Below are positions 1-64,000 of a DNA stretch of 64,000 nucleotides, piece after piece (within the stretch, counting starts at the first letter, position 1; each line of letters starts with the position of its first letter). The notes under the pieces were generated by a model. The model was not told the origin of the DNA. It saw only the letters and a program-made list of their open reading frames with translations, and did no database searches. The position numbers were made by a program, and so were the translations under genes. The stretch is from an uncultured Lachnospiraceae bacterium (GTDB lineage: Bacteria; Bacillota; Clostridia; Lachnospirales; Lachnospiraceae): positions 217-64,216 of the forward strand of contig CACWGK010000003.1 of assembly GCA_902760415.1 (NCBI GenBank), written 5' to 3'.

Positions 1-270
1 TATCTGGACTGCATCCTGGGCAACTCGATGCACCTTCAAGTCGAAAAATCGGACATGATCAAAAAGATCGTGGACCTGTACGGGATCTCCAAAGAGCAGG
101 CGGTCATGGTAGGAGACCGCAGATTTGACGTTGAGGCCGCCCACAAGGCTGGTGTGGACTGCATAGGCGTGTCGTACGGTTTTGCGCCGGAAGGGGAGCT
201 TGAAAAGGCCGGGGCCGACCATATCGTGGATACGGTCCCCCGGCTTACCGAACAACTGCTTAGTTTATAG
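1..270 (+). CDS. HAD-superfamily hydrolase, C-terminal fragment (5' end outside window)
   Basis: Frame 1 is open from base 1 to TAG 268-270. It contains the HAD C-terminal motif region MVGDRRFDVEAAHKAGVDCIGVSYGF, typical of phosphoglycolate-phosphatase-like HAD enzymes. By hand count it is about 56% GC versus about 40% for the rest of the window. Confidence 0.7.
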   Translation, partial: YLDCILGNSMHLQVEKSDMIKKIVDLYGISKEQAVMVGDRRFDVEAAHKAGVDCIGVSYGFAPEGELEKAGADHIVDTVPRLTEQLLSL

Positions 271-494
271 ATTATGTAAGTGTAAATCAACAGGTTTCGG
301 GTCAGTATAGCGATAACACTACTTCGCAGTATTCACATGAACAGAACGGACTTACCTGGGAGGGTACTCAGGTTCCGTACGATACAGTAGTAAATGAATA
401 CAGCGAACAGGCTTATGAAGGAATAGATAAAGGAAAGTATCCTGGAACAATGTCAAATGTTATAAAGGAATACTTCTCGGGTCTTTCAGATTAG
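264..494 (+). pseudogene. Start-less 3' remnant of a gene preceding the MoxR operon
   Basis: Frame 3 is open from 264 (just after TAG 261-263) to TAG 492-494, 76 codons: ...NQQVSGQYSDNTTSQYSHEQNGLTWEGTQVPYDTVVNEYSEQAYEGIDKGKYPGTMSNVIKEYFSGLSD. There is no ATG/GTG/TTG start or RBS near its 5' end. Composition is host-like, and it abuts the GC-rich HAD gene. Confidence 0.35.
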
Positions 495-505
495 AAATGA
501 TATAA

Positions 506-1444
506 ATGGAGGATAGTAAAGTGGATTATAATCAGGCAGTTGGAGTAATAAATCAGGTAAGAACAGAGATTCATAAGGAAATCATAGGACAGGAGAAGAC
601 AGTAGAGAGTCTTCTGATGGCACTGCTTACTGGAGGAAATGTTCTGCTAGAAGGTATGCCGGGACTTGGAAAGACAAGACTGGTTCAGACTATCAGTCAT
701 GTCTTCAAGATGTCATTTAAGAGAATCCAGTTCACGCCAGATCTTATGCCTGCAGATATAACAGGAACAAATATTATGGTTCGAAATGAGCAAGGCAGCA
801 GCTTCAAGTTCGAAGCAGGACCAATATTTGCAAATGTTGTTCTAGCCGATGAGATAAACAGAGCTACTCCTAAGACACAGTCAGCGCTTCTGGAGGCCAT
901 GCAGGAACATACTGTAACGGTCGGCGATGTGACGTATGCTCTTCCTGATCCATTTTTCGTAATAGCTACCCAGAACCCTATAGAACAGGAAGGAACATAT
1001 CCACTTCCTGAGGCACAGCTGGATAGATTTGCTATGAAGCTTCTTGTGGAGTATCCAACAAAGCAGGAGCTTGCGGCGATAGTTAACCTTACAGAAGGCT
1101 TCGGTGTTCAGCCAGCACAGCCAGTTATTAGTCCAGAGCAGCTTATAGAGATAAGACAAATGATTCAGCAGATTCCTATAGCAGAGCCTGTTATGGACCG
1201 TGCGCTGACACTTGTAATGAATACACATGCTGAGAATAAGTATATCAGAGAAGGCGCGAGTCCTCGTGCGGCGCAGTATATTGTGCGATGCGCAAAGGCG
1301 AGAAGCTTTATGCTAGGACGTCTAAATGTAGCATTTGAGGATATAGACTATGTAGCACCAGCAGTACTACGTCACCGTATTATTACAAGCTTCGATGCTG
1401 TGGCTGACGGAGTGACACCAGATCAGATCATTGCACAGTTATAG
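506..1444 (+). CDS. MoxR-family AAA+ ATPase
   Basis: Walker A LLEGMPGLGKTRL and Walker B VVLADEINRATPKTQSALLEAMQE are typical of the MoxR/RavA subfamily. GGAGG at 508-512 suggests GTG 521 may be the true start. Confidence 0.9.
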   Translation: MEDSKVDYNQAVGVINQVRTEIHKEIIGQEKTVESLLMALLTGGNVLLEGMPGLGKTRLVQTISHVFKMSFKRIQFTPDLMPADITGTNIMVRNEQGSSFKFEAGPIFANVVLADEINRATPKTQSALLEAMQEHTVTVGDVTYALPDPFFVIATQNPIEQEGTYPLPEAQLDRFAMKLLVEYPTKQELAAIVNLTEGFGVQPAQPVISPEQLIEIRQMIQQIPIAEPVMDRALTLVMNTHAENKYIREGASPRAAQYIVRCAKARSFMLGRLNVAFEDIDYVAPAVLRHRIITSFDAVADGVTPDQIIAQL

Positions 1445-1490
1445 AACTTTAAGGTAATTCTAAAGATAGAAAGCTACATTTGAAGATATT

Positions 1491-2369
1491 ATGCAGACCA
1501 TAGATTTAAGAGAACTCGAAAAACTGAATATGCTTAAGCTATCGATTAAACGCAGTTTGTCCCAGGGGGAAGGACTTAGACGTTCTTCCGCCAAGGGACG
1601 TTCTGCGGAGTTTTCGGGTTATCGCGAGTATATCCCGGGGGATGACATGCGATACGTGGATTGGAATGCATTTGCCCGCCTAGATAAGCTCTACATTAAG
1701 GAGTTTATGGAGGAGAAAGAGGGACGGGTAAATATTTATCTTGATACCAGCCGTTCTATGGAGTTTGGCGAGAAGCTTAAGAGTACGCTGATGTCTGAAC
1801 TCACAGAATCTATTAGTTATATAGCTTCCAGTGGGAGAGATAGTGTATTTATAACAGATCTTGCTAATCCTACTTATACATTTAAAGTACCATCAGGTAA
1901 GCAAGGGGTTGGCACCCTTCGGAAATGGCTTGAAGGAATTCATCCTGGAAAGGAAGTAAAAAGCATTAGTCTTAAGGAATCACTTAAGAAAGCTATAAGA
2001 GGTAGAGGTGGACTCGCCTTTGTAATATCAGACTTTATGGATGAAGGATTTCTGGATGCGGAGTCAGATATTCTAAAGCTTTTTGGATATCATGGTATGG
2101 AGGTGATACTGCTTCATGTTATGTCCCGAGAAGAGCTTGAGATAGATGAAGATGGCGCATTTCAACTGGTAGACAGCGAGGAAGAAAGTAAGGAAGTCAG
2201 ACTGACATTAGATAAATATTCAATCAGAGATTATAAGAAAACTCTTGAGAAATATATGCGAGATATTGAAGATAAGGCTCGTGCGGCGGGTGGAAAGTAC
2301 GTACTATGTTCCACAGGAGAAAGTATATCTAAGCTTATCTTTGAATCTATGAGAGATGTATTTTTATGA
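1491..2369 (+). CDS. DUF58 domain protein (MoxR-associated)
   Basis: It has the characteristic DUF58 core GYREYIPGDDMRYVDWNAFARLDKLYIKEF. It sits immediately downstream of MoxR, as in Bat-type operons. Confidence 0.85.
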   Translation: MQTIDLRELEKLNMLKLSIKRSLSQGEGLRRSSAKGRSAEFSGYREYIPGDDMRYVDWNAFARLDKLYIKEFMEEKEGRVNIYLDTSRSMEFGEKLKSTLMSELTESISYIASSGRDSVFITDLANPTYTFKVPSGKQGVGTLRKWLEGIHPGKEVKSISLKESLKKAIRGRGGLAFVISDFMDEGFLDAESDILKLFGYHGMEVILLHVMSREELEIDEDGAFQLVDSEEESKEVRLTLDKYSIRDYKKTLEKYMRDIEDKARAAGGKYVLCSTGESISKLIFESMRDVFL

Positions 2370-2377
2370 GGTAGAAG

Positions 2378-5300
2378 ATGACATTTGCAAGTCTTCTCCC
2401 ACTGATCGCTTTGGTGGGAGTACCGATCATCATAATACTATATCTAATGAAACCTAAGGGGGTACGAAAAGTAGTGCCCTCTGTTTTGCTGTGGAAAAAT
2501 GCAGAACGTAACGAGAGGAGTACCACATTTTCTAAGAAGCTTATCAAGAATATCCTGATGTTTATAGAGATAATGGCGCTTCTTTTCCTCATGCTCGCGG
2601 CAATGTCTCCAGCTATTAAGAGAAATGTATCTGGCAGCAGCAAGAGTACGATACTTGTTATAGATACTACAGGAAGTATGCAATTTGAGGATGAGGGCTC
2701 TGGCAGTAGATTCGAGGAAGCTATAAGAGATGCAAAGGACTTTGTTGAGACTTCCTCTGGCGAGGTGTCCATCATAACCTGTGGTGAGAGCGTAGAAGTA
2801 CTTGCTAATAAGAGCCGCGATAAGCAGAAGATGAAGAGACTTTTGTCGGGCATTGAACCAACTGATGCATCGGGAGATATCCGTGATGCTGAGGGTATTA
2901 TGGAATCCCTTGAGTGCGAGGATATTATAGTATTTACCGATGGAAATGGAGCGGCAGGCCTTAAGGATCTTACAAGCAAGCTTTCTCTTGATATTAAGGT
3001 GTATGGTAAGCCATCTGCAAATGCAGGACTTACACAGGTGTCAATGAAGAAGAATGAAGAAGGTCTCTATGATATAGCCGTTGGTTATCAGACGAAGGGT
3101 ATAAAGACAGCTTCATTTGATATATCTCTCTATGATGCAGAGGGAAATCTTCTGGATGTTAGAAACATCAGTCTTACTGAAGATAGTAGTAATACGATAC
3201 TAAGTCTTGGCAAAGATGTTAAGGGTGAATATGTTAGAGCCGAGCTTACAGGCTATGGCGAGGATGCATTATCTAGGGATAATGTTGCATATGCTGTGAA
3301 GACTGATAGTAGTCTTGCAGCGTCTTACTTTGTAGGAGCTGGTAATACTTTCTACGAGAAGGCTTATCAGGCTGTGGCAGGTGAAAGTATAGTAAAGGTA
3401 ACATCTGACAGTGATGTTCCAGATGAAGAAAAAAATGTACTTATATATGATAAGGCTGAACTGGTTAATAAGAATAAGAATCGTCTAGTTCAGGGCTATC
3501 ACCCAAAGGATGCTAAGGAAGTAAAGGGTGCTATAGTTACGGTAATAACAGGTGACCTTATAAAGGATATGTCTAATTATACATTTGGCGCTTCAAACCT
3601 GTATATTTTAGACTGTCCATCCTGGGCTGAACCTTTGATGGTGATTAATCAAGGCTCTGAAGATGAGGCTGTTGTTGCTTATTACGGTGAAGAGAATGGA
3701 GTTCGTCAGGTTGTTCTTGGCTTTGATATCAGAGATTCTGAGTATCCACTTATGGCAGAGTTTCCTATATTTATAGCTGATGCCCTGGAGTATCTTACAG
3801 ACGAGAGTCTTGTCAGAGAGAAGTATATACTGGCGGGAGAGGAACTGACTCTAAGTCCTTCAGTTAGTAGCAATATGAAACTAACTAGTGCTAGCGGCGG
3901 AACTTCGAATCTGGAGGTGGCTGGACTAAGTAAGCTGGAGGATGGCGATAAGAAGGAATACTTTGTTACAAGATATCCTTCCTCTGAGGGAGATGGCTCT
4001 CAGGATATCCAGTCTATGAGCTATATCCAGCAGGCCGATTACGGTATAAAGTTTGGCTCTCTTAAGAAGATATGCCTTGTTATAGCACTTATCCTGATCA
4101 TTCTCGACTGGGTTATCTATATCAGAAGGCGAATGCATGTTAAGAAACCAGAACTTATATGGAGAATAGCTCTTACAGTGCTGGTTCTTCTATCTATTAT
4201 AGGTGTAAATCTACCTGGGCGTAAGCATAAGACTACAACCATATTCCTGGTAGATATGTCTGACAGTAATATCGCAAATCTTCAGGAAGAAGAAAGTTAT
4301 ATAAGGGAGCAGATTGAACTGCTTCCTGCAGGAGAAAGCTACGGAATAGTAACATTTGGCCGAAATGCTGTAACTGAGCAGTTTGTTAATAATGAAAAGG
4401 ATTACTATGGCATCGCCACAAATCCTGATCGCACAGCCACAAATATTGAGGATGCGGCTGAATATGCAATCTCTCTTATTCCTGATAATCGTCTCGGAAG
4501 AATCGTTGTATTAACTGACGGTAAGGAGACTGTCGGCGATATTAGTGCTGTAAAGGATAAGCTGGAGAAGAATGATGTAGAAATCTGTGGCCTTCTCTAC
4601 GAAGCAGAATATGGAAATGATATCTATATCCAGAACGTTGATATGCCAGATAAGCTTGCTACCGGGGATGCATATAATATCAAGGTTACTGTGTATAGTA
4701 CTTATGAGACAAATGCTACGCTTAAGCTCTGGGATGATAGTGAGCTTGAAGATGAGACCAAGGTTAAACTCTCAAAGGGAGAGAATACATTTGTCCTTAA
4801 CTGCGTAGCAGGGGATGACAGTATAGAGCAAAAGAATGTAACTATCGAGGCGGATGGGGATACAGTGCTGGAGAATAACAGCATGGTTACGGCGTCCCTC
4901 GTTGATTCACCAGAGAAGATACTTCTGGTATCTGGTATAAAGGAAGATAGTTCGGGACTAGAGAATATCCTGAAGTCGCTGAATAAAGATGTTACTACAG
5001 TATCAGCACTGAGTGCACCAAAGGATATAACAGGTGTTCTTAAATATCAGACAATCATTTTAGATGACTGTCATATAAATGATCTTCCAGAAGAGTTTCC
5101 GCAGCTGCTTCAGACATTTGTAAGAGATTATGGCGGTGGACTTATTACGACAGGTGGTAAGGAAAGCTACGCGCCGGGTGGATATAAGGATACTATTCTA
5201 GAAGATATCCTTCCTGTAGATATGACGCCAAAGGGGGTTGATGAGGCTCCGTCTCTTGCAATGGCTATGGTTATAGACTGTTCAGGTTCTATGGATTCTG

Positions 5301-6883
5301 CAGGTTATGATCCTGTGACTGGTCAGAATATGGGAGGTCGTAAGAAGATTGATGTAGCTGTTGATGCAGCTAAGGAAGCTGTAGATGCGCTTAATAGAAG
5401 TGATTATGTGGGCGTTGTTGCATTTAGTGATGACTTTAACTGGGTTCAGTCGATTGTTCTCGCGGAAGATAAGGAAGCGATAAAAGGTAAGATAGAAACG
5501 CTTGGCATAATGGGCGGTACAGTTATAAAGCCAGCGGTTATCGATGCGGCTAAGTCGCTCACCTCAGTAGATGCAGGAGTTAAACATATAATCCTTCTAA
5601 CAGATGGCGAAGGTGAAACCACAGATTTCAGTGATGCTATAGAGCTAATAAATGATAATAACATTACTCTCTCTACTGTTGCAGTAGGATCGGATTCAGA
5701 TACTAAGCTGCTGGAGAAACTGGCAGAAGAGTGTAATGGACGATATTACTTTTCAGATTCATCATCAGATGTACCTAAGATATTTGCGGAAGAGGTATAT
5801 CTGTCAGGAACAGCATATTATAAAAATGGAGACTTTTCCCTGTATACTAGCAACTCAAATCTAGTATCCGGTCTCTACGAGGACGGTATATCTAACATTA
5901 CCGGTTATATAGCTACGTCTACAAAGAGTGGAGCGCGCGAAGTCATCACTACAAGTGAGGATGATCCACTGCTATCTAGCTGGCAGTATGGTCTGGGACA
6001 CAGCGTTGCCTGGATGACAAATGCGTCTGGAGACTGGAACGCCTCTCTCGCTTCTCAGCAGGATTATCTGGAAATGTGGAAAAGAATGCTGGATTATACA
6101 AGCATGGATAATGAGCTGGGTAAGGATGCGGTTTCTGTGTACAAGAGACGAGGCAAGATAGAGATAAGTTACTCGGCAAGTGAATATTCGGAAGACACAT
6201 CAGTAGTAGGAGTCTGTACTTCTCCATCTGGAGTTACAGAGGAGCTGGCACTTGAACCATCAGATCCAGGTAACTATACTGCTAGCTTCGAACCAAAAGA
6301 AATGGGAGTTTATATCATTAATATTCGCCGAAAAGAAGGGGAGGATACGGTCGCATCAACCACAGCCCTGGAAACTCTTGAGTTTTCTGATGAATATAGA
6401 CGAGATCTGTCAAATGCAAACTTCATAAGCTTTATAGAAAATAATGGAAGAATGCTGGAGACAGGCACAAAGCTATATACAAAGGTGAAGGGCGTAAATC
6501 AGAATAAGAGAGATATTACAGATATAATCATTATCCTATCTATTGTAATGCTTCTTATAGATATAGTGATCAGACGATTTGATCTCAGTCGTAGGCTCGT
6601 AAGTCTTGGCTCTTCAGGCGTACACGAAAAACCTAAGAAAAATGATATAAAACAATCGAAGGTTATCAAACCTGAGGCAGTGAGCGTGGAGGCTTCTCAG
6701 TCAGTAGTGAACCAGAATGTAAATGGGGTTCAGACTACTGATTCATATGCAGGCACACCGGTAGAACAAGAAGTTCTAGGTAAGAAGCATAGAAAGAAAA
6801 AGAATAAGCCGAAAGAGGAGCCGCAGTCAGAAGGCCTTGATATGGCAACTCTGCTCCAGAAGAAAAAAGACCGTAATCTATAG
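2378..6883 (+). CDS. Giant (1501 aa) membrane protein: BatA-type N-terminal double-TM domain plus three VWA domains
   Basis: The N-terminus LPLIALVGVPIIIILYLMKPKG...VPSVLLW is the aerotolerance-type N-terminal domain. There are three MIDAS-like starts (ILVIDTTGSM, IFLVDMSDSN, AMVIDCSGSMD), internal and C-terminal TM helices, and a Lys-rich tail. Confidence 0.8.
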   Translation: MTFASLLPLIALVGVPIIIILYLMKPKGVRKVVPSVLLWKNAERNERSTTFSKKLIKNILMFIEIMALLFLMLAAMSPAIKRNVSGSSKSTILVIDTTGSMQFEDEGSGSRFEEAIRDAKDFVETSSGEVSIITCGESVEVLANKSRDKQKMKRLLSGIEPTDASGDIRDAEGIMESLECEDIIVFTDGNGAAGLKDLTSKLSLDIKVYGKPSANAGLTQVSMKKNEEGLYDIAVGYQTKGIKTASFDISLYDAEGNLLDVRNISLTEDSSNTILSLGKDVKGEYVRAELTGYGEDALSRDNVAYAVKTDSSLAASYFVGAGNTFYEKAYQAVAGESIVKVTSDSDVPDEEKNVLIYDKAELVNKNKNRLVQGYHPKDAKEVKGAIVTVITGDLIKDMSNYTFGASNLYILDCPSWAEPLMVINQGSEDEAVVAYYGEENGVRQVVLGFDIRDSEYPLMAEFPIFIADALEYLTDESLVREKYILAGEELTLSPSVSSNMKLTSASGGTSNLEVAGLSKLEDGDKKEYFVTRYPSSEGDGSQDIQSMSYIQQADYGIKFGSLKKICLVIALILIILDWVIYIRRRMHVKKPELIWRIALTVLVLLSIIGVNLPGRKHKTTTIFLVDMSDSNIANLQEEESYIREQIELLPAGESYGIVTFGRNAVTEQFVNNEKDYYGIATNPDRTATNIEDAAEYAISLIPDNRLGRIVVLTDGKETVGDISAVKDKLEKNDVEICGLLYEAEYGNDIYIQNVDMPDKLATGDAYNIKVTVYSTYETNATLKLWDDSELEDETKVKLSKGENTFVLNCVAGDDSIEQKNVTIEADGDTVLENNSMVTASLVDSPEKILLVSGIKEDSSGLENILKSLNKDVTTVSALSAPKDITGVLKYQTIILDDCHINDLPEEFPQLLQTFVRDYGGGLITTGGKESYAPGGYKDTILEDILPVDMTPKGVDEAPSLAMAMVIDCSGSMDSAGYDPVTGQNMGGRKKIDVAVDAAKEAVDALNRSDYVGVVAFSDDFNWVQSIVLAEDKEAIKGKIETLGIMGGTVIKPAVIDAAKSLTSVDAGVKHIILLTDGEGETTDFSDAIELINDNNITLSTVAVGSDSDTKLLEKLAEECNGRYYFSDSSSDVPKIFAEEVYLSGTAYYKNGDFSLYTSNSNLVSGLYEDGISNITGYIATSTKSGAREVITTSEDDPLLSSWQYGLGHSVAWMTNASGDWNASLASQQDYLEMWKRMLDYTSMDNELGKDAVSVYKRRGKIEISYSASEYSEDTSVVGVCTSPSGVTEELALEPSDPGNYTASFEPKEMGVYIINIRRKEGEDTVASTTALETLEFSDEYRRDLSNANFISFIENNGRMLETGTKLYTKVKGVNQNKRDITDIIIILSIVMLLIDIVIRRFDLSRRLVSLGSSGVHEKPKKNDIKQSKVIKPEAVSVEASQSVVNQNVNGVQTTDSYAGTPVEQEVLGKKHRKKKNKPKEEPQSEGLDMATLLQKKKDRNL

Positions 6884-7020
6884 AAAAGGTTTAAAAAAGT
6901 ATAAAATAAGGCTAAAAAAAGATTACTATTTAGATATAATATATGTTATTATATAAAACAGCGTTAATTTAGAAATTGACTAAATTAATTCCTACCACAA
7001 TTTTTTATAAGGAGGATCAT

Positions 7021-7713
7021 ATGATTTACTCAACAGAAGTTAAGAACATGTGCCCTGTTACTCAGGGAGTACATCATGGTGCTGCCCCTATTCCAGAGGA
7101 AGCAAAATGGGTACAGGCAAAAAAGGTTGAGGATATATCAGGCTATACACACGGTATTGGCTGGTGTGCACCTCAGCAGGGATGCTGCAAGCTTTCCCTT
7201 AATGTAAAGGATGGTATCATCCAGGAAGCTTTAGTAGAGACAGTTGGTTGTTCAGGTATGACTCATTCAGCAGCTATGGCAGCTGAAATCCTTCCAGGAC
7301 TTACAGTTATGGAAGCACTTAATACTGACCTTGTATGTGACGCTATTAACACAGCTATGAGAGAGCTGTTCCTTCAGATCGTTTACGGAAGAACTCAGAG
7401 TGCATTCTCAGAGGACGGACTTCAGATCGGTGCTGGTCTTGAGGACCTTGGTAAGGGAGCTCGTTCAATGGTTGGTACAACATACGGTACACTTGACAAG
7501 GGTCCACGTTACCTTGAACTTACAGATGGATATATTACAGACATTGCTCTTGATGAGAACGATGAAATCATCGGTTATAAGTACATCAACTTTGGTAAGA
7601 TGATGGACTTCATCAAGGCTGGTGACGATGCTAATACAGCTATCAAGAAGGCAGCTGGTCAGTATGGCCGTGTTGCTGATGCAGTTAGATGTATAGATCC
7701 AAGAAAGCAGTAA
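7021..7713 (+). CDS. NifU/IscU-like Fe-S scaffold-domain protein, partner of GGGtGRT protein
   Basis: Strong RBS AAGGAGGA at 7010-7017 precedes ATG 7021; the track ORF starts earlier at 6976. The Cys pattern GWCAPQQGCC ... VGCSGMTHSAAMAAE resembles the IscU/NifU N-terminal domain. Confidence 0.6.
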   Translation: MIYSTEVKNMCPVTQGVHHGAAPIPEEAKWVQAKKVEDISGYTHGIGWCAPQQGCCKLSLNVKDGIIQEALVETVGCSGMTHSAAMAAEILPGLTVMEALNTDLVCDAINTAMRELFLQIVYGRTQSAFSEDGLQIGAGLEDLGKGARSMVGTTYGTLDKGPRYLELTDGYITDIALDENDEIIGYKYINFGKMMDFIKAGDDANTAIKKAAGQYGRVADAVRCIDPRKQ

Positions 7714-7729
7714 GAAGGAGGGTAATAAA

Positions 7730-8749
7730 ATGGCATTATTTGAATCATATGAAAGAAGAGAGCCTCAGATCCTTGCTGCACTTAAGGAGTATGGCATCTC
7801 ATCTATAGAAGAGTGTAAAGAAATCACAGATGCAGCTGGTATCGATGTATATAACCTCATCGAAGGTATCCAGCCTATCTGTTTTGAGAACGCTAAGTGG
7901 GCTTACACAGTAGGTGCTGCTATAGCTATCAAGAAGGGCTGCAGAAAGGCAGCAGATGCTGCTGCAGCAATCGGTATCGGACTTCAGGCATTCTGTATTC
8001 CTGGATCTGTTGCTGATAGACGTAAGGTTGGTCTTGGACATGGTAACCTTGGTAAGATGCTTCTTGAGGAAGATACAGAGTGCTTCGCATTCCTTGCAGG
8101 TCATGAGTCATTTGCTGCTGCAGAGGGTGCTATCGGTATCGCTGAGAAGGCTAATAAGGTTCGCCAGAAGCCACTTAGAGTTATCCTTAACGGTCTTGGT
8201 AAGGATGCTGCTCAGATCATCTCACGTATCAATGGTTTCACATATGTAGAGACAAAGTACAACTACTTCACAGGAGAAGTTGAGGAAGTATTTAGAAAGT
8301 GCTACTCAAAGGATCCTGAGTCACCACGTGCAAAGGTTAACTGCTACGGCGCTAACGATGTACAGGAAGGTGTTGCTATCATGTGGAAGGAGAATGTTGA
8401 TGTATCTATCACAGGTAACTCAACAAACCCTACAAGATTCCAGCATCCAGTTGCAGGTACATACAAGAAGGAGCGTATAGAGGCTGGTAAGAAGTACTTC
8501 TCAGTAGCTTCAGGTGGTGGTACAGGACGTACACTTCACCCAGATAACATGGCTGCAGGTCCTGCTTCATACGGTATGACAGATACTATGGGACGTATGC
8601 ACAGTGATGCACAGTTCGCTGGTTCTTCATCAGTTCCTGCTCATGTTGAGATGATGGGTCTCATCGGTGCTGGTAACAACCCAATGGTTGGTATGACAGT
8701 TTCTACAGCAGTATCTATCGAAGAGGCTGCAAAGGCAGGTAAGTTCTAA
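7730..8749 (+). CDS. GGGtGRT family protein (function unknown)
   Basis: It contains the family-naming signature ASGGGTGRTLHPDNMAAGPASYGMTDTMGRMHSDAQFAGSS. It lies 16 nt after the NifU-like gene with RBS GAAGGAGGG. Confidence 0.8.
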   Translation: MALFESYERREPQILAALKEYGISSIEECKEITDAAGIDVYNLIEGIQPICFENAKWAYTVGAAIAIKKGCRKAADAAAAIGIGLQAFCIPGSVADRRKVGLGHGNLGKMLLEEDTECFAFLAGHESFAAAEGAIGIAEKANKVRQKPLRVILNGLGKDAAQIISRINGFTYVETKYNYFTGEVEEVFRKCYSKDPESPRAKVNCYGANDVQEGVAIMWKENVDVSITGNSTNPTRFQHPVAGTYKKERIEAGKKYFSVASGGGTGRTLHPDNMAAGPASYGMTDTMGRMHSDAQFAGSSSVPAHVEMMGLIGAGNNPMVGMTVSTAVSIEEAAKAGKF

Positions 8750-8797
8750 TATTTTATTAGAATACTTTATCGGTATAGATATAACTGATTAGAGTGA

Positions 8798-8838
8798 TAA
8801 ATGAGTCAATAGGATACCTATTGGCTCATTTTTTTTAT
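8798..8838 (+). terminator. Rho-independent terminator of the GGGtGRT operon
   Basis: Stem AAATGAGTCAATAGG / CCTATTGGCTCATTT (one G-U pair), a 3-nt loop, then a run of 8 T. Confidence 0.8.
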
Positions 8839-8854
8839 ATAAAAATATACTGAA

Positions 8855-9886
8855 ATGTGGTATATTTTATTCATGGGGTTAAGCAATTTAAAAAAATTAT
8901 CTTTGATAGTTAATACATCGATTCTTTTTATGGTTTTTGGCTTGATGGCATTCTTTCATGTCATTAAGGCTACTTTTCTTGTGTATTTTAGTATTCCCAC
9001 TGTATTGGTATATGTAATTGGATATATTCTTATCTATAAAGAGAAGCTTTATGGCTATGTTGTTATGGTATATTGCTGGCTAACTTTATATATGGGAGTT
9101 ACTACGATATGCTTAGGCTATGGCTATGGATTCCATCTATACTGTATGTCCATGATTCCAATCATATTCTATACAGGATATATGGCTCGTTCCATAGACG
9201 GCAAGCCTATCCATGCGATAGTGGCAAGTGTTGTTATAGTTGCCTTCTATCTTGCAACCACTCTTATTCCTACATTTAGGGGACCTATCTATACATCCGA
9301 TACAGGTGCAGATACTCTGTTTTGGATAGTTAATTCTATAATCGTATTTTCATTCCTGATTTTTTATACATATGTGATGATCAAGGGTATTACGGATTCA
9401 GAAGATAAGCTTAAGGCTCTTGCTATGAAGGATAATCTGACGGGTCTTTACAATCGTCACTATATTTTAAAGCAGCTCGAGACGACATCTGGCAAGAATG
9501 ATGAATACTTTGTAGCGATGGCTGATATAGATGATTTTAAGAAGGTAAATGATACATATGGCCATAATGCTGGTGACTATATACTTAAGACAGTTGCTGA
9601 GATTATGAGAGAAGCTTGTGACAATGTGTTGGTTTCGAGATGGGGCGGAGAAGAGTTTCTTGTTCTTGGCTATGATAAGAATAAGGCTCAGGAAAAAATG
9701 GAGAAAATCCGAAGCTCTATAAATAAGTATAACTTTACTTTTGAGGAAAAGAGTATTAAGGTTTCAGTGACTATAGGAATAGCAGAGCGAAGTGAAGCTG
9801 ATACTATAGATAAATGGATTCAGGTCGCTGATGATAGACTCTATAATGGTAAAACATCGGGCAAGAACAGGGTGATCTTTAAGTAA
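8855..9886 (+). CDS. Membrane-anchored diguanylate cyclase (GGDEF domain)
   Basis: The N-terminal half has about 6 predicted TM helices. The C-terminal GGDEF domain has the active-site motif RWGGEEFLVLG. The start is uncertain (8855 or 8873; no clear RBS). Confidence 0.85.
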   Translation: MWYILFMGLSNLKKLSLIVNTSILFMVFGLMAFFHVIKATFLVYFSIPTVLVYVIGYILIYKEKLYGYVVMVYCWLTLYMGVTTICLGYGYGFHLYCMSMIPIIFYTGYMARSIDGKPIHAIVASVVIVAFYLATTLIPTFRGPIYTSDTGADTLFWIVNSIIVFSFLIFYTYVMIKGITDSEDKLKALAMKDNLTGLYNRHYILKQLETTSGKNDEYFVAMADIDDFKKVNDTYGHNAGDYILKTVAEIMREACDNVLVSRWGGEEFLVLGYDKNKAQEKMEKIRSSINKYNFTFEEKSIKVSVTIGIAERSEADTIDKWIQVADDRLYNGKTSGKNRVIFK

Positions 9887-9887
9887 A

Positions 9888-10841
9888 GTGAAGACATTGA
9901 GGTATAGAATTAAATATATAGTTAGTATACTTCTTGTTATGACTATTCTTTCGGGATGTGGGAGAACTAATGATGCTTCAAAGTCTGACGAAGATATATC
10001 ATCATTTATGGAGGATTACCGAAGTGCAGTTTCATCTTCTGATTATATAGTACATGCGCTGGGCGGAGAAGAGGATAGGTCCTATATCAATTCTATCGAT
10101 ATGTTAGATAAAGCTTATAAAGAGGGCTTAAGAGTATTCGAGGCAGATATCTCATTTACCAGCGATGGAGTTCTCGTACTTGCACATAGTGGAGAAGACA
10201 ATGTGTGGAGCAAGAATGATTGGGAGAAGAGGCTTGGGCAGAAGTATCCCTTTGACGATGAATCGGTAAAGGATTATGAATGCTATGATGTAGATAAGCA
10301 TCTCTGTTCCTATGAGGTGTTTAAATCATTTAAGATACAAGGCAGATATACTGCAAATAGTTTCGCTGAGCTGCTTGATTATATGGAAGAGCACGTAGAT
10401 ATGTACCTTATGGTGGATGCGGGATATAGGTCTTATGCGGACGCGAAGGCTTATTATGAAGCGATAGTAGAGGCGGCGGATGGCAGAACCCAGGTTCTGG
10501 ATAGACTTATAGCAGGCGGTCAGACTACTGATATGGTAAAGGCAGCCAGGGAAGCGTATGACTTTCCGCTGATTAATCTATATTTTGATAAGGATGAAAA
10601 ACGGGAGTCTATTATATATTCCGCGGAAGATTTTGTGCGGTACTGTGATGCTGAGAGTATAACGAGTCTCAGCATAGCGAAGGAAGTTTTTACTGAAGAT
10701 GTGGCTAAGGTCATATCAGATAGTGACCTTATCATCTATGTATTTACGGAAAATGATGAGAGCGAAGCAGAGCATATTCTATCTCTGGGAGCGGATATGG
10801 TTGGAACAGATTTCCTCTGGTCAGAAGAAAAGAAAAACTGA
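9888..10841 (+). CDS. Lipoprotein, glycerophosphodiester phosphodiesterase (GDPD/PLC-like) family
   Basis: GTG start. The signal peptide has the lipobox LSGC. HALGG...FEADISFTSDGVLVLAHS resembles the GDPD catalytic N-terminal motifs. Confidence 0.6.
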   Translation: MKTLRYRIKYIVSILLVMTILSGCGRTNDASKSDEDISSFMEDYRSAVSSSDYIVHALGGEEDRSYINSIDMLDKAYKEGLRVFEADISFTSDGVLVLAHSGEDNVWSKNDWEKRLGQKYPFDDESVKDYECYDVDKHLCSYEVFKSFKIQGRYTANSFAELLDYMEEHVDMYLMVDAGYRSYADAKAYYEAIVEAADGRTQVLDRLIAGGQTTDMVKAAREAYDFPLINLYFDKDEKRESIIYSAEDFVRYCDAESITSLSIAKEVFTEDVAKVISDSDLIIYVFTENDESEAEHILSLGADMVGTDFLWSEEKKN

Positions 10842-10882
10842 TTATATCAGTTAAATATATCATTTAAGAAAGGCATAAGAAG

Positions 10883-11281
10883 TTGGGAACATTTAGTAGT
10901 TTAGAAGAAGCAAGAGAACATTTTAAGAAGGACAGATTTGCGAGCTTTAGTGGAATGGTTTTGGATGAGCTTGGAGAGGATTATTCAGTCTGCAGTGTGG
11001 AGCTCACAGAAGTGCATCAGAATGCTTATGGTGGCGTCATGGGTGGAGCTATCTTTACTCTGGCGGATCTGGCATTTGCGGCACTTTCCAATAATATACA
11101 TCAGCCGACTGTGGCTCAGCAGGTAAGCATTAATTATCTGTCATCAGTTAAGGGCCAGAAACTTATCGCAAGGGCAACTATGAAGAAGGATGGAAAAAGA
11201 ACTTGTACTATAGTTGTTGATGTGACAGATGATACTGGGCGTGATATAGCACAGTTTGTTGGACTTGGTTTTAAATTATAG
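10883..11281 (+). CDS. PaaI-family hotdog-fold thioesterase
   Basis: 132 aa. HQNAYGGVMGGAIFTLADLAFAA is the typical PaaI/4HBT motif region. Confidence 0.8.
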   Translation: MGTFSSLEEAREHFKKDRFASFSGMVLDELGEDYSVCSVELTEVHQNAYGGVMGGAIFTLADLAFAALSNNIHQPTVAQQVSINYLSSVKGQKLIARATMKKDGKRTCTIVVDVTDDTGRDIAQFVGLGFKL

Positions 11282-11332
11282 TATAGAAAAAAGATTGGAT
11301 GTTATTCGTTCGTTATATATAGGAGTTATAAG

Positions 11333-11623
11333 ATGAATACAGGTGATCTTTTGGAGATCCTTAGAGAGAAAGCAAAGGCGGATAGTAGTTTAAGGGGTAG
11401 ACTGCTGGATACTAGATCCTCTGCAACACCTCTTTCGGATTTTTGTAAGATTAGTCGTGAAGTAGGAGTATCTTTATCAGAAATGGATATGATAGAGTTT
11501 GGGGAATCTTCGTATGCGGCAATGCGACGCAGTACAAATGGCGGTGGCGAGAATGCTCCGCTTCTTCAGTGGGAGGATGATGCATACGAAATGTTTCTGA
11601 TGGAGTTAGAGCTACTCAAGTAA
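11333..11623 (+). CDS. Small protein with Nif11-like N-terminal domain
   Basis: 96 aa. The N-terminus LLEILREKAKADSSLRGRLLDTRSSATPLSDFCKISREVGVSLSEMDM resembles the Nif11 domain. RBS AGGAG lies upstream. Confidence 0.4.
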   Translation: MNTGDLLEILREKAKADSSLRGRLLDTRSSATPLSDFCKISREVGVSLSEMDMIEFGESSYAAMRRSTNGGGENAPLLQWEDDAYEMFLMELELLK

Positions 11624-11649
11624 CTTGTGTAATAACAAAGGAGTAAGGT

Positions 11650-13068
11650 ATGAATATTAAGGAATTTGTTGATGGGTTTGAGGCTATGACATGCGTAGTA
11701 TCTGTCGAAAGTTTTGAAGATGGCAGATATGGTAAGTTTAGAATTGTAGATGGAAATAAAACATATATTGATTCGATAGAGAATCCTGCGCCAGGAGCAG
11801 AGATGTTGGTTCAGAAGTTTGAACCTAATGCTGAGTATACTCATTACATGACAAGGGATCTTAACTTTGAGGATTATTGTTACAGAGCTGCGGTTAATAA
11901 GAAATGTCTTCATTCCTATGCGCATCCTGATAGAATGCCAGGTATATGGTTTAATATGACATTTCTCCCTGTTGCCTATGAAGAGGAGATAGAGGGTGGA
12001 AAGCTTTGCTTCTGTACATATACTATGGAGATTAACTTTGAAGCAGATTCAAAGAGGCTTTCGAGCATATCTTCAGATGTTGCTTCGGCTGTTCTTGAGA
12101 CATGTATTAAGCTTAGAAGTGCAAAGGACTTCAAGGTATCTATGGCTGAAGTTGTATCGGATATAAGAGATATTTGCACAGCGGAACATTGCTGTATCCT
12201 TCTTTTGGATGAGGATGAGAGGAAATGTTCAGTTCTAGGCGAAGCATTTGCGCCTGGTTCAAAGCTTCTACCTATGGACACATATCTGGATGATGGTTTC
12301 TATACTATAGCAGAAACCTGGCCAAATGTAATAGCTGGCAGCAACTGCTTTATAGCAAAGAATGATTACGATATGGATATAATTAAGGAACGTAGTGCTA
12401 TCTGGTATAAGTCTCTTACTGATGCAGGAGTTTACAATATAGTTCTTTTCCCTCTTAAGTTTGGCGAAGAACTTATGGGTTATATCTGGGCACTTAATTA
12501 TGAGGCCGAGAATGCAACAAAGATAAAAGAGACTCTGGAGACTACCACATTTATCCTTAGTTCAGAGATTTATAACAGTCTTCTTGTTGAGAAGCTTAAG
12601 GTGCTTAGTGCATATGATATGCTTACAGAAGTTATGAATCGAAATGAAATGAATAACCTCATTGATAGAATATGTACAGATAAGAGGGCTGATTCAGCAG
12701 GTGTTATCTTTATGGATCTTAATGGTCTTAAGAAGGTAAATGATTTAGAAGGACATGTGGCTGGAGATAAGCTTCTGAAGGAGGCTGCAAATCTTCTAAA
12801 GGACGTATTTGATGTAGGTAATATCTATAGGGCTGGAGGAGATGAGTTTACAATCATCTTGCAGGGTATTACGGAAGATGAACTCGGTCAAAAGGTAGAG
12901 AAGATTAGAGAATTATCGGAAAAACATGAGTCTGTAAGCTTTGCAGTAGGTAGCTGTTATGTTGAGGATAAGAAAGATATTAAGACTGCGCTCAGACTTG
13001 CTGACGAGAGAATGTATGATGATAAGAGACTATACTATGAGAGAATTAATGAGCCTAAGTATAGGTAA
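11650..13068 (+). CDS. Cytoplasmic sensor diguanylate cyclase (N-terminal GAF-like region + GGDEF)
   Basis: The C-terminal GGDEF domain has the intact motif YRAGGDEFTIIL. The about 300-aa N-terminal sensory region has no TM helices. Confidence 0.85.
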   Translation: MNIKEFVDGFEAMTCVVSVESFEDGRYGKFRIVDGNKTYIDSIENPAPGAEMLVQKFEPNAEYTHYMTRDLNFEDYCYRAAVNKKCLHSYAHPDRMPGIWFNMTFLPVAYEEEIEGGKLCFCTYTMEINFEADSKRLSSISSDVASAVLETCIKLRSAKDFKVSMAEVVSDIRDICTAEHCCILLLDEDERKCSVLGEAFAPGSKLLPMDTYLDDGFYTIAETWPNVIAGSNCFIAKNDYDMDIIKERSAIWYKSLTDAGVYNIVLFPLKFGEELMGYIWALNYEAENATKIKETLETTTFILSSEIYNSLLVEKLKVLSAYDMLTEVMNRNEMNNLIDRICTDKRADSAGVIFMDLNGLKKVNDLEGHVAGDKLLKEAANLLKDVFDVGNIYRAGGDEFTIILQGITEDELGQKVEKIRELSEKHESVSFAVGSCYVEDKKDIKTALRLADERMYDDKRLYYERINEPKYR

Positions 13069-13072
13069 AAAG

Positions 13073-13325
13073 ATTGACAGATAACAAAGTGTTTGCTATT
13101 TTAAAATAGCAATTGTTATTATTTGAACAAATATTCATATATTTACAAACAAGGGAGTAGCTAGCAGAAAGATATTTTCTGTTCGTATAATCGCCATCTC
13201 GATTGTTGGAGAGTATTCCTCGGACAGTTCGGTTTTATGAATAATTAGCGAGACTTGCTTGTAGCTTACATGATTATTCCTACGGGAATAGTGATGTGGC
13301 TACAAGTGGGTCTCGCTTTTTCTTT
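13073..13325 (+). ncRNA. Candidate independent small transcript or orphan leader ending in a very long hairpin terminator
   Basis: A TTGACA box at 13073 follows the upstream stop codon. About 170 nt of non-coding sequence leads to the 13247-13325 terminator. The downstream ABC operon has its own promoter at 13369-13397. I do not recognise any known riboswitch motif here. Confidence 0.3.
13247..13325 (+). terminator. Extra-long hairpin terminator (about 33 bp stem, UACG tetraloop, T-run)
   Basis: 13247-13280 pairs with 13285-13317 around the loop TACG. Several pairs are G-U, so the stem is only complete in the + strand RNA. TTTTTCTTT follows. Confidence 0.75.
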
Positions 13326-13368
13326 GTGCTAAGGTTGTAGCTACGAAACGTCTAGATGAAAAAAGTTA

Positions 13369-13397
13369 TTGACTTCTAACCCGTATAGTGATATAAA
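13369..13397 (+). promoter_or_regulatory. Sigma-A-type promoter of the ABC transporter operon
   Basis: TTGACT (13369-13374), a 17-nt spacer ending in TGa, then TATAAA (13392-13397): near-consensus -35 and an extended -10. Confidence 0.5.
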
Positions 13398-13449
13398 TGC
13401 TTACGTGAATATATGAATGAATGTTCATATATTAAAAGGAGGAAGAGAT

Positions 13450-14166
13450 ATGTCAGAAGATGAAAGAAAGTTTCTGGAGATAGTAAATCTTAAGAAGGGC
13501 TTTGGTTCTGGAGAATCTAGACAGGAAGTCCTTAGAGGTATGGAGTTTACCGTAGCAAAAGGAGAGTTTTGTGTACTCCTTGGCCCTTCTGGATCCGGTA
13601 AATCAACATTACTCAATATAATAGGTGGTATCGATAATCCTGACTCAGGTTATATATCCATAAATGGTGATAAGCTGGAGGATATGGGAGAGAAGGGACT
13701 TACACAGTATCGTCGTAAGCATTTGGGATATGTGTTCCAGATGTATAACCTAATACCAAATCTTAATGTTAAGGAGAATATCGAGGTTGGTGCTTACCTT
13801 TCTGATAAGGCCCTTGATATAGATGAACTTCTTAATACACTTGGTCTATATAAGCACCGTCATAAGTTACCAAATCAGCTTTCTGGTGGACAGCAGCAGC
13901 GTGTATCTATTGGTAGAGCTATAGTGAAGAATCCAGATATTCTCTTATGTGATGAACCAACTGGAGCGCTAGATTACAACACTTCAAAGGAAATCCTTAA
14001 GCTTATCGAAGATGTAAATCAGAAGTATGGAAATACAATCATTATGGTTACACATAACGAAGCTATCAAGAATATGGCGGATCATGTTATTAAGCTTCGT
14101 GATGGAGTGGTTCGTCATAATAACATCAATGAGAATAAGGTATCAGCTGTAGATCTCGACTGGTAA
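13450..14166 (+). CDS. ABC transporter ATP-binding protein (MacB/LolD-type)
   Basis: Walker A GPSGSGKST, signature LSGGQQQRV and Walker B ILLCDEPT. RBS AAAGGAGGAAGAG precedes ATG 13450; the track ORF starts at 13417. Confidence 0.9.
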   Translation: MSEDERKFLEIVNLKKGFGSGESRQEVLRGMEFTVAKGEFCVLLGPSGSGKSTLLNIIGGIDNPDSGYISINGDKLEDMGEKGLTQYRRKHLGYVFQMYNLIPNLNVKENIEVGAYLSDKALDIDELLNTLGLYKHRHKLPNQLSGGQQQRVSIGRAIVKNPDILLCDEPTGALDYNTSKEILKLIEDVNQKYGNTIIMVTHNEAIKNMADHVIKLRDGVVRHNNINENKVSAVDLDW

Positions 14167-14223
14167 TTTCATTTATCAATAACTATTAATTGATAAATCT
14201 TAGGAAATGTGAGGAAAATAAAT

Positions 14224-16992
14224 ATGAGAAAGATTACGAGCCCACTTAAGAAAAGGGTTCCAAGAGAACTCGTTGGAGAGTGGCGTAAATATGTTGTTAT
14301 TGCACTTTTCCTGATTCTCATGATCGGGTTTATATCAGGAATGTATGTTGCCAACAACAGTATGCTTACTTCTGCTGATAAGAAAAAGACAGAATATAAT
14401 CTTGAGGATGGCTGTTTTGAAACTGCAGAAAAAGCGAGCAATGAGATGATCAAGGCTCTTGAAAAGGGCGAGAAAGCTGATGTTAAGCAGTATTATCTGG
14501 ACAAGGGATATGAAGAGGCAGATAAGGAAGTCAAGAAAGCAATTGATGAGAAAATCCCTGGAGAGATAGAAAAAGCTGTTAAGGATGGAATAGAGAAAGA
14601 AGTTCGTGCTCAGGCAACTGAGGGAGTTGAAGCTCAGATAGCTCAGTATTCTAATATGGGTGCTAAGGTATCGGATTCTGAGAAAGAGAAGATGATACAG
14701 GATATTGTTGATGAGAATCTTCAGGCTGCACTTGATGAATACTACGATGATGCGTATCAGACAGCATACGATAAGTTCATGGATGAGGAATATGAGGATA
14801 CCCTGGAGGATGCCAAGAAGGAAGCGTATGAAGAAGTCGAAGATACGGTAGAGGAGGAATATGAGAAAGCGGCAGATAAGTATGATCTGGATAATCCAGA
14901 TTATGAGGCTGTTCCGATAAAGATATATGAAAACTTCTACAAGGATTCCGGTGAAGATAGAGATCTCGATGGAGAAAAGGACGGTAATATTCGTGTATAT
15001 AAGGACAGAGATGATGTAGATCTTTACAGCATTCATGAGGGTAAGATGCCATCTTCTGCAGACGAGATAGCAATCGACAGAATGCATGCTGATAACGTAA
15101 AGGTTAAGATTGGCGATACTATAAGAGTGGGCGGTCAGGACTTTAAGGTCACTGCACTTGTTGCTCTAGTTAACTATAGTACACTTTATGAGAAGCCAAC
15201 GGATTCAATGTTCGATGCAATATACTTCGATGTTGCTATGGTGACTGATGAGGGCTTTGACAGAATAAAGAATAATATTCATTATAACTACGCTTGGACC
15301 TATAATGTTAAGCCTGTTGATGAGGTAGAAGAGAAAGCTTTATCTGAAAATGTTATGGCTGCGCTTATATCTCAGTCTGTAGTAAATGGCGAGGATGATG
15401 AACCTCTAGAGATAGAGAACTTCCTTCCAAATTATTCAAATAATGCGATTCATTTCGCGACAGATGATATGGGTGGTGATAAGGCGATGGCTGGAATCCT
15501 CCTATATATACTAGTGGCTGTGCTTGCATTTATCTTTGCTATAACGATAAGTAACACGATTACAAAAGAGTCTTCGGTTATTGGAACCCTTCGAGCATCG
15601 GGATATACAAAGGGTGAGCTAATCGTTCACTATATGACAATGCCTGTTCTTGTAACCTTGATAGCAGCGATAATTGGAAATATCCTGGGATATACAGTTT
15701 TCAAAAATGTAGTAATTGGAATGTATTATAATTCATACAGTCTTCCGACTTATGAAACTTATTGGACGTCAGATGCATTTATCAAGACAACTATTGTTCC
15801 AGTGATCATCATGTTTGTGATCAACCTGACAGTAATCGTTAGAATGATGCGCTTCTCGCCACTTAAGTTCCTGAGACATGATCTTAAGATAAAGAAGAGA
15901 CGTAAGGCGGTCAGACTTCCTAAGTGGAAGTTCCTTTCAAGATTTAGAGCGCGTATCTTGCTTCAGAATATACCTAACTATATAGTGCTTGTTCTGGGTA
16001 TATCATTTGTAATGCTGATGCTTTCTATGGCAGTTGGCTTCCCGGATTCGCTGGATGTGTATAAGTCAAATGTTACTGATATGATGTTTGCAAAGTATCA
16101 GACTATTCTTACCTCAACAGAGGATGAGGATGAAAATCCTATAGAGACTACGACGAAGTCTGCTGAGAAGTTCGCAATGAATGGACTTCAGTATGTTTAT
16201 AAGGATCATAAGGAATCGGTATCGGTATATGGAGTAGAAGATAAGAGTAAGTATATTGATATTCCAGATTCGCTTATGGAAAATGAGGTTTATATATCTA
16301 CTACATTTGCTGAGAAATACGGCATCGAAGTAGGTGATACATTTAAACTGGATGCCAGATACGAAAATGATGTCTACACCATGAAGGTTGCTGGAATCTA
16401 TGATTATTCAGGCGCACTTACTGTCTTTATGCCAATTGATAATTATAGAGAAATGTTTGACGAGGATGAAGATTTCTTCACAGGCTTTATGGCAAATGAA
16501 GAGATTGAAGGAATCGATGATGAGTATATAGCAACCACTATAACGGAAGATGATGTCCTGAAGATATCGAGACAGCTGGATCATTCCATGGGTTCATATA
16601 TGAAGTATTTCCAGGTGGTATGTATCATACTATCTGCGGTACTTATCTACCTGCTTACTAAGATAATCATAGAGAAGAATGAAAATGCTATCTCTATGGT
16701 AAAGATTCTAGGATATGAGAATAAAGAAATCAGCGGATTATATATGACGTCCACAACCATCGTGGTAATATTTGCTTGTATAGTTGGTATAGTACTCGCA
16801 TACTTTGGAATGGGTGAAATCTTCAAGATATATCTTATGAGTATGGAAGGATGGTTCCACTATGTTGTGACACCGCTTGGATTTGTGAAGATGTTTGTCT
16901 TCGTATTTGCAGCATATCTTATCGTAATGATTATAGATTATCGCCGTATCAAGAAGATACCGATGGACGAAGCGTTAAAACATGTAGATTAA
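14224..16992 (+). CDS. ABC transporter permease with two FtsX domains and large extracytoplasmic domains
   Basis: Two blocks of FtsX-type TM helices, each preceded by a large soluble domain. The first soluble domain carries an about 200-aa highly charged D/E/K-rich segment. GAGG RBS lies 9 nt before ATG 14224; the track start is GTG 14209. Confidence 0.85.
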   Translation: MRKITSPLKKRVPRELVGEWRKYVVIALFLILMIGFISGMYVANNSMLTSADKKKTEYNLEDGCFETAEKASNEMIKALEKGEKADVKQYYLDKGYEEADKEVKKAIDEKIPGEIEKAVKDGIEKEVRAQATEGVEAQIAQYSNMGAKVSDSEKEKMIQDIVDENLQAALDEYYDDAYQTAYDKFMDEEYEDTLEDAKKEAYEEVEDTVEEEYEKAADKYDLDNPDYEAVPIKIYENFYKDSGEDRDLDGEKDGNIRVYKDRDDVDLYSIHEGKMPSSADEIAIDRMHADNVKVKIGDTIRVGGQDFKVTALVALVNYSTLYEKPTDSMFDAIYFDVAMVTDEGFDRIKNNIHYNYAWTYNVKPVDEVEEKALSENVMAALISQSVVNGEDDEPLEIENFLPNYSNNAIHFATDDMGGDKAMAGILLYILVAVLAFIFAITISNTITKESSVIGTLRASGYTKGELIVHYMTMPVLVTLIAAIIGNILGYTVFKNVVIGMYYNSYSLPTYETYWTSDAFIKTTIVPVIIMFVINLTVIVRMMRFSPLKFLRHDLKIKKRRKAVRLPKWKFLSRFRARILLQNIPNYIVLVLGISFVMLMLSMAVGFPDSLDVYKSNVTDMMFAKYQTILTSTEDEDENPIETTTKSAEKFAMNGLQYVYKDHKESVSVYGVEDKSKYIDIPDSLMENEVYISTTFAEKYGIEVGDTFKLDARYENDVYTMKVAGIYDYSGALTVFMPIDNYREMFDEDEDFFTGFMANEEIEGIDDEYIATTITEDDVLKISRQLDHSMGSYMKYFQVVCIILSAVLIYLLTKIIIEKNENAISMVKILGYENKEISGLYMTSTTIVVIFACIVGIVLAYFGMGEIFKIYLMSMEGWFHYVVTPLGFVKMFVFVFAAYLIVMIIDYRRIKKIPMDEALKHVD

Positions 16993-17075
16993 AAAATGAG
17001 TCACTTCTTTGCTCCGACGTAACAGCTGACTCAAAAATGAGTCAGCAGTTACGTCGAAGCAAGAGGTGACTCATT
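16993..17075. repeat. Palindromic repeat element, inverted-dimer copy A
   Basis: AAAATGAGTCAC...CTGACTCAAAAATGAGTCAGCAGTTACGTCG...GGTGACTCATT. It shares TGAGTCA/TGACTCA ends and the TTACGTC-GACGTAA core with copies at 30163, 40075, 57525 and 60722. It fills the gap between convergent stop codons. Confidence 0.9.
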
Positions 17076-17078
17076 CGT

Positions 17079-18140
17079 TTATTTAACGAGTGAATCGATG
17101 ATGGAGGTTATGCTGGTTATGGAGTCTGCAAGCTCACTAGTCTGCATAGCCTCTATATATTTATCTCTGTTTGAATATACTTCTCTTATACCAGTTAGTA
17201 GTGTTTCGTTACTAACTGCCTCTTCTTCGATTACGTAACTGTAACCGCTTTTCTCAAAGGACTGAGCATTGAGAATCTGATCTCCGCGGCTTGCGGCCTT
17301 TGATAATGGAATCAGAAGATTTGGTTTTCTTATAGCAAGTAGTTCACAGATTGCATTTGCACCAGCGCGTGATATAACTACATCAGCTAGGGCAAACATG
17401 TCTGGGAGCTGTTCTTTTATAAACTCATACTGAACGTAACCTTTTTTATCTTTGATATCAGGGTTCAACTTACCTTTTCCGGTAAGATGAATGACATTGA
17501 ACTCCTTCAGTAATTCGTCAAGACATCCCCATATTGCTTTATTTATAGCAACACTTCCTGTGCTTCCGCCAACTACGAGTAGAGTTGGCTTATCATCTGT
17601 GAATCCACAGAACTCTCGGGCTTTTTCTTTGTCGCCGTTAAAAAGCTCCTGTCTGATAGGTGTACCAGTTACTGTTGCACGGTCGCTGAAGAGCTCTTTG
17701 GTCTCTGGAAAATTACAGCAGATTTTTGTAGCCTTTGGAAGAGCTATCTTGTTGGCAAGTCCTGGAGTCATATCTGATTCGTGGATAACGACAGGAATGT
17801 GCAGATGTGCTGCCATCAGTACAACAGGGACAGTGACAAATCCTCCCTTTGAGAAGACTACATCAGGTTTTATCTTCTTCAGTATTCTCTTCGCATCACC
17901 AAAGCCCTTGTTGACTCTGAAAGGATCTGTGAAGTTCTTAAGATCGAAGTAGCGTCTTAGCTTTCCTGAAGATATTCCGTAGTAAGGAATACCAATCTCT
18001 TCGATAAGTTTTTTCTCGATACCATTATATGTTCCAATATAGCTGATCTCGTATCCTAATTCCTTAAGACGAGGAATCATTGCGATATTTGGAGTTACAT
18101 GTCCGGCTGTACCACCGCCGGTAAGTATAATCTTCTTCAT
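17079..18140 (-). CDS. murG: UDP-N-acetylglucosamine--N-acetylmuramyl-(pentapeptide) pyrophosphoryl-undecaprenol GlcNAc transferase
   Basis: N-terminus MKKIILTGGGTAGHVTPNIAM and the C-terminal region ISRAGANAICELLA are typical of MurG. It is the only - strand gene. Confidence 0.9.
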   Translation of the reverse strand: MKKIILTGGGTAGHVTPNIAMIPRLKELGYEISYIGTYNGIEKKLIEEIGIPYYGISSGKLRRYFDLKNFTDPFRVNKGFGDAKRILKKIKPDVVFSKGGFVTVPVVLMAAHLHIPVVIHESDMTPGLANKIALPKATKICCNFPETKELFSDRATVTGTPIRQELFNGDKEKAREFCGFTDDKPTLLVVGGSTGSVAINKAIWGCLDELLKEFNVIHLTGKGKLNPDIKDKKGYVQYEFIKEQLPDMFALADVVISRAGANAICELLAIRKPNLLIPLSKAASRGDQILNAQSFEKSGYSYVIEEEAVSNETLLTGIREVYSNRDKYIEAMQTSELADSITSITSIIDSLVK

Positions 18141-18426
18141 TTAATCACCTGATATTCATAGTAGATTTATATTACTAAACTTGTCCGTTCTTTAAGCACA
18201 GAGTATATTATCACATTTCTTCTTGCTTGCCCATAGTTTTATCTATATATATAGGAGTCTCTCGATATTTCATCTGGATACTCTAACAAAAAATGGTCAA
18301 TTTTAAGTAATATTTTTCTATTATTCGACTCCTTGATAAAGTATACTTTACTTGTAGTCTGGCGGCAAATCCGTGCTGCAGACTTATAGTTTATCGCATA
18401 TTTGTAAAGTATAGCAGGAGGTATAT

Positions 18427-19554
18427 ATGGGTATAGATTTAACAAAGGTTCCGAAGCTTGGATTTGGTCTTATGAGACTTCCAGAGAAGGATGGAGAAGT
18501 CGATATCGATAGAGTATCATCGATGGTTGATATGTATATGAAGATGGATAAGAGATACTTCGACACCGCCTATGTATATCACGGCGGAAAGTCTGAGGTT
18601 GCTGCAAGAGAAGCTCTTGTAAAGCGTTATCCAAGAGACAGTTTTATGATAGCTACTAAGCTTCCTGCATGGGAGATCAAGCAGGAAAGTGATATAGAGA
18701 GAATCTTTAATGAACAGCTGGAGAGAGCAGGTGTAGATTATTATGATTTCTATCTTCTTCATTCCGTAGAGGATGGTAATAACTACGATACATATGTAAA
18801 GTATGACTGCTTCAGCTGGGGCGTTAAGAAGAAAGAAGAAGGAAAGATAAAGCATTTTGGTTTTTCCTATCACGGAAGCCCTGAACTACTGGAGGAGATT
18901 CTTGATAAGCATCCAGAAGTCGAGTTCGTACAGATTCAGCTGAATTACCTTGATAGAACTAATCCGGTTGTAAGATCTGAGGAGCTTTATAACATTCTTC
19001 ACGAGAGACAGATTCCTATTATTGTTATGGAGCCAATCCGTGGAGGTATGCTTGCAAATCTTACACCAGAGCAGGAGGCAAAGTATAAGGCGGTTCGTCC
19101 AAATGATTCTGTTGCATCCTGGGCTCTTAGATATGTTGCATCACTCCCTGGAGTTATGACTGTTCTTTCTGGAATGTCCGATGAAGAACAGATGCAGGAC
19201 AATATTGGTACATTTACAAACTTTGAAGCAGTAAATGAAGAAGAAATGAAGCTAATCGACGAAGTTACTGAAGAAATCCTGAGTATTCCTCAGATTGGTT
19301 GTACAGCTTGTAAGTATTGTACACCTGGATGTCCTATGAAGATCAGCATTCCGGATGTTTTCAGAACTATCAATACACTTCGCCGTTATCCAGATGACTG
19401 GAGATCAAAGAACTTCTATAGAGGAGTTGTTGAAAGATCTGGAAAGGCAGGAGATTGTATAGCCTGTGGTCAGTGTGAAGGCGTATGTCCTCAGCATTTA
19501 CCAATTATAGATTTGCTTAAGGAAGCATCCGAGATCCTAGATACTGAGGAGTAG
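18427..19554 (+). CDS. Aldo/keto reductase with C-terminal 4Fe-4S ferredoxin-type domain
   Basis: AKR N-terminal pattern LGFGLMRLP...YFDTAYVYHGGKSE. The C-terminal Cys clusters are CTACKYCTPGCP and CIACGQCEGVCP. Confidence 0.85.
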   Translation: MGIDLTKVPKLGFGLMRLPEKDGEVDIDRVSSMVDMYMKMDKRYFDTAYVYHGGKSEVAAREALVKRYPRDSFMIATKLPAWEIKQESDIERIFNEQLERAGVDYYDFYLLHSVEDGNNYDTYVKYDCFSWGVKKKEEGKIKHFGFSYHGSPELLEEILDKHPEVEFVQIQLNYLDRTNPVVRSEELYNILHERQIPIIVMEPIRGGMLANLTPEQEAKYKAVRPNDSVASWALRYVASLPGVMTVLSGMSDEEQMQDNIGTFTNFEAVNEEEMKLIDEVTEEILSIPQIGCTACKYCTPGCPMKISIPDVFRTINTLRRYPDDWRSKNFYRGVVERSGKAGDCIACGQCEGVCPQHLPIIDLLKEASEILDTEE

Positions 19555-19628
19555 TCAGTATCTGGGATGAGAGGCTCGGATGATATAACTAGTTGAGAAA
19601 TGATTTGAAAGATTAGGGAGATAAATAT

Positions 19629-20804
19629 ATGGAAAACTTTACATTTTATTCACCAACATTTTTTGCATTTGGTAAGGATACAGAGAATCAGGTTGGCGAG
19701 TATGTTAAACAGTTTGGTGGAAGCAAGGCTCTTGTTCATTATGGTGGAAGCAGCGCCAAGAAGTCAGGACTTCTCGATAGAGTCGAAGCATCACTTAAGA
19801 AGGAAGGTATTCCTTATGTAATGCTAGGCGGAGTTAAGCCAAATCCAAGAAGTGGTCTTGTATATGAAGGCATCGAACTTTGTAAGAAGGAAGGCGTTGA
19901 TTTCGTACTTGCAGTTGGAGGAGGAAGCGTTATCGATTCCTCAAAGGCTATCGCTGCAGGTGTTGTATATGACGGAGACTTCTGGGATTTCTATAGTGGA
20001 AAATGGATTGAAGAGGCACTTCCTGTTGGAACTATCCTGACAATCGCTGCAGCTGGTAGTGAGGGAAGTCCAGATTCAGTTATCACTAAGGAAGAAGGAA
20101 TGTTCAAGCGTGGTGCATCTGGAAATGCTATTCGTCCTAAGTTCAGTATACTGAACCCAGCACTAACAGAGACACTTCCACCTCATCAGACAGCAGCTGG
20201 TGCAACAGATATTATGGCTCATCTCTATGAGAGATATCTGACAAATACAAAGGACGTAGAAGTTACAGATAGACTTATAGAGGGGCTCCTTCTCACTATG
20301 AGACATGAGGCTCCTAGAGTAATAGCTGATCCTCATAATTATGAGGCGAGAGCAAATATTATGTGGGCTGGAATGGTGGCTCATAATCATATCTGCGGTG
20401 TTGGTCGTTCTCAGGACTGGAACAGCCATGTTATAGAACATGAGCTGTCTGCTCTCTATGACTGTGCACATGGTGCTGGTCTTGCAGTAACTATGCCTGC
20501 TGTATTTAAGTATGTAATGAATCATGATGTAAATAGATTTGCAAAGGTAGCTACTCGCGTATGGGGATGCGAGATGGATTTTGATCATCCAGAGGTAACA
20601 GCTTTAGAAGGTATAAATGCTTTCCAGAACTTCCTTATATCTCTTGGAATGCCTAAGAACTTTGAGGAACTTGGAGCAAAGGAAGAGGATATTCCAAAAC
20701 TTGCTGAAATCTGCTGCCGAGGCGATGGACGTGATGGAACAATCTCAGGCTTTGTAACATTAACTGAAGAAGATGTTCAGAATATATATCGCATGATGCT
20801 GTAG
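19629..20804 (+). CDS. Iron-containing alcohol dehydrogenase (butanol dehydrogenase/YqhD-like)
   Basis: Fe-ADH motifs AVGGGSVIDSSKAIA and His-rich metal site region HVIEHELSALYDCAHGAGLA. Confidence 0.85.
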   Translation: MENFTFYSPTFFAFGKDTENQVGEYVKQFGGSKALVHYGGSSAKKSGLLDRVEASLKKEGIPYVMLGGVKPNPRSGLVYEGIELCKKEGVDFVLAVGGGSVIDSSKAIAAGVVYDGDFWDFYSGKWIEEALPVGTILTIAAAGSEGSPDSVITKEEGMFKRGASGNAIRPKFSILNPALTETLPPHQTAAGATDIMAHLYERYLTNTKDVEVTDRLIEGLLLTMRHEAPRVIADPHNYEARANIMWAGMVAHNHICGVGRSQDWNSHVIEHELSALYDCAHGAGLAVTMPAVFKYVMNHDVNRFAKVATRVWGCEMDFDHPEVTALEGINAFQNFLISLGMPKNFEELGAKEEDIPKLAEICCRGDGRDGTISGFVTLTEEDVQNIYRMML

Positions 20805-20819
20805 TTTTAGGAGGGGTTT

Positions 20820-21842
20820 ATGAAGGCGTTATTTATAGGCGGTACAGGAACTATAAGTACTGCAATAGTGAGGAGACTTGCGGAAGAGCTTGGCTGGGAG
20901 GTATGGCTTCTCAACAGAGGAAACAGACAGGAAGTAGTGCCTGAGGGGGTTCATCAGATTATCTGTGATATCTCGGATGAGGCTGCTGCTGAGAGAGCTC
21001 TGGAAGGAATGTCATTTGACGTTGTAAATGAGTTTATCGGCTTTACTCCTGATCAGGTAGAAAGAGATTACAGACTCTTTAAAGATAAGACAAAGCAATA
21101 TATTTATATCAGTTCTGCTTCGGCTTACAACAAGCCTGCAGCAAACTATATCATAACTGAGGGAACGACACTTGCGAATCCTCATTGGGAATATTCTCGA
21201 AACAAGATTAAGTGCGAGGAGTTCCTGATGAAGAAGTACCGTGAGGAAGGATTCCCGGTTACCATTGTAAGACCTAGTCATACGTATGATGAGAGAAATG
21301 TACCACTGGGCGTGCATGGAAAGAAGGGTTTCTTTCAGGTTATAAAAAGAATGCAGGAAGGAAAACCAGTTATTATCCAGGGCGATGGAACTTCGCTGTG
21401 GACAGTAACATTTAACAAGGATTTTGCCATCGGCTATACAGGTCTTATGGGAAACAGACACGCTATAGGCGAAGCGTTCCAGATAACAGGTGATGAGACA
21501 CTTACCTGGAATCAGATATATCAGACAATCGCAGATGCACTAGGTGTGGAATTAAAGCCATATCATGTATCGTCAGATTATCTGAGTGCGGTTGGAGATA
21601 AGTACGGATTTGACTTTGAGGGGAGTCTTACTGGCGATAAGTCAGTGTCCGTAGTATTCGATAATAGTAAGCTGAAGAGAGTTGTTCCAGATATGAGAAC
21701 AACAGTAAGATTCGATCAGGGTGTGAGAATAGCGCTTGATTATGTGCTGTCTCATCCAGAATGTCAGGTGGAAGACACTGAGTTTGATCAGTGGTGTGAT
21801 AAGGTTATAAGTGTACTGGAAGGTACGAAGAATAATATATAG
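20820..21842 (+). CDS. NAD-dependent epimerase/dehydratase (extended SDR) family protein
   Basis: N-terminal Rossmann motif FIGGTGTIS and the YSRNK catalytic Y-x3-K motif. Confidence 0.8.
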   Translation: MKALFIGGTGTISTAIVRRLAEELGWEVWLLNRGNRQEVVPEGVHQIICDISDEAAAERALEGMSFDVVNEFIGFTPDQVERDYRLFKDKTKQYIYISSASAYNKPAANYIITEGTTLANPHWEYSRNKIKCEEFLMKKYREEGFPVTIVRPSHTYDERNVPLGVHGKKGFFQVIKRMQEGKPVIIQGDGTSLWTVTFNKDFAIGYTGLMGNRHAIGEAFQITGDETLTWNQIYQTIADALGVELKPYHVSSDYLSAVGDKYGFDFEGSLTGDKSVSVVFDNSKLKRVVPDMRTTVRFDQGVRIALDYVLSHPECQVEDTEFDQWCDKVISVLEGTKNNI

Positions 21843-21997
21843 TTTATTATCTTGGGGTGAAGATATATAAATGAGGGGGCGGTTTCTAATGGTGACGGGA
21901 CCGTCCCCCTCACATTTCCTCAGTAAAAGGGCTGTCCGCGGTAGAGAATATACTTATATAAAATGAAGAAAAATGATAGCATTTTAGCGGTATAAGA

Positions 21998-22006
21998 TGG
22001 TATAAT
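21998..22006 (+). promoter_or_regulatory. Extended -10 promoter element upstream of pgcA
   Basis: TGgTATAAT lies 38 nt upstream of ATG 22044. The -35 region is weak. Confidence 0.45.
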
Positions 22007-22043
22007 ATGGCTATCTATGATTTATTTACAGGAGGACAGTTAA

Positions 22044-23768
22044 ATGAGTGATTTTATGGCTAATTATATGAGCTGGCTCGAGAATCCTTACTTCGATGAA
22101 GATACTCGTGCAGAGCTGGAATCTATCAAGGGTGATGAGAAGGAAATAGAGGATAGATTCTACCGTAGTCTAGAGTTTGGAACTGGTGGTCTCAGAGGTG
22201 TAAGAGGCGCTGGTACTAATAGAATGAATATATATACAATTCGTCAAGCTACACAGGGACTTGCTAACTATATAGTAGCTCACAACGGACAGGATAAGGG
22301 TGTTGCTATCGCACACGATTCACGTATCATGTCTCCAGAGTTTGCACGTGAGGCTGCAAAGTGTCTTAATGCAAATGGCATCAAGACTTATCTTTTTGAG
22401 TCACTTCGTCCTACTCCTGAGCTTTCATATGCAGTTAGATCATTTGGCTGTATCGCAGGTATCGTTGTAACAGCAAGTCATAATCCTAGAGAATATAATG
22501 GATATAAGGTTTACTGGGAGGATGGAGCACAGGTTACACCTCCTCATGATACAGGAATTATGGAAGAGGTTGCTAAGGTAACTGATTTCGCACAGGTTAA
22601 GACAATGGATGAGGACGACGCAAGAGCACTTGGTCTCTTCAATATCATTGGTACTGATTTTGATGACAAGTACATCGCTGAAGTTAAGGCTCAGAGTATT
22701 CACCCTGAGATTATCCCAGAGATGGCTAAAGATATAAAGATTGTATATACACCACTTCATGGTACTGGAAATGTACCTGTTCGCCGTGTACTTAAGGATC
22801 TTGGATTTACACAGGTTTATGTTGAGCCACAGCAGAAGATTCCTGATGGATCATTTCCAACTGTAGCTTATCCTAATCCAGAATCTGCTCCAGCGTGGGA
22901 GCTTGCACTTAAGCTTGCTAAGGAAGTGGATGCGGATATCGTACTTGCAACTGATCCTGATGCAGATAGACTTGGTGTATATGCTAAGGATACAAAGACA
23001 GGCGAGTATATGAGCTTTACTGGAAATATGTCTGGTATGCTTATCGCTGAGTATATCTTCAGCGAGAGACTTGCTACAGGCACAATGCCTGAGAATCCTG
23101 CACTTGTTACAACTATCGTAACTACAGATCTTGCAAAGGCTATCGCAGCTCATTATAACGCTCGCTGTATAGAGGTTCTTACAGGATTTAAGTATATTGG
23201 TGAGCAGATTAAGATCTTCGAGCAGACAGGATGCAATAACTATGTATTCGGTCTTGAGGAGTCTTATGGATGTCTTGCAGGAACATACGCAAGAGATAAG
23301 GATTCTATCGTAGCTGTTATGATGCTTTGTGAGGTTGCTGCATTCTATAAGAAGCAGGGTAAGACACTCTGTGATGCTATGCAGGATCTCTATGAGAAGT
23401 ATGGCTACTACAAGGAAGGTCTTGCAACACTCGAGCTTAAGGGTATCGATGGTGCTGCAGAGATTCAGAGAAAGATGGAGAACTTCCGTACCAATCCTCC
23501 TAAGGAACTTGGTGGACTTAAGGTTCTTGCATATAGAGATTACAAGGCTGATGAGAGAGTTGATCTTGTTACAGGTGAGAAGTCATCTACAGGTCTTCCT
23601 TCTTCAAATGTTCTCTACTATGAGCTTGAGGATAATGCATGGTGCTGCGTTCGTCCTTCAGGTACAGAGCCAAAGATTAAGTTCTATTATGGGGTTAAAG
23701 GAACTGATATGGCAGATTCGGAGAAGAAACTGGAAGCTATTAAGGCTGATATGTTAAACGGCCAGTAG
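22044..23768 (+). CDS. pgcA: Alpha-phosphoglucomutase / phospho-sugar mutase
   Basis: Active-site loop TASHNPREYNGYK. Colinear similarity to Firmicute PgcA throughout (FGTGGLRG, DPDADRLG, RPSGTEPKIKFY). Confidence 0.9.
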   Translation: MSDFMANYMSWLENPYFDEDTRAELESIKGDEKEIEDRFYRSLEFGTGGLRGVRGAGTNRMNIYTIRQATQGLANYIVAHNGQDKGVAIAHDSRIMSPEFAREAAKCLNANGIKTYLFESLRPTPELSYAVRSFGCIAGIVVTASHNPREYNGYKVYWEDGAQVTPPHDTGIMEEVAKVTDFAQVKTMDEDDARALGLFNIIGTDFDDKYIAEVKAQSIHPEIIPEMAKDIKIVYTPLHGTGNVPVRRVLKDLGFTQVYVEPQQKIPDGSFPTVAYPNPESAPAWELALKLAKEVDADIVLATDPDADRLGVYAKDTKTGEYMSFTGNMSGMLIAEYIFSERLATGTMPENPALVTTIVTTDLAKAIAAHYNARCIEVLTGFKYIGEQIKIFEQTGCNNYVFGLEESYGCLAGTYARDKDSIVAVMMLCEVAAFYKKQGKTLCDAMQDLYEKYGYYKEGLATLELKGIDGAAEIQRKMENFRTNPPKELGGLKVLAYRDYKADERVDLVTGEKSSTGLPSSNVLYYELEDNAWCCVRPSGTEPKIKFYYGVKGTDMADSEKKLEAIKADMLNGQ

Positions 23769-23789
23769 AATATTATTATAAACTAAAGG

Positions 23790-26159
23790 TTGGGGCTTAT
23801 GGGGTATCGTGATAGGCTTAGTATCAAAAGATACTATAAATACAAGGATGAGGTTATAGAGCGTAACATACTAGCCAGTCAGACATTTATAATAGTTGGA
23901 TCTATTATAGCTATAGTATATATGTTTGCTAACATTTTTGTAGTTAGGACACATGGCTATTATGGAAATATTATAGTGCTTGCTTATTTCGTGTTAGCAG
24001 CATTTATAAGAACACCTATATTAAAGAAACATCCAGAGAAGAGTACGCTTTTTATGTATCTTATTCAGATTCCCATTATGATAACGGGAATCTTGATGAG
24101 TACTATGTTTGATAAGGATTCAGAATCGGTTGTATTTTTTCTGTTTATCGTATGTCTTCCACCTTTTATTCTGGATAATCCTTTAAGGCATCTAGTTTAT
24201 ATTGTTGCTTGCATGAGTTTATATCTTGCGATGGGATTCATGTTTAAAAATCCAGAGGTATTTAACTTTGATCTTGTTCATGCGCTAGTCTTTTTCCCTG
24301 GATCTTTGTTCGTCAATCTATTCATTATTATTGAACGCTTTGACAACATAGAAAATTATGTAATATCCGAGAAGAAGGCGCGGCATGATGAGATATCAGG
24401 GCTTAAGAATAGATATGCGTTAAGTATAGATGTTTCATCATATGCTGAAAAGAATGTCTTTGCTGCTATCATAGATATAGATTACTTCAAGTTCTTCAAT
24501 GATATGTTTGGACATGATTTTGGCGAAGAGCTTGTTGCTTGTATCGGTAAGCAGGCTAAGAAAGAGTTTGGGGCTCATAACTGCTATAGATTTGAAAGTG
24601 ATGAGATACTAGTTCTTGATCAAAAATCCAGCGAGGCTGATTTTAAGGCTAAACTTGAGTCACTTAAAGAATCATTTAAAGAGATTACACTTCGTCAGAA
24701 GACATTTCATCCATCCTGTACTATAGGATATGTATATGGAACTCCTGTATCAGCGGATGATATGAATGAGCTTATCAGACATGCTGATGTTAGACTTCTT
24801 GAGGCTAAGGCTTCGGGTAAGGGAACGATTGTTGGATATGCTTATGATACAAGTCAGAAGCGCCAGACAGATATTTTGGCAGAGGTCGCTAGAACTAGCG
24901 ATATTAACACTATAGATGAGGTAACAGGTGTACCTAATATGCAGTTCTTCCGTATCAGAGCGGATGAAATGCTGGGAAACCTGCTTGATCTTGAGAAGAA
25001 TCCTACAGTTCTATATTTCAATATCGGAAACTTCAAGGCATTTAATGAAGAAAATGGATTTAGAAAAGGCGATAAGCTACTTCGTGATATAGCAGATATA
25101 CTTAAGGAAGAGTTTTCTAATAGACTCATTGCTAGATTTTCTGAGGATCATTTCGTTATTCTATGTTATGGAGATGAGATAGATGATAGAATGCTCAGAG
25201 TCTTTTCTAGAGTAAAGCCACTTTTCGGAAATATTCATATGACGATCAAGGCTGGTGCAGCGCAGTATACTAAGGGCGAAAATGTCGGCAACACTTGCGA
25301 CAAGGCTAAGCTTGCTTGTGACAGTATAAAGCATGATACTGAGAAGAACTTAGAGTTCTATAGTGAGAGCCTTGAGAATAAGAATAAGCTAGAGAGATAT
25401 GTTATATCACATATCGATGAAGCTGTAGAAAAGGGCTATCTAAGGGTTTATTATCAACCAATTGTTGATCTTACAACAGGTGAGGTTATAGAGCTTGAGG
25501 CTCTGGCTCGTTGGATTGATCCAACATATGGATTCCTTTCTCCTGGCGATTTTATCCCACCGCTGGAGGAGTCAAAGTTAATCCATAAGATTGATGGGTT
25601 TATGGCAAGACAGGTCTGCAAGGATCAGGCTGAGCTAAAGAGGATGGCTGGAAGGAATGTTCCAGTTTCTATTAACCTTTCAAGACACGATTTTATGATA
25701 TCTAACTTAGTTGACAGTATTAAAGAGACAGTAACATCTAATAATGTAGATGTTAAGAACCTTCATATCGAGGTTACAGAGAGTGCTCTGGAAAGAGATA
25801 GTGAGGAACTTAAGGCTAAGCTTACTGAACTTAAAGCGTATGGCTTTGAGATCTGGCTGGATGACTTTGGAAGCGGTTACTCATCACTTAATTCTCTTCA
25901 GGATTTCAACTTCGATGTAATCAAGGTTGATATGAAGTTTATGAAGACTCTTGAAACAAGTCCTCAGACTAAGATAATAGTTAAATCTATTATAGAGATG
26001 ACCAAGAATCTGAAGCTGAGAACACTTATGGAAGGAGTTGAGACAGAAACCCAAGCTAGATTTATTAAGGCAATCGGCGCGGATATGTCTCAGGGTTATC
26101 TCTTCAGTAGACCAGTACCTATCGATGAGCTGAAGTTTGACCAAAAGAAAATTGGATAG
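23790..26159 (+). CDS. Membrane c-di-GMP phosphodiesterase: two degenerate GGDEF domains + EAL domain
   Basis: N-terminal TM region. The GGDEF-like domains read YRFESDEILVL and ARFSEDHFVIL at the signature position. The EAL domain is intact (EALARW, DDFGSGYSSL, EGVET, QGY). ATG 23799 is an alternative start. Confidence 0.85.
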   Translation: MGLMGYRDRLSIKRYYKYKDEVIERNILASQTFIIVGSIIAIVYMFANIFVVRTHGYYGNIIVLAYFVLAAFIRTPILKKHPEKSTLFMYLIQIPIMITGILMSTMFDKDSESVVFFLFIVCLPPFILDNPLRHLVYIVACMSLYLAMGFMFKNPEVFNFDLVHALVFFPGSLFVNLFIIIERFDNIENYVISEKKARHDEISGLKNRYALSIDVSSYAEKNVFAAIIDIDYFKFFNDMFGHDFGEELVACIGKQAKKEFGAHNCYRFESDEILVLDQKSSEADFKAKLESLKESFKEITLRQKTFHPSCTIGYVYGTPVSADDMNELIRHADVRLLEAKASGKGTIVGYAYDTSQKRQTDILAEVARTSDINTIDEVTGVPNMQFFRIRADEMLGNLLDLEKNPTVLYFNIGNFKAFNEENGFRKGDKLLRDIADILKEEFSNRLIARFSEDHFVILCYGDEIDDRMLRVFSRVKPLFGNIHMTIKAGAAQYTKGENVGNTCDKAKLACDSIKHDTEKNLEFYSESLENKNKLERYVISHIDEAVEKGYLRVYYQPIVDLTTGEVIELEALARWIDPTYGFLSPGDFIPPLEESKLIHKIDGFMARQVCKDQAELKRMAGRNVPVSINLSRHDFMISNLVDSIKETVTSNNVDVKNLHIEVTESALERDSEELKAKLTELKAYGFEIWLDDFGSGYSSLNSLQDFNFDVIKVDMKFMKTLETSPQTKIIVKSIIEMTKNLKLRTLMEGVETETQARFIKAIGADMSQGYLFSRPVPIDELKFDQKKIG

Positions 26160-26193
26160 TAAATGCAACACCATATAGTTGCAAAGGTAGTAA

Positions 26194-26268
26194 TATTCTG
26201 AGCAAAAGCGAAGAATCTATTGGTTACTTTTTATTAGATTCTTCGTTTCAGTTCAGAATTATTTTTTT
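26194..26268 (+). terminator. Rho-independent terminator (compound hairpin)
   Basis: Inner stem CGAAGAATCTA/TAGATTCTTCG (11 bp), outer stem ATTCTGA/TCAGAAT, followed by TATTTTTTT. Confidence 0.7.
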
Positions 26269-26292
26269 CACTGTTTTTTTTGAGGAGTAATT

Positions 26293-29200
26293 ATGATATC
26301 GAAGTTTAGTGTCAAACGACCATACACTGTATTCGTGGTTGTGGTTGCAGTAATTGTTGTTGGAATAGTTGCGCTGATGAGAATGACAGCGGATCTTCTT
26401 CCAGATATGAATCTTCCTTATGTTGTTGTTATAACAACTGATATGGGAGCCAGTCCTGAGACAGTAGAGAAAGAGGTTACAGCCCCGATAGAAGCCTCTC
26501 TTGCTACAACGTCTAATCTTAAGAATATTCAGTCTATGTCCTATAACAGCTACTCAACGGTAATCCTTGAGTATGAACAAAGTTCTAACATGGACGCCAC
26601 AATGATTGAGATTCAGCAGAGTCTGGATCAGATAGAAGGTTCATTTGGCGATTCTATCGGTACACCGATGGTTATGCAGCTTAATCCTGACATGCTTCCA
26701 GTTATGGTTGCTGCCGCAAATGTATCAGATATGGATTCTATAGAATTAACTGACTATATCGAATCAGACATTCTTCCACAGCTTGAATCTATCGAAGGTG
26801 TTGCTTCGGTTAGTGCTACTGGTGGTGTAACTGAGACAGTTCAGGTTACCATGAACCAGGATAAGATAGATAAGCTAAATGATAAGATTATGGCGGAGAT
26901 TGATGATCAGTTCCAGGATGCTAAGGATGAACTTCAGTCTTCTAAGGAAGATATAGAGAGTGGACAGTCACAGGTATCTTCTGGAAAGAAAACTCTTGCG
27001 AATTCTGTCAGTGAAAATCTTGCAACTCTGGAAAGTACACAGATAGAGCTATACCAGACAGAAGATGAACTTACTGAACAGAAAGAGACCTACCAGGATT
27101 TATATGATACTCTTGGTACAACTATTGAAACACTGAATACAACATATGACAGTGCATGTACTCTTGCAAATGGAATAGAATCACTAAGTTCTGTTATTTC
27201 CCTATATGATCAGGGGCTTCTGGATGATACAACATTTGCTGCTACTGCAGGAATGGATATCAATACAGCTAAAGCTTCCCTGGCAACATATACTGCACAG
27301 CTCGATGCTGTAAATGCTCAGATTAAGGAAAATACTGCTTCACTTGCAGACTACGATATAACAGTAAATACATATGAGGATCTTCCAACTGCTGTAGCTA
27401 CTCTTGAAGCTAAAAGAGTTGAGATTAACACGGGTATTGAAACTATCAATACTGCTATAGAAGAGGTTGAGTCTGGAAAGACTACAACAAGCGAGGCTAT
27501 AGAAGCTCTTAACAAGACAGGTATTGAGCAGTCAATCTCACTTGCTGAGACTTCAGCAACACTCTCACAGGGACTTACTAGTATTGAGAGTGCTGAGGAT
27601 ACACTTGATGAAACACTTGAATCCACAAAGGATGCTGCAGACTTAAATAATGTACTTTCTATAGATGTACTTAACAATCTTCTTAAGGCTCAGAACTTTG
27701 AGATGCCTGCAGGATATGCTTCTGGAAAGAATGCGTCTGATGGACAGTATCTTGTTAAGATTGGCGAAGACGTTACTGATGCTGAAGAACTCTCTAAGCT
27801 TATTCTTATAGATCTAAACATGGATAGTGTTGGAGTTATTAGACTTGAGGATGTTGCTGATGTAGAGCAGGTTGATGATTCTGCTGAAGTATATGCTAAG
27901 TTAAATGGTAGTCCTGGTATGCTCATTTCATTTGAGAAGCAGACAGGTTACTCAACTGGTGATGTTACAGATGTTATCTTAGATAAGTTCGAAAGCCTTG
28001 AGAGAACAGAAGATGAGGATCTTCATTTCTCTGTTCTGATGAATCAGGGTGTCTATATAGATTTGATCGTGAAGTCAATTCTTCAGAACATGCTCCTAGG
28101 TGCTGGACTTGCAATTATCGTTCTGATCATCTTCCTTCGCGATATCAGACCTACAATTATCATAGCGTGTGCGATTCCGCTTTCGGTTATATTCGCTATC
28201 GTTCTGATGTACTTTACAGATATCTCACTTAATATCATTTCTATGTCGGGACTCACTCTGGGTATAGGAATGTTGGTGGATAACTCAATCGTTGTTATCG
28301 AAAATATCTACCGACTTCGCAAGGAAGGCGAATCTATAAAGAAGGCGGCAGTTTACGGTGCGAGCCAGGTTGCTGGAGCTATCACTTCATCAACTATGAC
28401 AACTATGTGTGTATTCCTGCCAATCGTCTTCACTGAGGGACTTACAAGACAGCTCTTCGTAGACATGGGTCTTACGATAGCATTTACTCTTACAGCTTCT
28501 CTGCTTGTGGCCCTTACACTTGTTCCAGCTATGGCACAGGGACTTCTGAAAAATGTTAAAGAGAAGGAAGAGGGCACTGATGGAGCGTTCATGCGTTTCT
28601 ATGATAAGTTCCTTAGAGCTATGCTTAAGTTTAAGCCACTTGTGTTCCTCATAATGCTGCTTCTTCTTGGAGCTTCTGTCGCACTTGCACTTTCTCGTGG
28701 TACTGAGTTTATGCCGGAGATGCAGAGTGATCAGATTAATATCTCGATGTCGGCTCCTAAGGGCGAAAAGAGAACATTTGAGGAAATGACTGGATATGCT
28801 GATGAGCTGGTTGATAGACTTATGGAGATACCTGAGATAGAAACTCTTGGTGCCATGATCGGAAATGGTACGACTATGGGTGCTCTCAATATGTCTGTTG
28901 GAGACGATGTATCTATATATGTTCTCCTCAAGGAAGATACAAAGATAACTAATTCTGAAATCATAGATAAGATCAATAAGGCTGCTGAGGGTATTGACTG
29001 TGAGGTTGATGCTAGCGCTGAGATCATGGATATGAGTATGCTGACAGGTAGCGGTATCTCAGTTATGATCAAGGGACGCGATATGCAGGTTCTTCAGAAA
29101 CTTGCTCAGGAGTCTGCGGATGCACTTGCTGCTACTGATGGTATCGAAGAGGTTGATAATGGTCTCGACAACATGACCAAGACCTTCGTCATCACGGTAG

Positions 29201-30150
29201 ATAAGAAGAAGGCGGCAGAATATGGTATGACTGTTGCGCAGGTATTCAGCACTGTATCAGCTAAGCTTGCTTCTACATCAGCAACTACCGCTATTGAGAC
29301 TGACCTTAAGGATTATGATGTATTTGTTGCTACTGATGAGCAGTCAGAGATTACTATAGATGACTTAAAGAAACTTAAGTTTGAATATACTGATAAGGAA
29401 GAAAATGAAACTAAAGAGATTCCTCTTTCTAAGATAGTTACATTCTCTGAGGCAGAGGAATTGTCACAGGTTCAGCGTGATAATCAGAACAGATACATCA
29501 GTGTATCAGGTTCACTTAAGGAAGGCTATAACATAGGTCTTGTAGGTAGAAAGGCTCAGGCAAATCTCGACAAGATTGGTGTACCAGAGGGTTACTCTAT
29601 AACTCTTGAAGGTGAGAATCAGACTATAAATGATGCGATGGAGCAGGTAATGCTTATGATGCTTCTGGCTGTAATCCTCATTTATCTGATAATGGTTGCA
29701 CAGTTCCAGAGTCTTAAGTCACCATTTATCATAATGTTTACTATACCTCTTGCCTTCACAGGTGGATTCCTGGCATTGTTCCTTACAGGAAAGGCGGTTT
29801 CAGTTATTGCTATGATAGGTTTCGTAATGCTGGCCGGTATCATCGTTAACAATGGTATCGTACTGGTTGACTATGTTAATCAGCTTAGACGTGAAGGAAA
29901 GGCTAAGAAGGATGCTATCATTGAGTCAGCTAAGACAAGACTTCGTCCTGTACTTATGACAGCTCTTACAACCATCATCTCCATGTCAACCATGGCGGTC
30001 GGTATGGGTAAGGGAACTGAGATATCACAGCCTATGGCTATCGTAGTAGTAGGTGGTATGGTCTACGGTACAATACTTACACTTATCCTGGTGCCATGTC
30101 TCTATGATGCATTCAACAAAGAACGCGACATGACAGAAGAAGAAATCTAA
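26293..30150 (+). CDS. RND-family efflux transporter permease (AcrB/SwrC-like) with a large insertion in loop 1
   Basis: 12-TM RND architecture with the conserved GIGMLVDNSIVVIENI and GIIVNNGIVLVDY motifs. It is 1285 aa, versus about 1050 for typical members. Confidence 0.9.
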   Translation: MISKFSVKRPYTVFVVVVAVIVVGIVALMRMTADLLPDMNLPYVVVITTDMGASPETVEKEVTAPIEASLATTSNLKNIQSMSYNSYSTVILEYEQSSNMDATMIEIQQSLDQIEGSFGDSIGTPMVMQLNPDMLPVMVAAANVSDMDSIELTDYIESDILPQLESIEGVASVSATGGVTETVQVTMNQDKIDKLNDKIMAEIDDQFQDAKDELQSSKEDIESGQSQVSSGKKTLANSVSENLATLESTQIELYQTEDELTEQKETYQDLYDTLGTTIETLNTTYDSACTLANGIESLSSVISLYDQGLLDDTTFAATAGMDINTAKASLATYTAQLDAVNAQIKENTASLADYDITVNTYEDLPTAVATLEAKRVEINTGIETINTAIEEVESGKTTTSEAIEALNKTGIEQSISLAETSATLSQGLTSIESAEDTLDETLESTKDAADLNNVLSIDVLNNLLKAQNFEMPAGYASGKNASDGQYLVKIGEDVTDAEELSKLILIDLNMDSVGVIRLEDVADVEQVDDSAEVYAKLNGSPGMLISFEKQTGYSTGDVTDVILDKFESLERTEDEDLHFSVLMNQGVYIDLIVKSILQNMLLGAGLAIIVLIIFLRDIRPTIIIACAIPLSVIFAIVLMYFTDISLNIISMSGLTLGIGMLVDNSIVVIENIYRLRKEGESIKKAAVYGASQVAGAITSSTMTTMCVFLPIVFTEGLTRQLFVDMGLTIAFTLTASLLVALTLVPAMAQGLLKNVKEKEEGTDGAFMRFYDKFLRAMLKFKPLVFLIMLLLLGASVALALSRGTEFMPEMQSDQINISMSAPKGEKRTFEEMTGYADELVDRLMEIPEIETLGAMIGNGTTMGALNMSVGDDVSIYVLLKEDTKITNSEIIDKINKAAEGIDCEVDASAEIMDMSMLTGSGISVMIKGRDMQVLQKLAQESADALAATDGIEEVDNGLDNMTKTFVITVDKKKAAEYGMTVAQVFSTVSAKLASTSATTAIETDLKDYDVFVATDEQSEITIDDLKKLKFEYTDKEENETKEIPLSKIVTFSEAEELSQVQRDNQNRYISVSGSLKEGYNIGLVGRKAQANLDKIGVPEGYSITLEGENQTINDAMEQVMLMMLLAVILIYLIMVAQFQSLKSPFIIMFTIPLAFTGGFLALFLTGKAVSVIAMIGFVMLAGIIVNNGIVLVDYVNQLRREGKAKKDAIIESAKTRLRPVLMTALTTIISMSTMAVGMGKGTEISQPMAIVVVGGMVYGTILTLILVPCLYDAFNKERDMTEEEI

Positions 30151-30162
30151 TTCACATATACG

Positions 30163-30245
30163 AATGAGTCACCTTCCACGTTCGACGTAAAAGGTGACTC
30201 ATTTTTGAGTCACTTTTACGTCGAACGTGCGGGGTGACTCATTTT
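30163..30245. repeat. Palindromic repeat element, inverted-dimer copy B
   Basis: AATGAGTCACCTTCCACGTTCGACGTAAAAGGTGACTCATTTTTGAGTCACTTTTACGTCGAACGTGCGGGGTGACTCATTTT, located 12 nt after the RND gene stop. Confidence 0.9.
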
Positions 30246-30339
30246 ATCTTGACAAGAAAAGTTGTGTTAGATACACTTATCTATTGTTTATGTGAAGAGT
30301 TCAAAGGAGTTTAAATATAGAAGAAATAGAGGAAGCAAT

Positions 30340-31215
30340 ATGGCTAAGAAGTTAGGAAGAAATGATGCATGTTGGTGTGGAAGTGGCAAGAAATATAAGG
30401 TGTGTCACGAAGCATTTGACCGCAAGATTGAAATGATCAAGAATCAGGGACATATAGTTCCTACACACAAGATGATCAAAACCCCAGAACAGATCGCACT
30501 CATTAAGGAGAGTGCAAAGGTTAATGTCGAATGTCTCGATGTAGTTGCAGACAAGATATGTGCCGGAATGAGCACAGAAGACATCAATCGTATAGTAAAT
30601 GAAGTATGTGAGAAGCATGGCGCAATCCCTGCTCCACTTAATTATGAAGGATTTCCAAAGAGCGTATGTACATCTATAAATGATGCTGTCTGCCACGGAA
30701 TCCCAAGTAAGGATGAGATACTTCAGGATGGCGACATCATTAATGTTGACTGTTCAACTATATTAAATGGATATTTCTCAGATTCATCTCGTATGTTCCT
30801 TATTGGAAATGTATCTGATGAGAATAAGAAACTTGTAGAAACAGTTCGTGAGAGTATATACCTTGGTCTTGAAGAAGTTAAACCTTGGAACTTCCTTGGA
30901 GATATGGGAGAGGTTGTCCATGAACACTGTAAGGCAGCTGGTTATAGCGTGGTTCGTGAGATTGGTGGACACGGTGTAGGTATCGAGTTCCACGAAGATC
31001 CATGGGTAAGCTATGTAACTAAGCGTGGAACAGAGATGCTGATGGTTCCTGGTATGATGTTCACTATCGAACCTATGGTAAACATTGGGGGACCTGAAGT
31101 ATTTGTAGATTCCGAAAATGACTGGACAGTATACACAGAGGATGGTTCTATGTCAGCTCAGTGGGAGATTCAGGTTCTTGTAACAGAAGAAGGCCACGAA
31201 ATCATTTCATGGTAG
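30340..31215 (+). CDS. map: Type I methionine aminopeptidase with N-terminal SEC-C zinc motif
   Basis: SEC-C motif CWCGSGKKYKVCH. MetAP core residues appear in DGDIINVDCS, GHGVG and EPMV contexts. A GAGGAAG RBS precedes ATG 30340; the track ORF starts at GTG 30292. Confidence 0.9.
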   Translation: MAKKLGRNDACWCGSGKKYKVCHEAFDRKIEMIKNQGHIVPTHKMIKTPEQIALIKESAKVNVECLDVVADKICAGMSTEDINRIVNEVCEKHGAIPAPLNYEGFPKSVCTSINDAVCHGIPSKDEILQDGDIINVDCSTILNGYFSDSSRMFLIGNVSDENKKLVETVRESIYLGLEEVKPWNFLGDMGEVVHEHCKAAGYSVVREIGGHGVGIEFHEDPWVSYVTKRGTEMLMVPGMMFTIEPMVNIGGPEVFVDSENDWTVYTEDGSMSAQWEIQVLVTEEGHEIISW

Positions 31216-31242
31216 TAGTTTTATATAAAAGAGGAAGTAATT

Positions 31243-32547
31243 ATGAAGACACCATTTGTAACAAAGGAACAGATAGATGAGATAGTGAAGACATATCATA
31301 CACCATTTCACATCTACGATGAAAAAGGAATCAGAGAGAATGCCCGCGCTATGAATGCTGCATTCTCATGGAATAAGGGATTCAAGGAGTATTTTGCAGT
31401 AAAGGCAACTCCAAATCCTACTATATTAAAGATACTTCACGAGGAAGGCTGCGGAATGGACTGCTCATCACTTGCTGAGCTTGTTCTGTCCGAGAGAACT
31501 GGAGTAAAGGGATATGATATCATGTTCTCTTCAAATGAGACTCCAGCCGAAGAATATATAAAGTGCGCTGAACTCGGTGGTATCATTAACTTAGATGACA
31601 TTACACATATCGACTTTGTTGTGAAGGCGCTGGAAGGAAAGCTTACAGGCGATGAGGCAGGAAGAAAGCTTCCTAAGCGTATGTCTTGTAGATTTAACCC
31701 AGGTGGTGTCTTTAAGCTTGGCGAAAGTGGCGAGGCTGTTCAGGTAATGGATAATCCTGGCGATGCTAAGTATGGTATGACAAAAGATCAGATCATTGAG
31801 GCATATAAGAGACTTAAGGAACTTGGCGTAGAGGAACTTGGTATTCACAGCTTCCTTGCAAGTAATACACTTTCAAATGATTATTATCCAGCTCTTGCAA
31901 AGATTCTTTTCGAGCTGGCTGTAGAAATCAAGGAGAAGACAGGTATATCACTTAGCTTCATTAATCTGTCAGGTGGTGTTGGAATAGCTTATCATCCAGA
32001 TGCTCCTTCAAATGATATCGCAGTAATAGGTGAAGGCGTGCATAAGGTATTCGACGAAGTGCTTGTACCAGCAGGATTAGGAGATGTATCCATTTTCACA
32101 GAGCTTGGAAGATTCATGCTAGCGCCATATGGCCACCTTATAACAACAGCAATACATGAGAAGCATACATATAAAGAGTACATCGGAGTAGATGCATGTG
32201 CAGCTAACCTTATGAGACCGGCTATGTACGGTTCATATCATCACATTACAGTACTTGGTAAGGAAGACGCGCCTGCAACTGAGACATACGATGTAGTTGG
32301 TTCACTTTGTGAGAACAATGATAAGTTTGCTATAGATAGAAAGCTTCCAAAGATCGATATGGGAGATTATATCTGTATTCATGATACAGGAGCACACGGC
32401 TTTGCTATGGGTTATAACTATAACGGCCGCCTCTGGTCAGCAGAGCTCCTTCTTCGTGAAGATAACTCTGTAGTATGTATCAGACGTCCTGAAACACTTG
32501 ATGATTACTTTGCTACACTAGATAATTACTGGGATATCGAACTATAA
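31243..32547 (+). CDS. Diaminopimelate decarboxylase family enzyme (fold-type III PLP decarboxylase)
   Basis: PLP-Lys context YFAVKATPNP, the Gly-rich loop LSGGVGI and the C-terminal CENNDKF motif of the Orn/DAP/Arg decarboxylase family. The exact substrate cannot be determined from the sequence alone. Confidence 0.7.
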   Translation: MKTPFVTKEQIDEIVKTYHTPFHIYDEKGIRENARAMNAAFSWNKGFKEYFAVKATPNPTILKILHEEGCGMDCSSLAELVLSERTGVKGYDIMFSSNETPAEEYIKCAELGGIINLDDITHIDFVVKALEGKLTGDEAGRKLPKRMSCRFNPGGVFKLGESGEAVQVMDNPGDAKYGMTKDQIIEAYKRLKELGVEELGIHSFLASNTLSNDYYPALAKILFELAVEIKEKTGISLSFINLSGGVGIAYHPDAPSNDIAVIGEGVHKVFDEVLVPAGLGDVSIFTELGRFMLAPYGHLITTAIHEKHTYKEYIGVDACAANLMRPAMYGSYHHITVLGKEDAPATETYDVVGSLCENNDKFAIDRKLPKIDMGDYICIHDTGAHGFAMGYNYNGRLWSAELLLREDNSVVCIRRPETLDDYFATLDNYWDIEL

Positions 32548-32583
32548 GACAAACCGCATTTGCTATGCGAGAGGATTTATAAG

Positions 32584-33189
32584 ATGAAAATGGGTGCTGC
32601 CATAATAACACTTTGTGTTGCGATAGCGACATTTATACTTCAAGAAGGATTAACCAATATCATTCACGGCATTATATTCCGTCTCTTTTCGCATGTAGAT
32701 AAAGGCGACAGAATAGAGCTTCTGGTTGATGGCATAACCTACACTGGTTATCTGGAGAAGGTCACACTTCGTCACGCGGTCATCAAAGAGTTTTCGACAA
32801 ATGCACATATTATAGTTCCTAATTCTAAGATAGATTGTTCTCTTATAAAAAATGCAGATATCGGCCATGAACAGCTTAATCGTTATATAGTAGAGCTGCC
32901 TGTGAGTTACCGTGATGCTGAAAATCCAGAGACTGCTGAAATCATCAAGCGGGAGATTAAGGGAGTTATAAGAGACTGTCCACTTACTACGGATAATGAG
33001 TTCAAAGTATTTATAAACTTTAAAGAATCCTTCGTCAGTTATTCATTTTTCATCAGAACACAGACAGTCGAGGAAAACTTCGAAGCCTGCTCCTGGGTTA
33101 GAGAAGTAACTATGCAGAGACTGGCTGAGAAGGGTATTCATATTCCATATAGCGTACTTGATGTAAAGCTAAATGAGGAAAAACTATGA
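32584..33189 (+). CDS. Small MscS-like (mechanosensitive channel beta-domain) membrane protein
   Basis: One N-terminal TM helix followed by GDRIELLVDGITYTGYLEKVTLRHAVIKEFSTNAHIIVPNSKI, which resembles the MscS beta-domain. GAGAGGA RBS lies 8 nt before ATG 32584. Confidence 0.5.
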   Translation: MKMGAAIITLCVAIATFILQEGLTNIIHGIIFRLFSHVDKGDRIELLVDGITYTGYLEKVTLRHAVIKEFSTNAHIIVPNSKIDCSLIKNADIGHEQLNRYIVELPVSYRDAENPETAEIIKREIKGVIRDCPLTTDNEFKVFINFKESFVSYSFFIRTQTVEENFEACSWVREVTMQRLAEKGIHIPYSVLDVKLNEEKL

Positions 33190-33746
33190 AGAAGATATGC
33201 GTCCTATTTCCAGGAATGGGTTACACAACTCAGAAGCCTTTACTATATTACAGCGGTAAACTCGCGCTTAGTAAGGATTACGAGCTTGTACAGATAACAT
33301 ATGACAATATGCCTCCTAAGGTTATAAGAGATCCAGAAGTAATGAGGCAGGCATATGAGGCGGCACTGGACTCTGCAAAGAGACAACTTGAAGATATTCG
33401 TTGGGACGAATACAGCGATATCTTGATTGTGGGTAAAAGCGTAGGCACAGCAGTTGCTGCAAGCTTCGCGGATACATACATATTTTCGAAAGGCCTAAAT
33501 GCAAAACTTGTCTATCTTACGCCAGTCGCTGAAACATATAAGTTTGTAAAAGAATCGGTTGGCATAGCATTTCATGGAAATGATGATCCATGGGCAGATA
33601 CAGACGAAGTGATCCGATTATCTGAGCAGAATCAGATACCGCTTCACATCTACGAAGGTGCAAATCATTCGCTGGAGACAGGAGATGTGGAGACAGACCT
33701 TAGAACCCTTCAGGATGTGATGGGATATATAGCAAGTTATATATAA
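33186..33746 (+). CDS. Alpha/beta hydrolase fold protein
   Basis: Nucleophile elbow VGKSVGT (G-x-S-x-G) and a C-terminal GANHSLE His motif. The start overlaps the upstream stop (ATGA). Confidence 0.65.
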   Translation: MKKICVLFPGMGYTTQKPLLYYSGKLALSKDYELVQITYDNMPPKVIRDPEVMRQAYEAALDSAKRQLEDIRWDEYSDILIVGKSVGTAVAASFADTYIFSKGLNAKLVYLTPVAETYKFVKESVGIAFHGNDDPWADTDEVIRLSEQNQIPLHIYEGANHSLETGDVETDLRTLQDVMGYIASYI

Positions 33747-33758
33747 TAAGCCCTTTAG

Positions 33759-33795
33759 GACAGTGCTCTATAGCGTATAGAGGCTGTCTTTTTTG
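33759..33795 (+). terminator. Rho-independent terminator
   Basis: Stem GACAGtgCTCTATA / TATAGAGgCTGTC with a small internal loop, followed by TTTTTT. Confidence 0.7.
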
Positions 33796-33960
33796 ATACT
33801 CGTGGATGCAAGTTTGATGCTTTGACGATGCTGAAGCTATGCTGAAGATATGCTCATGAGATGACTTGTTCCTCTAAAATGAACCCATGCTAGGAATAAA
33901 AGACTAAAGTTTTTTAGACAAAGCGAAGAGCAGGTGTTTATTTAAAAGGGGAATAAAAAT

Positions 33961-34779
33961 ATGGGAAATGATAAAGAAACAAAGAATAAAAATACGAAAA
34001 ATAAAGGAAGACTAAGCGCAGCTATCCGAACACTACTAGCAGGAATCGGCGGTGTACTTTTCGGTCTCTTCTGCAATCCATACTTTGGAGGAATCATAAA
34101 TATAGGAAACATCACAGGAATGTTCATTTCAGTTGCTGTGATAATGTATGCGGTATTTTTCGAACCTATAAATGGCTGGATCAAGAAGCAGACAGAGAAA
34201 AAGGCAGGTCGAGTTATAATGACAGGAGTTTTCCTGACAGGATGCAGCGCACTTGTAGTTGGAGTAGTAATCTCTATATTGATGTTCTCTGCAACGCTCA
34301 AGAGTAGTCAGGGAAATGAAGTACTCATAGTTCTAGGTTGTAAAGTAAATGGTGAGGAACCAAGCAAAATGCTTGAAGAAAGACTTGTTGTTGCTAAGGA
34401 ATATCTTGAGTCGCACGAAGATGCAGTATGTATAGTGTCAGGTGGCCAGGGCTCAGATGAAGAGATATCAGAAGCAGATTGTATGTACAACTGGCTTGTG
34501 TCACAGGGAATCGATGCAGATAGAATCTACAAGGAAGATAAGTCTACATCAACACTTGAAAATATAAAGCTTTCAACAGAAATCTTAGAGCGAGAGAATC
34601 TGGGAAATAATGTAGCAATTGCTACAAATGAGTTCCATATCTTCCGCGCTGGACAGGTAGCTGAGAAAAATGGTCTATCCTACAGTGCAGTACCAGCGAA
34701 GACAGATTGGTGGCTCTACCCAACATATTCGGTACGAGAAATATATGGTGTCCTAGCAACAACATTCTTCGCATCATAA
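33961..34779 (+). CDS. YdcF/DUF218 (ElyC/SanA-like) family membrane protein
   Basis: N-terminal TM helices, then the DUF218 core LIVLGCKVNGEEPSKMLEERL...IVSGGQG...SEADCM...STSTLENI. Confidence 0.75.
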   Translation: MGNDKETKNKNTKNKGRLSAAIRTLLAGIGGVLFGLFCNPYFGGIINIGNITGMFISVAVIMYAVFFEPINGWIKKQTEKKAGRVIMTGVFLTGCSALVVGVVISILMFSATLKSSQGNEVLIVLGCKVNGEEPSKMLEERLVVAKEYLESHEDAVCIVSGGQGSDEEISEADCMYNWLVSQGIDADRIYKEDKSTSTLENIKLSTEILERENLGNNVAIATNEFHIFRAGQVAEKNGLSYSAVPAKTDWWLYPTYSVREIYGVLATTFFAS

Positions 34780-34804
34780 CAAAACATTCTTCGCATCATA
34801 ACAA
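34761..34804. repeat. Perfect 22-bp tandem duplication spanning the stop codon of the DUF218 gene
   Basis: ACATTCTTCGCATCATAACAAA occurs twice head-to-tail (34761-34782 and 34783-34804). Confidence 0.95.
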
Positions 34805-34809
34805 AAACG

Positions 34810-34838
34810 CTTGACTTTAATGGGCTTAGTTACTATAA
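34810..34838 (+). promoter_or_regulatory. Consensus sigma-A promoter of the pheST leader
   Basis: TTGACT (34810-34815), a 17-nt spacer, then TATAAT (34833-34838). Confidence 0.7.
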
Positions 34839-34844
34839 TCCAAG

Positions 34845-35107
34845 GGTATTAACGAACAGAATACCGAATTAGAAGACTATGATGGTGCATAAAGCTCCTA
34901 TCTTCACTTACAGAGAGACGAGGTCATCGGCTGGAAGCCTTGTTAAGATTGATATAGAAGTTATCTTCACACTGGAGTCTTAGATAAATGAGAGTTATAT
35001 TCGACTTAGTAGTAATATACTACTATCTAGGGTTGAGTGTAGAAGACGGGTGGTACCGCGGTTAGATAATCGTCCCGGGTGTAAGTGAAAACTTGCACCC
35101 GGTTTTC
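34845..35107 (+). promoter_or_regulatory. T-box riboswitch leader (Phe specifier) controlling pheS-pheT
   Basis: AGAGA bulge motif, distal loop GGCTGGAAGCC, candidate specifier TTC-A at 34966-34969, T-box sequence ACGGGTGGTACCGCG at 35046-35060, and terminator CCGGGTGTAAGT-GAAA-ACTTGCACCCGG + TTTT at 35075-35106. Confidence 0.85.
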
Positions 35108-35184
35108 TTATGATTAATGTTTTTTTGCAAGATTGAATATAAATCAATCGTGCAAGCTTGCAGTTTATTAGGAGGATGATAAGA

Positions 35185-36360
35185 ATGAAGGAAATGCTTG
35201 AAAAGATCAAGGAACAGGCAGAAAAACAGATAGCTGCTGCAACATCTCCTGAAGCACTTGATGAGATAAAAGTATCAGTGCTTGGTAAAAAGGGAGAACT
35301 TACACAAATCCTTAAGGGCATGAAGGATGTTGCTCCAGAAGATCGACCAAAGGTAGGTCAGATGGTTAACTCTGTAAGAGATGTTCTTGAAGAGAAACTC
35401 GCAGAGCAGAAGAAAGCACTCAAGTCCAAGGTGATCGAGAAAAAGATGGAGACAGAGTGGTTAGATGTCACACGTCCAGGAACAAGAACAGCAAGAGGAC
35501 ATAAGCATCCTAACCAGATAGCTCTAGAAGATCTTGAGAAAGTATTCATCGGTATGGGTTACGAAGTTGTAGAAGGTCCAGAGATAGAGTACGACCGCAT
35601 GAACTTCAAGCTCCTCAACATCCCAGAAGACCATCCTGCAAAAGATGAGCAGGATACCTTCTATATAAAGAGGCACGACGCTGATAAGGGAGAGACAACC
35701 GAAGATGATATCGTGCTTCGTACACAGACATCATCAGTACAGGCCAGAGTAATGCTTGCAGCTGGAAAATTTAAGGAGACTTCAAAAGGTTTCCCAGAGA
35801 GAAAACTTCCAATCAAGCTTATATCTCCAGGACGCGTATTTCGTTCAGACGAAGTAGATGCAACCCATAGCCCATCCTTCCATCAGGTAGAAGGACTGGT
35901 TATCGGAGAAAATGTAACTATGGCAGACCTTAAGGGAACACTTGATCAGTTCGCAAAAGAGTTCTTCGGCCCAGATACAAAGACAAAGCTTCGTCCGCAT
36001 CACTTCCCATTTACTGAACCATCTGCAGAAGTAGATGTAACCTGTTTCAAATGTCACGGAACCGGTCGTGTAAAGAAGATAGAAGAAGTAAAAGAAGGTG
36101 GAAAGCTAGTTCGTAAAGAAGTAGACTGCGCATGTACATCCTGCAAGAGTTCAGGATGGATTGAGATTCTTGGATGCGGTATGGTACATCCAGATGTACT
36201 CGAAATGTGTGGAATCAACGACAAGAACGATCCAGATGCACCAGTATATACAGGATTCGCATTCGGTATCGGACTTGAGAGAGTAGCTCTTCTCAAGTAT
36301 GAGATAGCAGATATGCGTCTCCTCTACGAGAATGACATCCGCTTCCTCGAGCAGTTCTAA
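35185..36360 (+). CDS. pheS: Phenylalanine--tRNA ligase alpha subunit
   Basis: Class II motifs (FRSDEVDATHSPSFHQVEG, FPFTEPSAEVDV, GFAFGIGLERVALLKY). GGAGG RBS lies 9 nt before ATG 35185; the track ORF starts at 35158. Confidence 0.95.
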   Translation: MKEMLEKIKEQAEKQIAAATSPEALDEIKVSVLGKKGELTQILKGMKDVAPEDRPKVGQMVNSVRDVLEEKLAEQKKALKSKVIEKKMETEWLDVTRPGTRTARGHKHPNQIALEDLEKVFIGMGYEVVEGPEIEYDRMNFKLLNIPEDHPAKDEQDTFYIKRHDADKGETTEDDIVLRTQTSSVQARVMLAAGKFKETSKGFPERKLPIKLISPGRVFRSDEVDATHSPSFHQVEGLVIGENVTMADLKGTLDQFAKEFFGPDTKTKLRPHHFPFTEPSAEVDVTCFKCHGTGRVKKIEEVKEGGKLVRKEVDCACTSCKSSGWIEILGCGMVHPDVLEMCGINDKNDPDAPVYTGFAFGIGLERVALLKYEIADMRLLYENDIRFLEQF

Positions 36361-36404
36361 TAAATACGCGATATATACTACATAGTAGATAAAGGAGAAA
36401 TGAT

Positions 36405-39119
36405 ATGGATACACCAGTAATGTGGTTAAAACAGATTGTTCCGGATCTTCCATTTCCGGAAGTAGATATAGATGAATCAGGAAAGACAACTCTCGAGTAC
36501 GAAGGTCTCGATAAAGCAGTTGACGAGTTTGCTGATAGAATCACACTTTCAGGTTCACACGTAGAGCGTGTAACAAAGTACTTCAAGAAACCAACAGGCG
36601 CTAGACTCAGCCGAGTAGTAGTTGGCCAGGTAGTAGAAGTAGCACCTCATCCAGATGCAGATAGACTCGTTATATGTCAGGTAAATGTTGGACATACAGT
36701 AGAAGCTGGCCAAGATGAGGAAGGCATAGTTCAGATTGTAACAGGAGCACCAAATATCATTAAGCTCTGCCCATATAAGTATGCAGGCGAAGAGAAGAAG
36801 TATCTCACACCTACAGTACTTGATGGCGGAACAGCAGTGTTCAATGTACATACAGGTGAAGACCTTACACCAAAGGAAGGTAAGATCAAGAAGGGTAAGC
36901 TCCGCGGAGTGCCATCATCAGGTATGATGTGCGCTATCGAAGAAATTGGTGGTGATCCAAACCTCTATCCTGGAGATAAGGACGGAGTTTATATTTTCAC
37001 AGATGATGAGATAGCACTTATGGATCTTAAGGCAGGCGATGATGCGACAGAAAAGCTCGGCCTTAATGATGCAAATATCGAGTATGAGATTACATCCAAC
37101 AGAGTAGACTGCTTCTCAGTTCTTGGAATGGCCCGTGAAGCAGCTGCAACTTATGGAGTAGCATTTGACCCAGAAGGTTCATTTGATCTGGATAAGATGT
37201 CAGCTTCAGTGAAGGCTGCTGAGGTGCATGATGAGAAGTCATCAGATAAGATATCTGTTGAGATTCAGGCACCAGAACTTTGCAAGAGATATATCGGACG
37301 AGTTGTTCGAAATGTAAAGATCGGCCCTTCACCTCTCTGGCTTCAGAAGAGACTTCGTAGTAGAGGAATAAATGCAATTAACAATATAGTAGATATCACA
37401 AACTATGTAATGGAAGAGCTCGGTCAGCCAATGCATGCTTTCGACCTGTCAACACTTGAAGGCTCAAAGATAGTTGTAAGACGTGCTGCTGAAGGCGAGA
37501 AGTTTGTGACACTTCATGATGAAGAACTTACATTAGATACAGATACACTGATGATCTGTGATGCAGTAAAGCCAGTTGCACTTGCAGGTATCAAGGGTGG
37601 TAAGAACTCTATGATTCCTCTTGAGACGAAGGAGCTTCCTTACATTCTCTTCGAGTCTGCTTGCTTCGAAGGAAATAACATTCGTAAGTCAGAGCGTCGT
37701 CACGGAATACAAACTGAGTCATCTGCTAAGTTCAATAAAGGGCTTGATCCTGAACTTGCTGAGCTTGCTGTAACTCGTGCGGTACAGCTGATTCAGGAGT
37801 TCGGTTGTGGTGAAGTACTTGAGGGTGAAGTTGATGTATATCCAAACCCTGTTACAGCTAAGATGCTTCCATTCGAACCAGATAAAATGACATCACTCCT
37901 TGGAGTTGATATAAGCGTAGAGGAGCAGCTTGATATCTTCGCAAGACTTGGACTTCAGTACGATAAGGCAAGTAACATGCTGACAGTTCCAACATTTAGA
38001 CAGGACCTTAACTGCATGGCTGATCTTGCAGAAGAGATAGCTCGTATACATGGATATGACAATATACCTTCAACAGTTCCAACAACTAACGGCGGTATCG
38101 GTGGCGTTTCTTATGAGGAGACAATTAATGCTATCGCTCGTGGAATAGTTGAAGAAAATGGATTCTCACAGGGTATGACATATAGCTTCGAGAGTGCAAA
38201 GGCATTTGATAAGCTTCTGATTCCTGAAGGAAATCCACTTAGAAGAACTATAGAGATAATCAATCCTCTTGGTGAGGACTTCAAGGTTATGAGAACTCAG
38301 CTTCTGAATGGACTTCTCACATCACTTGGAACTAACTCTAGCAGACGTAACAAGAATGTTCGTCTATATGAGCTCGGAACAGTTTATCTTCCTCATGAGA
38401 CATGGCCAGCAAAGCCAACTGAAGAGGGTAAGACAAGTGATCTTCCGCTTGATGAGGTTAGAAGACTTACACTTGGTATGTACGGCGAAGGCGACTTCTT
38501 CGTAATGAAGGGTGTTATAGAGGAACTCCTTGATAAGTTTAATATGAGTGGTTCAAAGGGCTATGGAAGCGTTGGTTCTAACAAGAATGCCGTTGAGTTT
38601 ATCTCAACAGCTGAGTATGATCACACAGATTATCCATTCCTTCATACACTTAGACAGGCTAGAATCGTTAAGGCTAAGGATCATAGCGTTGAGGTTGGTT
38701 ATATCGGACAGCTTCATCCAATGGTTGCTGAGAACTATGGCATCAAGGGCGACTGCTATATAGCTGTAATCAATATGGAAAGAGTTGTAGAAATGGCAGA
38801 CTTCGATATCAAGTTTACTGAGATTGCGAAGTATCCTGCATCAACTCGTGACCTTGCACTTGTATCAGATAGAAATGTATACGTTGGCGATATCGAGAAG
38901 ACTATCCGCAAGAATGCTGGAATGTATCTTGAGAATCTTGAACTCTTCGATGTATTCGAAGACCCAACTGGCGAGAAGCTGGATGCTTCTAAGAAGAGTG
39001 TAGCTTATTCGCTTACATTTAGAGCAAGTGATCACAGCCTCTCAGGTGAAGAAGTATCATCTGCTGTTGATGCTGTACTTGCAGCGCTTTCAGACGAAGG
39101 TATCGTACTTCGTGCCTAG
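36405..39119 (+). CDS. pheT: Phenylalanine--tRNA ligase beta subunit
   Basis: 904 aa, following pheS. It has the tRNA-binding domain (VVGQVVEVAPHPDADRL), B3/4, B5 and C-terminal FDX-ACB regions (KYPASTRDLALV). Confidence 0.95.
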   Translation: MDTPVMWLKQIVPDLPFPEVDIDESGKTTLEYEGLDKAVDEFADRITLSGSHVERVTKYFKKPTGARLSRVVVGQVVEVAPHPDADRLVICQVNVGHTVEAGQDEEGIVQIVTGAPNIIKLCPYKYAGEEKKYLTPTVLDGGTAVFNVHTGEDLTPKEGKIKKGKLRGVPSSGMMCAIEEIGGDPNLYPGDKDGVYIFTDDEIALMDLKAGDDATEKLGLNDANIEYEITSNRVDCFSVLGMAREAAATYGVAFDPEGSFDLDKMSASVKAAEVHDEKSSDKISVEIQAPELCKRYIGRVVRNVKIGPSPLWLQKRLRSRGINAINNIVDITNYVMEELGQPMHAFDLSTLEGSKIVVRRAAEGEKFVTLHDEELTLDTDTLMICDAVKPVALAGIKGGKNSMIPLETKELPYILFESACFEGNNIRKSERRHGIQTESSAKFNKGLDPELAELAVTRAVQLIQEFGCGEVLEGEVDVYPNPVTAKMLPFEPDKMTSLLGVDISVEEQLDIFARLGLQYDKASNMLTVPTFRQDLNCMADLAEEIARIHGYDNIPSTVPTTNGGIGGVSYEETINAIARGIVEENGFSQGMTYSFESAKAFDKLLIPEGNPLRRTIEIINPLGEDFKVMRTQLLNGLLTSLGTNSSRRNKNVRLYELGTVYLPHETWPAKPTEEGKTSDLPLDEVRRLTLGMYGEGDFFVMKGVIEELLDKFNMSGSKGYGSVGSNKNAVEFISTAEYDHTDYPFLHTLRQARIVKAKDHSVEVGYIGQLHPMVAENYGIKGDCYIAVINMERVVEMADFDIKFTEIAKYPASTRDLALVSDRNVYVGDIEKTIRKNAGMYLENLELFDVFEDPTGEKLDASKKSVAYSLTFRASDHSLSGEEVSSAVDAVLAALSDEGIVLRA

Positions 39120-39210
39120 TAACTGAATAAGATTATGATAAATGTGGCAAGTTGCCCGAGTATTTTGGCTCGGGCAAACTGTCACGTTTTTGAGGTATAG
39201 AGGATATAGT

Positions 39211-40347
39211 ATGGAAGTAAAAGATTTTTACTACGATCTCCCTGAGGAACTGATCGCACAGGATCCGCTGGAGAAGAGAGATGAGTCTCGCTTCATGGTG
39301 ATACACCGTGATACTGGTGAGATAGAACATAGGAAGTTTCATGATATTATTGAATATTTAAATCCTGGTGACTGCCTTGTCATTAACGATACCAAGGTTA
39401 TTCCTGCACGTCTTTTGGGCGAGAAGGAAGAGACGGGAGCTGCTATAGAGGTGCTTCTTTTGAAGGACGCGTCAGAAAGATATGCAGAACTTGCAAAATC
39501 AGAGAAGAATACTCGTATCTGGGAGTGCCTTGTTAAGCCTGGTAAGAAAATGAAGCCTGGTGCCCGCGTGGTCTTCGGCAAGGACGAAGTGACTGGAGAG
39601 GCTCTGCTTAGTGCCGAGGTTATCGATACAGTTGAAGAGGGAAATCGAATCATTCGTTTTGAGTATGACGGTATCTGGGAAGAGGTGCTGGATAAGTTAG
39701 GCGAAATGCCGCTCCCACCATATATAACACATAAGCTTCAAGATAAAACTCGTTATCAGACTGTATATGCGAAAAATGAGGGTAGTGCAGCCGCTCCTAC
39801 AGCAGGTCTTCATTTCACAAGTGAGCTTCTGAAGGAGATAGAAGATAAGGGCATAAAGATTGCAAGACTTACACTACATGTAGGACTTGGTACATTTCGA
39901 CCGGTTAAGGTAGAAAAGATAGAAGACCATCACATGCATACTGAGTACTATGAGTTAACTCAGGAAGCTGCTGATATAATAAATGAGACACGCGCCAAGG
40001 GGGGCAGAGTGATCTCAGTAGGAACTACAAGTACCAGAACTCTGGAGACAATCGGAACACTTCAGGGCCTTCACAAAAATGAGTCAGCAGTTACGTCCGA
40101 CGTAAAAAGTGACTCATTTTTACAGGAGATTAAACCGGCTTCGGGCTGGACTAATATATTTATATATCCTGGATATGAGTTCAAAGTTGTAGATTCCTTA
40201 ATAACAAACTTCCATTTGCCAGAGTCAACACTTATAATGTTAGTGTCTGCTTTCTATAACAGAGACGACGTTATGGCGGCATATGAGGAAGCTGTGAAGG
40301 AGAGATATAGATTCTTCTCCTTTGGGGATGCTATGATGTTGATCTAG
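39211..40347 (+). CDS. queA: S-adenosylmethionine:tRNA ribosyltransferase-isomerase
   Basis: [50 protein letters not shown] and [18 protein letters not shown] are all QueA hallmarks. The track ORF starts upstream at 39142, but homology begins at ATG 39211. Confidence 0.95.
40075..40122. repeat. Palindromic repeat element, monomer copy D, in-frame inside queA
   Basis: AAAAATGAGTCAGCAGTTACGTCCGACGTAAAAAGTGACTCATTTTTA is translated as [16 protein letters not shown]. It is near-identical to the copy at 60721-60768. Confidence 0.9.
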
Positions 40348-40383
40348 TATAGATATAATAAGTAAGGTGTAGAGTTAAGAGAG

Positions 40384-42204
40384 ATGAAAAATGTAAAAGC
40401 GGCTATAAAGCTATTTAGATATAATCTATTATATACCGTACTGTTTGAGTGTTTCCTCAAGACAGTATCATTTGCTGTGCTTATACCGCTGTATTATGTA
40501 TTTGTAAACTATGCAGTAAAGCTATCCGGAATATCATATCTGTCGAAGGAGACTGCGAAGAAGTTTTTTAAGGCTCCATCTACATATGCATTTCTCTTTG
40601 TAATGTTTTTATTCATATCAATGTGTATTATGGTAGAAGTTTCTGGAATCAGCTATGCCTATCATAGAGCACATTACCTTAAGAAGACGTCACCACTTAG
40701 GATGCTTCTGATTGGTATTAGATCTTCTATGAGAGTGCTTAGACCAAGAAATATGCCAATCTTTGTTACTACACTTTGCTATCTTCCGGTTATATCAAAT
40801 GTTATCTTAGTCTTTGATCTACTAAATATTCGTGCACCATATATTATAGATATTGTATCTGTAAATAAAGGGATAACTATCGCGGTAGCGGTTCTCTACA
40901 TATTGGTTGTCTTATATTCACTAAGATATACATTTATTCTTCATGTATTTAATGTGGAGAAGGTTAGTTTCAGAAAGGCTGTTGACAGGACAAAGGAGCT
41001 TCTGAAGGGAAAGCGTTTTAAGACAATAAGCGGTGTACTCGCGTGGGTTTTCCTTACAGTAGCGCTTCCTGCAGTAGTTAACTTCTACTATTCCGGTTCA
41101 ATACTTTCACTTGTACTTTCTTCGAAGTCTGCTGTAAAGGCTGCAACGCTAGCTTATGAGAGTATTAAGATAGTGCTATCATTTTTATATGTAGTAGCTG
41201 GACTTCCAGCTGTATATTCGTACATCTGTGCTTCTTTCTACAGCCTGCTTCCTAATGAAGAAGATAAGCCGAGTCTGGATGACTATGATGAGGTCAATAC
41301 AAAGAACCGTCGTCATAGGGAAGGTACAGTCATTGTTATCCTTACATGTATGGCTATCATATTAAATGTTGGCTTCTACATGCTAAAGCGCTATAATGTA
41401 ATCTCCGTCAATGTAGAGTATCTGGACAAGGTTACTATAACGGCTCATCGAGGCGACAGCTCCTCAGCTCCTGAGAATACTCTTGCTGCATTTGAGAAAG
41501 CTATTGAAAATGGAGCTGATATCATCGAGCTTGATGTAAGAGAGACGAAGGACGGCGAGATCGTCGTAATGCATGATGAGAATCTGAAACGTACCTGCGG
41601 TGTTAACAAGAAGGTTGGAAAGCTAACTTATGAGGAACTGCTCGAGTATAGTCCAACTGCTAAATGTAAAGGTGAGGATAAGGAGCTATATAAGGACGAG
41701 AAGATTCCAACTCTTAGAGAGGCTATAGAACTTGTCGGAGACCGTGCTATTATAAATATTGAACTGAAGCCAGCTAAGACTGATAAGAAGTTCGTTCAGA
41801 AGGTTGTCGAGATCATTCAGGAATATGAATACTATGACAACTGCTTAGTTACGTCTCTTAACTATGGTTCTATTAAGAAGATAAAGCTGAAAGATTCAAG
41901 AATTAAGACGGTATATACTATGGCAGTAGCTATGGGAGATTTCTATTCTCTGGAATATGCGGATGGCTTTAGTATAAAGGCGAGATATATTAATAATGAC
42001 GTTGTTAAGCAGGCTCACAGTCTGGGCAAGGAGGTTTATGCCTGGACTATAGATGATCCGAATACTCTGGAAAGCATGATGCTTATGGACGTTGATTCGA
42101 TCATTACCAATAAGCCAGCTGAGATGCGTAAGGCCATGTATGAGAATTACTATAGTGATACTCTGATACAGAGGCTGAATGAGTTCTTGTCTAATCAGAT
42201 ATAG
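40384..42204 (+). CDS. Membrane-anchored glycerophosphodiester phosphodiesterase
   Basis: About 330-aa polytopic N-terminal membrane domain, followed by the GDPD catalytic domain ITAHRGDSSSAPENTLAAFEKAIENGADIIELDVRETKDGEIVVMHD. Confidence 0.85.
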   Translation: MKNVKAAIKLFRYNLLYTVLFECFLKTVSFAVLIPLYYVFVNYAVKLSGISYLSKETAKKFFKAPSTYAFLFVMFLFISMCIMVEVSGISYAYHRAHYLKKTSPLRMLLIGIRSSMRVLRPRNMPIFVTTLCYLPVISNVILVFDLLNIRAPYIIDIVSVNKGITIAVAVLYILVVLYSLRYTFILHVFNVEKVSFRKAVDRTKELLKGKRFKTISGVLAWVFLTVALPAVVNFYYSGSILSLVLSSKSAVKAATLAYESIKIVLSFLYVVAGLPAVYSYICASFYSLLPNEEDKPSLDDYDEVNTKNRRHREGTVIVILTCMAIILNVGFYMLKRYNVISVNVEYLDKVTITAHRGDSSSAPENTLAAFEKAIENGADIIELDVRETKDGEIVVMHDENLKRTCGVNKKVGKLTYEELLEYSPTAKCKGEDKELYKDEKIPTLREAIELVGDRAIINIELKPAKTDKKFVQKVVEIIQEYEYYDNCLVTSLNYGSIKKIKLKDSRIKTVYTMAVAMGDFYSLEYADGFSIKARYINNDVVKQAHSLGKEVYAWTIDDPNTLESMMLMDVDSIITNKPAEMRKAMYENYYSDTLIQRLNEFLSNQI

Positions 42205-42287
42205 ACAGGGACGGTACATGGTTCATTTCACGATTTCTTTTTGATGTAAATGACATGTATTATATATAGGAAATTAGAGGGAAAATT

Positions 42288-42779
42288 ATGCTTAAATATT
42301 TTATAGTATTTTTTATATCAATGCTTCCACTTGCAGAGCTGAGAGTCGCTATACCATATGCAATAGGACTTGGACTTAATATTCCACTTACGTATGCTAT
42401 AGCAATTATAGGAAATATGTTACCAGTTCCTTTTATTTTCTTCTTTGCAAGACGAGTACTAGAGTGGGGAACAAAGGTTAACTGGCCTAAAGGTCTTAAA
42501 TGGGTTGGAAAGTTCTTTAACTTTTGTCTCGAGAAGGGAGAGCGAGGCGGCAAGAAGCTTACTGAGAAGGTAGGTAGAAGCTCGTATATAGCACTGTTCC
42601 TTTTTGTGGGTATACCAGTTCCAGGAACAGGCGCATGGGTTGGAACCCTTGCTGCAAGTATCTTAGATTTAGACTTCAAGAAGAGCGTAATAGCTGTAGT
42701 CTGCGGCGTTATCCTTGCGGGAATAATCATGGGACTTGGAAGCGCGGGAGTCTTTACACTGATAAGGGGAATGTTCTAA
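42288..42779 (+). CDS. Small multidrug-export-family (COG2426-like) integral membrane protein
   Basis: 163 aa with 4-5 TM helices. The N-terminus MLPLAELRVAIPYAIGLGL and the GTGAWVGTLAA motif are typical of this family. The overlapping - strand ORF 42260-42730 was rejected. Confidence 0.65.
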   Translation: MLKYFIVFFISMLPLAELRVAIPYAIGLGLNIPLTYAIAIIGNMLPVPFIFFFARRVLEWGTKVNWPKGLKWVGKFFNFCLEKGERGGKKLTEKVGRSSYIALFLFVGIPVPGTGAWVGTLAASILDLDFKKSVIAVVCGVILAGIIMGLGSAGVFTLIRGMF

Positions 42780-42838
42780 TAATCCCCATAACTAATTCTA
42801 AACTAATGACTTTATAATACATTTAAAGAGAATATAAA

Positions 42839-43897
42839 ATGAAGAAAATCATTGCATGCATATTAATATGTTCATTACTCCTGATGACTATCGGATGTGG
42901 AACGACTACATCGGATAAGCCAACAACATCAACCGCGGAAGATGATACACTCATAGATTCAGACGGATTCCGTCCTGTAAAGGATTATGTTGTGACTCTT
43001 CAAAATGATGTAAATGTGAGGAAAACTGCTGAATCAGGCGGCGATATCTATATTACACTGGATGCTGGTGTAACTCTGAACAGAACTGGAGTAAAGGATG
43101 GATGGGCCAGAGTGCTGATAAATGGCGGTATCTATTATGTGGAATCTAGATTCGTAGAAGAAACCGCTGTTAAGTGGGCGACAGAAACAGATGTTGAGAA
43201 AGTAAGCCACATAGTATTTATAGATCCTGCGAAGCAGATAACCGAGGATCTTAACTATGAACCTCTAAGTCCTGAGATTGATGCGCCGGCTCTTACAGAT
43301 AGCGGAGAATATGCTACACCAACAAATGCTGAGCTGGCAGGCATGAAGACTAAGATGACTGCAGGCGCGATAGGAGTTAATTCGGGAAACTTCGAATATG
43401 ACGTAACCATGTCCGTTGCAAACTACCTTAACGCTGAGCTTGTGAAGAGAGGGTATACAGTTTACCTTTCGCGTACTACTAATAATGTAAATATAAGCAA
43501 CGCTAAGCGTGCTCAGATGGCAAATGCATCTAGCGCGGAAATATATATAAAGCTCGAAGCACCTAAGGCAAATGATCCATCTGCTTCAGGCATACTCGGA
43601 TTTATAGCTACATCGACCAATTCTCATACAGGAACTATGTATCAGAAGAATTACGAGCTTTGCTACGACGTTCTGCAGACAACCTGTGAACAGACAGGAG
43701 CTACGAGAATGGGAATCTATGAGACGGATAACCTGACATCTCTTAATTACTGCAATATGCCGGCAACGGTTCTGAGCGTTGGATTCCTGTCGAATAACAA
43801 CGACGATATCGCACTCGGTATGGATGATTATAAGAAGAAACTTGCTGTGGGTATCGCTAACGGAATCGATGAATATTTTAAATCTTTAGAAGAATAA
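42839..43897 (+). CDS. N-acetylmuramoyl-L-alanine amidase lipoprotein with SH3-like domain
   Basis: Lipobox TIGCG, SH3b-like segment (VNVRKTAESGGDIYITLDAGVTLNRTGVKDGWARV), and Amidase_3 C-terminal pattern LSVGFLSNNNDDIAL. Confidence 0.8.
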   Translation: MKKIIACILICSLLLMTIGCGTTTSDKPTTSTAEDDTLIDSDGFRPVKDYVVTLQNDVNVRKTAESGGDIYITLDAGVTLNRTGVKDGWARVLINGGIYYVESRFVEETAVKWATETDVEKVSHIVFIDPAKQITEDLNYEPLSPEIDAPALTDSGEYATPTNAELAGMKTKMTAGAIGVNSGNFEYDVTMSVANYLNAELVKRGYTVYLSRTTNNVNISNAKRAQMANASSAEIYIKLEAPKANDPSASGILGFIATSTNSHTGTMYQKNYELCYDVLQTTCEQTGATRMGIYETDNLTSLNYCNMPATVLSVGFLSNNNDDIALGMDDYKKKLAVGIANGIDEYFKSLEE

Positions 43898-43901
43898 GTG
43901 G

Positions 43902-43931
43902 GAATCACCCTTCGCGGGGTGATTCTTTTTT
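43902..43931 (+). terminator. Rho-independent terminator
   Basis: GAATCACCC-ttcgcg-GGGTGATTC followed by TTTTTT. Confidence 0.85.
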
Positions 43932-44135
43932 GGTATATATGTACATTTCTATGGGTGAATTTCTACAAATATAAGTGCGTAATAACCCATAAAAACTTGA
44001 CAGAAATGTTACAAAGTGGTAGTATTGCTTCGTAACAAAATCGTAACAAATTAACATAATTCGTAACATTTGTTTACATAATATGTAATAAAACATATTA
44101 AATGTTAAGAAATCCGTTAATATATTGAGGTTTTT

Positions 44136-45404
44136 ATGAATCGTAGACAGCAGATAAAACTTGAAAATGCAAAAATCTTTGCTAGAAAGTATATATTCTC
44201 TGGTAGATATATAGTTAGAAATACACTTGCAGTTATGGGTCTCGCTACACTTGCAGGTGGAGCATACCTTACAGTACAGGTTGCTGGAACAGGAGTTGCT
44301 TCTGGCATGGCAGTAAATACTAAGGCTGAACAAGTTGAAGAGACTGAGGCAGAGCCTGAAGTTGAGACATACGCTATCCAGATTGGTGAGGATTCTCTTG
44401 TAAAGGCTGATTCAGTCGACGCACTCTATGTTCGTTTAGAGGGTGAGGACGTACTTACAGTTTCTAATGATGTTGATAGACTCACAAAGCCTGAGTACGA
44501 TATGACAGGTAAGTTCATCGTTACAACAGAGGGACTTAACGTCAGAGCTGAGGCTTCAGAAGATGGAAATATCCTTAAGGTTCTTAACACTGGTGATTAC
44601 GGTGATGTCGTAGGAACAGAGGGCGAGTGGACTATAGTTGCTCATCTTGATACAGAGGGATATGTTAAGACAGAATATATTGTTACTGATGATGAGGCAA
44701 CAAAGGTTGCTGAGAAGGCTGCATCTGATGGCGTAAGCTACAGAGAAGCACTTGGTGTTAAGGAAGTTCTCGTTGCTGATGCAAATAATCAGGAGCAGGC
44801 TACTACAGAAGTTGCAATAGATAGAAAAGTTGAGATAGATACTACAGAGGTTGCTAAGGAAGATACAACTAAGACAGGTTCTACTGAGACAACAACTCAG
44901 GCGCCTGCACAGGCTACAACAGAGGCGCCTACACAGGCTGCTACAGAAGCACCTACTCAGGCTCCAACAGAGGCGCCTACACAGGCTCCTACTGAGGCAC
45001 CTACAGAAGCTCCAACAGAAGCACCTACAGAGGCTACAGCAGTTGCATCTTCTGATCTTTATCTTCTTGCGGCTATTGTATATGCAGAGTCAGGTGGAGA
45101 GTGTTATGAAGGACAGCTTGCAGTTGCAAGTGTCGTAATGAATAGATTATATAGCGGTCAGTGGGGTGGCTCACTTTCAAGCGTTATATATGCACCTAGC
45201 CAGTTCTCTGGAGCTTATACATCAGCATTTCAGACTGCACTTTCAACAGGTGGTTCATCTACATCACTTCAGGCCGCTCAGGATGCTCTTAATGGAGCTA
45301 ACAATATCGGAGGCTACATGAGCTTCAGACCTACTTGGAACACACCTCAGTCAGTATATGACAGTGGTAACTATATTCAGATAGGAAATCATGTCTTCTA
45401 CTAA
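44136..45404 (+). CDS. SleB-type cell wall hydrolase with SH3-like domain and T/E/A/P/Q repeat linker
   Basis: N-terminal TM anchor, an SH3b-like segment (GLNVRAEASEDGNILKVLNTGDYGDVVGTEGEWTIV), and the C-terminal Hydrolase_2 motif LLAAIVYAESGGECYEGQLAVASVVMNR. Confidence 0.8.
   Translation: MNRRQQIKLENAKIFARKYIFSGRYIVRNTLAVMGLATLAGGAYLTVQVAGTGVASGMAVNTKAEQVEETEAEPEVETYAIQIGEDSLVKADSVDALYVRLEGEDVLTVSNDVDRLTKPEYDMTGKFIVTTEGLNVRAEASEDGNILKVLNTGDYGDVVGTEGEWTIVAHLDTEGYVKTEYIVTDDEATKVAEKAASDGVSYREALGVKEVLVADANNQEQATTEVAIDRKVEIDTTEVAKEDTTKTGSTETTTQAPAQATTEAPTQAATEAPTQAPTEAPTQAPTEAPTEAPTEAPTEATAVASSDLYLLAAIVYAESGGECYEGQLAVASVVMNRLYSGQWGGSLSSVIYAPSQFSGAYTSAFQTALSTGGSSTSLQAAQDALNGANNIGGYMSFRPTWNTPQSVYDSGNYIQIGNHVFY
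44889..45038 (+). repeat. Coding tandem repeat (TEAPTQA / TEAP units)
   Basis: Imperfect 12-21-nt repeats ACAGAGGCGCCTACACAGGCT encode TTQAPAQATTEAPTQAATEAPTQAPTEAPTQAPTEAPTEAPTEAPTEAT. Confidence 0.9.
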
Positions 45405-45468
45405 GAGCTTAGTAAGGCACGCGGTGAAGATATTATTTTAAAAAAACTTTTTCACAAGAAACCATTTT

Positions 45469-45503
45469 AAAGAAGTTAGTGATATTAATCGCTAACTTCT
45501 TTT
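45469..45503 (+). terminator. Rho-independent terminator
   Basis: AAGAAGTTAGTGA-tattaa-TCGCTAACTTCTT followed by a T-run. Confidence 0.7.
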
Positions 45504-45651
45504 GTGTATTAGTGATATTTAGGATTCCTAAGTGTATCAGAAAAATTATATGTTAAAAAATCCTACAATAGTGTAAAATATTAAATTGGTGTTTTAGGTG
45601 GAGTTAATTCTCCGAGGTTTTAGTATATTGTATATAAGAAGGGATAGTATT

Positions 45652-46362
45652 ATGAGGATTGCTGTTTGTGATGATGAAGAAAAGTTCCGTACTCAGGCAA
45701 GAGAAATGATAGATAAGCTTGCTGGTAGTATTGATGTAGTAGTTGATGCATATGAGGATGGTAGAAAGCTTCTTCAGGCTTTCGATGCAAATCCATATGA
45801 TGTTCTGTTTCTTGATATCGAGATGCCAGCTATGGACGGCATAACACTTGCAAAAAAGCTCCGTGAAAGAAGCGATAGTATCTATATTGTCTTTCTTACA
45901 GGACATGTTGAATATGCTCTTGAAGGATATGAGGTAAATGCACTTAGATATTTAACGAAACCTATACAGGAAGATAAGCTTCGTGAGGTCCTTAGATTCG
46001 TTATGGATAAGAGCAGTAGTAAGCGTCAGCTTCTGATTAAGGTAGAGGGCGAAGAGACTCTGATAAATGTTTCAGACATCATTTATCTGGAAGCTCAGAA
46101 TCAGTATGTGATGATATATACGGTATCTGGAGAATTCCTGGTTAGATACAATATTGGTGATTTTGAGGAACAACTCAAAAATGACGGATTCTTCAGAGTA
46201 CATAGAGGATATCTTATTTCACTTGCGAGAGTGAAGAAAATGGTTAAAGGCGATGTCCTTCTAGATGGCAATGATGGAGAGGTAAGTGTACCAGTTAGTA
46301 GATCTAATATAAAGCCGTTAAAAGAGGCTCTATATTCTTATGTAGAGAGTTCAGCATTTTAG
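45652..46362 (+). CDS. LytTR-family response regulator
   Basis: Receiver domain (MRIAVCDDE...FLDIEMPAMDG) plus the LytTR DNA-binding domain (FFRVHRGYLISL). Homology starts at ATG 45652; the track ORF starts at GTG 45598. Confidence 0.85.
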   Translation: MRIAVCDDEEKFRTQAREMIDKLAGSIDVVVDAYEDGRKLLQAFDANPYDVLFLDIEMPAMDGITLAKKLRERSDSIYIVFLTGHVEYALEGYEVNALRYLTKPIQEDKLREVLRFVMDKSSSKRQLLIKVEGEETLINVSDIIYLEAQNQYVMIYTVSGEFLVRYNIGDFEEQLKNDGFFRVHRGYLISLARVKKMVKGDVLLDGNDGEVSVPVSRSNIKPLKEALYSYVESSAF

Positions 46363-46377
46363 ACAGGGTGAAACAAA

Positions 46378-47856
46378 TTGACAATTTATGACTTTTTAAA
46401 TCTTATATCGATTGCTTTATCAAATGTTACCTTTATACTAGCAACATTTATTATACTTCTAGTAGCTTCTTGTTTTCTTGGTCATTATGTGGTTATTACA
46501 AAGAAAATGATAATCGCAACCTGCGGTACTATTCTTTTTACTATTTTGGTTCATGTTGCAGTTGCTATTGTAATGTACAAAATGGACCCGGCGTTAATGA
46601 CTGCTAACGAATTAAGTGAATTAAGTGAAGATACTATTAAAGCTATTAATACACTTAATAGTATATCAAGCAGTGTATTAAATATAGGTGTATTTATTTA
46701 TGCTTTTATTATTTATCTCTTTGCATTTAAGGAAAAGAGGATACGTAGATCATTAGAATCGATAATTATTCTTTGGCTTTATTATGGATATATAAATAAT
46801 ATGGTCCTTAATACCATAATATATATTATGGGTGGAGACTATATGAAGTATACATCATTTTTGGTAGGTCTTCAGGAAGAAGACTATAAGTTTAATACAG
46901 CTCTCTTAACTATTTATATTGGTATATGTTTCGTACTTACTGTTTTTGTTATACTTCTTCTTTACTTTGGATATTACAAGAAGGAAAGATTCTATGTTCT
47001 CAGTATTAAGAGCAGAATATTCTTTGTAGTATGGCTTTGTTCCTTCTATATAGTTCCGAGTATTCCATTTCGTGAAGATTTAAGTGAAAGCCATGAATTA
47101 CTTTGCAGAGTATTTGGAGTCATAATTCCAATCCTCGGATTTATTGCTCCATCGTTACTTGTTCTTACTGCTGCTGAAAAATCCCTTAAGGAAAAAAATG
47201 AATATCAGGAAACCTATCTTACGGCAGAGCTTGAATATATAGAACAATATAAGAGGTCTCAGACGGAAACAAGAGCCTTTAGACATGATATAATCAATAA
47301 TCTTTCGCTCACAAGTATGATGCTTGAAGAAGGACGAATTGAGGAGGCGGGAGATCATCTTAAGTCGCTTCTCGGAAATGTAAGATCTCTTTCACCTACT
47401 TATATAACTGGTGATGAGATGCTAGATTGTATAGTTGCGATGAAGGCAGATAAGATGAAGGAAATGGAGATTTCCTTTGCGCTCGATGGTGTCATAGATG
47501 GCGGACTAAATCTGAAGCCTATGGATGTATGCAGTATATTTGCAAATGCACTGGATAATGCAATCGAAGCATCTTCTAAGTCACAGACAGAAGATAGCTC
47601 TGATTCTGCTTGGATTAAGATGGATATAAAACGTACTGAAAAGTTCTTTGTTATAAAGATAGCTAATTCTGCGGCAAAGCAGGTTGATGTTGAGAAACTT
47701 TTCATGTCTGCGGGTTATACATCTAAGAAAGATAAGGAACATCATGGCTTTGGACTTAGAAATATAAGAAAGGCAGTGGAGGATTATGACGGTCTTGTAA
47801 AGGCTGAGTCGGATGAATCATCCTTTGCCCTATCTATAATGATTCCACGTAAATAG
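46378..47856 (+). CDS. AgrC/HPK10-type GHKL sensor histidine kinase
   Basis: About 6-7 TM helices, H-box FRHDIINNL, N-box FANALDNAIEA and G-box HGFGLRNI. TTG start. Confidence 0.8.
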   Translation: MTIYDFLNLISIALSNVTFILATFIILLVASCFLGHYVVITKKMIIATCGTILFTILVHVAVAIVMYKMDPALMTANELSELSEDTIKAINTLNSISSSVLNIGVFIYAFIIYLFAFKEKRIRRSLESIIILWLYYGYINNMVLNTIIYIMGGDYMKYTSFLVGLQEEDYKFNTALLTIYIGICFVLTVFVILLLYFGYYKKERFYVLSIKSRIFFVVWLCSFYIVPSIPFREDLSESHELLCRVFGVIIPILGFIAPSLLVLTAAEKSLKEKNEYQETYLTAELEYIEQYKRSQTETRAFRHDIINNLSLTSMMLEEGRIEEAGDHLKSLLGNVRSLSPTYITGDEMLDCIVAMKADKMKEMEISFALDGVIDGGLNLKPMDVCSIFANALDNAIEASSKSQTEDSSDSAWIKMDIKRTEKFFVIKIANSAAKQVDVEKLFMSAGYTSKKDKEHHGFGLRNIRKAVEDYDGLVKAESDESSFALSIMIPRK

Positions 47857-47858
47857 TA

Positions 47859-47880
47859 TCCCTGAAGGATTCAGGGTTTT
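47859..47880 (+). terminator. Short hairpin terminator directly abutting the ATPase RBS
   Basis: CCCTGAA-gga-TTCAGGG followed by TTTTT. The RBS AGAAGGAGAGG starts at 47881. Confidence 0.6.
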
Positions 47881-47894
47881 TAGAAGGAGAGGAA

Positions 47895-50630
47895 ATGAAA
47901 TATTATCTTGAATCATTTGAAAATGTTCTAAAGGAGAAAGAGTCTACTGAGACTGGTCTTAAAAAGGCAGAGGTAGAAAGCCGTCTCGAGAAGTTTGGCC
48001 CAAATAAACTGGTCGAGAAGGAAAAGGAGAGCATTATAAAGAAGTTCGTTAAGGAAATCTGCGAACCGATGACGATTGTTCTAATCATTGCAGCTATAAT
48101 ATCTGCTGTAACAGCAGTGTTCTCTCATGAGGGATTTGCAGATGTATTTATTATACTTACAGTCGTTATAGTAAATGCTATCTTAGGCGTATATCAGGAG
48201 TCTAAAGCAGAGTCAGCTATAGCGGCTCTCCAGGAGATAGCAGCTGCACAGTCTAAGGTTATCCGTGATGGAGAAGTTATGGTTATCCCTTCGGCAGACC
48301 TTGTTCCTGGTGATATCATTTCTCTAGAAGCGGGTGATGCTGTGCCAGCGGACGCTCGTATCATAGAAGCAGCGTCTCTTAAGGTTGAAGAGGCAGCGCT
48401 TACTGGTGAGTCAGTTCCATCGGAGAAGACTGCAGATGTTCTGGACTTGGGAGGTGGAACAGATATTCCTCTTGGAGATAGAGCTAATATGATCTACATG
48501 GGGTCATCAGTTCAGTACGGTCGTTGTAAGGCTGTAGTAGTTGGAACTGGTATGGATACGGAAATGGGTAAAATCGCCGATCAGTTATCACAAGCAGCTG
48601 ATGATGAAACCCCACTTCAGATAAAGCTTACAGAGCTTTCTAAGATCCTTTCTGTTATGGTACTTGTTATCTGTGCCATAATCTTTGCTATAAATATCGT
48701 AAGAAATCTTGTTACAGGCGCAGGCCTTGGTGGAGAATTCTTTATTAATACATTTATGATTGCAATATCTCTTGCGGTTGCAGCTATACCAGAAGGACTA
48801 GCTGCTGTAGTTACAGTTCTTCTCTCGATCGGTGTAACACATATGTCAAAGAATCATGCAATCATCAGACGTCTTACAGCTGTTGAGACTCTTGGATGTA
48901 CGCAGATCATCTGTTCAGATAAGACAGGAACTCTTACACAGAACAAGATGACAGTTGTTGAGCATGTAACTATAACAGACGGAGAAGTAGAGGTTGATAA
49001 GGATGAGGCGGGGAGTCTTCTTCCAGATGATAATCTGTCAGCCGATGGTAAGAAACTGATACTTGGTATGGCTCTTTGCTCAGATGCTGAGTGGGAGACA
49101 GACAAGGCGGTAGGAGAGGCTACAGAATGTGCGCTTGTTACAGATGCAGCGAAGAATGCTATGCCTAAGGCTGAACTTAAGGAGAAATATTCGAGAGTTG
49201 GAGAAGCTCCTTTTGATTCTCTTAGAAAAATGATGACAACAATCCATAAGGACACGGAAGGAGGATATATTCAGTTTACAAAGGGTGCGCCTGACTGTGT
49301 ACTGGATGCATGCACTAAGTATCTTATGGATGGCGAGATACATGAGCTTACTCCTGAAGTTCTCAAGAAGATACAGCTTTCCAATAAAGGAATGGCTGAC
49401 AGAGCTCTCCGTGTACTTGCACTTGGTTTTAAGAAGATGGATAAGGTTCCATCAGACCTTTCACCAGAGCTTATAGAAAATGACCTTATATATGTTGGCC
49501 TCTGCGGAATGATCGATCCTATTCGTCCTGAGGTTAAGGTTGCTATAGGAGAGTGTCGTAAGGCTGGTATCCGCCCGGTTATGATAACTGGTGATCACCG
49601 TGACACAGCTGTTGCTATAGCTAAGGAGCTTGGAATCTTAGACGGTGTAGATGAAAATGGACAGTCTACTACATATGAAGCAATCACTGGTTCTGAGCTT
49701 GAGGAATTATCAGATGAATACTTTATGGAACATGTTGGAGATTATTCAGTATATGCCCGTGTTCAGCCTGAACATAAGGTACGTATCGTAAATGCCTGGA
49801 AAGCTAAGGATAAGGTAACAGCCATGACAGGAGACGGTGTAAATGATGCACCTTCCATTAAGTCGGCTGATATCGGTGTAGGTATGGGTATAACTGGTAC
49901 TGATGTAACTAAGAACGTTGCAGATATGATACTTACTGATGATAACTTCGCTACTATAGTTGCTGCTGTAGCTGAAGGTCGTAGAATCTATGATAACATT
50001 CGTAAGGCTATACAGTTCCTGCTTTCTTCAAACCTTGCAGAGGTTATAGCTATATTTATAGCAACTATCATGAACTTTACTATACTTAAGCCTGCACACC
50101 TGCTGTGGATTAATCTGATCACAGACTGTTTCCCAGCTATCGGACTTGGTATGGAAGAGGCTGAACCTGACACTATGACACAGGAACCACGTAAGAAGAC
50201 AGATGGTATCTTCTCAGGTGGACTGGGAGTAGATGTAGTTCTTCAGGGTGCTGTTATAGCTATACTTACAGTTGTATCTTATGCGGTAGGACATTATATG
50301 GAGAGTGGAAGCTGGGTTATAGAGACATCTTCTGATGGTATGACTATGGCATTCCTTACACTTTCACTTATGGAAGTATTCCACAGCTTTAATATGCGTT
50401 CCAGAAGAGCATCTCTCTTTAGCCTTAAGAAGCAGAATAAGACTCTGTGGGCTACACTTTGCTTCTCACTGGTGCTTACAGTAGTGATCCTATATGTACC
50501 AGCGTTAAGGAATATATTCTCATTTAGCTTTATAGATGCAAAAGAGTTTGGAATAGCTGTAGGTATTGCAATCCTTATAATTCCTATAGTTGAGATAGCT
50601 AAGCTGATACAGAGGGCGGCTGGAAAGTAG
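47895..50630 (+). CDS. P-type ATPase, Ca2+-transporting (P2A/PMCA-SERCA-like)
   Basis: CSDKTGTLTQNKM phosphorylation site, TGES, MITGDHRDTA, TGDGVNDAPS, and the Ca-site context IPEGL in TM4. Confidence 0.9.
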   Translation: MKYYLESFENVLKEKESTETGLKKAEVESRLEKFGPNKLVEKEKESIIKKFVKEICEPMTIVLIIAAIISAVTAVFSHEGFADVFIILTVVIVNAILGVYQESKAESAIAALQEIAAAQSKVIRDGEVMVIPSADLVPGDIISLEAGDAVPADARIIEAASLKVEEAALTGESVPSEKTADVLDLGGGTDIPLGDRANMIYMGSSVQYGRCKAVVVGTGMDTEMGKIADQLSQAADDETPLQIKLTELSKILSVMVLVICAIIFAINIVRNLVTGAGLGGEFFINTFMIAISLAVAAIPEGLAAVVTVLLSIGVTHMSKNHAIIRRLTAVETLGCTQIICSDKTGTLTQNKMTVVEHVTITDGEVEVDKDEAGSLLPDDNLSADGKKLILGMALCSDAEWETDKAVGEATECALVTDAAKNAMPKAELKEKYSRVGEAPFDSLRKMMTTIHKDTEGGYIQFTKGAPDCVLDACTKYLMDGEIHELTPEVLKKIQLSNKGMADRALRVLALGFKKMDKVPSDLSPELIENDLIYVGLCGMIDPIRPEVKVAIGECRKAGIRPVMITGDHRDTAVAIAKELGILDGVDENGQSTTYEAITGSELEELSDEYFMEHVGDYSVYARVQPEHKVRIVNAWKAKDKVTAMTGDGVNDAPSIKSADIGVGMGITGTDVTKNVADMILTDDNFATIVAAVAEGRRIYDNIRKAIQFLLSSNLAEVIAIFIATIMNFTILKPAHLLWINLITDCFPAIGLGMEEAEPDTMTQEPRKKTDGIFSGGLGVDVVLQGAVIAILTVVSYAVGHYMESGSWVIETSSDGMTMAFLTLSLMEVFHSFNMRSRRASLFSLKKQNKTLWATLCFSLVLTVVILYVPALRNIFSFSFIDAKEFGIAVGIAILIIPIVEIAKLIQRAAGK

Positions 50631-50776
50631 CTGTAATGATAGCTTAAGCATTATTATTTTAGAAATATTATTCATTAAGATAACATTAAGGAAGAGCGAT
50701 TCTTATGATAAGGTTGGTTTGTTAAGATGTGCACATAACAAAAACAAACATTTTGTTAAAAGGAAGGAAGAAAGTT

Positions 50777-51640
50777 ATGTGGACAAGAAAAGAATTAAAG
50801 GCGAGGGCTAAGGCTTCATTTAAGAGGTCGTACTGGAAATGCGTTTTAGTTGCATTTATCCTGACACTTATAGGAGGAGCTGCTAGCGGAGGTTCAAGTG
50901 GATTTTCAAGTTGTATGAACACGATTTTCAATAATCATCATGAGGCTACGGAAACAATTGATGAAGATACAGATGAGCTTTATGACGAAGTCACAGAGGG
51001 TGATACTACTGAAGATCCTTACTATGTGGATCCGGAATCGGATATAACAGTTAACTATGACAGTGAAAATGGCGTATATGTTGTTAATGGAGAAGCATTA
51101 TCAGACAAAGATACAGCAATGGCAGGACTTGTATTTGTGATAGTATTTATGGTTGTTATGACTATAATTATGGCAATTGCGATAGTATTTGATATCTTTA
51201 TTATAAATCCGCTTATTCTTGGATGTAATAGATATTTCTATAAGAATCTTGATGAAGATGGTAATATCTCAAATGTTGTATATGCTTTTGAACATGGATA
51301 TAAGAAGATTGTTAAAGCTATGTTTATGAGAGACCTGTTTATCGTACTTTGGTCATTTCTCCTCATTATTCCTGGTATTGTTAAGTCATATGAGTATCGT
51401 CTGGTACCATATATCATGTCAGAAGATCCAGAGCTTGACTACAAAGAAGCACTTGCTCAGAGTAAGGCTCTTATGAAGGGGCAGAAGTGGAGAACATTCG
51501 TACTTGATCTTTCATTCATCGGTTGGGAAATCCTTTCAGCATTTACATGTGGAATCCTTTCACTATTCTTTGTAACACCTTATAGATGCTCAACAGAAGC
51601 AGCACTTTATGAGGCACTTAGATATGGAAATGCAGAGTAA
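50777..51640 (+). CDS. DUF975 family membrane protein
   Basis: MWTRKELKARAKASFKRSYWKCVLVAFI is the typical DUF975 N-terminus. RBS AAGGAAGGAAG precedes ATG 50777; the track ORF starts at 50729. Confidence 0.7.
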   Translation: MWTRKELKARAKASFKRSYWKCVLVAFILTLIGGAASGGSSGFSSCMNTIFNNHHEATETIDEDTDELYDEVTEGDTTEDPYYVDPESDITVNYDSENGVYVVNGEALSDKDTAMAGLVFVIVFMVVMTIIMAIAIVFDIFIINPLILGCNRYFYKNLDEDGNISNVVYAFEHGYKKIVKAMFMRDLFIVLWSFLLIIPGIVKSYEYRLVPYIMSEDPELDYKEALAQSKALMKGQKWRTFVLDLSFIGWEILSAFTCGILSLFFVTPYRCSTEAALYEALRYGNAE

Positions 51641-51755
51641 AGGTTTTTACAAAGCTTGAGAAAAAAAGTTTATAAAACGCTCAGGATAGATAAGTTATAT
51701 TGGACTCATAACTTTCTATCCTGGGCGAATAGTATGTTAGGGAGATAAGATTATT

Positions 51756-52454
51756 ATGGGATATAAGATATTAATAGCTGATGATGAGGCGGAGATCAGA
51801 AGTCTGCTGGGACTGTACCTTGAAAATGATGGATATACTATAGTTGAAGCAAAGGACGGCGCTGAGGCAGTTATAAAGTTTAGGGAAGAAAAACCAGATA
51901 TGTGTGTTCTGGATATTATGATGCCGGAAATGGATGGCTATCATGTACTTAAGATAATTAGAGAAGAGAGCAATGTGCCGGTTGTTTTCTTATCTGCAAA
52001 GGATGCGGATTCGGAGAAGATACTAGGACTTAATCTTGGAGCGGATGATTATATAGCAAAGCCATTTAATCCATTAGAGGCAGTTGCAAGAATTAATTCC
52101 AATATTAGACGTTTCTATAGTCTTGGTACTAAGGGTTCTGAGTCACCTGAGATAAAGCAGGATAAGATTCAGGTACGAGATCTTATACTTGATCCTGAAT
52201 CATGTTCACTTGCGAAGGATGGCCAGGTTATAGAGCTTACTTCTATAGAATATAAGATAATGGAACTCTTTATGACACATCCTGGAAAGGTGTTCACAAA
52301 GCAGCAGATATATGAGTACGGATGGGGAGAAGAGTTTTTCATTGCAGATAATAACATAATGGTCTGCATCAGTAAGCTTCGAGCAAAGCTTTCAGAAGAC
52401 CCTTCTCAGTACATTAAGACACTTAGAGGACTTGGATATAGATTAGATAAGTAA
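51756..52454 (+). CDS. OmpR-family response regulator
   Basis: Receiver (ILIADDE...VLDIMMPEMDG...KPF) plus a winged-helix trans_reg_C domain (IKTLRGLGYRL). Confidence 0.9.
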   Translation: MGYKILIADDEAEIRSLLGLYLENDGYTIVEAKDGAEAVIKFREEKPDMCVLDIMMPEMDGYHVLKIIREESNVPVVFLSAKDADSEKILGLNLGADDYIAKPFNPLEAVARINSNIRRFYSLGTKGSESPEIKQDKIQVRDLILDPESCSLAKDGQVIELTSIEYKIMELFMTHPGKVFTKQQIYEYGWGEEFFIADNNIMVCISKLRAKLSEDPSQYIKTLRGLGYRLDK

Positions 52455-52475
52455 GCGGATAGGCGAGTTTGATAC

Positions 52476-53669
52476 ATGAATAAGTATAGAGAGTTACAGA
52501 TTTATTTAATAAGAAGATTCCTTCTGCTGATGATTATGGTCAGCGCTATGGAATATGGAATAGTAAGGCTTCTTAGTCATACGATATTACCATTTATATT
52601 AAATGTTTTTTTTGATGGTGCATCTCTAAATTATTTAGAGAATCTTGGATTTGGAATTACAGCGATATGCATGTTTATAGCAATTCTCTTTACGCTTATT
52701 ATTTTTATACTTCCTGATAGTTTGAGAACTCCATTTAATAGTGCTGTTGATTACATTAGTAGAAGAATTAGTATCACGACTAGGGGCGGTCAGAGTCTTC
52801 TGCCGAAGCTCGATCCTAATGATCTTTTACTTCTATTGGTTCTTATAATTGCAGTTCTTATATGCATGATTATACCTTATGTGTTAGGTGCAATAGTTTA
52901 TTCTCATATAGTTGTAAGAGAACTTCATAAGATTGAAGAAGAAGAAATGGAGCTTCATAAGGAGTATGATCAGAAGAGAAATCTTATGCTATCTGATATA
53001 GCTCATGATCTAAGAACGCCTATGACAACTGTCTCGGGTTATTCTAAGGCTCTTACTGACAATATGGTACCTGATAGTAAGAAGGAAGAGTATCTGGAGG
53101 CTATACAGAGAAAGAGTAAGAGAGTAAATGATCTGATAACGCTGCTTTTTGACTATGTTAAGCTTGATACTGAAGGCTTCAAGCTGATGAAGCAGGAGGT
53201 TGATTTAGCGGAGCTGGTCCGCGAAGCAGGTGCATTTGTTTACCAGGATGTAGAAGATGCTGATATGACATTTGATGCAGATATTGTAGAAGAGAGGGTT
53301 CCAGTACAGCTGGACCGACTTCAGATGTCCAGAGTTATAACGAATCTTCTTACAAATGCTATCAAACATAATAAAGCTGGCACCCGTGTTGGACTCTTCT
53401 TATATCAGGAAGATGATTATATCAGAATACTTGTAGCTGATAGCGGCGATAAGATTGATAAGGAAAATGCTGAACATATCTTCGAACCTTTTGTTATGGG
53501 GGATGAATCGAGAAGTTCCAAGGGTGGAACGGGTCTAGGCCTATCCATAGCTAAGAAGGTTGTGGAGATGCACGGATTTACTATACGTCTTGTTCAGGGA
53601 AGCAGGCTTGCAAAATATAAGTTTGTGGGTGACTACGAGAAGGCATTTATCATATCTATTAAAAAGTAA
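52476..53669 (+). CDS. Sensor histidine kinase (HisKA + HATPase_c)
   Basis: Two to three TM segments, H-box LSDIAHDLRTPMT, N-box NLLTNAIKHN and G-boxes DSGDKI / GGTGLGLSIAKK. Confidence 0.9.
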   Translation: MNKYRELQIYLIRRFLLLMIMVSAMEYGIVRLLSHTILPFILNVFFDGASLNYLENLGFGITAICMFIAILFTLIIFILPDSLRTPFNSAVDYISRRISITTRGGQSLLPKLDPNDLLLLLVLIIAVLICMIIPYVLGAIVYSHIVVRELHKIEEEEMELHKEYDQKRNLMLSDIAHDLRTPMTTVSGYSKALTDNMVPDSKKEEYLEAIQRKSKRVNDLITLLFDYVKLDTEGFKLMKQEVDLAELVREAGAFVYQDVEDADMTFDADIVEERVPVQLDRLQMSRVITNLLTNAIKHNKAGTRVGLFLYQEDDYIRILVADSGDKIDKENAEHIFEPFVMGDESRSSKGGTGLGLSIAKKVVEMHGFTIRLVQGSRLAKYKFVGDYEKAFIISIKK

Positions 53670-53686
53670 TCTCATGATAAAAATGC

Positions 53687-53714
53687 TTGTCGAAAAGCAT
53701 GGTTATGATATAAT
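53687..53714 (+). promoter_or_regulatory. Candidate promoter of the Na/Pi transporter gene
   Basis: TTGTCG, a 16-nt spacer ending in TGa, then TATAAT (53709-53714). Confidence 0.45.
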
Positions 53715-53756
53715 TAGTGACGGACTCTCAATTTTTGTTAGAAGGACGATACGGAA

Positions 53757-55802
53757 TTGATAAATGTATTAGAATTATTTGGAGGAATCGGCCTCTTCCT
53801 TTTCGGAATGAATCTTATGGGTTCGTCACTTAAGAAGCTGGCTGGTTCTGGACTAGAGAAGATACTCGCGACGCTCACAACGAGTAAGCGTAAAGGAGTC
53901 GGAGCCATAAAAGGCTGGGGACTCGGACTTGGCGTTACCGGAATTATTCAGAGTTCTGCCGCTACGACTATTATGCTGATAGGTTTTGTTAATGCAGGAA
54001 TTATGACCCTTGCTCAGGCAATTCCTGTTGTATATGGTTCGAATGTAGGTAGTACCGTTACAGCTCAGATCTTAAGACTGGGTGATCTTGGTTCGGGAAA
54101 TCTTGTACTTAAGCTGCTCAAGCCATCGTCTTTTGCTCCGATGCTTGTGGCAGTTGGTACATTTACATATCTTTTTACTAGAAAGCAAAAACTAAGGGAT
54201 ATTTGTGGTATCCTGGTTGGTCTTGGAACACTTTTCTATGGAATGACTATGATGGAGGAAGTCTTTGCTCCTCTTAAAGAGTCTGAAGCATTCCAGAACT
54301 TTTTTACATCTTTTAGCAATCCAATAATTGGTATACTTACTGGACTTATTCTTACTGCAATCATTCAAAGCTCCAGTGCTTCAGTTGGTATACTTCAGGC
54401 ACTTTCAGCAACTGGAAGTATCACTTATGGTATTGCGATTCCACTCATCATTGGTCAGAATATTGGTAAATGTATGACTATCCTTATTGGTAGTATTGGC
54501 GCTAACAAGAAGGCTAAGCGTGTTGCACTTAGTTATCTTCTTTTTAACATTATCGGTGCCATCGTCATTTCACTGATCATCTATGCACTGTACTATACGA
54601 TAGGACTTCCTTTCTTCGATAAGGTAGTAAATCGTGGTAATATAGCAAATATTCATCTTGGATTTAACCTTATAATCAGTGTGGTTCTGCTTCCTTTCTC
54701 TAAGCAGATGTCTAATCTCACTGGTAAGCTTCTTAGGGATTCTGATGAGGTTTATGGTGATGAGGAGCTGAGACATCTTGATGATATGCTTCTTAAGACG
54801 CCTGGTATCGCGCTGATGCAGTGTAAGAACCTTATGAAGGTTATGGCTGAGAAGATAGAAGAAAATTATGACCTCGCTATAGGTCTCTTCCAGAATTATG
54901 ATAAGGCTGTATTTAATACTCTCTTAGAAAATGAGAACTTTATAGATAGATGTGAGACGGCGCTATCTTCATATATTGTAAAGATTGAGAGAAAGCGTCT
55001 GACTATAGATAATCAAAGTATGCTGATCGCTATGCTGAATACAATAGGCGATTATGAGCGTATCGGTGACTATTCGATGAAGATTGCCTATACGGCTGAA
55101 GAGTGTCACGATGAGAAGATAACATTTTCAGCTAAAGGTAAGAGAGAGCTGGATATCATCTCTGAGGCTGTGCATAATATCCTGAATATGACATTTGATG
55201 CGGCAGATAATGAGGATATGAATGAGGCTATAAGGATTCAGCCTCTTGCTAAGACTGTCAGCGATATGAAGAGACTTCTGGAGTCTCATCATATAGAGCG
55301 TCTGCAGGATGGTGACTGCGGCGTTAGTGGTGGTACAAAGCTTTATGATCTTGCAAATAGCTTCCAGAAGATTGCAAATCATGCTAAGAGTATATCTCGA
55401 AATATCATCACAAGACTTACAAGAGATGTGAATCTGGATGCAAAGCACGGAAAGCTGCTGGATAAGAGCAGTGAAGAGTATCTATCTCTTGAAAGCTACT
55501 ATCGTACTAAGTATATAGATCCTATGCTAAATGGTGACATAGCCGGAACTTCTGCTATAGATGATGGTGATACAGAAGCTGAATCTTCTGATGTAAGCTA
55601 CACGACTTCAGATTCAAAGAAGGATTCTAAAGCAGCTAAGAAAGAAGGAAGGGACAGCAAGAAGGAAGCTGGAAAGAAGGCTAAGGACAGTAAGAAGGAG
55701 GCCGGAAAGAAGGCTAAGGAAGAAAAGAAAGAAGCAAAGGACAGCAAGAAGGAAGCTGGAAAGAAAGCTAAGGACGGCAAGAAGGATAAGAAAGATAGCT
55801 AA
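53757..55802 (+). CDS. Na/Pi cotransporter family protein with PhoU-like domains and Lys-rich repeat tail
   Basis: N-terminus LELFGGIGLFLFGMNLMGSSLKKLAG and the second repeat TAIIQSSSASVGILQAL are typical of NptA-family proteins. The cytoplasmic half has PhoU-like helices (IGDYERIGDYS, ANHAKSISRNI). TTG start. Confidence 0.85.
   Translation: MINVLELFGGIGLFLFGMNLMGSSLKKLAGSGLEKILATLTTSKRKGVGAIKGWGLGLGVTGIIQSSAATTIMLIGFVNAGIMTLAQAIPVVYGSNVGSTVTAQILRLGDLGSGNLVLKLLKPSSFAPMLVAVGTFTYLFTRKQKLRDICGILVGLGTLFYGMTMMEEVFAPLKESEAFQNFFTSFSNPIIGILTGLILTAIIQSSSASVGILQALSATGSITYGIAIPLIIGQNIGKCMTILIGSIGANKKAKRVALSYLLFNIIGAIVISLIIYALYYTIGLPFFDKVVNRGNIANIHLGFNLIISVVLLPFSKQMSNLTGKLLRDSDEVYGDEELRHLDDMLLKTPGIALMQCKNLMKVMAEKIEENYDLAIGLFQNYDKAVFNTLLENENFIDRCETALSSYIVKIERKRLTIDNQSMLIAMLNTIGDYERIGDYSMKIAYTAEECHDEKITFSAKGKRELDIISEAVHNILNMTFDAADNEDMNEAIRIQPLAKTVSDMKRLLESHHIERLQDGDCGVSGGTKLYDLANSFQKIANHAKSISRNIITRLTRDVNLDAKHGKLLDKSSEEYLSLESYYRTKYIDPMLNGDIAGTSAIDDGDTEAESSDVSYTTSDSKKDSKAAKKEGRDSKKEAGKKAKDSKKEAGKKAKEEKKEAKDSKKEAGKKAKDGKKDKKDS
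55653..55799 (+). repeat. Coding 33-nt tandem repeat (DSKKEAGKKAK units)
   Basis: GACAGCAAGAAGGAAGCTGGAAAGAAGGCTAAG at 55653 and 55686, then again at 55740 after a 21-nt spacer, with partial units flanking. Confidence 0.9.
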
Positions 55803-55822
55803 TCAGTGGGAGGACTTGTTTG

Positions 55823-56071
55823 ATGGGTGAGACTAGACCTGCAGTTATATCTATAATAGTTGAGAAGAGTGAGTCTGTAGAAGCACTAAATGCACTTCTT
55901 CATGAATATGCTGAATATATAGTTGGACGTATGGGTATTCCTTATCGTAAGAAGGGAATAAGTATGATAAGTATAGCTCTTGATGCGGAGCAGGATGTTA
56001 TAAATACGCTTGCGGGAAAGCTTGGCAGAATCGAGGGAGTTACTGCTAAGGCTGTATATTCAAATCACTAG
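55823..56071 (+). CDS. TM1266-family iron-only hydrogenase system regulator (small ACT-like protein)
   Basis: 82 aa. AVISIIVEKSESVEALNALLHEYAEYIVGRMGIPYRKKGISMISIALDAEQDVINTLAGKLGRIEGVTAKAVY matches my recollection of this family, which is encoded next to hydE/F/G. GGGAGG RBS lies 9 nt upstream. Confidence 0.7.
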   Translation: MGETRPAVISIIVEKSESVEALNALLHEYAEYIVGRMGIPYRKKGISMISIALDAEQDVINTLAGKLGRIEGVTAKAVYSNH

Positions 56072-56277
56072 ACTTATGATTTTATAAATTAAAAATTGTT
56101 AGATTATATTACCTTAAATTAGTGATGTCTTTCTGAAAGATATCATTTATAATATGAATGCAAATTAAATCTTTTTTAGCCAACCTGACATCGAAACCGG
56201 AGCGGGGACGTTCTGCTTGAGATAGAAGCACGTGGAAATCAGTTTAAAGCCATTCGTGGTGATATTAAGTTTTTTTC

Positions 56278-56309
56278 GCGCTCTTTCGTTTGTCGGAGGA
56301 GCGCTTTTT
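56278..56309 (+). terminator. Intrinsic terminator inside the hydF leader (candidate attenuator)
   Basis: GCGCTCTTTCG-tttgt-CGGAGGAGCGC (11 bp including 2 G-U pairs) followed by TTTTT. It ends 18 nt before the hydF ATG. Confidence 0.65.
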
Positions 56310-56327
56310 ATGTAGAGAGGAATCATT

Positions 56328-57530
56328 ATGAGTTTAAATGATACGCCATCGGGAGAACGTTTAAGAATAAGTTTTTTTGGAAAAAGAAATGCTGGTAAGT
56401 CCAGCCTTGTAAATGCGGTAACAAATCAGCAGCTGGCTGTGGTTTCAGATACTTTGGGAACTACTACGGATCCAGTGCAGAAGGCTATGGAACTTCTGCC
56501 TTTGGGACCTGTTCTTATAACAGATACTCCTGGATTTGATGATTCTGGCAAGCTTGGTGAACTCCGGGTTAAGCGTACTAAGCAGATACTGAACAAGACT
56601 GATATAGCAATTCTGGTTACGGATGCGACAAGACAGTCGGATGTGACAGAACTAGAGCTGCTTAGAATATTTGAAGAGAAGTCGATTCCATTTATCATAG
56701 CAAAGAATAAGTCGGATCTACTTGGAGAAGTGCCTGTTAACGAAGATGGCGCTGGAAATGTTATATATGTCAGTGCAACTGAAAAGACGGGGATCGAAGA
56801 GCTGAAGGAGAGAATTGGACATCTGATTCCTTCTGATGGAAATGGACTGAAACTTGTTGGCGATATTATAGAGCCGGGGCAGCTGGTGGTTCTCGTGATT
56901 CCTATAGATAAGGCGGCACCAAAGGGAAGACTTATCTTGCCACAGCAGCAGGCGATTAGAGATATACTCGATGCTGGTGCATTTGCAATCACGACTAGAG
57001 ATACAGAACTTGCTGATTTACTTGAGAAACTCAGGGCCTCTGGACAAAATCCAGACCTGGTAATCACTGATAGTCAGGCATTTGAAAAGGTTAATAAGAT
57101 TGTTCCAAAGGGTATCGAGCTTACTTCATTTTCGATACTGATGGCGCGTTATAAGGGATTCCTTGATACAGCTGTGAAGGGTGCCAGAGCGATTGACGAG
57201 CTAAGCGATGGTGACAAGATTCTGATAAGTGAAGGCTGCACGCACCATAGACAGTGTGGAGATATCGGAACTGTGAAGCTTCCGAAATGGCTATCGGAAC
57301 GAACAGGAAAGAATCTTGTGATCGAGACCACGTCGGGAGCAGATTTCCCAGACAGTCTTGAAGAATACAAGTTAGTAGTACATTGTGGCGGCTGTATGTT
57401 AAGTGCGAGAGAAATGGTATATCGCATGAAGTGTGCTGAGGATATGAACGTTCCATTCACCAACTACGGAATAGCCATAGCCTACATGAAGGGAATCCTC
57501 GATAGAACCATCGCCCCAATATATAAATGA
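56328..57530 (+). CDS. hydF: [FeFe]-hydrogenase H-cluster maturation GTPase HydF
   Basis: G1 GKRNAGKSS, G3 DTPG, G4 NKSD, and the C-terminal cluster motif EGCTHHRQCGDIG ... VHCGGC. It is colinear with Thermotoga HydF as I recall it. Confidence 0.9.
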   Translation: MSLNDTPSGERLRISFFGKRNAGKSSLVNAVTNQQLAVVSDTLGTTTDPVQKAMELLPLGPVLITDTPGFDDSGKLGELRVKRTKQILNKTDIAILVTDATRQSDVTELELLRIFEEKSIPFIIAKNKSDLLGEVPVNEDGAGNVIYVSATEKTGIEELKERIGHLIPSDGNGLKLVGDIIEPGQLVVLVIPIDKAAPKGRLILPQQQAIRDILDAGAFAITTRDTELADLLEKLRASGQNPDLVITDSQAFEKVNKIVPKGIELTSFSILMARYKGFLDTAVKGARAIDELSDGDKILISEGCTHHRQCGDIGTVKLPKWLSERTGKNLVIETTSGADFPDSLEEYKLVVHCGGCMLSAREMVYRMKCAEDMNVPFTNYGIAIAYMKGILDRTIAPIYK

Positions 57531-57608
57531 GTCACCTATCACGTCCGACGTAAATGGTGACTCAAAAATGAGTCAGCATTTACGTCGGACGTGGAAAGTG
57601 ACTCATTT
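57525..57608. repeat. Palindromic repeat element, inverted-dimer copy C (overlaps hydF stop codon)
   Basis: AAATGAGTCACCTATCACGTCCGACGTAAATGGTGACTCAAAAATGAGTCAGCATTTACGTCGGACGTGGAAAGTGACTCATTT. The hydF TGA (57528-57530) lies within the element terminus. Confidence 0.9.
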
Positions 57609-57634
57609 GGTTTGAGATTTTTTGGAGAATTAGC

Positions 57635-58723
57635 ATGAGTAATGAGAAGTTTTCATTAATAGATAAGTTGGCGGAGCAGCATTCTTTATCCCGAGCTGAG
57701 TGGACGACTCTTCTCGGAGGTGACGAGGCTTCGCTCTTTGAGAGGGCTGGGAAACTTCAGCCTGAAGAAGAGGAAGTGCTTCAGTACGCGGCTGCAAAGG
57801 CTAGGAAGGTAGCGACTTCAGTATATGGCAGTGATGTATATATCAGAGGAATTGTCGAGTTCAGCAATACCTGCAATAAGAACTGCTACTACTGCGGCCT
57901 TCGTGCCGGTAACTCGAAGCTTCAGAGATATCGCCTCACCGTGGAAGATATTCTCGAATGCTGCGAGGATGGCTATAAGTATGGATTTAGAACCTTCGTC
58001 TTGCAAAGTGGAGAAGATCCTTACTATACAACAGAAATGATATGCGACCTCGTAAAGCGTCTTAAGCAGGACTATCCAGATTGTGCTGTGACTCTTTCCC
58101 TTGGGGAGAAGTCATACGAAGAGTATAAGGCCTATCGTGAGGCGGGAGCTGATAGATATTTGCTAAGACATGAGACTGCAAATGAGGAGCATTACGGAAA
58201 ACTTCATCCAGAGAATATGTCCTGGAAGAACCGAATGAGATGTCTAAGAGATCTTAAATCTCTTGGATACCAGACAGGATGCGGAGTGATGATTGGTTCA
58301 CCGAATCAGACGGTCGAATGCCTTGTAGACGACATGATGTTTATGCAGGAGTTTGAGCCGGAAATGATAGGACTCGGTCCATTTCTTCCACATAGTGATA
58401 CACCATTTAAGGAAGAACCTAAAGGTTCATATGAGATGACGCTGTTCCTGATCAGTCTATGTCGTCTGATGCTGCCACACGCACTTATTCCAGCTACGAC
58501 AGCACTTGGAACCATAAAGCCTGACGGACGTGAACAGGGAATCCTTGCTGGCGCAAATGTCATAATGCCAAATCTTTCTCCTGTTCAGGTGAGGGACAAA
58601 TATATGCTTTACGACAACAAGATATGCACAGGAGATACGTCATCGGAGTGCCGTGATTGTATCGAGCGTCGCATGGAGCTGATTGGATATAATGTTGTAA
58701 TCTCTAGAGGAGATTACAAGTAA
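57635..58723 (+). CDS. hydE: [FeFe]-hydrogenase H-cluster radical SAM maturase HydE
   Basis: Radical SAM motif [37 protein letters not shown] and [10 protein letters not shown] closely match HydE rather than BioB or HydG. Confidence 0.9.
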
Positions 58724-58740
58724 TATATAAAGGAAATGAT

Positions 58741-59490
58741 ATGATTAAGTTTGCAATATATGGAAAAGGCGGAATAGGAAAGTCTACACTGTCGTCGAAT
58801 CTTTCTGCGGCCCTCGCAAAGAGAGGACTCACAGTTATGCAGATTGGCTGTGATCCAAAGGCTGATTCAACGTCACTTCTATGTCCGAAGGAGAAGATAA
58901 CAACTGTTCTTGATCTTGTTAGAAGTGGTAAGCCATTTACCCTGGAGGATATGGTCAAGGAAAGTACAGCAGGCGTTTTATGTGTTGAGGCAGGAGGCCC
59001 GGTTCCTGGACTTGGTTGTGCAGGCCGAGGCATTATAAATGCTTTGGAATCGCTGGAGCAGAAGGGCGCTTATGATGTGTATAAGCCTGATGTCGTCATT
59101 TACGATGTACTCGGAGACGTGGTCTGCGGAGGCTTCACTATGCCTATGCGTAAGGGCTACGCGGATAAGGTATACATAGTAACATCGGGTGAGAAGATGG
59201 CGATATACGCGGCTGCCAATATAGCTATGGCGGTTGAGAACTTCAAGAAGCGTGACTACGCAAAACTTGGTGGAATCATACTGAACTGCCGTGGAGTGGA
59301 AAATGAGATAGACAATGCTGAGACTCTTGCAAAGGATTTCAGTACAAGTGTTCTGCAGGTTATTCCAAGAAGCCCACTGTTTGAAAAGGCCGAGGCTGAA
59401 GGAAAGACTGTAATCGAACTCTTCCCGGAAAGCGATGTTGCGGAGAAGCTGCTTTCGCTTGCAGATATAGTTATCGAGCAGGGTGAATAA
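58741..59490 (+). CDS. NifH-like ATPase / nitrogenase-like reductase component 2 (copy 1)
   Basis: P-loop [10 protein letters not shown]. Both [4Fe-4S] ligand contexts are conserved (GLGCAGRG and [12 protein letters not shown]). It is only 249 aa and starts 18 nt after hydE. Confidence 0.85.
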
Positions 59491-59547
59491 GACAGATAGA
59501 ATTAGGATAGATAGATTTAAGTTATATAGAATGTAAGGAAGAAGAGT

Positions 59548-60975
59548 ATGCTGGAAGCGTTACATACAAAAGAAAATCGAATACCAGAACCAGTTCTTCT
59601 TAAAGATATAGACTTTGAGACCCCATTTTACGAAGGACTTCAGTATAATCCACCAGCGCGTGGTGTGTGGAATATAGTCCACACAGGTATGCTGATTCCA
59701 GAGGCACATCAGGTATATGTCTGTGCACAGGGGTGTCTCAGGGGTGTTATACTCACGGCGGCTGAGATGAATCTGATGGATAGGATGTCCTGGGTATCAC
59801 TTCGTGAGAAGGATATGTGGAATGGAGAAATGGAGTCCCGCGTGGTTGAAGGCGTTGCTCACATAGTGAGTCAAATGGAGAACCGCCCAAGATGTATACT
59901 TGTTTACCTTAGCTGTATGCATATGTTTGAGGGCTGTGACTTCAAGGTGATTGCTGATGAGCTGTCCGAGAGATTTCCTGGTACAACATTTGTTGACTGC
60001 TATATGACGCCAACTATGAGAAAAAGTATCTCGCCGGACGCTATGATGAAGGCTAGTCTCTATGATCCGATAATTCCTCTACCTAAGAAGGAGAATCTGG
60101 TGGGACTCGTTGGCTGCGATAGAGAGACAGACAGAACCTCAGATATCTTCGAGATTGCAAAGCTGGCAGGACGCGACATATGGGAGATTAATTCCTGCGA
60201 GACTTATGATCAGTACCTAGAACTTGGTAGTGCTGCGCGTCTTATATCATATCTTCCGGTCGCAAATGTGGGAGTCAGAAAGCTGGCTGGTCGAATCGGT
60301 GCTGAGTGGAAATATCTACCTATAAGCTACGACTTCGAGGAATGCAAGGAAAATGTATGGCAGCTGGCAGAGTTCCTGACAGGGACTGAACTAAGAGGAC
60401 AGCAAGCAGATAAAGAGAAGAATGTTATAGAACATATTGAGGAATATATCTCTGAAAAGAGTAAACTGGCGGACGAAGCATTCAAAAAAGCTCATGCGAA
60501 GATTAAGGATACACCGATAGTTATAGATTATTCGGCAACCCCTCGTCCTCTCGGACTTGCGCTGCTGCTTACAAAGTATGGATTTAATGTAACTACCATT
60601 TATACAGATATATTCCAGAAGGAAGAACGTGCAGCGTACGAAGAACTTCTGGAGCTGAGGCCAGAAATGAAGATATATTCCACCATGGACCCAGCCATGC
60701 GATTTGCTGACAACGAATATGAAAATGAGTCAGCATTTACGTCGGACGTAAAAAGTGACTCATTTTTAAAGGGGGATAAGATACTAGCTATCGGTCAGAA
60801 GGCAGCATACTTTGTGCATACACCGTATTTCGTAAATATTGCTGATGGCGGTGGAATGTATGGAATCGACGGACTTAGACGAATGGCAGAGGAATTGCTG
60901 GATGCCTATAAGAAAACAAAGGATACTAAGAAGTTGATAAGTCATAAGGGTATCGGTTGCGCCAGCTGTTTGTAG
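59548..60975 (+). CDS. Nitrogenase component-1-type (NifD/K/E/N, BchN/B-like) oxidoreductase subunit
   Basis: 475 aa. The Cys motifs VCAQGC and LSCMHMFEGCDF sit where component-1 proteins carry cluster ligands. The LVGLVGCDRE...DIFEIAKLAG pattern is typical of the family. Confidence 0.7.
   Translation: MLEALHTKENRIPEPVLLKDIDFETPFYEGLQYNPPARGVWNIVHTGMLIPEAHQVYVCAQGCLRGVILTAAEMNLMDRMSWVSLREKDMWNGEMESRVVEGVAHIVSQMENRPRCILVYLSCMHMFEGCDFKVIADELSERFPGTTFVDCYMTPTMRKSISPDAMMKASLYDPIIPLPKKENLVGLVGCDRETDRTSDIFEIAKLAGRDIWEINSCETYDQYLELGSAARLISYLPVANVGVRKLAGRIGAEWKYLPISYDFEECKENVWQLAEFLTGTELRGQQADKEKNVIEHIEEYISEKSKLADEAFKKAHAKIKDTPIVIDYSATPRPLGLALLLTKYGFNVTTIYTDIFQKEERAAYEELLELRPEMKIYSTMDPAMRFADNEYENESAFTSDVKSDSFLKGDKILAIGQKAAYFVHTPYFVNIADGGGMYGIDGLRRMAEELLDAYKKTKDTKKLISHKGIGCASCL
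60721..60768. repeat. Palindromic repeat element, monomer copy E, in-frame inside the Nif-like gene
   Basis: GAAAATGAGTCAGCATTTACGTCGGACGTAAAAAGTGACTCATTTTTA is translated as [16 protein letters not shown]. Confidence 0.9.
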
Positions 60976-61011
60976 AATAAAAGATAGAAAAAAAGATAGA
61001 AAGAATCAGAA

Positions 61012-62283
61012 ATGAATCAAACTGCGAGAAGAATATCAATATATGCTGCGGACACATCGGGATTTTGCTCTGCTCTATATGAGTATGGCGGAATGACCGT
61101 AATTCATGATGCATCCGGCTGCAACTCGACATATACAACTCACGACGAACCTCGCTGGTACGATAAGGACAGTATGATGTACATATCAGGGTTCACTGAG
61201 AAAGACGCAATCATGGGAAATGACGAGCGCTTTGTCCATGATCTTGTACTGGCGGCAAAGGAATTAAATCCGAAGTTTATCGCTATATGTGCGTCACCTC
61301 TTCCTGCTATGACCGGCGTCGATCTTGAAGCAATAGCCTACGAGGTTGAAGCAGAGACAGGCATACCAAGCTTTAATGTGAGAACAAATGGAATGCAGAG
61401 CTATATAACAGGCGCGGGAAATGCATTTGTGGAGCTCGCTAAGCATTTTACAAAACCTGTAAATAAGGTAAGACCACTAAGGACTGGTTCAAATGTCGGA
61501 CTCCCTGGAGCGGCAGAAGTGCTGGTAAATGTACTCGGCCTCACACCACTGGATTTCCCTCTTGAAGGTACAGTGTGGGCTCTTAGAAAATGGCTCGCAG
61601 AACATGAACTGATGGTAAATGCAACCGTCGGCATGGATACGTCCTTAGAACAGATTGAAGTTCTTGCCGAAGCTGATGTAAATCTGGTTGTTAGTTCAGT
61701 CGGCATGCCGCTGGCGGAGTATCTATATAATGAGTATGGAATCCCGTACGTAGTGGGCGCTCCATTTGGAGATATTAAGTCCACATCGATTTTAGGATTT
61801 AATGTAAAGGTGGCAGCGACTGATGGCGAGAATGCACTCAGTTGTAAAATGCTGAATCCTTGCGGCAGAAAGATAGCAATCATTGGTGAGAGCGTAACAT
61901 CAAGATCCCTCGCAAATGCAATCTATCAGGAGTTCAACATCTCTGCAAGAGTTCTGGAAAGCGTGGGGGATGGATTTATGCAGGCCCTAAATAAGCTAGT
62001 GGATCAGAAGCTCTGGGCAGGACAATTCGATAATGATATTAGCGAACAGCTGGATGATGTGTCCTGCGACGATGAGGATATACTGGAGCAGGAAATCCAG
62101 AAGTCCGATATAATAATCGGCGACCCGCTCTTTGAACCGATATGCTACGGAAAGACATTTATAAGACTTCCTCATATGGCATTTTCGGGAAGATGTTTCA
62201 CTAAGGAAGAAGTGCAACTCATTGGCACGCCACTTAGGGAGACATCCGTTGGAAAAGCTTTAGCAAAGACTCTGGGAAAGTAA
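61012..62283 (+). CDS. Nitrogenase component-1-type oxidoreductase subunit (partner)
   Basis: 423 aa. VIHDASGCNS (the H-x3-G-C motif) and AICASPLPAMTGVD (the C...G-x-D motif) are characteristic of the Oxidored_nitro family. Confidence 0.75.
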   Translation: MNQTARRISIYAADTSGFCSALYEYGGMTVIHDASGCNSTYTTHDEPRWYDKDSMMYISGFTEKDAIMGNDERFVHDLVLAAKELNPKFIAICASPLPAMTGVDLEAIAYEVEAETGIPSFNVRTNGMQSYITGAGNAFVELAKHFTKPVNKVRPLRTGSNVGLPGAAEVLVNVLGLTPLDFPLEGTVWALRKWLAEHELMVNATVGMDTSLEQIEVLAEADVNLVVSSVGMPLAEYLYNEYGIPYVVGAPFGDIKSTSILGFNVKVAATDGENALSCKMLNPCGRKIAIIGESVTSRSLANAIYQEFNISARVLESVGDGFMQALNKLVDQKLWAGQFDNDISEQLDDVSCDDEDILEQEIQKSDIIIGDPLFEPICYGKTFIRLPHMAFSGRCFTKEEVQLIGTPLRETSVGKALAKTLGK

Positions 62284-62315
62284 CATTTTACTAAGATAAT
62301 AGAGGTATAAGATAA

Positions 62316-63071
62316 ATGATTAAAATTGCGATATATGGCAAAGGTGGAATCGGAAAGTCTACAGTTACATCAAATCTTTCGGCCGCACTTGCTTCGCTTG
62401 GTAAAAAGGTAATACAGATTGGCTGTGATCCTAAGGCGGATTCTACTGCAAATCTTCTGTCGGGAAGCCCTGTAACTCCAGTTATGAATTATATGCGTGA
62501 TACAGGAGAGGAACCAACAAGCCTTGATGAGATAGCAAAGGAAGGCTTTGGCGGAGTAGTCTGCATAGAGACAGGCGGCCCAACTCCAGGTCTTGGCTGT
62601 GCAGGTAGAGGTATCATTACCACATTTTCCCTCCTGGAAGAGTTAGAGCTCTACAAGAAGTACCAGCCGGATGCTGTTCTATATGATGTTCTAGGTGACG
62701 TAGTATGTGGTGGTTTTGCGGCACCAATCAGAGAAGGCTATGCTGATAAGGTTCTCATAGTTACGTCTGGAGAAAAAATGGCGCTTTATGCGGCCAACAA
62801 CATAAATACGGCAGTTAAGAACTTTGAAGACAGAAGCTACGCAAAAGTTCGCGGTATAGTAATGAACAGGCGTGCTGTTGAAGGAGAAGAGGAGAAGGTT
62901 CGCGCCTTCGCAGAGTCTTCAGGGCTTGATATAGTAGCTGATATCCCACGTACAAATGATATTATTCATTACGAGGATATGGGCAAGACAGTAATCGAAG
63001 GTGATCCTAGCCTTGAAGTAAGTAAGAGATTCCTTGCGCTGGCTCAGCTCCTTATCGATGAAGATGAATAA
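62316..63071 (+). CDS. NifH-like ATPase / nitrogenase-like reductase component 2 (copy 2)
   Basis: [18 protein letters not shown] and [12 protein letters not shown] are all conserved. It is 251 aa and a paralogue of 58741-59490. Confidence 0.85.
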
Positions 63072-63117
63072 ACAAACTAAAGAATAAACAAGCTAAAGAA
63101 TGGATATATTTTAGATA

Positions 63118-64000
63118 ATGACAAATGCATTTTATAAAACAACTAAAGAATTGGCAGAACTAGGACTGTCAGGTCTTCCGGGGGAACTTAAGTCAAGCGA
63201 CCATTTGATCTATAGTTCACCAGCAACCCTTTACTTCAATTCGCCTGGTGCTAAGGGGTTTGGAGTTAAAAGGGCCGGACTTGCCGTGCCTGAATCAGTC
63301 ATGCTTCTGGTATCACCGGGATGCTGCGGTAGAAATACATCACTCTTTAGAACAGCTCCAGAATATAAGGATAAGTTCTTCTTTCAACTTCTAGATGATA
63401 CTGATATTGTAACAGGCCGACACCTTACGAAGATTCCACAGGCAGCTGAGGAATTACTTCAAACACTTGAAATAAGTGGCAAGGCAAGACCTTCAGCAAT
63501 AATGATATGCATCACCTGCGTAGATGCACTTCTCGGAACAGATATGGAGCGAGTATGCCGTAAGGTTACAGAGAAGACAGGCGTTCCTGCAGTTGCATGT
63601 TATATGTATGCACTCACTAGAGAGAAGAGGCTTCCACCTATGGCGGCAGTTAGAACGAGTGTATATTCTCTGCTGGAAAAAGTTGAGAAGAGGAACTCTG
63701 CCGATATAAATATCCTGGGATACTTTACTCCACTATTTGATTCGTCGGAAATCTATCCGCTTATGAAATCAATCGGTGTTAAGAATATTCGCGAACTGTC
63801 ACGTGCGAAGACATTTGAAGAATATAAGGAAATGTCGAAAGCAAACTTTAGTCTTGTGCTAAATCCAGAGGCACGTGCGGCGGCGCAGGATATGCAGGAT
63901 AGACTGGGAATACCATTTATCGAGCTCCTTCGGCTCTATAGAATAGATAAGATTCATAATCAATATAAGTCATTGGGAGATGCGCTGGGAGCAAATCTTG
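63118..64000 (+). CDS. Nitrogenase component-1-type oxidoreductase subunit (3' end outside window)
   Basis: This gene is not in the ORF track because it has no stop in the window. By manual translation, the frame is open from ATG 63118 to base 64000: MTNAFYKTTKELAELGLSGLPGELK...LLVSPGCCGRNTS...IMICITCVDALLGTD...INILGYFTPL.... The start codon choice is uncertain. Confidence 0.65.
   Translation, partial: MTNAFYKTTKELAELGLSGLPGELKSSDHLIYSSPATLYFNSPGAKGFGVKRAGLAVPESVMLLVSPGCCGRNTSLFRTAPEYKDKFFFQLLDDTDIVTGRHLTKIPQAAEELLQTLEISGKARPSAIMICITCVDALLGTDMERVCRKVTEKTGVPAVACYMYALTREKRLPPMAAVRTSVYSLLEKVEKRNSADINILGYFTPLFDSSEIYPLMKSIGVKNIRELSRAKTFEEYKEMSKANFSLVLNPEARAAAQDMQDRLGIPFIELLRLYRIDKIHNQYKSLGDALGANL

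Follow-up and report, generated by a model that had tools for sequence, protein, structure and literature searches.

The closest described systems are the REPIN-RAYT pairs, or REPtrons, represented by the REP/BIME elements of E. coli with their transposase TnpA-REP (PDB 4ER8) and by the REPINs of P. fluorescens (Nunvar, 2010, PMC2817692; Bertels and Rainey, 2011, PMC3116915; Ton-Hoang, 2012; Messing, 2012, PMC3479197). Their repeats are short imperfect palindromes of 20-45 nt, mainly extragenic and present in ~10^2 copies. Most are inverted pairs forming a larger hairpin, singlets are decayed forms of these pairs, and a single-copy Y1/HUH transposase gene is flanked by the same repeats. They are located downstream of genes, the repeat ends give stop codons, and insertion leaves no target-site duplication (TSD). 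Work on REPIN-RAYT pairs, which it treats as long-lived "replicators within genomes", has been confined almost entirely to Proteobacteria.

A second group of Y1 transposases is known as TIRtron or TIRYT (Di Nocera et al., 2013, PMC3733652), and corresponds to subclass 2.1 of TnpA-Y1 (Quentin et al., 2018, PMC6006769) and to Group 1 of the RAYTs (Bertels et al., 2017, PMC5581495). Subclass 2.1 enzymes have ~238 aa, a Y[IV]xLNP-like motif and FQ or W[EQ] (PMC6006769). The class is described as not REP-associated (PMC6006769, PMC5581495): with subclass 2.1 Quentin et al. detected no REP-like sequences (PMC6006769), and 16-mers associated with Group 1 have a mean of ~12 occurrences (PMC5581495). 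Some self-complementary families of terminal inverted repeats (TIRs) occur in dimers and are moderately abundant (Di Nocera et al., 2013, PMC3733652).

All of the REPIN-RAYT features listed above recur in a family of repeats found in a 64,000-nucleotide stretch of DNA (the window) from an uncultured Lachnospiraceae bacterium. At a probability of roughly 0.78, these repeats are a REP/REPIN-type non-autonomous family with a RAYT-type Y1 (HUH) transposase as the likely agent of their spread. They differ from the described pairs in that the GT[AG]G tag defining canonical REPs is absent, the enzyme carries FQ where theirs has W[EQ] and extends into a C-terminal tail of ~110 aa, and the host is a Gram-positive anaerobe whose transposase island has apparently been shared recently between species.

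Three dimers and two monomers, five loci with eight units in total, are present in the 64-kb window, far above chance, and all lie where the original prediction placed them. The unit pattern is A4-TGAGTCA-N6-ACGTC-S-GACGT-N6-TGACTCA-T4. For the central palindrome TTACGTCSGACGTAA the window has 4 matches with <=2 mismatches, vs 0.01 expected; for AAAATGAGTCA it has 14 with <=1 mismatch, vs 2.1 expected, and 14 is reached in 0 of 100 shuffles. The TGAGTCA/TGACTCA family is also recovered by an independent repeat search of the window. The unit consists of a 37-nt core with A/T flanks and is asymmetric, (A)AAA-TGAGTCA-arm a-ACGTC-C-GACGT-arm b-TGACTCA-TTT(T); its description as a palindrome applies to the 7-bp ends and the 5-bp centre, which alone are self-complementary within the unit, and not to the rest. 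In dimers, one unit is followed by a 4-nt A/T loop and a second unit that is the reverse complement of the first, so the good hairpin is that of the dimer and not of the unit. In 76 of 104 dimers, pairing between units, giving one long hairpin, is better than pairing within them, giving two small ones.

The window dimers fold with -57 to -61 kcal/mol (z = -11 to -15) into hairpins of ~40 bp with 1-3 mismatches or bulges, in agreement with the stem foreseen for copy A, and the window monomers with -19.5 and -21.3 kcal/mol (z = -6.5 and -7.5). Complementary drift of the two arms of each copy, which had also been proposed, is real but modest. Units of the same dimer have 4.61 departures from perfect inverted complementarity (62 distinct dimers) vs 5.49 +/- 0.18 for units paired across different dimers, and 4.61 was reached in 0 of 20000 permutations. 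The flank profile of the 106 loci among the matches listed contains an A-run and a T-run only, with no 5' GT[AG]G tag at the hairpin foot and no shared target motif; CGTC in the repeats is confined to the paired centre. Rfam gave 0 matches at the gathering threshold over the whole window, and for copy A at E <= 1 only sub-threshold generic miRNA-hairpin models. The repeat thus has no catalogued name that could be found, as anticipated, and the REP/RAYT literature searched makes no mention of REPs in Firmicutes or Lachnospiraceae.

Dimer A (16993..17075, no strand assigned), two inverted units with an AAAA loop, occupies the whole gap between the convergent stops of an FtsX-type permease gene and murG. 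It starts directly after the TAA of the permease ORF (14209..16992), and 3 nt separate its end from the stop codon of murG (17079-17081, minus strand); these are the bounds first described for it. Its centre is divergent (..CTTCTTTGCTC.. / ..GAAGCAAGAG..), yet the units are mutually complementary, folding with -57 kcal/mol on the plus strand and -59.7 on the minus strand, and the site is filled in 4 of 4 DNA metagenomes. Dimer B (30163..30245, no strand; -60.8 kcal/mol) has the opposite orientation, with a TTTT loop on the plus strand, and is located between an AcrB-like gene (26293..30150) and the downstream map (M24 peptidase) gene, 12 nt from the stop of the former and 46 nt from the latter. 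Dimer D (57524..57609, no strand; -60.2 kcal/mol) separates hydF (56328..57530) from a radical-SAM gene (57635..), and the hydF stop codon is the TGA of its first TGAGTCA.

Further copies exist beyond the window, as the original prediction implied. Repeat k-mers reach ~86-124x single-copy depth in four metagenomes, an estimate that can be inflated by related species with the same repeat. Metagenome depth was used for copy number because the window's own genome is outside the scanned genome collection, where the strict pattern is found in Lachnospiraceae bacterium AC2031 (JIAB01000001.1) and NE2001 only, plus one chance palindrome in Amycolatopsis. The metagenome scan gave at least 120 loci. 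Among the matches listed, 106 loci are distinct and 96 of these intergenic, 322 units lie in 1.1 Mb of matching loci, and 105 dimers stand beside 100 monomers. Nearly all intergenic loci among the matches listed (95 of 96) are downstream of a gene, at a median distance of 3 nt from the upstream stop codon, and the repeats supply stop codons to adjacent genes. By context, 81 of the loci listed are co-directional, 14 convergent and 1 divergent, with background gene pairs at 741/58/55, respectively.

Such locations could be expected of host-selected regulatory hairpins, i.e., bidirectional intrinsic terminators or mRNA 3'-end stabilisers that are not mobile DNA. Convergent gaps are over-represented (14 loci among the matches listed vs ~6.5 expected), copy A fills one of them, and the strong stems are flanked by A4/T4. 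This explanation is nevertheless very unlikely, since near-identical sequence at >100 loci, insertion polymorphism within a species and four in-frame intragenic copies presuppose mobility. At ~4 nt, the T-run is short of the U-tract of at least 5-8 that a rho-independent terminator has, and a consensus terminator scan did not report copy A. RNA-run contigs of 1.6-4.8 kb, which are assembled and break at repeats, carry repeats internally and hence indicate read-through. The loop of the dimers has no clear bias with respect to transcription (30 AAAA : 17 TTTT). Any role as terminator or stabiliser can only be secondary at most; plausible secondary roles for the host are mRNA 3'-end protection, attenuation and termination at convergent genes. 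That the repeats bind a transcription factor, as a TGAGTCA/TGACTCA palindrome regulon, is scarcely credible: the invariant heptamers and the ACGTC/GACGT core do look like protein recognition sequences, but just 1 of the 96 intergenic loci among the matches listed is in a divergent (promoter-only) gap, most copies are at stop codons and some inside genes, and their presence varies between strains.

Presence/absence polymorphism, which had been named as the mark of a mobile element, is seen in three clean filled/empty pairs with flanks 97-100% identical, one pair being within the window species. At 31211..31215 (31214; no strand), the window and run X1 are empty, and run X14 and a strain of 99% identity (L131) have a 47-48-nt monomer within the map stop codon (TA|G -> TAA...). 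None of the three pairs has a TSD. The inserted segments have ragged ends and the loci share no target motif, and the cleavage site therefore cannot be placed. Polymorphism between dimer and monomer, a difference of 41 nt, affects at least six sites, and monomers are mostly dimers minus one unit.

Bacterial MITEs, such as Correia/NEMIS, RUP and BOX, are likewise small, non-autonomous, structured and intergenic, and are sometimes co-transcribed; their TIRs match a DDE IS and they produce TSDs. The repeats were originally designated as non-autonomous and REP/MITE-type, of which REP-type stands and MITE has to be dropped. A classical MITE, derived by deletion from a DDE IS and moved in trans via its terminal inverted repeats, would be consistent with the inverted TGAGTCA/TGACTCA ends, the small size, the many copies and a window devoid of transposase. 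It is extremely unlikely, however, because the filled/empty pairs are free of TSDs, a longer element sharing these ends did not turn up in about 1.1 Mb of loci, and neither a parent DDE IS nor TIRs matching one were found for the repeat. Moreover, its ends pair within one continuous hairpin, unlike classical TIRs, and the repeats consistently flank one gene only, which encodes a Y1/HUH transposase.

This gene is single-copy and lies outside the window in the window's own species; the window itself has no RAYT homologue by tblastn, in line with the earlier statement that it contains no transposase. In AC2031 (locus L002), a 266-aa ORF matches Y1_Tnp (PF01797, E = 6.6e-15) and scores 43.6 bits against NCBIfam REP_Tyr_transpos, under the cut-off of 80, and near-identical repeat dimers directly adjoin the gene on both sides. 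In MAGs of the window species (L134-L136), the gene (6001-6780) is located between dimers at 5890-5974 and 6791-6876, and five dimers are found within 3.7 kb around it. The association is therefore present in two species, with transposase lengths of 259-266 aa. MAG ERZ28667777 has both the transposase gene and the insert-bearing queA allele described below, and the NCBI proteins MBP3807435 and MBP3807081 belong to one accession series. In four metagenomes, the transposase contig follows the single-copy sequence of the species in depth (8.1/10.7/14.9/20.3 vs 10.5/14.6/17.1/18.8, respectively).

Among the homologs of the transposase, NHVH, GHLFQ, Y...NP and WSS show little or no variation, and NHVH and Y116..N120-P121 none at all. 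A single-sequence search of PDB gave noise only, and a profile search matched 4ER8 (TnpA-REP) alone. The AF2 model (pLDDT 87) also has 4ER8 as its best Foldseek match (E = 2e-6), which suggests a TnpA-REP-like structure, followed by the ISDra2 and IS608 TnpA proteins (ranks 2-30 have the HUH/Y1 fold). With TnpA of the IS200/IS605 elements (IS608, ISDra2) the Lachnospiraceae system shares the HUH/Y1 fold, insertion without TSD and, putatively, hairpin recognition. It differs from them in the single-copy gene, Y...NP in place of Y...Q, the absence of tnpB, and repeats that far outnumber the transposase gene.

Judged by its motifs and the flanks of its homologs, as distinct from a phylogeny with references, the enzyme appears to belong to "TIRYT"/Group 1/subclass 2.1. 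It resembles subclass 2.1 in having NHVH, FQ, Y...NP and an SS motif after the Y motif (PMC6006769, Table 1), a length of ~240-260 aa and an HTH_23-like C-terminal tail; the tail, ~110 aa long, gives a weak HTH signal, and the Y motif, YIIQNP, is not exactly the published subclass 2.1 consensus. Butyrivibrio relatives with ~40% identity are flanked by TIRs with GGGGACGGTTCTA; in loci L141 and L142 these TIRs have GGGGACGG, close to the published GGGGWSAS. GGGGWSAS is absent around the transposase of AC2031 and the window species, where the flanks are A4-TGAGTCA..TGACTCA-T4 dimers, and the palindrome is, unlike in TIRYT systems, amplified to ~100 copies. AAAATGAGTCA-ATTCGGCTTTGAGCCAAAC-TGACTCATTTT flanks a relative with 61% identity (P0122), and AAAAGATGACAG...CTGTCATCTTTT flanks relatives with 51-57%. 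In sequence comparison, transposase lineage and flanking palindrome co-vary: the palindromes differ from one lineage to the next but share one design.

Between two species, the RAYT island has 92-97% identity, compared with 74-84% for the other loci that they share. The gene may thus move horizontally, unlike the classical, vertically inherited REPIN-RAYT pairs. A tentative extension of the main reading, with somewhat less than an even chance of being right, is that the family is the first REPIN-like population on record for Firmicutes, GTAG-free, active now, as seen in insertion, dimer/monomer and deletion polymorphisms of a single rumen species, and driven by a Group 1/2.1 "TIRYT" enzyme on an island recently moved between species. 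If true, the REPIN lifestyle has more than one origin among the RAYTs.

The association of transposase and repeats could be passive, since hardly an intergenic gap around the gene is free of repeats; with a dimer in every such gap nearby, flanking alone is weak evidence. The repeats would then be spread or maintained without the Y1 transposase, by hairpin-driven replication slippage, recombination, gene conversion or another enzyme, and the flanking would be incidental. Changes between dimer and monomer do resemble simple slippage or deletion events of 41 nt, with TGACTCA or TGAGTCA as the direct repeats, a 48-nt deletion at site E (see below) is not transposase-like, and Group 1/2.1 enzymes are not REP-linked in the literature. 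A transposase-free route is improbable all the same: each of four transposase lineages has its own flanking palindrome, which is hard to reconcile with incidental flanking, and new insertions at unrelated sites, e.g., 31214, need a transposition-like step.

According to the REP/REPIN-type explanation, the associated transposase would mobilise the repeats, and the inverted dimer is the probable replicative form. The dimer would form the ~40-bp hairpin when single-stranded, be it DNA or RNA, and by analogy with TnpA-REP and IS200/IS605 the transposase would recognise this hairpin on single-stranded DNA. Its tyrosine would cut and rejoin the strand, and the element would be inserted without target duplication. 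Copies survive nearly exclusively at positions just 3' of stop codons. Rare intragenic survival would depend on the 45-nt (15-codon) unit entering in its one constantly open phase at a tolerant surface loop.

Both monomers of the window are intragenic, not intergenic. Their coordinates had been given correctly, but their in-frame location inside ORFs was missed. Monomer C (40076..40120, plus strand) is a 45-nt in-frame insertion in queA (39211..40347, plus strand), which encodes tRNA ribosyltransferase-isomerase (PF02547, E = 3e-147; PDB 1YY3, E = 7e-122). Its 15 codons add 15 residues in a variable loop of QueA, and B. subtilis QueA (1YY3) has a gap of exactly 15 residues at this place. The queA ortholog of AC2031 is without the insert, which is found in 28 conspecific protein clusters and 4 DNA metagenomes; RNA-run contigs contain no joint that would indicate transcripts skipping it. 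The AF2 model of QueA with the insert is of unusably low quality (mean pLDDT 61.6) and tells only that insert residues 291-303 are of low confidence.

Monomer E (60722..60766, plus strand) is a 45-nt in-frame insertion in a nitrogenase component 1-type oxidoreductase-like (Oxidored_nitro) gene (59548..60975, plus strand; identified by PF00148 and orthologs), and encodes (E) + 14 residues in the same orientation and phase as copy C. Orthologs of the gene have no insert, and the upstream ADNE[YF]E is ancestral. An in-frame allele 48 nt shorter coexists at this site in DNA and RNA runs. It was rejected as an empty site by ortholog alignment, as five ancestral codons are also missing and it is therefore a secondary deletion, and as RNA processing, as it occurs in DNA runs too.

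Confirmed copies in coding sequences amount to 4 of the 106 distinct loci among the matches listed, always in the phase NES..TSDV..DSF, and their hosts are queA, the Oxidored_nitro gene, an ABC ATPase gene and a SASA-like esterase gene. Three of seven automatic assignments to coding sequences were rejected, the ORFs having been extended upstream of the true start. Rickettsia palindromic elements (RPEs; Ogata et al., 2000), which belong to Alphaproteobacteria and have ~100-150 bp, are reportedly inserted in-frame in protein-coding genes, their main habitat, where they add a peptide in tolerant loops; they are not known to have a transposase. In-frame palindromic repeats in genes are common to RPEs, intragenic REPs (Di Nocera et al., 2013) and the Lachnospiraceae family. 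The latter is unrelated to RPEs in size and sequence and mainly extragenic, with intragenic copies a small minority, and is thus RPE-like in behaviour and not an RPE member.

In cultivable rumen Lachnospiraceae, to which the Hungate isolate AC2031 belongs, a well-populated family that is polymorphic at present would widen the host range of REPIN-like replicators, and its tie to a transposase class thought to be REP-free would offer a second, GTAG-free recognition system to dissect. Additions of 15 residues to conserved enzymes, e.g., QueA, affect gene calling and protein-length variation in metagenomes, and the repeats fragment short-read assemblies of abundant rumen MAGs. Contig ends fall inside repeats in every run examined.

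A possible relative of the family is located at 8798..8832 (no strand) in the window, where a 15-bp hairpin (-18.9 kcal/mol) is followed by T8. It has the same AAATGAGTCA / CTCATTT ends as the repeat and a different centre. It scored as terminator-like and may simply be an intrinsic terminator.

The palindromic repeats of the window are best read, with a probability of about 0.78, as a REP/REPIN-type family (short palindromic repeats) with a RAYT-type transposase, the associated Y1 (HUH) tyrosine enzyme. Five copies were confirmed in the window sequence where they had first been noted, comprising three dimers of two units in inverted orientation (A, 16993-17075; B, 30163-30245; D, 57524-57609) and two monomers, or lone units (C, 40076-40120; E, 60722-60766), and the same family was retrieved by an unsupervised repeat search. 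The central palindrome TTACGTCSGACGTAA has 4 matches in the window against 0.01 expected (up to 2 mismatches), and AAAATGAGTCA has 14 against 2.1 (up to 1 mismatch). Copy A does lie between convergent stop codons: its 5' edge directly follows the TAA of an FtsX/MacB-type permease ORF (14209..16992) and its 3' edge is 3 nt short of the murG stop on the opposite strand. The TGA stop of hydF is part of copy D. On folding, dimer single strands form hairpins of ~40 bp with -57 to -61 kcal/mol (z -11 to -15); monomer hairpins are weaker, about -20 kcal/mol, and have an internal loop. The original prediction recognised no named family, and Rfam, searched with the window and with copy A, had no family matching the repeat.

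The unit consensus was drawn from 322 units at related loci (among the loci listed). Unit 1 of the dimer is TGAGTCA-CYTNKC-ACGTC-C-GACGT-AACWGS-TGACTCA and unit 2 its reverse complement; dimers with AAAA and TTTT junctions are one element in two orientations. Pairing inside one unit is confined to the 7-bp ends and 5-bp centre; between units every position pairs. Pairing between units is better than pairing within them in 76 of 104 dimers and as good in 22. Units of the same dimer deviate from perfect inverted complementarity at 4.61 positions, compared with 5.49 +/- 0.18 for cross-dimer pairs, and 0 of 20000 permutations reached the same-dimer value. The compensation between arms of one copy, claimed from the window, is therefore real but modest, with copy A an extreme example. 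The flanking AA...TT is 96-97% conserved, with another A/T or two per side, and the flank profile outside the A/T stretches holds no conserved motif and no GTAG.

A cognate transposase for the repeats exists. In the cultured relative Lachnospiraceae bacterium AC2031, seven units lie within 3 kb and two near-identical dimers enclose a 266-aa ORF, which matches Pfam Y1_Tnp (E = 6.6e-15) and, below cut-off, the NCBIfam model 'REP-associated tyrosine transposase'. The same arrangement occurs in the window species (loci L134-L136), where the transposase gene (6001-6780) lies between dimers and each intergenic gap across a 3.7-kb stretch holds a dimer. The gene is assigned to this species because ENA MAG ERZ28667777 carries it together with the insert-bearing allele of queA, the NCBI accessions of transposase (MBP3807435) and QueA (MBP3807081) belong to one series, and its contig depth tracks species single-copy depth in four metagenomes. 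Rumen Lachnospiraceae have many homologs (146 matches), and the flanking palindrome differs from lineage to lineage. For example, a 61% identical relative keeps the A4-TGAGTCA...TGACTCA-T4 frame with the centre GGCTTTGAGCC, relatives of 51-57% have flanks AAAAGATGACAG...CTGTCATCTTTT, and ~40% relatives in Butyrivibrio have 30-nt flanking TIRs containing GGGGACGGTTCTA (L141:1325-1354 / 2247-2276; L142:1375-1437 / 2242-2310), which in L142 form an inverted pair on one flank and a direct pair on the other. NHVH, G-H..FQ, Y...NP and W.S are invariant in the alignment. E. coli TnpA-REP (4ER8) was the sole PDB match of the transposase profile and, for a confident structure prediction (pLDDT 87), the top Foldseek match (E = 2e-6, TM 0.68 on target); the ISDra2 and IS608 transposases ranked lower.

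The HTH-transposase-HicB island (L002:1000-3750 vs L034, L049, L014) has a DNA identity of 92-97% between AC2031 and the window-type species, compared with 74% for the flavin-reductase gene next to it and 76-84% for syntenic loci elsewhere. The high identity of the island points to recent transfer, gene conversion or unusually strong constraint.

The window is 98.8-99.2% identical to rumen metagenome contigs, and its protein matches carry the NCBI label 'MAG: Eubacterium sp.'. In a genome collection that does not include the window's own genome, the cultured relatives AC2031 and NE2001 contained the strict repeat pattern, with about 19 units and 1 unit. AC2031 also has a second subtype, TGAGTCA-...GGCTTTGAGC(C)...-TGACTCA, in low copy number (L002:4426, L005:7518, L007:4303, L011:214); on a metagenome contig, this palindrome flanks the 61%-identical transposase P0122.

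Further copies are numerous, and several sites are polymorphic. In four samples, the depth of REP k-mers is 86-124 times the single-copy depth of the species, which fits about 10^2 copies per genome; loci are spaced at one per ~13 kb in the window, and at least 8 lie on a 195-kb conspecific contig. Among the loci listed, 191 elements reduce to 106 distinct sites, including 81 co-directional gaps, 14 convergent, 1 divergent and 4 confirmed in-frame intragenic sites (background gene pairs on the same DNA: 741 co-directional, 58 convergent, 55 divergent). The upstream stop codon lies at a median distance of 3 nt, and the element overlaps 39 of 109 gene ends. Elements may be so tightly associated with stop codons because they survive between the stop and the next ribosome-binding site, or because such targets are chosen. 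Three filled/empty pairs were found, with flanks 97-100% identical. One is at window position 31214, empty in the window and in metagenome run X1; in a 99% identical strain (L131) and in run X14 the site is filled by a 47-48-nt monomer, which interrupts the stop codon of map and restores it as TAA. At six or more sites a dimer in one strain is a monomer in another, exactly unit 1 or unit 2. The RNA data, all of them assembled contigs, show repeats read through in the interior of longer contigs but resolve no 3' ends.

Inserted segments have ends ragged by a few bases, and none of the three filled/empty pairs has a target-site duplication. This, with the link to a RAYT-type transposase, speaks against a DDE-type MITE. 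Association and co-variation with the transposase, abundance, context, polymorphism and the lack of duplications together fit a REP/REPIN family with a RAYT. Of the REP/MITE-type element originally proposed, whose observational basis was confirmed, the REP part stands and the MITE part does not; the interpretation is partly supported. As in TnpA-REP and IS200/IS605 enzymes, the transposase would recognise the hairpin on single-stranded DNA, with tyrosine-mediated cutting and joining. A function at the RNA level, like that of E. coli REPs, is plausible.

Canonical REPs have a 5' GT[AG]G at the base of the hairpin, and the RAYTs that accompany them belong to subclasses 2.2, 2.4, 2.5, 2.7 and 2.8 (Quentin, PMC6006769); the window family lacks the GT[AG]G. 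Its transposase motifs (NHVH, FQ, Y...NP, SS, ~260 aa, weak HTH_23 match in the C-terminal tail) are closest to those of subclass 2.1, a putative assignment from motifs and homolog flanks, not a reference phylogeny. Subclass 2.1 corresponds to Bertels' Group 1 and Di Nocera's 'TIRYT'. No REP-like sequences were found for it by Quentin et al. (PMC6006769), and Group 1 flanking 16-mers occur only ~12 times per replicon, with Clostridia noted among the hosts (Bertels et al., PMC5581495). TIRYT genes are flanked by TIRs, some self-complementary, in dimers and moderately abundant (Di Nocera et al., PMC3733652), the closest published description. The REP/RAYT literature searched makes no mention of REPs in Firmicutes or Lachnospiraceae. 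The family may be a well-amplified REPIN-like population that lacks GTAG and is driven by a Group 1 enzyme, the first such case in Gram-positive bacteria.

The original prediction overlooked that monomers C and E are intragenic and in frame, as seen from ORF listing and translation. The 45-nt unit equals 15 codons; every unit keeps one reading phase open, a second is blocked by two TGAs, and the third by TAA in many variants. Copy C encodes 15 residues of queA. Window QueA aligns end to end with the B. subtilis structure 1YY3 except for one exact 15-residue gap at the insert, which is absent from the AC2031 ortholog (89% identical) and present in 28 of 28 conspecific clusters (99-100% identity, 378 aa); its removal was not seen in assembled RNA contigs. 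Copy E, in the same orientation and codon phase, encodes (E) + 14 residues of a nitrogenase-component-1-like gene, in a variable loop where orthologs show ADNE[YF]E to be ancestral. In a minority allele, CC stands in place of window 60708-60757 (50 nt), a 48-nt in-frame deletion of 16 codons in which 5 ancestral codons and the greater part of copy E are lost; DNA runs X1 and X7 show it at about one third of their depth, and X9 and X33 also have it. The four confirmed host genes are queA, the Oxidored_nitro gene, a TagH/Wzt-like ABC ATPase and a SASA-like esterase; the ATPase site holds an in-frame monomer in one strain and an in-frame direct doublet in another. Frame-preserving intragenic REPs and stop codons supplied by REPs have already been described.

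In the close QueA relatives P0037, P0042, P0043, P0087 and P0097, two variable loops (alignment A1 columns 135-190, 395-450) hold other in-frame insertions that are long (up to ~50 and ~45 residues) and of odd composition; these may be other repeat elements inside queA. Around copy E, two NifH-like genes (58741-59490 and 62316-63071) are 81% identical across the first ~140 nt, and nitrogenase-component-1-like genes (59548-60975, 61012-62283) lie downstream of at least the first. The region adjoins hydF and a radical-SAM gene and looks like a duplicated nitrogenase-like cluster.

A 15-bp hairpin at 8798-8832 has ends AAATGAGTCA / CTCATTT as in the repeat, a different centre and a following T8; scored terminator-like, it could be a third repeat subtype or an ordinary terminator. 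Strain indels between window and metagenome contigs at 60987, 50745 and 44964 comprise a 24-nt and a 9-nt insertion, located in intergenic or A-rich sequence, and the loss of 12 nt from the tandem coding repeat. Coding tandem repeats lie at 44857-45048 and 55620-55786, one T/E/A/P-rich with a period of 12 nt, the other K/E-rich with a period of 33/21 nt.

Follow-up and report, generated by a model that had tools for sequence, protein, structure and literature searches.

A palindromic repeat read in frame within queA of an uncultured Lachnospiraceae bacterium, probably a single inserted unit of a REP/REPIN-type family

In the window, by which we mean the whole 64,000-nucleotide stretch of DNA from a rumen Lachnospiraceae bacterium that was analyzed, the gene queA reads straight through a palindromic repeat, and we consider it likely that this repeat is a single unit of a REP/REPIN-type family that was inserted into the gene. 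The family usually resides as inverted doublets right behind the ends of genes, and under the explanation we propose it would be mobilized by a single-strand-specific Y1 (HUH) RAYT-like transposase, an agent we infer because a gene of this kind is flanked by the same doublets in the sister species Lachnospiraceae bacterium AC2031 and in related contigs. A unit that landed inside a gene would survive there only under three conditions: the site would be a loop or linker that tolerates insertions and deletions, the added length would be a multiple of three bases, and translation would use the single frame in which the palindrome reliably lacks stops, whichever way it is oriented. All three would hold for the copy in queA. 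Its sequence is consistent with insertion by the transposase and with translation as part of QueA, and the added peptide would presumably be surface exposed and functionally neutral.

A palindromic unit within an intact queA

The features of the window on which this account draws are as follows.

39211-40347, + strand: queA coding sequence, 378 aa, host of the palindromic unit at 40075-40122
40075-40122, + strand: singlet in queA; profile match 54.3 bits, hairpin -19.5 kcal/mol
40384-42204: GDPD-family gene downstream of queA
59548-60975, + strand: ORF for a nitrogenase component-1-type oxidoreductase-like protein, 475 aa (PF00148, 47.5 bits), host of the unit at 60721-60767
60721-60767, + strand: singlet in the nitrogenase-like ORF; 53.4 bits, hairpin -21.3 kcal/mol, z = -6.9
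16993-17076, no strand assigned: inverted doublet directly 3' of the stop codon (16990-16992) of ORF 14209-16992; -57 kcal/mol, z = -13.1
30162-30245, no strand assigned: inverted doublet 12 nt past the stop of an RND/AcrB-like ORF (26293-30150); -60.8 kcal/mol, z = -11.9
57524-57608, no strand assigned: inverted doublet at the end of hydF (56328-57530); -60.2 kcal/mol, z = -13.6

The open frame around queA extends from 39142 to 40347, and the ATG at 39211 is the likely start, giving a protein whose N terminus is as in all homologs. Counted from that codon, the unit begins 864 nt into the gene (40075 - 39211 = 288 x 3) and occupies codons 289 to 304, K289 to L304, with the letters AAA AAT GAG TCA GCA GTT ACG TCC GAC GTA AAA AGT GAC TCA TTT TTA. 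It is a nested palindrome in which the outer arms AAAAATGAGTCA and TGACTCATTTTT surround TTACGTC-C-GACGTAA. Folded as RNA, it has a z score of -5.5, with none of 200 shuffles folding equally well, and its outline of A-run, stem, and T-run resembles a bidirectional terminator. Since it is also the top match to the family profile within the 64-kb window (E = 4.7e-16), we regard it as an undecayed member of the family and not a chance likeness. A previous sequence-only reading of this DNA had proposed an in-frame copy of a palindromic repeat in queA, and its sequence, frame, and family membership are all confirmed.

The host gene was matched over its full length by PF02547 (490.6 bits, profile positions 1-322 of 322), the family of the tRNA preQ1(34) S-adenosylmethionine ribosyltransferase-isomerase QueA, and was matched to the Bacillus subtilis QueA of PDB entry 1YY3 with E = 7e-122. 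By sequence, the ORF at 39211-40347 belongs to the QueA family, with its motifs conserved and its frame intact. Comparison with AC2031 gives queA a dN/dS of 0.025, and comparison with a conspecific strain represented by JGI contig Ga0256405_10000210 (locus L052; 98.8% identity to the window) gives 0.036. The conspecific strain has the same insert at a queA dS of 0.063, so purifying selection on queA continued after the insertion. The earlier impression that queA is otherwise intact therefore stands, on a full-length Pfam match, an uninterrupted ORF, and a dN/dS of 0.03.

These results bear directly on whether the insert could be an artifact, either of mis-assembly or a chimeric contig or of a queA that is decaying as a pseudogene. 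Assemblies characteristically break at repeats, and many of the contigs that carry the RAYT-like gene described below are short, but the intact ORF, the complete Pfam coverage, and the low dN/dS all speak against a pseudogene, and the insert is found again in the closely similar JGI contig. The insert peptide is identical in 29 of 29 QueA variants (99 to 100% identity) from independent NCBI, ENA, JGI, and Logan assemblies, on contigs of up to 281 kb, which excludes an assembly artifact. We find an artifactual origin of either kind hardly credible.

Comparison with other QueA proteins shows where the added residues lie. The segment between the two conserved motifs that flank the unit is 31 residues long in this protein, not 29 as first counted, and that of B. 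subtilis QueA (1YY3) is 13, in line with the dozen or so given earlier. HMMER aligns the protein to 1YY3 with two gaps, one of 3 residues and one of 15, and the longer one falls exactly opposite the insert peptide. Thermotoga maritima QueA (1VKY) spans the site with about 5 residues, and three solved QueA structures are without the inserted segment. The peptide is hydrophilic, comprises about 16 residues, and falls between the helix ending in TLETIG and the strand that follows. In the closest relative, AC2031, whose QueA shares 93% identity over aligned columns, the protein reads TLQNLTREDDIKPA and the gene has no palindrome at the DNA level, being a net 42 nt (14 aa) shorter. The solved QueAs and AC2031 thus have a much shorter loop, and orthologs do not all carry a segment of the same length, as the insertion reading had supposed.

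The correspondence between the unit and the added length is close rather than perfect. The earlier proposal that the excess equals the 48-nt element agrees with the 15-residue gap opposite the insert in 1YY3 and disagrees with the net 42 nt that separate the gene from that of AC2031. The companion proposal, an insertion exactly coincident with the repeat, holds approximately in the alignment and fails in detail within a hypervariable loop. Across the clade this loop ranges from 16 to 31 residues, and one sequence has about 50 residues of tandem-repeat insertion there. Near-identical QueA clusters contained no empty-site allele, so the junctions of the insertion are approximate, and the match to the repeat is to be read as close and not exact. 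An AlphaFold2 model of QueA from a 28-sequence alignment had a mean pLDDT of 62 and a pTM of 0.55, a quality too low to reveal a surface loop; it put the insert in low-confidence coil, with residues 292-302 below 50, as was much of the protein.

Other insertions have occurred in this gene as well. Sister species carry unrelated palindromic inserts in a second loop of queA, polymorphic in presence and absence, and the queA of a sister species (locus L012) has a 48-nt insert in loop 1, of which no other copy turned up among the loci retrieved, within 21 kb surrounding that gene, or among viral contigs.

The repeat family and an associated RAYT-like gene

A search of the window with the 47-mer, allowing up to 3 mismatches, returned a second copy at 60721-60767 that is identical at 44 of 47 nt, with 0 copies expected by chance, and a relaxed pattern of the arms found 6 units against an expectation of 0.01. 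Repeat finding combined with a family profile HMM, built from 155 distinct units, brought the total to 8 units at 5 sites, namely, the three inverted doublets and two singlets listed above. The family consensus is aaaAATGAGTCAcctnttACGTCgGACGTaaaaggTGACTCAttttt, a 37-nt core that extends to 47 nt when the A and T runs are included. At hydF the doublet contributes to the gene itself, as the TGA stop at 57528-57530 comes from the first TGAGTCA of the doublet. Nowhere in the window did an Rfam family reach its gathering threshold. The right flanks of the two copies that lie within coding sequences look alike (ACAGGAGATTAA versus AAAGGGGGATAA), a likeness we attribute to chance, as it does not occur in the other 49 singlets.

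The family extends well beyond this window. A pattern scan of JGI metagenomes yielded 93 loci from rumen samples. There are 255 units at these loci, in about 130 distinct arrays: 78 are doublets, 51 are singlets, and 1 is a triplet. The units include 155 distinct 47-nt sequences. An exact-pattern scan of 185,579 species genomes recovered only AC2031 and NE2001, both Lachnospiraceae, along with one palindrome in Amycolatopsis. At least 13 units are present in a 196-kb contig of the window's species, and the unit was absent from viral contigs.

Most arrays lie outside genes and near gene 3' ends. Of the 118 arrays whose flanks were adequate, 94 have unidirectional genes on either side, 10 have convergent genes, and 1 has divergent genes, and 8 fall within ORFs; the 3' end of the neighboring ORF is a median of 10 nt away, and this distance is 20 nt or less in 76 of 114 cases. 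Each doublet of the window folds into one long hairpin of roughly 40 bp (-57 to -61 kcal/mol, z of -12 to -13.6), in which the locus-specific inner bases of one half are complementary to those of the other. Between genes, doublets have a period of 41 nt. No direct duplication was seen around the 51 singlets of the metagenome set or at queA. Judged as a MITE, the unit does have inverted termini, the whole of it being a palindrome, with no flanking direct duplication in those singlets, and no parent insertion sequence with DDE-type terminal repeats was seen.

A candidate for the mobilizing enzyme is encoded in AC2031 (locus L002), where an ORF of 266 aa at 1610-2407 lies between doublets at 1524-1600 and 2425-2501. 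The upstream doublet ends 10 nt before the start of the ORF, and the downstream doublet begins 15 nt past its stop. The protein matches Pfam Y1_Tnp with 55.7 bits, and its top NCBIfam match is REP_Tyr_transpos (NF047646) at 43.6 bits, below the curated cutoff of 80. The histidines and the tyrosine of its NH-x-H and Y-x-x-x-NP motifs are invariant in 94 homologs. A PDB sequence search, by single sequence or by 25-sequence profile, gave no match. An AlphaFold2 model (pLDDT 85.7) found its best fold match in 4ER8 (E = 3.7e-6, target-normalized TM of 0.64), the Escherichia coli REP-associated tyrosine transposase in complex with a REP hairpin, followed by the IS608, ISDra2, and IS200 transposases. 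We class the protein as a divergent, RAYT-like Y1 transposase.

A matching gene with flanking doublets occurs in two metagenome contigs (L030 and L042). Other Lachnospiraceae contigs encode more distant homologs of the transposase, at 51 to 61% identity, with different palindromes of their own on the flanks; one of these palindromes has the same outer arms, ATGAGTCA..TGACTCAT, around a different core, and another is unrelated. Together these features are the signature of a REPtron. The RAYT-like gene was not found in the 64-kb window, its known locations being AC2031 and the two metagenome contigs, and we infer that the window's own species carries one.

Transposition is not the only conceivable route by which the unit could have reached queA. 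The segment may instead derive from another genomic copy through recombination, gene conversion, or template switching, or may have replaced an older, decayed copy in a loop that was already occupied. The net difference of 42 nt from AC2031, which is unlike the length of a unit, is compatible with such a history, as is the relationship between the two copies within coding sequences of the window, which at 44 of 47 nt are each other's closest relatives. The loop of a more distant species (locus L015) is similar in length, and its right half resembles the right half of the unit and shares the same flank, ..GACGAA..AAGTCCACTCAGTTC-CAGGAGATTAAACC in that species compared with GACGTAAAAAGTGACTCATTTTTA-CAGGAGATTAAACC here. 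That loop may be an old decayed copy, a resemblance assessed by eye. The lack of a visible target-site duplication might also seem to favor copying, but Y1 transposition of the IS200/IS605 type leaves no target duplication either (PMC6006769). Given a dedicated RAYT-like gene flanked by members of the same family, we consider copying without transposition very unlikely and retain insertion of a single unit as the better account.

Units inside other genes and the one open frame

The copy in queA is not alone in lying within a gene. In the nitrogenase-like ORF, the unit has the same orientation and reading frame as in queA; orthologs of this protein have a loop that is 8 to 16 aa shorter at the site, and that of AC2031 is without the palindrome there. 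In a TagH-like ABC-transporter ATPase, units occupy the linker after the ATPase domain, one in locus L030 and two in locus L016. The two units in L016 are 5 nt apart, giving a period of 42 nt that keeps the frame, compared with 41 nt in intergenic doublets. An SASA/esterase-like gene carries one unit each in loci L026 and L090, on the minus strand. The suggestion that other coding sequences would contain the NESA[VF]-type peptide was thus borne out, by the nitrogenase-like gene in the window and by the ABC ATPase and esterase-like genes in related contigs.

Every copy within a gene is read as x-N-E-S-x-x-T-S-D-V-x-x-D-S-F. Frame 0 of the unit is free of stops in both orientations in 134 of 155 units and frame 1 in about one-third, and frame 2 is closed in every unit by the TGA in aaTGAgtca. 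On this evidence from sequence, the shared peptide is what survives a reading-frame filter, and we see no evidence of a designed coding module. Few genes are affected, only about 4 among about 115 distinct arrays (about 3 to 4%).

A different explanation for the persistence of the unit is that the hairpin in queA is kept for a role as nucleic acid, for example, as an attenuator or partial terminator, an RNase or stability element, or a protein-binding site, with the coding fit being secondary. Such an element could tune both queA and the GDPD-family gene downstream. The unit is undecayed and is the best profile match of the window, it has the A-run, stem, and T-run of a bidirectional terminator, units of the family lie a median of 10 nt past stop codons, and the peptide is invariant in 29 variants. 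Two strains with 6% divergence at synonymous sites also share exactly the same unit, but at a dS of 0.063 a stretch of 48 nt should show no more than about 0.7 synonymous differences, and their agreement therefore adds nothing to this reading. A simple terminator scan passed over both in-frame units of the window and the doublets, picking out only an inner fragment at 30194-30213, and the likeness to a terminator therefore rests on position and shape. Sister species do without the queA unit, and the presence of units in four unrelated genes fits a tolerated insertion better than it fits regulation specific to one gene. On balance, a primary role for the hairpin as nucleic acid seems unlikely, and a tolerated, frame-filtered insertion remains our preferred reading.

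Relation to known repeats and meaning for the family

By sequence and placement, the family is better filed as a REP/REPIN-type family with an associated RAYT-like transposase than as an analog of the Rickettsia palindromic elements (RPEs). In Proteobacteria, both REP/RAYT systems and REPIN doublets have been described thoroughly (Nunvar 2010, PMC2817692; Bertels & Rainey 2011, PMC3116915), and RAYT group 1 is also found in Clostridia (PMC5581495). The family resembles these systems in consisting of short, imperfect palindromes in many dispersed copies, mostly as inverted doublets that form one long hairpin, and in lying just past gene 3' ends, chiefly where the neighboring genes are unidirectional or convergent; a unit sometimes provides the stop codon of the upstream gene. 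It resembles them as well in having a Y1 HUH transposase gene between repeats, with related transposases accompanied by different palindromes, and in placing a few units in frame within genes for known proteins, tRNA-modification enzymes included.

Several features set the family apart from described REPs. GTAG- and CGTC-tagged REPs were cataloged by Di Nocera et al. in 2013 (PMC3733652), in a survey from which Firmicutes are absent. The Lachnospiraceae unit has no unpaired GTAG or CGTC tag at its end; its CGTC is central and paired with GACG rather than a terminal tag, and we therefore rejected membership of the queA unit in a CGTC-tagged REP family. Its core of 37 nt, which the A and T runs extend to 47 nt, forms a nested palindrome whose stem-loop geometry differs from the 8- to 9-bp stem and 4- to 5-nt loop of tagged REPs (PMC3733652). 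The transposase, at about 250 to 270 aa, has a C-terminal helical extension, whereas the chain in 4ER8 is 165 aa, and the hosts are Clostridia (Lachnospiraceae), whereas described REP families are mostly proteobacterial.

The likeness to RPEs is one of behavior. In both cases palindromes occur in frame in unrelated housekeeping genes, where they add a peptide and the host gene is still functional. Classic RPEs, however, are about 150 bp long with nearly half of their copies within ORFs (Ogata et al. 2000, as summarized in PMC10969869), an intragenic frequency far above that of the Lachnospiraceae family, with its roughly 4 genes among some 115 arrays. The unit described here is 47 nt long, shows no sequence relationship to RPEs, is intragenic in about 3 to 4% of arrays, and is accompanied by a transposase; its host is a Lachnospiraceae bacterium, and it does not belong to the RPEs. 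In-frame colonization of genes had been put forward as a trait established for Rickettsia palindromic elements, which do behave in this way, but the trait is not special to Rickettsia. A minority of REPs in several species lie wholly within ORFs of known proteins, tRNA-modifying enzymes among them, and REPs inside genes are on record for many Proteobacteria as well as for Opitutus (PMC3733652). The same survey identifies the rickettsial elements RPE-4 and RPE-6 as CGTC REPs that have no dedicated transposase (PMC3733652).

Among repeats of Gram-positive genomes, SPRITE and other terminator-like repeats and MITEs of Firmicutes, named in a review (PMC10969869), share with the family a dispersed hairpin with A and T runs alongside and a location at gene ends. 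The Lachnospiraceae units differ from these in going uncalled by the terminator scan, in that neither a target-site duplication nor terminal inverted repeats derived from an insertion sequence were identified, and in being associated with a Y1 rather than a DDE transposase. In the mostly open-access literature that we covered, we found no description of palindromic repeats in Lachnospiraceae and none of REP/REPIN-RAYT systems or in-gene REPs in rumen Gram-positive anaerobes.

It is tempting to ask whether RAYT-associated palindromes are more than tolerated junk and serve as a recurrent source of variation in protein loops and linkers in rumen Lachnospiraceae. We regard this as doubtful. The observations that point toward it are that one frame is stop-free in both orientations, that expansion within a gene keeps the frame (42 nt, compared with 41 nt outside genes), that the unit is undecayed in genes of essential pathways, and that palindromic inserts in the second loop of queA are polymorphic in sister species. 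If the idea were true, it would imply selection for the codability of the repeat or a function of intragenic hairpins at the level of nucleic acid.

In-frame REPs are already established elsewhere, and neither the element nor the mechanism proposed here is of a new type. There are nonetheless practical consequences for annotation, as loops of 15 to 16 residues in QueA, nitrogenase-like, ABC ATPase, and esterase-like proteins of these organisms are repeat derived and are not features of the protein families in which they occur, and the repeats probably fragment the assembly of metagenome-assembled genomes. The family may also be viewed as a natural experiment in which selfish palindromes, having one open frame in both orientations, are filtered by the reading frames of the genes they enter. 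If our reading of the queA unit is right, it would extend REP/REPIN-RAYT systems, together with their rare writing of peptides into housekeeping proteins, to the Gram-positive anaerobes of the rumen.

In-frame inserts in QueA and an ABC-transporter ATPase

QueA has a second variable loop, located between LLLKDAS and KNTRxWECL and corresponding to window positions ~39466-39519, and here two near-identical queA alleles from a sister species (L012 1256-1384 vs L013 345-425) differ by the clean presence or absence of 48 nt. The inserted segment, CCAGGGCTCGATTCCAACGGAATCGACACGACTCGTACCGAGTCGAGCC, is a palindrome with two hairpins that translates in frame as PGLDSNGIDTTRTESS and sits nested within an outer palindrome, AAGTCAACGGGAC..GTCTGTTTGACTT. 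A further queA locus, L014, carries a composite insert of 38 amino acids in the same loop, larger still than the 48-nt one. Copy number also varies within a gene for an ABC-transporter ATPase, which has two in-frame units at one locus (L016, 1724-1802) compared to one at another (L030, 1149-1185). The two-unit copy has a 5-nt spacer and a 42-nt period, whereas the intergenic doublets of inverted units have a 4-nt spacer and a 41-nt period.

At loop 2, the position of the window's own QueA insert, the homologue P0097 has a tandem-repeat insert of ~50 residues (TEGAGVGTR..). Another homologue, P0029, is the window QueA minus 31 internal residues; its source contig is 1.9 kb, and the deletion is possibly an artefact of assembly or gene calling. 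The window itself has tandem repeats in frame within coding sequence at 44857-45048 and 55620-55786, one with a 12-nt period and rich in Thr/Ala/Pro/Gln/Glu, the other with 21-33-nt periods and rich in Lys/Glu/Ala/Gly/Asp.

A possible nitrogenase-like cluster carrying repeat units

The window cluster that starts with HydF resembles a system of the nitrogenase-like or maturase type.

Features of the cluster (window coordinates)
56328-62455: the gene cluster as a whole
56328-57530: hydF, whose TGA stop (57528-57530) is the TGA within the repeat's own TGAGTCA arm
57635-58723: radical-SAM protein
Starts at 58741 and 62316: two NifH-like ATPase paralogues, 81% identical over the first 77 nt
59548-60975 and 61012-62283: two nitrogenase component-1-like ORFs

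In the conspecific contig Ga0256405_10000210 (196 kb; L019, L052 and others), no pattern match was found for the equivalent of the in-frame unit at 60721-60767, the fetched locus stopping at window-equivalent 59098. In that strain, then, this unit in the nitrogenase-like gene may have mutated or be missing, which would leave a possible empty site.

Palindromes elsewhere and beside related RAYT-like genes

The sole match outside Lachnospiraceae was in Amycolatopsis kentuckyensis, a high-GC actinomycete (L001 4103-4139, NZ_JBGDMD010000003.1). This sequence, gtcttgaaTGAGTCATTCAGGACGTGGGACGTCTTGAATGACTCAttcaagac, is a perfect AT-rich palindrome in a 420-codon open frame, and it is probably a chance likeness between palindromes.

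Relatives of the RAYT-like transposase gene (51-61% identity) are flanked by palindrome families of their own.

Palindromes flanking RAYT-like relatives
L109, ~150-265 and 1017-1100: ATGAGTCA-..GGCTTTGAGCC..-TGACTCAT; outer arms shared, core different
L110 and L111, flanks of the Y1_Tnp genes: GATGACAG-tttttcacctgatgaaaaa-CTGTCATC

That related genes lie beside their own palindrome families suggests that REP-RAYT pairs are co-diversifying across rumen Lachnospiraceae and Butyrivibrio.

Follow-up and report, generated by a model that had tools for sequence, protein, structure and literature searches.

A hydG-less counterpart of hydrogenase maturase operons combines two nitrogenase-like gene sets with hypFCDE in gut and rumen anaerobes

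What are two H-cluster maturase genes doing beside a duplicated set of nitrogenase-like (nfl) genes, with no hydG among them? The locus that raises this question lies at the end of the window, by which we mean the whole 64,000-nucleotide stretch of contig CACWGK010000003.1, from an uncultured Lachnospiraceae bacterium, that was analysed. A first-pass annotation had offered two answers, either an uncharacterised ATP-dependent system tied to radical-SAM/GTPase metallocofactor maturation or a reductase that is merely co-regulated with hydrogenase maturation. The first is supported by the results on clade membership, gene adjacency, terminators and RNA-seq set out below, and the second is weakened. 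We found no paper that describes this operon system. Its make-up suggests that an iron-carbonyl-cyanide cofactor is built, or used, in a way not yet described.

All genes of the module are on the + strand, and the gene order and reading frames of the first-pass annotation are all present. The first gene (55820 or 55823 to 56071) encodes a small ACT-type protein, a putative regulator; a structured leader RNA (56178-56234) follows, and then, in the gap between leader and hydF, a terminator-like hairpin with a U-tract (56278-56310; an 11-bp stem with 7 GC pairs, then TTTTT). Next come hydF (56328-57530), for a GTPase/scaffold of H-cluster maturation, and hydE (57635-58723), for a radical-SAM maturase. 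Set 1 consists of H1 (58741-59490, 249 aa), a NifH-like ATPase/[4Fe-4S] reductase, X1 (59548-60975, 475 aa), a divergent alpha-type component-1-like protein, and Y1 (61012-62283, 423 aa), its beta-type counterpart. Set 2 begins with a second NifH-like protein, H2 (62316-63071, 251 aa), and the alpha-type X2, which starts at 63118 and runs off the window at 64000. Gaps of 18-57 nt had been claimed, which is about right from hydE on (17-57 nt), but the hydF-hydE gap is 104 nt. Between 56305 and 64000 the + strand has no terminator-like site, and in particular none between hydE and H1, as had been noted; the only such site is the leader hairpin (56278-56304), ahead of hydF. Neither the reading frames nor the motifs of the window include anything HydG-like, in keeping with the earlier reading, or anything HydA-like or [NiFe] large-subunit-like.

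What lies beyond position 64000 was read from relatives. There X2 is followed by a sixth nfl gene, Y2, and then by hypF, hypC, hypD and hypE (loci L001-L004; 80 loci). In L001 and L002 these Hyp proteins score above NCBIfam equivalog or subfamily cut-offs (HypF 741 against 466, HypC 58 against 48, HypD 407 against 193, HypE 424 against 252). The window thus takes in the first two-thirds, from the 5' end, of a conserved operon of closely spaced genes that share one orientation; its full order is TM1266-like gene, leader RNA and hairpin, hydF and hydE (each of which can be missing), H1-X1-Y1, H2-X2-Y2 and hypF-hypC-hypD-hypE. We compared 80 species-level genome loci, 55 of them well covered downstream and 54 upstream. 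The gene order is the same in almost all 80, the 11-13-gene order is found in about 90% of the 55 well-covered loci, and start and stop codons of neighbouring genes overlap in relatives. Y1 is present in 55 of the 55 downstream-covered loci, H2 in 52, X2 in 51, Y2 in 50, with HypF, HypC and HypD each found in 50; on the upstream side, 47 of 54 loci have TM1266, 37 have HydE and 32 have HydF. Neither hydE nor hydF is in the operon in 14 of the 54, and most Lentisphaeria loci retain hydE alone. Adjacency to hydE and hydF is no peculiarity of one genome and recurs in several phyla. Carriers belong to Bacillota, Lentisphaerota, Spirochaetota and Synergistota, and a relative at 34% identity has both HXY sets and hypFCDE in permuted order. 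This recurrence is far beyond chance, and the operon is conserved and horizontally spread among gut and rumen anaerobes.

The first gene belongs to the TM1266 family (TIGR03959, 110.7 bits against a cut-off of 60.8; PF21699, 107.2 against 27), with 2NZC as its single PDB relative (E 7e-12). Conservation and covariation mark the leader as a structured RNA, built on the motif CCUGA-[CNNC]-GAAA...UUGA-[GNNG]-RAAG and matched by no Rfam family. In alignment A5, 99.4% of the cells are paired and 32 are double-change cells, a level of covariation that none of 500 shuffles reached. Its covariance model, R1, gave 71 matches in 1.39 Mb, every one intergenic and on the + strand, and a TM1266 gene lies upstream in 55 of 70 motif matches. 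In 50 of 63 loci, by a crude criterion, the motif is followed by a hairpin resembling that of the window, and in the presumed Ruminococcus albus 7 counterpart the RNA-seq signal is about 10-fold lower past the equivalent gap.

This TM1266-leader module, together with hydF-hydE, is common to the nfl-type operon and to the canonical maturase operons (TM1266-hydF-hydE-hydG or TM1266-hydE-hydG-hydF). Judged by equivalog cut-offs, HydF (TIGR03918, 547.9 against 325.6, with HydF_dimer and HydF_tetramer domains) and HydE (TIGR03956, 548.0 against 254.6) are bona fide maturases, and their translations show the CX3CX2C motif of HydE and the GTPase and CxH...HCxxC motifs of HydF. When metagenomes were scanned with the leader motif, 22 canonical operons came up, ordered for example TM1266-motif-hydF-hydE-hydG and each carrying a HydG-like ORF longer than 400 aa, along with 21 nfl-type loci; one of the 22 HydG-like ORFs was tested and scored 912.6 bits with TIGR03955. 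No HydG-like ORF was found in the 80 genome loci (±10 kb) or the 21 metagenome loci of this type, and hydG and nfl/hyp genes occur together in no locus examined. Membership among canonical hydEFG operons fails for this reason. The HydE and HydF proteins also differ from canonical ones in forming separate clades: in unbootstrapped neighbor-joining trees, with a hydG-type sample biased by the search pattern, a clade without any hydG-linked HydF takes in 34 of the 38 nfl-linked HydF, and one without any hydG-linked HydE takes in 68 of the 70 nfl-linked HydE. At the level of the locus, the nfl-type operon is the hydG-less counterpart of the canonical TM1266-hydF-hydE-hydG operons, and its six nitrogenase-like genes and hypFCDE fill the place of hydG.

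The nitrogenase-like proteins themselves are distant from anything described. H1 and H2 are component 2 proteins by PF00142 (294 and 298.5 bits), and two motifs, of 16 and 11 residues, are seen in their translations. Cys93 and Cys129 of H1 are invariant in 79 sequences, as are Cys95 and Cys131 of H2 in 69, and H1 has Cys37 and Cys81 as further invariant cysteines. PF00148 identifies X1 (47.5 bits), Y1 (103.5) and X2 (91.3), as well as the X2 and Y2 of relatives, as component 1 proteins. Identity between the sets is 54% for H1/H2, 23% for X1/X2 and 31% for Y1/Y2, and the two sets are the product of an ancient duplication. X2 is 90% identical to its counterpart in L001, with a mean column identity of 66%, which is extreme conservation. 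A phmmer search of the PDB with X1 found no match, and its profile reaches only E~3e-3; the AF2 model (pLDDT 83) has a component-1 fold with TM scores of 0.52-0.60 to NifD/K, NifE/N, MarD/K and BchB, all families alike. Eight X1 cysteines (59, 63, 123, 130, 151, 217, 471 and 474) are invariant in alignment A1 and kept at 91-100% across 82 sequences; X2 has seven near-invariant cysteines, and both proteins have very long invariant stretches. X1 has a C-terminal GCxSCL, and a domain-II cysteine (X1 C217, X2 C232) is common to both and is not in known families. The position of NifD Cys154 is held by C123 in X1 and C136 in X2, and Cys19, Cys37 and Cys93 of Y1 align at cluster-ligand positions of NifK/NifN. 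At the position of NifD Cys275, X1 has Tyr or Leu and X2 an invariant Asn, and there is no conservation of His442; the X and Y proteins lack the ligands of FeMo-co or an L-cluster.

We tentatively favor, with a confidence that stops a little short of an even chance, the hypothesis that an organometallic Fe-CO/CN unit is made without HydG, by a route that the operon encodes and in which the nitrogenase-like sets serve as reductive maturases. Hypothetically, cyanide would be made from carbamoyl phosphate by HypF and HypE and Fe(CN)x(CO) would be assembled by HypC-HypD, as in the Fe(CN)2CO branch of [NiFe]-hydrogenase maturation; the loci differ from that pathway in having no hypA/hypB, endopeptidase or [NiFe] large subunit within them. 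The H1 and H2 ATPases would push low-potential electrons into X1Y1 and X2Y2, which would work on the iron complex or its ligands, as reductive maturases or as scaffolds, in two consecutive ATP-dependent steps. HydE and HydF would afterwards process and carry the product in the style of the canonical pathway. The final acceptor would most likely be an [FeFe]-hydrogenase, or else the X and Y proteins themselves may keep the cofactor, given the one carrier without a recognised hydrogenase. Two known systems lend the scheme its shape. NifH with NifEN likewise joins a NifH-like ATPase to an alpha/beta component-1-like pair, and NifE is the best curated match for Y1 and X2; a role in cofactor maturation is plausible. 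However, the present system lacks the NifB/L-cluster route and an equivalent of NifE Cys250, has HydE instead of NifB as its radical-SAM partner, and shares at most 16% identity in structural alignment. DPOR (BchLNB) and COR (BchXYZ) are likewise two paralogous HXY sets, an arrangement suggestive of two ATP-dependent reductions in succession within a single pathway, whereas tetrapyrrole genes are absent here and BchL, BchX and BchB scores are far under their cut-offs.

This hypothesis draws on the conserved order in four phyla, the gene overlaps and the permuted 34% relative, on the module shared with hydG operons and the mutual exclusion of hydG and nfl/hyp genes, and on the co-evolution of HydE and HydF, which pass equivalog cut-offs as Hyp proteins do. 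One Victivallales locus reads hydA-hydF-H1, which places hydA next to the operon, and nifB is not nearby; with the missing M/L-cluster ligands, these also favor it. Furthermore, HypFCDE has no [NiFe] target in cultured carriers: [NiFe]-hydrogenases are absent from R. albus 7, 8, AR67 and KH2T6 and from Lachnospiraceae G41, NE2001 and AC2031, and [FeFe]-hydrogenases are present in all seven except AC2031 (Greening 2019, Table S2). Transcript levels in the presumed R. albus 7 counterpart, Rumal_0543-0556, are even across the genes, low (~30-125), maturase-like and unaffected by H2 removal. On the other side, ten proteins in place of the single enzyme HydG is unparsimonious, 14 of 54 loci have neither hydE nor hydF, the absence of hydG was shown only within the loci (±10 kb), and the trees are unbootstrapped. 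To our knowledge, biochemistry offers no precedent in which a nitrogenase-like enzyme works on an Fe-carbonyl-cyanide complex.

The same observations leave some room for the main rival, a less probable proposal which we regard as unlikely though worth weighing, namely that the cofactor ends up in the nitrogenase-like proteins themselves, as the enzyme that uses it. X1Y1 and/or X2Y2 would then be a new two-component metalloenzyme with an Fe-CN/CO active site put in by HypFCDE together with HydE and HydF; of the two HXY sets, one could be a NifEN-like scaffold and the other the catalyst, H1 and H2 would be ATP-dependent electron donors, and the substrate might be H+/H2, CO2/CO or another small molecule. 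AC2031, the nearest named relative, carries the full operon and zero hydrogenases of any class in the Greening 2019 screen, which weakens maturation without HydG and favors this proposal, although the sole hydrogenase-free genome depends on that one published screen with strict thresholds. The seven to eight near-invariant cysteines and long invariant stretches of X1 and X2 point the same way, as they are more than electron-transfer clusters need and match what is usual in catalytic subunits that hold a cofactor. An operon that is self-contained and transferred between phyla as a unit, lineages with the core and no hydE/hydF, the missing [NiFe] target and a duplication that looks like NifHDK plus NifEN would also fit an enzyme. 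Yet the low, flat expression of the presumed R. albus 7 counterpart is unlike that of the strain's catabolic hydrogenases, the regulator and leader RNA are those of hydFEG operons with the genes in the exact hydG slot, and the sister clades resemble small-molecule metal-chelate reductases.

Those sister clades speak for a third proposal, an improbable one, in which the sets reduce an unrelated substrate, such as a metal chelate taken up from outside or a compound like a tetrapyrrole, and share no more than regulation or inheritance with the genes for hydrogenase maturation. Relatives at or below 31% identity are single HXY sets beside FecBCD-type metal-chelate importers (Peripla_BP_2/FecCD/ABC), which suggests small-molecule metal complexes as substrates and also counts in favor of reductive maturases acting on an iron complex. 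These clusters (e.g., Treponema saccharophilum pTS1) are the nearest outgroup by sequence, at 26-31% identity to X1 (P0192 31%, P0210 30%; pTS1 is 30% identical to X2), and have the same short H-X-Y architecture but no TM1266, hyd or hyp genes. Loci L073, L083 and L084 hold TM1266-H1-X1-Y1 only, and hydE and hydF are dispensable in the operon. Against it, hypFCDE is kept in 50 of 55 downstream-covered loci and four phyla, even through the permuted order of L206; genes overlap, HydE and HydF have diverged together with the nfl genes, and hydG excludes nfl/hyp genes locus by locus. Moreover, the flanks hold no conserved transporter, tetrapyrrole or sulfur gene, the commonest flanking family occurring in 11 loci only.

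Membership in an already characterised system (nitrogenase, CfbCD, DPOR/COR, methylthio-alkane or isethionate reductase) is scarcely credible: H1 and H2 resemble NifH, CfbC and MarH roughly as much as these three resemble one another, but every curated cut-off is missed, X and Y profiles match MarD/K, NifD/K/E/N and BchB with E values of only 1e-2 to 1e-20, the X1 model is equally close to all families, and no nifB/marB/isrB-like, tetrapyrrole or sulfur gene lies near the operon. By scores, profiles and fold, the X and Y proteins fall in no characterised clade, and a gene context like this one is missing from the 2026 NFL review. Nitrogenase proper (Nif/Vnf/Anf) was rejected on the H1 score for NifH (308 against 394; H2 also falls under the NifH, CfbC, BchL and BchX cut-offs), the loss of Cys275/His442 and the absence of nifB and nifEN from the 80 loci, where HydE is the sole radical-SAM neighbour. 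For CfbCD (Group IV-B), CfbC scores are 306 (H1) and 291 against 402, X and Y have no CfbD match, there are two distinct partners, and the hosts are bacterial gut anaerobes. For DPOR/COR (Group V), the scores are 193-206 against 345 (BchL), 158-192 against 331 (BchX) and at most 51 against 490 (BchB). MarBHDK (Group IV-C) and IsrBHDK (Group IV-F) have a Group-IV-like NifH homologue in common with this system, and H1 scores 226 bits against MarH (9fmg_D), next to 241 bits against C. pasteurianum NifH. MarD (9fmg_A) is one of those matched weakly by fold and by profile (E 2.6e-3 for X1, 9e-4 for X2 and 2e-11 for Y1 profiles), but the NifB-like B subunit, the conserved sulfur-metabolism genes and the L-cluster Cys are lacking here, and hosts and neighbours differ; from IsrBHDK the operon differs in context, with no NifB-like gene and with other hosts. 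Group VI was set apart by its published description (10.1101/765248): its NifH is sister to that of group V, radical-SAM genes of B12/HemN type are numerous around it, and its hosts are Elusimicrobia, Gracilibacteria or Myxococcales. H1 and H2 score much nearer to NifH/CfbC (~306) than to BchL (~200).

The plus-strand genes listed by the first-pass annotation were matched exactly at 55820-64000. A TM1266-like gene (TM1266 family model 110.7 bits versus a cut-off of 60.8) is followed by a 256-nt leader, hydF (HydF model 547.9 versus 325.6) and hydE (HydE model 548.0 versus 254.6), and then by nitrogenase-like (nfl) genes for the NifH-like protein H1 (249 aa; PF00142), the component-1-like subunits X1 (475 aa; PF00148) and Y1 (423 aa; PF00148), a second NifH-like protein, H2 (251 aa; PF00142), and X2 (component-1-like; PF00148), which is truncated by the window end. 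Gaps of 18-57 nt had been claimed; from hydE onwards this is nearly exact (17-57 nt), but hydF and hydE are 104 nt apart. The sole plus-strand terminator-like site lies in the leader, 5' of hydF, so that none follows hydE, and comparison of ORFs agrees that HydG is absent from the window, which also holds no ORF resembling HydA or a [NiFe] large subunit. Directly 5' of the TM1266-like gene, 17 nt from stop to start, is a gene for a Na/Pi-cotransporter-PhoU fusion (53757-55802, plus strand) with a long lysine-rich repeat (KKEAGKKAK...) as its terminal tail. It also precedes the cluster in Lachnospiraceae AC2031 (L001), and in this lineage the two genes may therefore share a transcript.

X1 has no database record by exact-sequence look-up, and its relatives number in the thousands. 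The downstream sequence was followed through two of these, from AC2031 (79% identity) and from a human-gut Ruminococcus/Hominimerdicola-type cluster of 4,683 member sequences (45% identity). Both share the gene order and continue it past the position of 64000 with Y2 and then the hyp genes, giving TM1266-hydF-hydE-H1-X1-Y1-H2-X2-Y2-hypF-hypC-hypD-hypE; neighboring stop and start codons often overlap, and the Hyp proteins score above curated cut-offs. Scanning one genome per species with X1 gave 425 matching stretches, and the best 80 of these 425, mostly from rumen or gut, belong to Lachnospiraceae, Ruminococcus (including R. albus 8, AR67 and KH2T6), Hominimerdicola and Clostridium, as well as to Oscillospiraceae, Victivallales/Lentisphaeria, Spirochaetaceae and Synergistaceae. 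Among the 55 loci with enough 3' sequence, Y1 is present in all 55, H2 in 52, X2 in 51, and Y2, HypF, HypC and HypD in 50 each. Upstream, where 54 loci have enough 5' sequence, TM1266 occurs in 47, HydE in 37, HydF in 32 and neither HydE nor HydF in 14, so the adjacency to hydE and hydF is recurrent across genomes. A more distant X1 relative (34% identity) keeps both HXY sets and hypFCDE in permuted order (H-X-Y-hypF...hypC-hypD-hypE-H-X-Y).

At the level of the locus, the operon corresponds to an ordinary maturase operon that lacks hydG. A metagenome scan for the leader motif returned 120 loci, comprising 21 of the nfl type and 22 canonical operons with a HydG-like ORF (one of which scored 912.6 bits with TIGR03955), in orders such as TM1266-motif-hydF-hydE-hydG or motif-TM1266-hydE-hydG-hydF. 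No locus combined hydG with any nfl or hyp gene, and the R. albus plasmids in PLSDB hold no HydG. In unbootstrapped neighbor-joining trees, whose hydG-type sample was biased by the search pattern, 34 of 38 nfl-linked HydF and 68 of 70 nfl-linked HydE sequences fall in clades free of hydG-linked sequences. The hosts within these clades nevertheless span phyla, and from this clade pattern we conclude that the operon has evolved and spread as one block.

The leader 3' of the TM1266-like gene contains a conserved structured RNA (56178-56234, plus strand) of the form CCUGA-[CNNC]-GAAA-loop-UUGA-[GNNG]-RAAG. Its 4-bp core covaries, with 99.4% of alignment cells paired, 32 double changes and none of 500 shuffles as good; slid controls reach at most 52% pairing. 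A covariance model found 71 copies in 1.39 Mb, all intergenic and on the operon strand; TM1266 precedes it in 55 of 70 cases, and hydF, H1 or hydE follows. Nearly every one of the 80 genome loci L005-L084, and of loci L085-L204, has one copy, paired with a TM1266-like gene, and in other gut bacteria the RNA stands 5' of TM1266-hydE-hydG-hydF. The stem is pseudo-twofold, UGA-NNNN-RAA being read on both strands, and the RNA is a candidate binding site for a dimeric TM1266-like protein, or else a candidate riboswitch. Rfam has no family at gathering score for it, and at E<=10 gives chance-level matches only, such as the PyrR and L10 leaders, which are due to the terminator hairpin. A terminator-like hairpin, scored on a crude criterion, follows the RNA in 50 of 63 loci. 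We dropped an antiterminator model, in which CCUGAC would pair with GUCAGG in the terminator, because the longest complementary runs between the motif halves and the next 150 nt were no longer than in shuffles (4.86 versus 4.80 and 5.30 versus 5.17).

H1 and H2 keep all functional NifH motifs and fall below every curated cut-off (NifH 308 versus 394, CfbC 306 versus 402, BchL/BchX far lower). X1 has no solved relative detectable by sequence, and with its profile the matches to MarD and NifE are no better than E~3e-3. Its confidently predicted model (pLDDT 83) adopts the component-1 fold and lies equally far from Anf, Nif, Vnf, NifEN, Mar and Bch proteins (TM 0.52-0.60, identity <=16%). The X2 and Y1 profiles match NifD, NifE and BchB at 1e-14 to 1e-20. 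The two sets are mutual closest relatives (H1/H2 54%; X1/X2 23%, E 2e-27; Y1/Y2 31%, E 9e-47), which indicates that ancient duplication of one HXY unit gave both. Ligand mapping places X1 C123 and X2 C136 at the NifD Cys154 position, X1 C63 and X2 C71/72 near Cys88, and Y1 C19, C37 and C93 at NifK/N positions. The FeMo-co/L-cluster ligands are missing: in place of Cys275, X1 has Tyr/Leu and X2 an invariant Asn, and His442 is not conserved. Further conserved cysteines are C59, C130, C151, C217 and a C-terminal C471xxC474 in X1, and C72, C133, C149, C163 and C232 in X2. Nitrogen fixation was rejected because of the missing ligands, the missed cut-offs and the absence of nifB/nifEN, no nifB being found near the operon.

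Relatives at <=31% identity are single HXY sets adjoining FecBCD-type importers. The nearest X1/X2 outgroup (L205, Treponema saccharophilum pTS1; L207; L208/L209) is a widespread NifH-X-Y set of this kind, next to Peripla_BP_2/FecCD/ABC importers and sometimes a radical-SAM gene, and is a separate uncharacterised nitrogenase-like clade that probably acts on an imported metal chelate. In Clostridium aromativorans and C. lapidicellarium (L045, L060) and in Clostridiaceae BL-3 (P0104), H1 and X1 are fused into a protein of ~700 aa, which would hold reductase and partner in a fixed complex, by analogy with that reported for CfbCD.

The hydABC/HydS genes occur near the operon in a single Lachnospiraceae subclade, at a distance of 4-8 kb with unrelated genes intervening, and their proximity is weak evidence of linkage. 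In a Victivallales MAG (L077), a HydA-like [FeFe]-hydrogenase gene (1582-3393, plus strand; 603 aa) with the H-cluster motifs L1 and L3 immediately precedes hydF-H1-X1... in the same orientation, the sole hydrogenase structural gene in the cluster among ~80 loci. Cultured carriers of the operon were screened for hydrogenases by Greening et al. 2019 (PMC6776011, Table S2): [FeFe] groups A3, B, C2 and C3 and no [NiFe]-hydrogenase are listed for R. albus 7, 8, AR67 and KH2T6, the [FeFe] class alone for Lachnospiraceae G41 and NE2001, and no hydrogenase of any kind for AC2031. HypFCDE has no [NiFe] client in these screened cultured carriers. In the Table S7 entries for R. albus 7 RNA-seq (PMC6776011), the TM1266-like gene Rumal_0542 stands at ~500 and the 14 genes Rumal_0543-0556 at ~30-125; by annotation order we take these genes to be the operon's counterpart. 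The same entries show no response to H2 removal by co-culture with an H2 consumer (fold changes of 0.97-1.22), and the ~tenfold transcript drop after the TM1266-like gene (equivalent to 56071-56328 in the window) is consistent with partial termination at the leader hairpin. The operon is conserved, co-oriented and, in its presumed R. albus counterpart, transcribed, and it has a control module in common with hydFEG operons.

We propose that HypFCDE would make an Fe-CN/CO unit in HydG's stead, that the two ATP-driven nitrogenase-like sets would perform two reductive or scaffolding steps on it, and that HydE and HydF would finish and carry it. We tentatively favor delivery of this unit to [FeFe]-hydrogenases because the operon fills the hydG slot, shares its regulation and has maturase-like expression, and because hydA adjoins it in L077 and sister clades seem to handle metal chelates. 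The main alternative, possible if somewhat doubtful, is that X and Y retain the cofactor as a new enzyme; it is favored by AC2031, which carries the operon without a hydrogenase, by the cysteine-rich and extremely conserved X subunits, and by the cost of ten genes for one in replacing HydG. X1Y1 and/or X2Y2 might then be a fourth kind of iron-carbonyl-cyanide enzyme, a nitrogenase-fold ATP-driven catalyst present even in hydrogenase-free bacteria, and its active site might be built by HypFCDE with HydE/HydF and without HydG. Mere co-regulation of the nfl genes with hydrogenase maturation is unlikely. Membership of the nfl proteins in a known clade is highly improbable, as they lie outside all the characterised clades with which they were compared directly (Nif, Anf, Vnf, Cfb, Bch and Mar).

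To our knowledge, HydG counts as the source of CO and CN ligands in all [FeFe]-hydrogenase H-clusters, where CO comes from when Hyp-dependent maturation is anaerobic has yet to be settled, and most nitrogenase-like clades are without known function; the operon ties these three matters together. Its carriers are abundant H2 producers of the rumen and human gut, such as Ruminococcus albus, Hominimerdicola and Lachnospiraceae. If HydG is replaced, the operon represents a tyrosine-independent, ATP-driven route to Fe-CO/CN synthons; if X and Y are the end users, it encodes a nitrogenase-fold enzyme with an Fe-CO/CN cofactor. Either would be new chemistry, there is a substantial chance that it is categorically so, and both readings can be addressed in a cultured organism for which transcriptome data exist. 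The leader is also a candidate RNA regulator of hydrogenase maturation. We found no description in the literature of nitrogenase-like genes associated with hydE, hydF or hyp genes, including the July 2026 review of the nitrogenase-like family, according to which gene context so far hints at sulfur or tetrapyrrole metabolism only; nor is the operon mentioned in the pseudo-nifH paper, the Mar-expansion preprint or the Elusimicrobia paper. The operon accounts for some of the 'pseudo-nifH' signal through which diazotrophs are overestimated in gut metagenomes. R. albus strains have a further NifH-like gene elsewhere (Rumal_2437, CUS_5275) scored as 'NifH' in Table S2 (PMC6776011), and H1 and H2 are left uncounted there for AC2031, NE2001 and G41, so NifH-based surveys treat this family inconsistently.

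No extra neighbor is common to more than 11 of the 80 loci, and PARG-like, cupin, 133-aa and ~220-aa genes were rejected as conserved members because they are lineage-specific. The permuted-order relative (L206, Logan SRR10595374 contig) is adjoined by a Nitro_FeMo-Co domain protein of the NifX/NafY type (13147-13554, minus strand; PF02579, 73 bits) and a CobW-type metallochaperone GTPase (16143-17270, minus strand), both possible cofactor carriers. Three Clostridiales/Lachnospiraceae MAGs (L073, L083, L084) have TM1266-H1-X1-Y1 only and, within 10 kb, neither a second set nor any hyp gene; carbohydrate genes come next. These loci may represent a reduced or split variant. In a Spirochaetaceae MAG (L058), an aspartate ammonia-lyase-like gene (6915-8195, plus strand; NF008909 509 bits versus a cut-off of 510) between hydF and hydE recalls the part in making the H-cluster dithiomethylamine bridge that PMC11736057 reports for ammonia-lyases. 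A microbial PARG-type gene (PF10021, TIGR02452) stands between hypF and hypC in several Lachnospiraceae, namely AC2031 (L001 18212-19027, plus strand) and L015, L016 and L017, at the position of Rumal_0553 in R. albus 7. H1 and H2 retain the Arg of the CAGRG motif, the residue that is ADP-ribosylated in regulated NifH, and control through de-ADP-ribosylation is conceivable.

Follow-up and report, generated by a model that had tools for sequence, protein, structure and literature searches.

Short imperfect palindromes of the REP/REPIN type, with their RAYT (TnpA_REP, an IS200-like Y1 transposase), have been described in Escherichia, Pseudomonas and Stenotrophomonas; they are present in high copy number and mostly occur as inverted doublets that fold into a long hairpin (PMC3116915, PMC3733652, PMC5581495). 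They follow ORFs in tandem or convergent gene arrangements, with termini that often provide the stop codon; target duplication is not evident, and a Y1 transposase gene may be flanked by the repeats (PMC3116915, PMC5581495). Di Nocera et al. reported REPs between unidirectional and convergent ORFs, REP termini supplying stop codons and REPs located inside genes of several species, where occasional copies encode extra residues; RPE elements were treated there as CGTC-tagged relatives (PMC3733652). Bertels et al. found Group 1 RAYTs in Clostridia with a weak association with repeats (PMC5581495). Quentin et al. described a subclass of Y1 proteins bearing a helix-turn-helix (HTH), subclass 2.1, for which no REPs were reported (PMC6006769). 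Our literature search retrieved no description of repeats of this kind from Lachnospiraceae.

The family described here shares the above features of the repeats themselves, and a candidate Y1 gene flanked by such repeats is seen in Lachnospiraceae bacterium AC2031. It differs in four respects. The host is a Firmicute, a rumen Lachnospiraceae; the ends are TGAGTCA/TGACTCA and do not carry the GTAG/CGTC end tag that defines the REP superfamilies (PMC3733652); each unit is a full palindrome with identical 7-nt ends; and the 266-aa candidate transposase of AC2031 falls short of the RAYT cutoff of NCBIfam and carries a C-terminal extension that is weakly similar to HTH domains. It resembles the HTH-bearing subclass 2.1, for which no REPs were reported (PMC6006769).

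Rickettsia palindromic elements (RPEs) are the second point of comparison. Like the in-frame copies considered here, they lie in frame within functional, unrelated genes as a tolerated peptide segment, and in stop-free registers only. They belong to another phylum and are probably unrelated in sequence; the present family has a candidate transposase, and its in-frame copies are a small minority. RPE-1 measures about 100-150 nt, as compared to 37-48 nt here, and given the different phylum and this unit length, membership of the RPE family itself is implausible. Bacterial MITEs with in-frame copies are the third: Nezha of cyanobacteria, Chunjie of Geobacter and ERIC of enterobacteria are small, non-autonomous and sometimes read as protein. 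These elements have longer bodies, target site duplications and parents of the DDE type, none of which was found here.

We analysed a window of 64 kb from an uncultured Lachnospiraceae bacterium, in which a 48-nt palindrome lies within a nitrogenase-like gene. The element works like REP/REPIN sequences with RPE-like in-frame copies, a known type of event in a new bacterial group. We consider it likely that these 48 nt represent a member of a REP/REPIN-like family of rumen Lachnospiraceae that survived insertion in frame, with mobilisation probably by a Y1 enzyme. More tentatively, this may be the first REPIN-type population described in Firmicutes, one with symmetric TGAGTCA ends, perhaps driven by an HTH-bearing Y1 protein of the REP-less class, and with in-frame copies still polymorphic among co-existing rumen strains (475- and 459-aa alleles). 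In any case, the findings show that REP-like hairpins and their occasional conversion into protein sequence extend beyond Proteobacteria and Rickettsia and also shape the genomes of abundant rumen Clostridia.

Anatomy and placement of the palindromic family

The window holds eight units at five sites (Table 1), and the motif pair occurs five times as compared to none in shuffled sequence. By consensus, the unit is an imperfect hairpin of 35-37 nt consisting of TGAGTCA, a variable arm, the core ACGTCNGACGT, a second variable arm and TGACTCA, with A-runs outside its left end and T-runs outside its right end; CGTC/GACG appears only at the apex of the hairpin. A doublet is a unit followed by its own reverse complement across a 4-nt spacer, which is AAAA in 56 and TTTT in 48 of the 105 doublets listed, and it folds as a single long hairpin of about 38 bp (-57 to -61 kcal/mol, z about -13). 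The two arms match each other, as in REPINs whose arms evolve together: complementarity to the own partner is 11.99 vs. 10.58 (sd 0.32) to shuffled partners, and none of 200 shuffles reaches as high. Self-complementarity is higher in single units (8.1) than in doublet units (4.4). In the leftmost doublet of the window, the arms show compensatory departures from the consensus core.

Table 1. Positions of palindromic units, host genes and related loci (plain numbers refer to the window)
Feature	Position	Strand	Details
Intergenic inverted doublet	16995-17075	.	Between convergent ORFs 14209-16992 (+) and 17079-18140 (-); -57 kcal/mol
Intergenic inverted doublet	30163-30243	.	After ORF 26293-30150; -60.8 kcal/mol; closed in six of six frames
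queA host gene	39211-40347	+	378 aa from likely true start; Pfam Queuosine_synth, 490 bits
Intragenic single unit, queA	40075-40122	+	Second intragenic copy; 16-aa peptide; similar to 60721-60768
Intergenic inverted doublet	57526-57607	.	Overlaps hydF stop codon, upstream of radical SAM gene; -60.2 kcal/mol, z = -13
Nitrogenase component-1-like host gene	59548-60975	+	Intact, 475 aa; Pfam PF00148 Oxidored_nitro, 47.5 bits
Intragenic single unit, nitrogenase-like gene	60721-60768	+	Palindrome 60722-60766; core unit 60726-60762
459-aa allele	L131:11132-11218, also L132, L133		Found in rumen strains; correspond to 60679-60813
Filled/empty pair 1	L125:5986-6022 (filled) vs. window 31210-31216, about 31213 (empty)	+	98% identical flanks
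Filled/empty pair 2	L067:905-978 vs. L061 and L021		83-nt doublet in L067
Filled/empty pair 3	L057 and L118 vs. L069
Second-family copies, AC2031	L002:140-209, L002:4428-4460, L004:7520-7552
Candidate transposase, AC2031	L002:1610-2410		266 aa; Pfam Y1_Tnp (IS200-like), 55.7 bits, cutoff 23

A genome scan detected the family in AC2031, a rumen isolate of a sister species, and a metagenome scan returned at least 120 stretches. Plasmid and phage collections gave no match to the element. The matches listed, in 1.2 Mb of related contigs, comprise at least 292 units, arranged as 105 doublets, 79 single units and one triplet. Because a metagenome pattern search seeded this census and related strains enter it repeatedly, its numbers are indicative, not exact. 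The sole genome-scan match outside Lachnospiraceae, in Amycolatopsis kentuckyensis (L001:4103-4139), was rejected as a family member: it is a lone palindrome that fits the pattern with different arms and is probably a chance occurrence.

Most copies are inverted doublets, and they follow closely on the stop codons of genes in tandem or convergent arrangement. Under a simple ORF model, the neighbours among the matches listed are tandem genes at 103 sites, convergent genes at 21 and divergent genes at 3. The element begins a median of 6 nt after the upstream stop codon, and in 17 of the matches listed the gene terminates at the TGA of TGAGTCA. In-frame copies amount to about five host genes, as compared to about 185 clusters among the matches listed. 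The original prediction held that all three intergenic copies are dimers; this is true of the window and is only a tendency beyond it, since most of the 79 single units listed in the 1.2 Mb are intergenic as well.

Such a placement would also be expected of a regulatory hairpin selected by the host, i.e., a 3' end stabiliser, a terminator or a protein-binding site, in which case the intragenic copies would act on the queA and nitrogenase-like mRNAs, e.g., through internal attenuation or through processing, and would not be neutral. The short distance to stop codons and the near-absence between divergent genes agree with this reading, as do the stable hairpins followed by T-runs, intact in both intragenic copies. 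We nevertheless regard it as unlikely. A terminator consensus scan of positions 56000-64000 flagged none of the copies, and the stems are A+T-rich with internal mismatches as compared to the G+C-rich stem and T-run of an intrinsic terminator. Rfam contains no family for the element and gave only sub-threshold matches to miRNA hairpins. A regulatory role would explain the retention of copies and leave their spread unexplained. Moreover, the sites vary among strains that are otherwise nearly identical, and this speaks against any single one of them being essential.

Mobility and a candidate Y1 transposase

Three pairs of filled and empty sites with 97-98% identical flanks were found in related contigs (Table 1). 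In the first, a single unit within 48 extra nucleotides lies inside the stop codon of ORF 30292-31215, changing TGG TA^G to TGG TAA TGA GTCA..., so that TAG is replaced by TAA followed by TGA. No target duplication is evident at the three pairs beyond a 1-nt ambiguity. At least seven sites differ in copy structure: a doublet in one contig corresponds to a single unit in another, and the difference is exactly one unit plus spacer. Five of these sites were aligned, and four of them have identical flanks. The rightmost doublet of the window is present in strain L131 and missing from the syntenic spacer of AC2031. On this comparison of contigs, the presence/absence and monomer/doublet differences within flanks of 97-100% identity show recent mobility.

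The candidate for the mobilising enzyme comes from AC2031. Its best NCBIfam match is REP_Tyr_transpos with 43.6 bits, below the RAYT cutoff of 80. The protein has an HVH motif, which aligns with HIH in an IS200 transposase of known structure, a sequence search of the PDB returned only a weak IS200 match (2EC2, E = 0.046), and the C-terminal extension gave only weak HTH matches. Doublets lie directly on either side of the gene, at 1524-1600 and 2425-2501, and a Y1 gene with doublets or units on both sides also occurs in the metagenome contigs L028 and L043. Neither the window nor the examined contigs of the window's own species yielded a Y1 transposase gene, so the link between the transposase and the window copies is drawn from one sister lineage. 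We suggest that the copies move as single-stranded hairpins through an IS200-like Y1 (HUH) transposase, a process that would probably leave no target duplication. As AC2031 is a cultured isolate carrying the candidate transposase, this mechanism is testable, and the strain would offer a natural, culturable system in which to watch REP gain, REP loss and the remodelling of protein loops.

A classical MITE would be a deletion derivative of an insertion sequence with a DDE transposase, which acts on the terminal inverted repeats and moves the element by cut-and-paste. Here the termini, AAAATGAGTCA/TGACTCATTTT, are indeed perfect inverted repeats, and end recognition by a transposase would fit the existence of a second family with the same termini around the core GGCTTTGAGCC. 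We consider this origin very unlikely, given that target site duplication is not evident at the three filled/empty pairs and that units of 35-37 nt are below the usual size of a MITE. In addition, no insertion sequence bearing these ends was found in the 1.2 Mb of related contigs, where the only transposase associated with the repeats is the Y1 protein.

The second family was observed in AC2031 (Table 1); it also forms doublets (-39.9 kcal/mol), and its shared TGAGTCA/TGACTCA ends suggest that the ends are the recognised part. At 8799-8846 of the window, AAATGAGTCAATAGGATACCTATTGGCTCA followed by T8 forms a hairpin of -19 kcal/mol that has the left end AATGAGTCA in common with the family and a different core. 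This hairpin follows ORF 7730-8749 and resembles an intrinsic terminator.

In-frame copies in unrelated genes

The original prediction placed the element in frame within a nitrogenase-like component-1 gene. This was confirmed: the quoted 48 nt are exact, the ORF of 475 aa is intact, and it matches Oxidored_nitro. Read directly, 60721-60768 is GAAAATGAGTCAGCATTTACGTCGGACGTAAAAAGTGACTCATTTTTA, a near-perfect palindrome of the form AAAA-TGAGTCA...ACGTCGGACGT...TGACTCA-TTTT with a predicted RNA hairpin of -21.3 kcal/mol (z = -6.6). In the host frame it specifies 16 amino acids, residues 392-407, and the intact ORFs suggest that the inserts are translated.

The AlphaFold model of the 475-aa host resembles NifDK, NifEN, VnfK and methylthio-alkane reductase in Foldseek (TM about 0.57). 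Its pLDDT falls below 50 at exactly residues 392-408, i.e., the insert, and reaches 85 within 10 residues beyond. In an alignment of 20 nitrogenase-like homologues, from 99% down to 47% identity, the stretch is present only in the 99% homologue; the insertion site is a variable-length loop between MDPAMRFA and ILAIGQKAAYF, and the conserved C-terminal motifs downstream are still present. At the DNA level, the unit is missing from the nitrogenase-like genes of AC2031 and L130. The protein would have gained a hydrophilic, unstructured loop of 15-16 residues between MDPAMRFADNEYE and KGDKILAIGQ. The peptide is probably a by-product of the DNA palindrome without a function of its own.

The second intragenic copy lies in queA. 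Among all positions of the window, it is the only other match to 60721-60768 at three or fewer mismatches, and shuffled windows gave none. The two units were said to agree at 14 of 16 residues and 43 of 48 nt; the first figure stands, while the second turned out to be 45 of 48, three nucleotides being different. As claimed, the host proteins are unrelated (Oxidored_nitro vs. Queuosine_synth in Pfam), and both copies are monomers in the codon phase AAT GAG TCA and in the same orientation (GCAnTT left, AAAAAG right). The mechanically called queA ORF begins at 39142; database proteins of 99-100% identity cover 94% of it and, one truncated entry excepted, have 378 aa. The queA unit (hairpin -19.5 kcal/mol, z about -6.6) corresponds to a 15-residue gap with respect to Bacillus subtilis QueA (1YY3) and is missing in AC2031 QueA, and it is present in all of the nearest variants that the alignment sampled (two at 99% identity plus a truncated entry). 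For both host proteins, the insert is missing from orthologues at 79% and 89% identity and from all more distant ones.

QueA of related Lachnospiraceae has two hot spots of unrelated, often repetitive insertions, GAGVGTRTE-type repeats among them, at alignment columns 130-190 and 395-455 (P0163, P0164, P0196, P0217 and P0237). The proteins range from 347 to 461 aa among relatives, and the window's unit falls in the second hot spot.

The 14 of 16 like residues, hydrophilic in character, could in principle stem from selection, in both enzymes, for a motif or small domain of the protein. This has practically no chance of being correct and is already contradicted: the nucleotide identity of 45/48 is equally high to non-coding copies, the DNA is palindromic, predicted disorder covers the peptide in the AlphaFold model, and there are strains in which most of it is deleted. 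A shared conserved domain is ruled out, the peptide being missing from all orthologues of both families and the same DNA occurring at well over 100 intergenic sites. What remains is one mobile palindrome that occupies an identical stop-free register in two unrelated genes, which bears out the proposed likeness to RPEs. This also presents an annotation hazard, since a common 16-residue stretch in unrelated proteins may be derived from a repeat and not from homology.

Six-frame translation explains the register. Both intragenic copies of the window are open in two of six frames, namely +0 and one minus-strand frame, which encode near-identical NES..TSDV..DSF peptides. One frame per strand has TGA at both termini, in agreement with the claim that the other register holds TGA, and another usually has TAA, from ACGTAA. 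Being palindromic, the unit can be read through this register in either orientation with nearly the same peptide, and orientation is not constrained. The proposed selection against stop-introducing frames and orientations consequently stands for frames and falls for orientation.

Among the matches listed, single units have on average 2.09 open frames of six and doublets 0.51, as compared to 2.4-2.6 and 1.32, respectively, in shuffled sequence. The shuffled values are the higher ones, so the family has not been shaped for translation, and selection filters individual insertions. The usual 4-nt spacer puts the second unit of a doublet in the TAA frame, and 70 of the 105 doublets listed are closed in all six frames, which is why in-frame survivors are mostly monomers. 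Insertions into coding sequence would normally be lost, and the few that survive would do so under three conditions: a single unit in the one stop-free register per strand (AAT GAG TCA...), a net length change that is a multiple of three, and a site in a variable, disordered surface loop or linker. If correct, this amounts to a simple rule for intragenic survival, combining a single unit, one stop-free register and a disordered loop.

The survey of further intragenic copies agrees with the register bias. Besides queA and the nitrogenase-like gene, the matches listed include a Wzt-type ABC ATPase and a SASA esterase as in-frame hosts, and a large membrane protein is a probable fifth, with the copy in its N-terminal tail; all five use the NES...DSF register. 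In the Wzt-type ATPase, the copy lies in the linker preceding Wzt_C, one strain having a single unit and another a direct doublet with a 5-nt spacer and both units in register. Intragenic copies are therefore monomers in the window, as had been claimed, and not generally, as in-frame doublets exist (e.g., L008:1724-1802). The membrane-protein tail contains a second unit whose translation uses the other frame, with GTAA changed to GTAC. The SASA esterase (L024:359-1342; L113:1521-3404, minus strand) has a variable-length Thr/Gly-rich linker (TTGTTTG...) about 17 residues upstream of the unit. Four other candidate hosts (L026, L054, L019 and L121) were rejected, as their copies lie upstream of true starts or in spurious ORFs.

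A HMMER search with the 16-position profile against 1.84 billion representatives gave four matches at E <= 0.001, a search in which short matches within long proteins never become significant. Three of them, of 31-41 aa, look spurious, and the fourth is one 102-aa fragment. A tripled-peptide profile, used to search for host proteins, returned three tiny ORFs only.

Alleles of the nitrogenase-like gene and its neighbourhood

Alleles of 459 aa carry a 48-nt in-frame deletion and are 98% identical in nucleotides to the window allele. They were found in a 90%-identity cluster whose sources include bovine rumen assemblies. Most of the element is gone from these alleles, which retain ACTCATTTTTA, its right end, and lack the host codons DNEYE that are conserved in other species. 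The retained right end and the loss of DNEYE indicate that an allele with the element later suffered in-frame deletion, and that the 459-aa alleles do not represent the ancestral empty site. The alignment of Nif-like orthologues proposed for defining the empty site thus established the absence of the insert and not the exact site: neither intragenic copy has a reconstructable ancestral site, as both loops have diverged. Relative to the window, AC2031 shows a difference of 42 nt in queA and one of 24 nt in the nitrogenase-like gene, in both cases within diverged loops.

The gene order at 56328-63071 is hydF, a radical SAM gene, two tandem sets each with a NifH-like and two Oxidored_nitro genes, hypF, a PARG-like gene and hypCDE; the observation also covers the whole of L007 and L131. 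The component-1-like gene pair is flanked by NifH-like genes, with HydF and the radical SAM gene upstream. The region appears to encode a nitrogenase-like system of rumen Lachnospiraceae amid hydrogenase maturation genes. The spacer between the two component-1-like genes (60976-61011) consists of a short GATAGAA tandem repeat and an A-run, and measures 36 nt in the window vs. 85 nt in strain L131 (L131:11381-11465).
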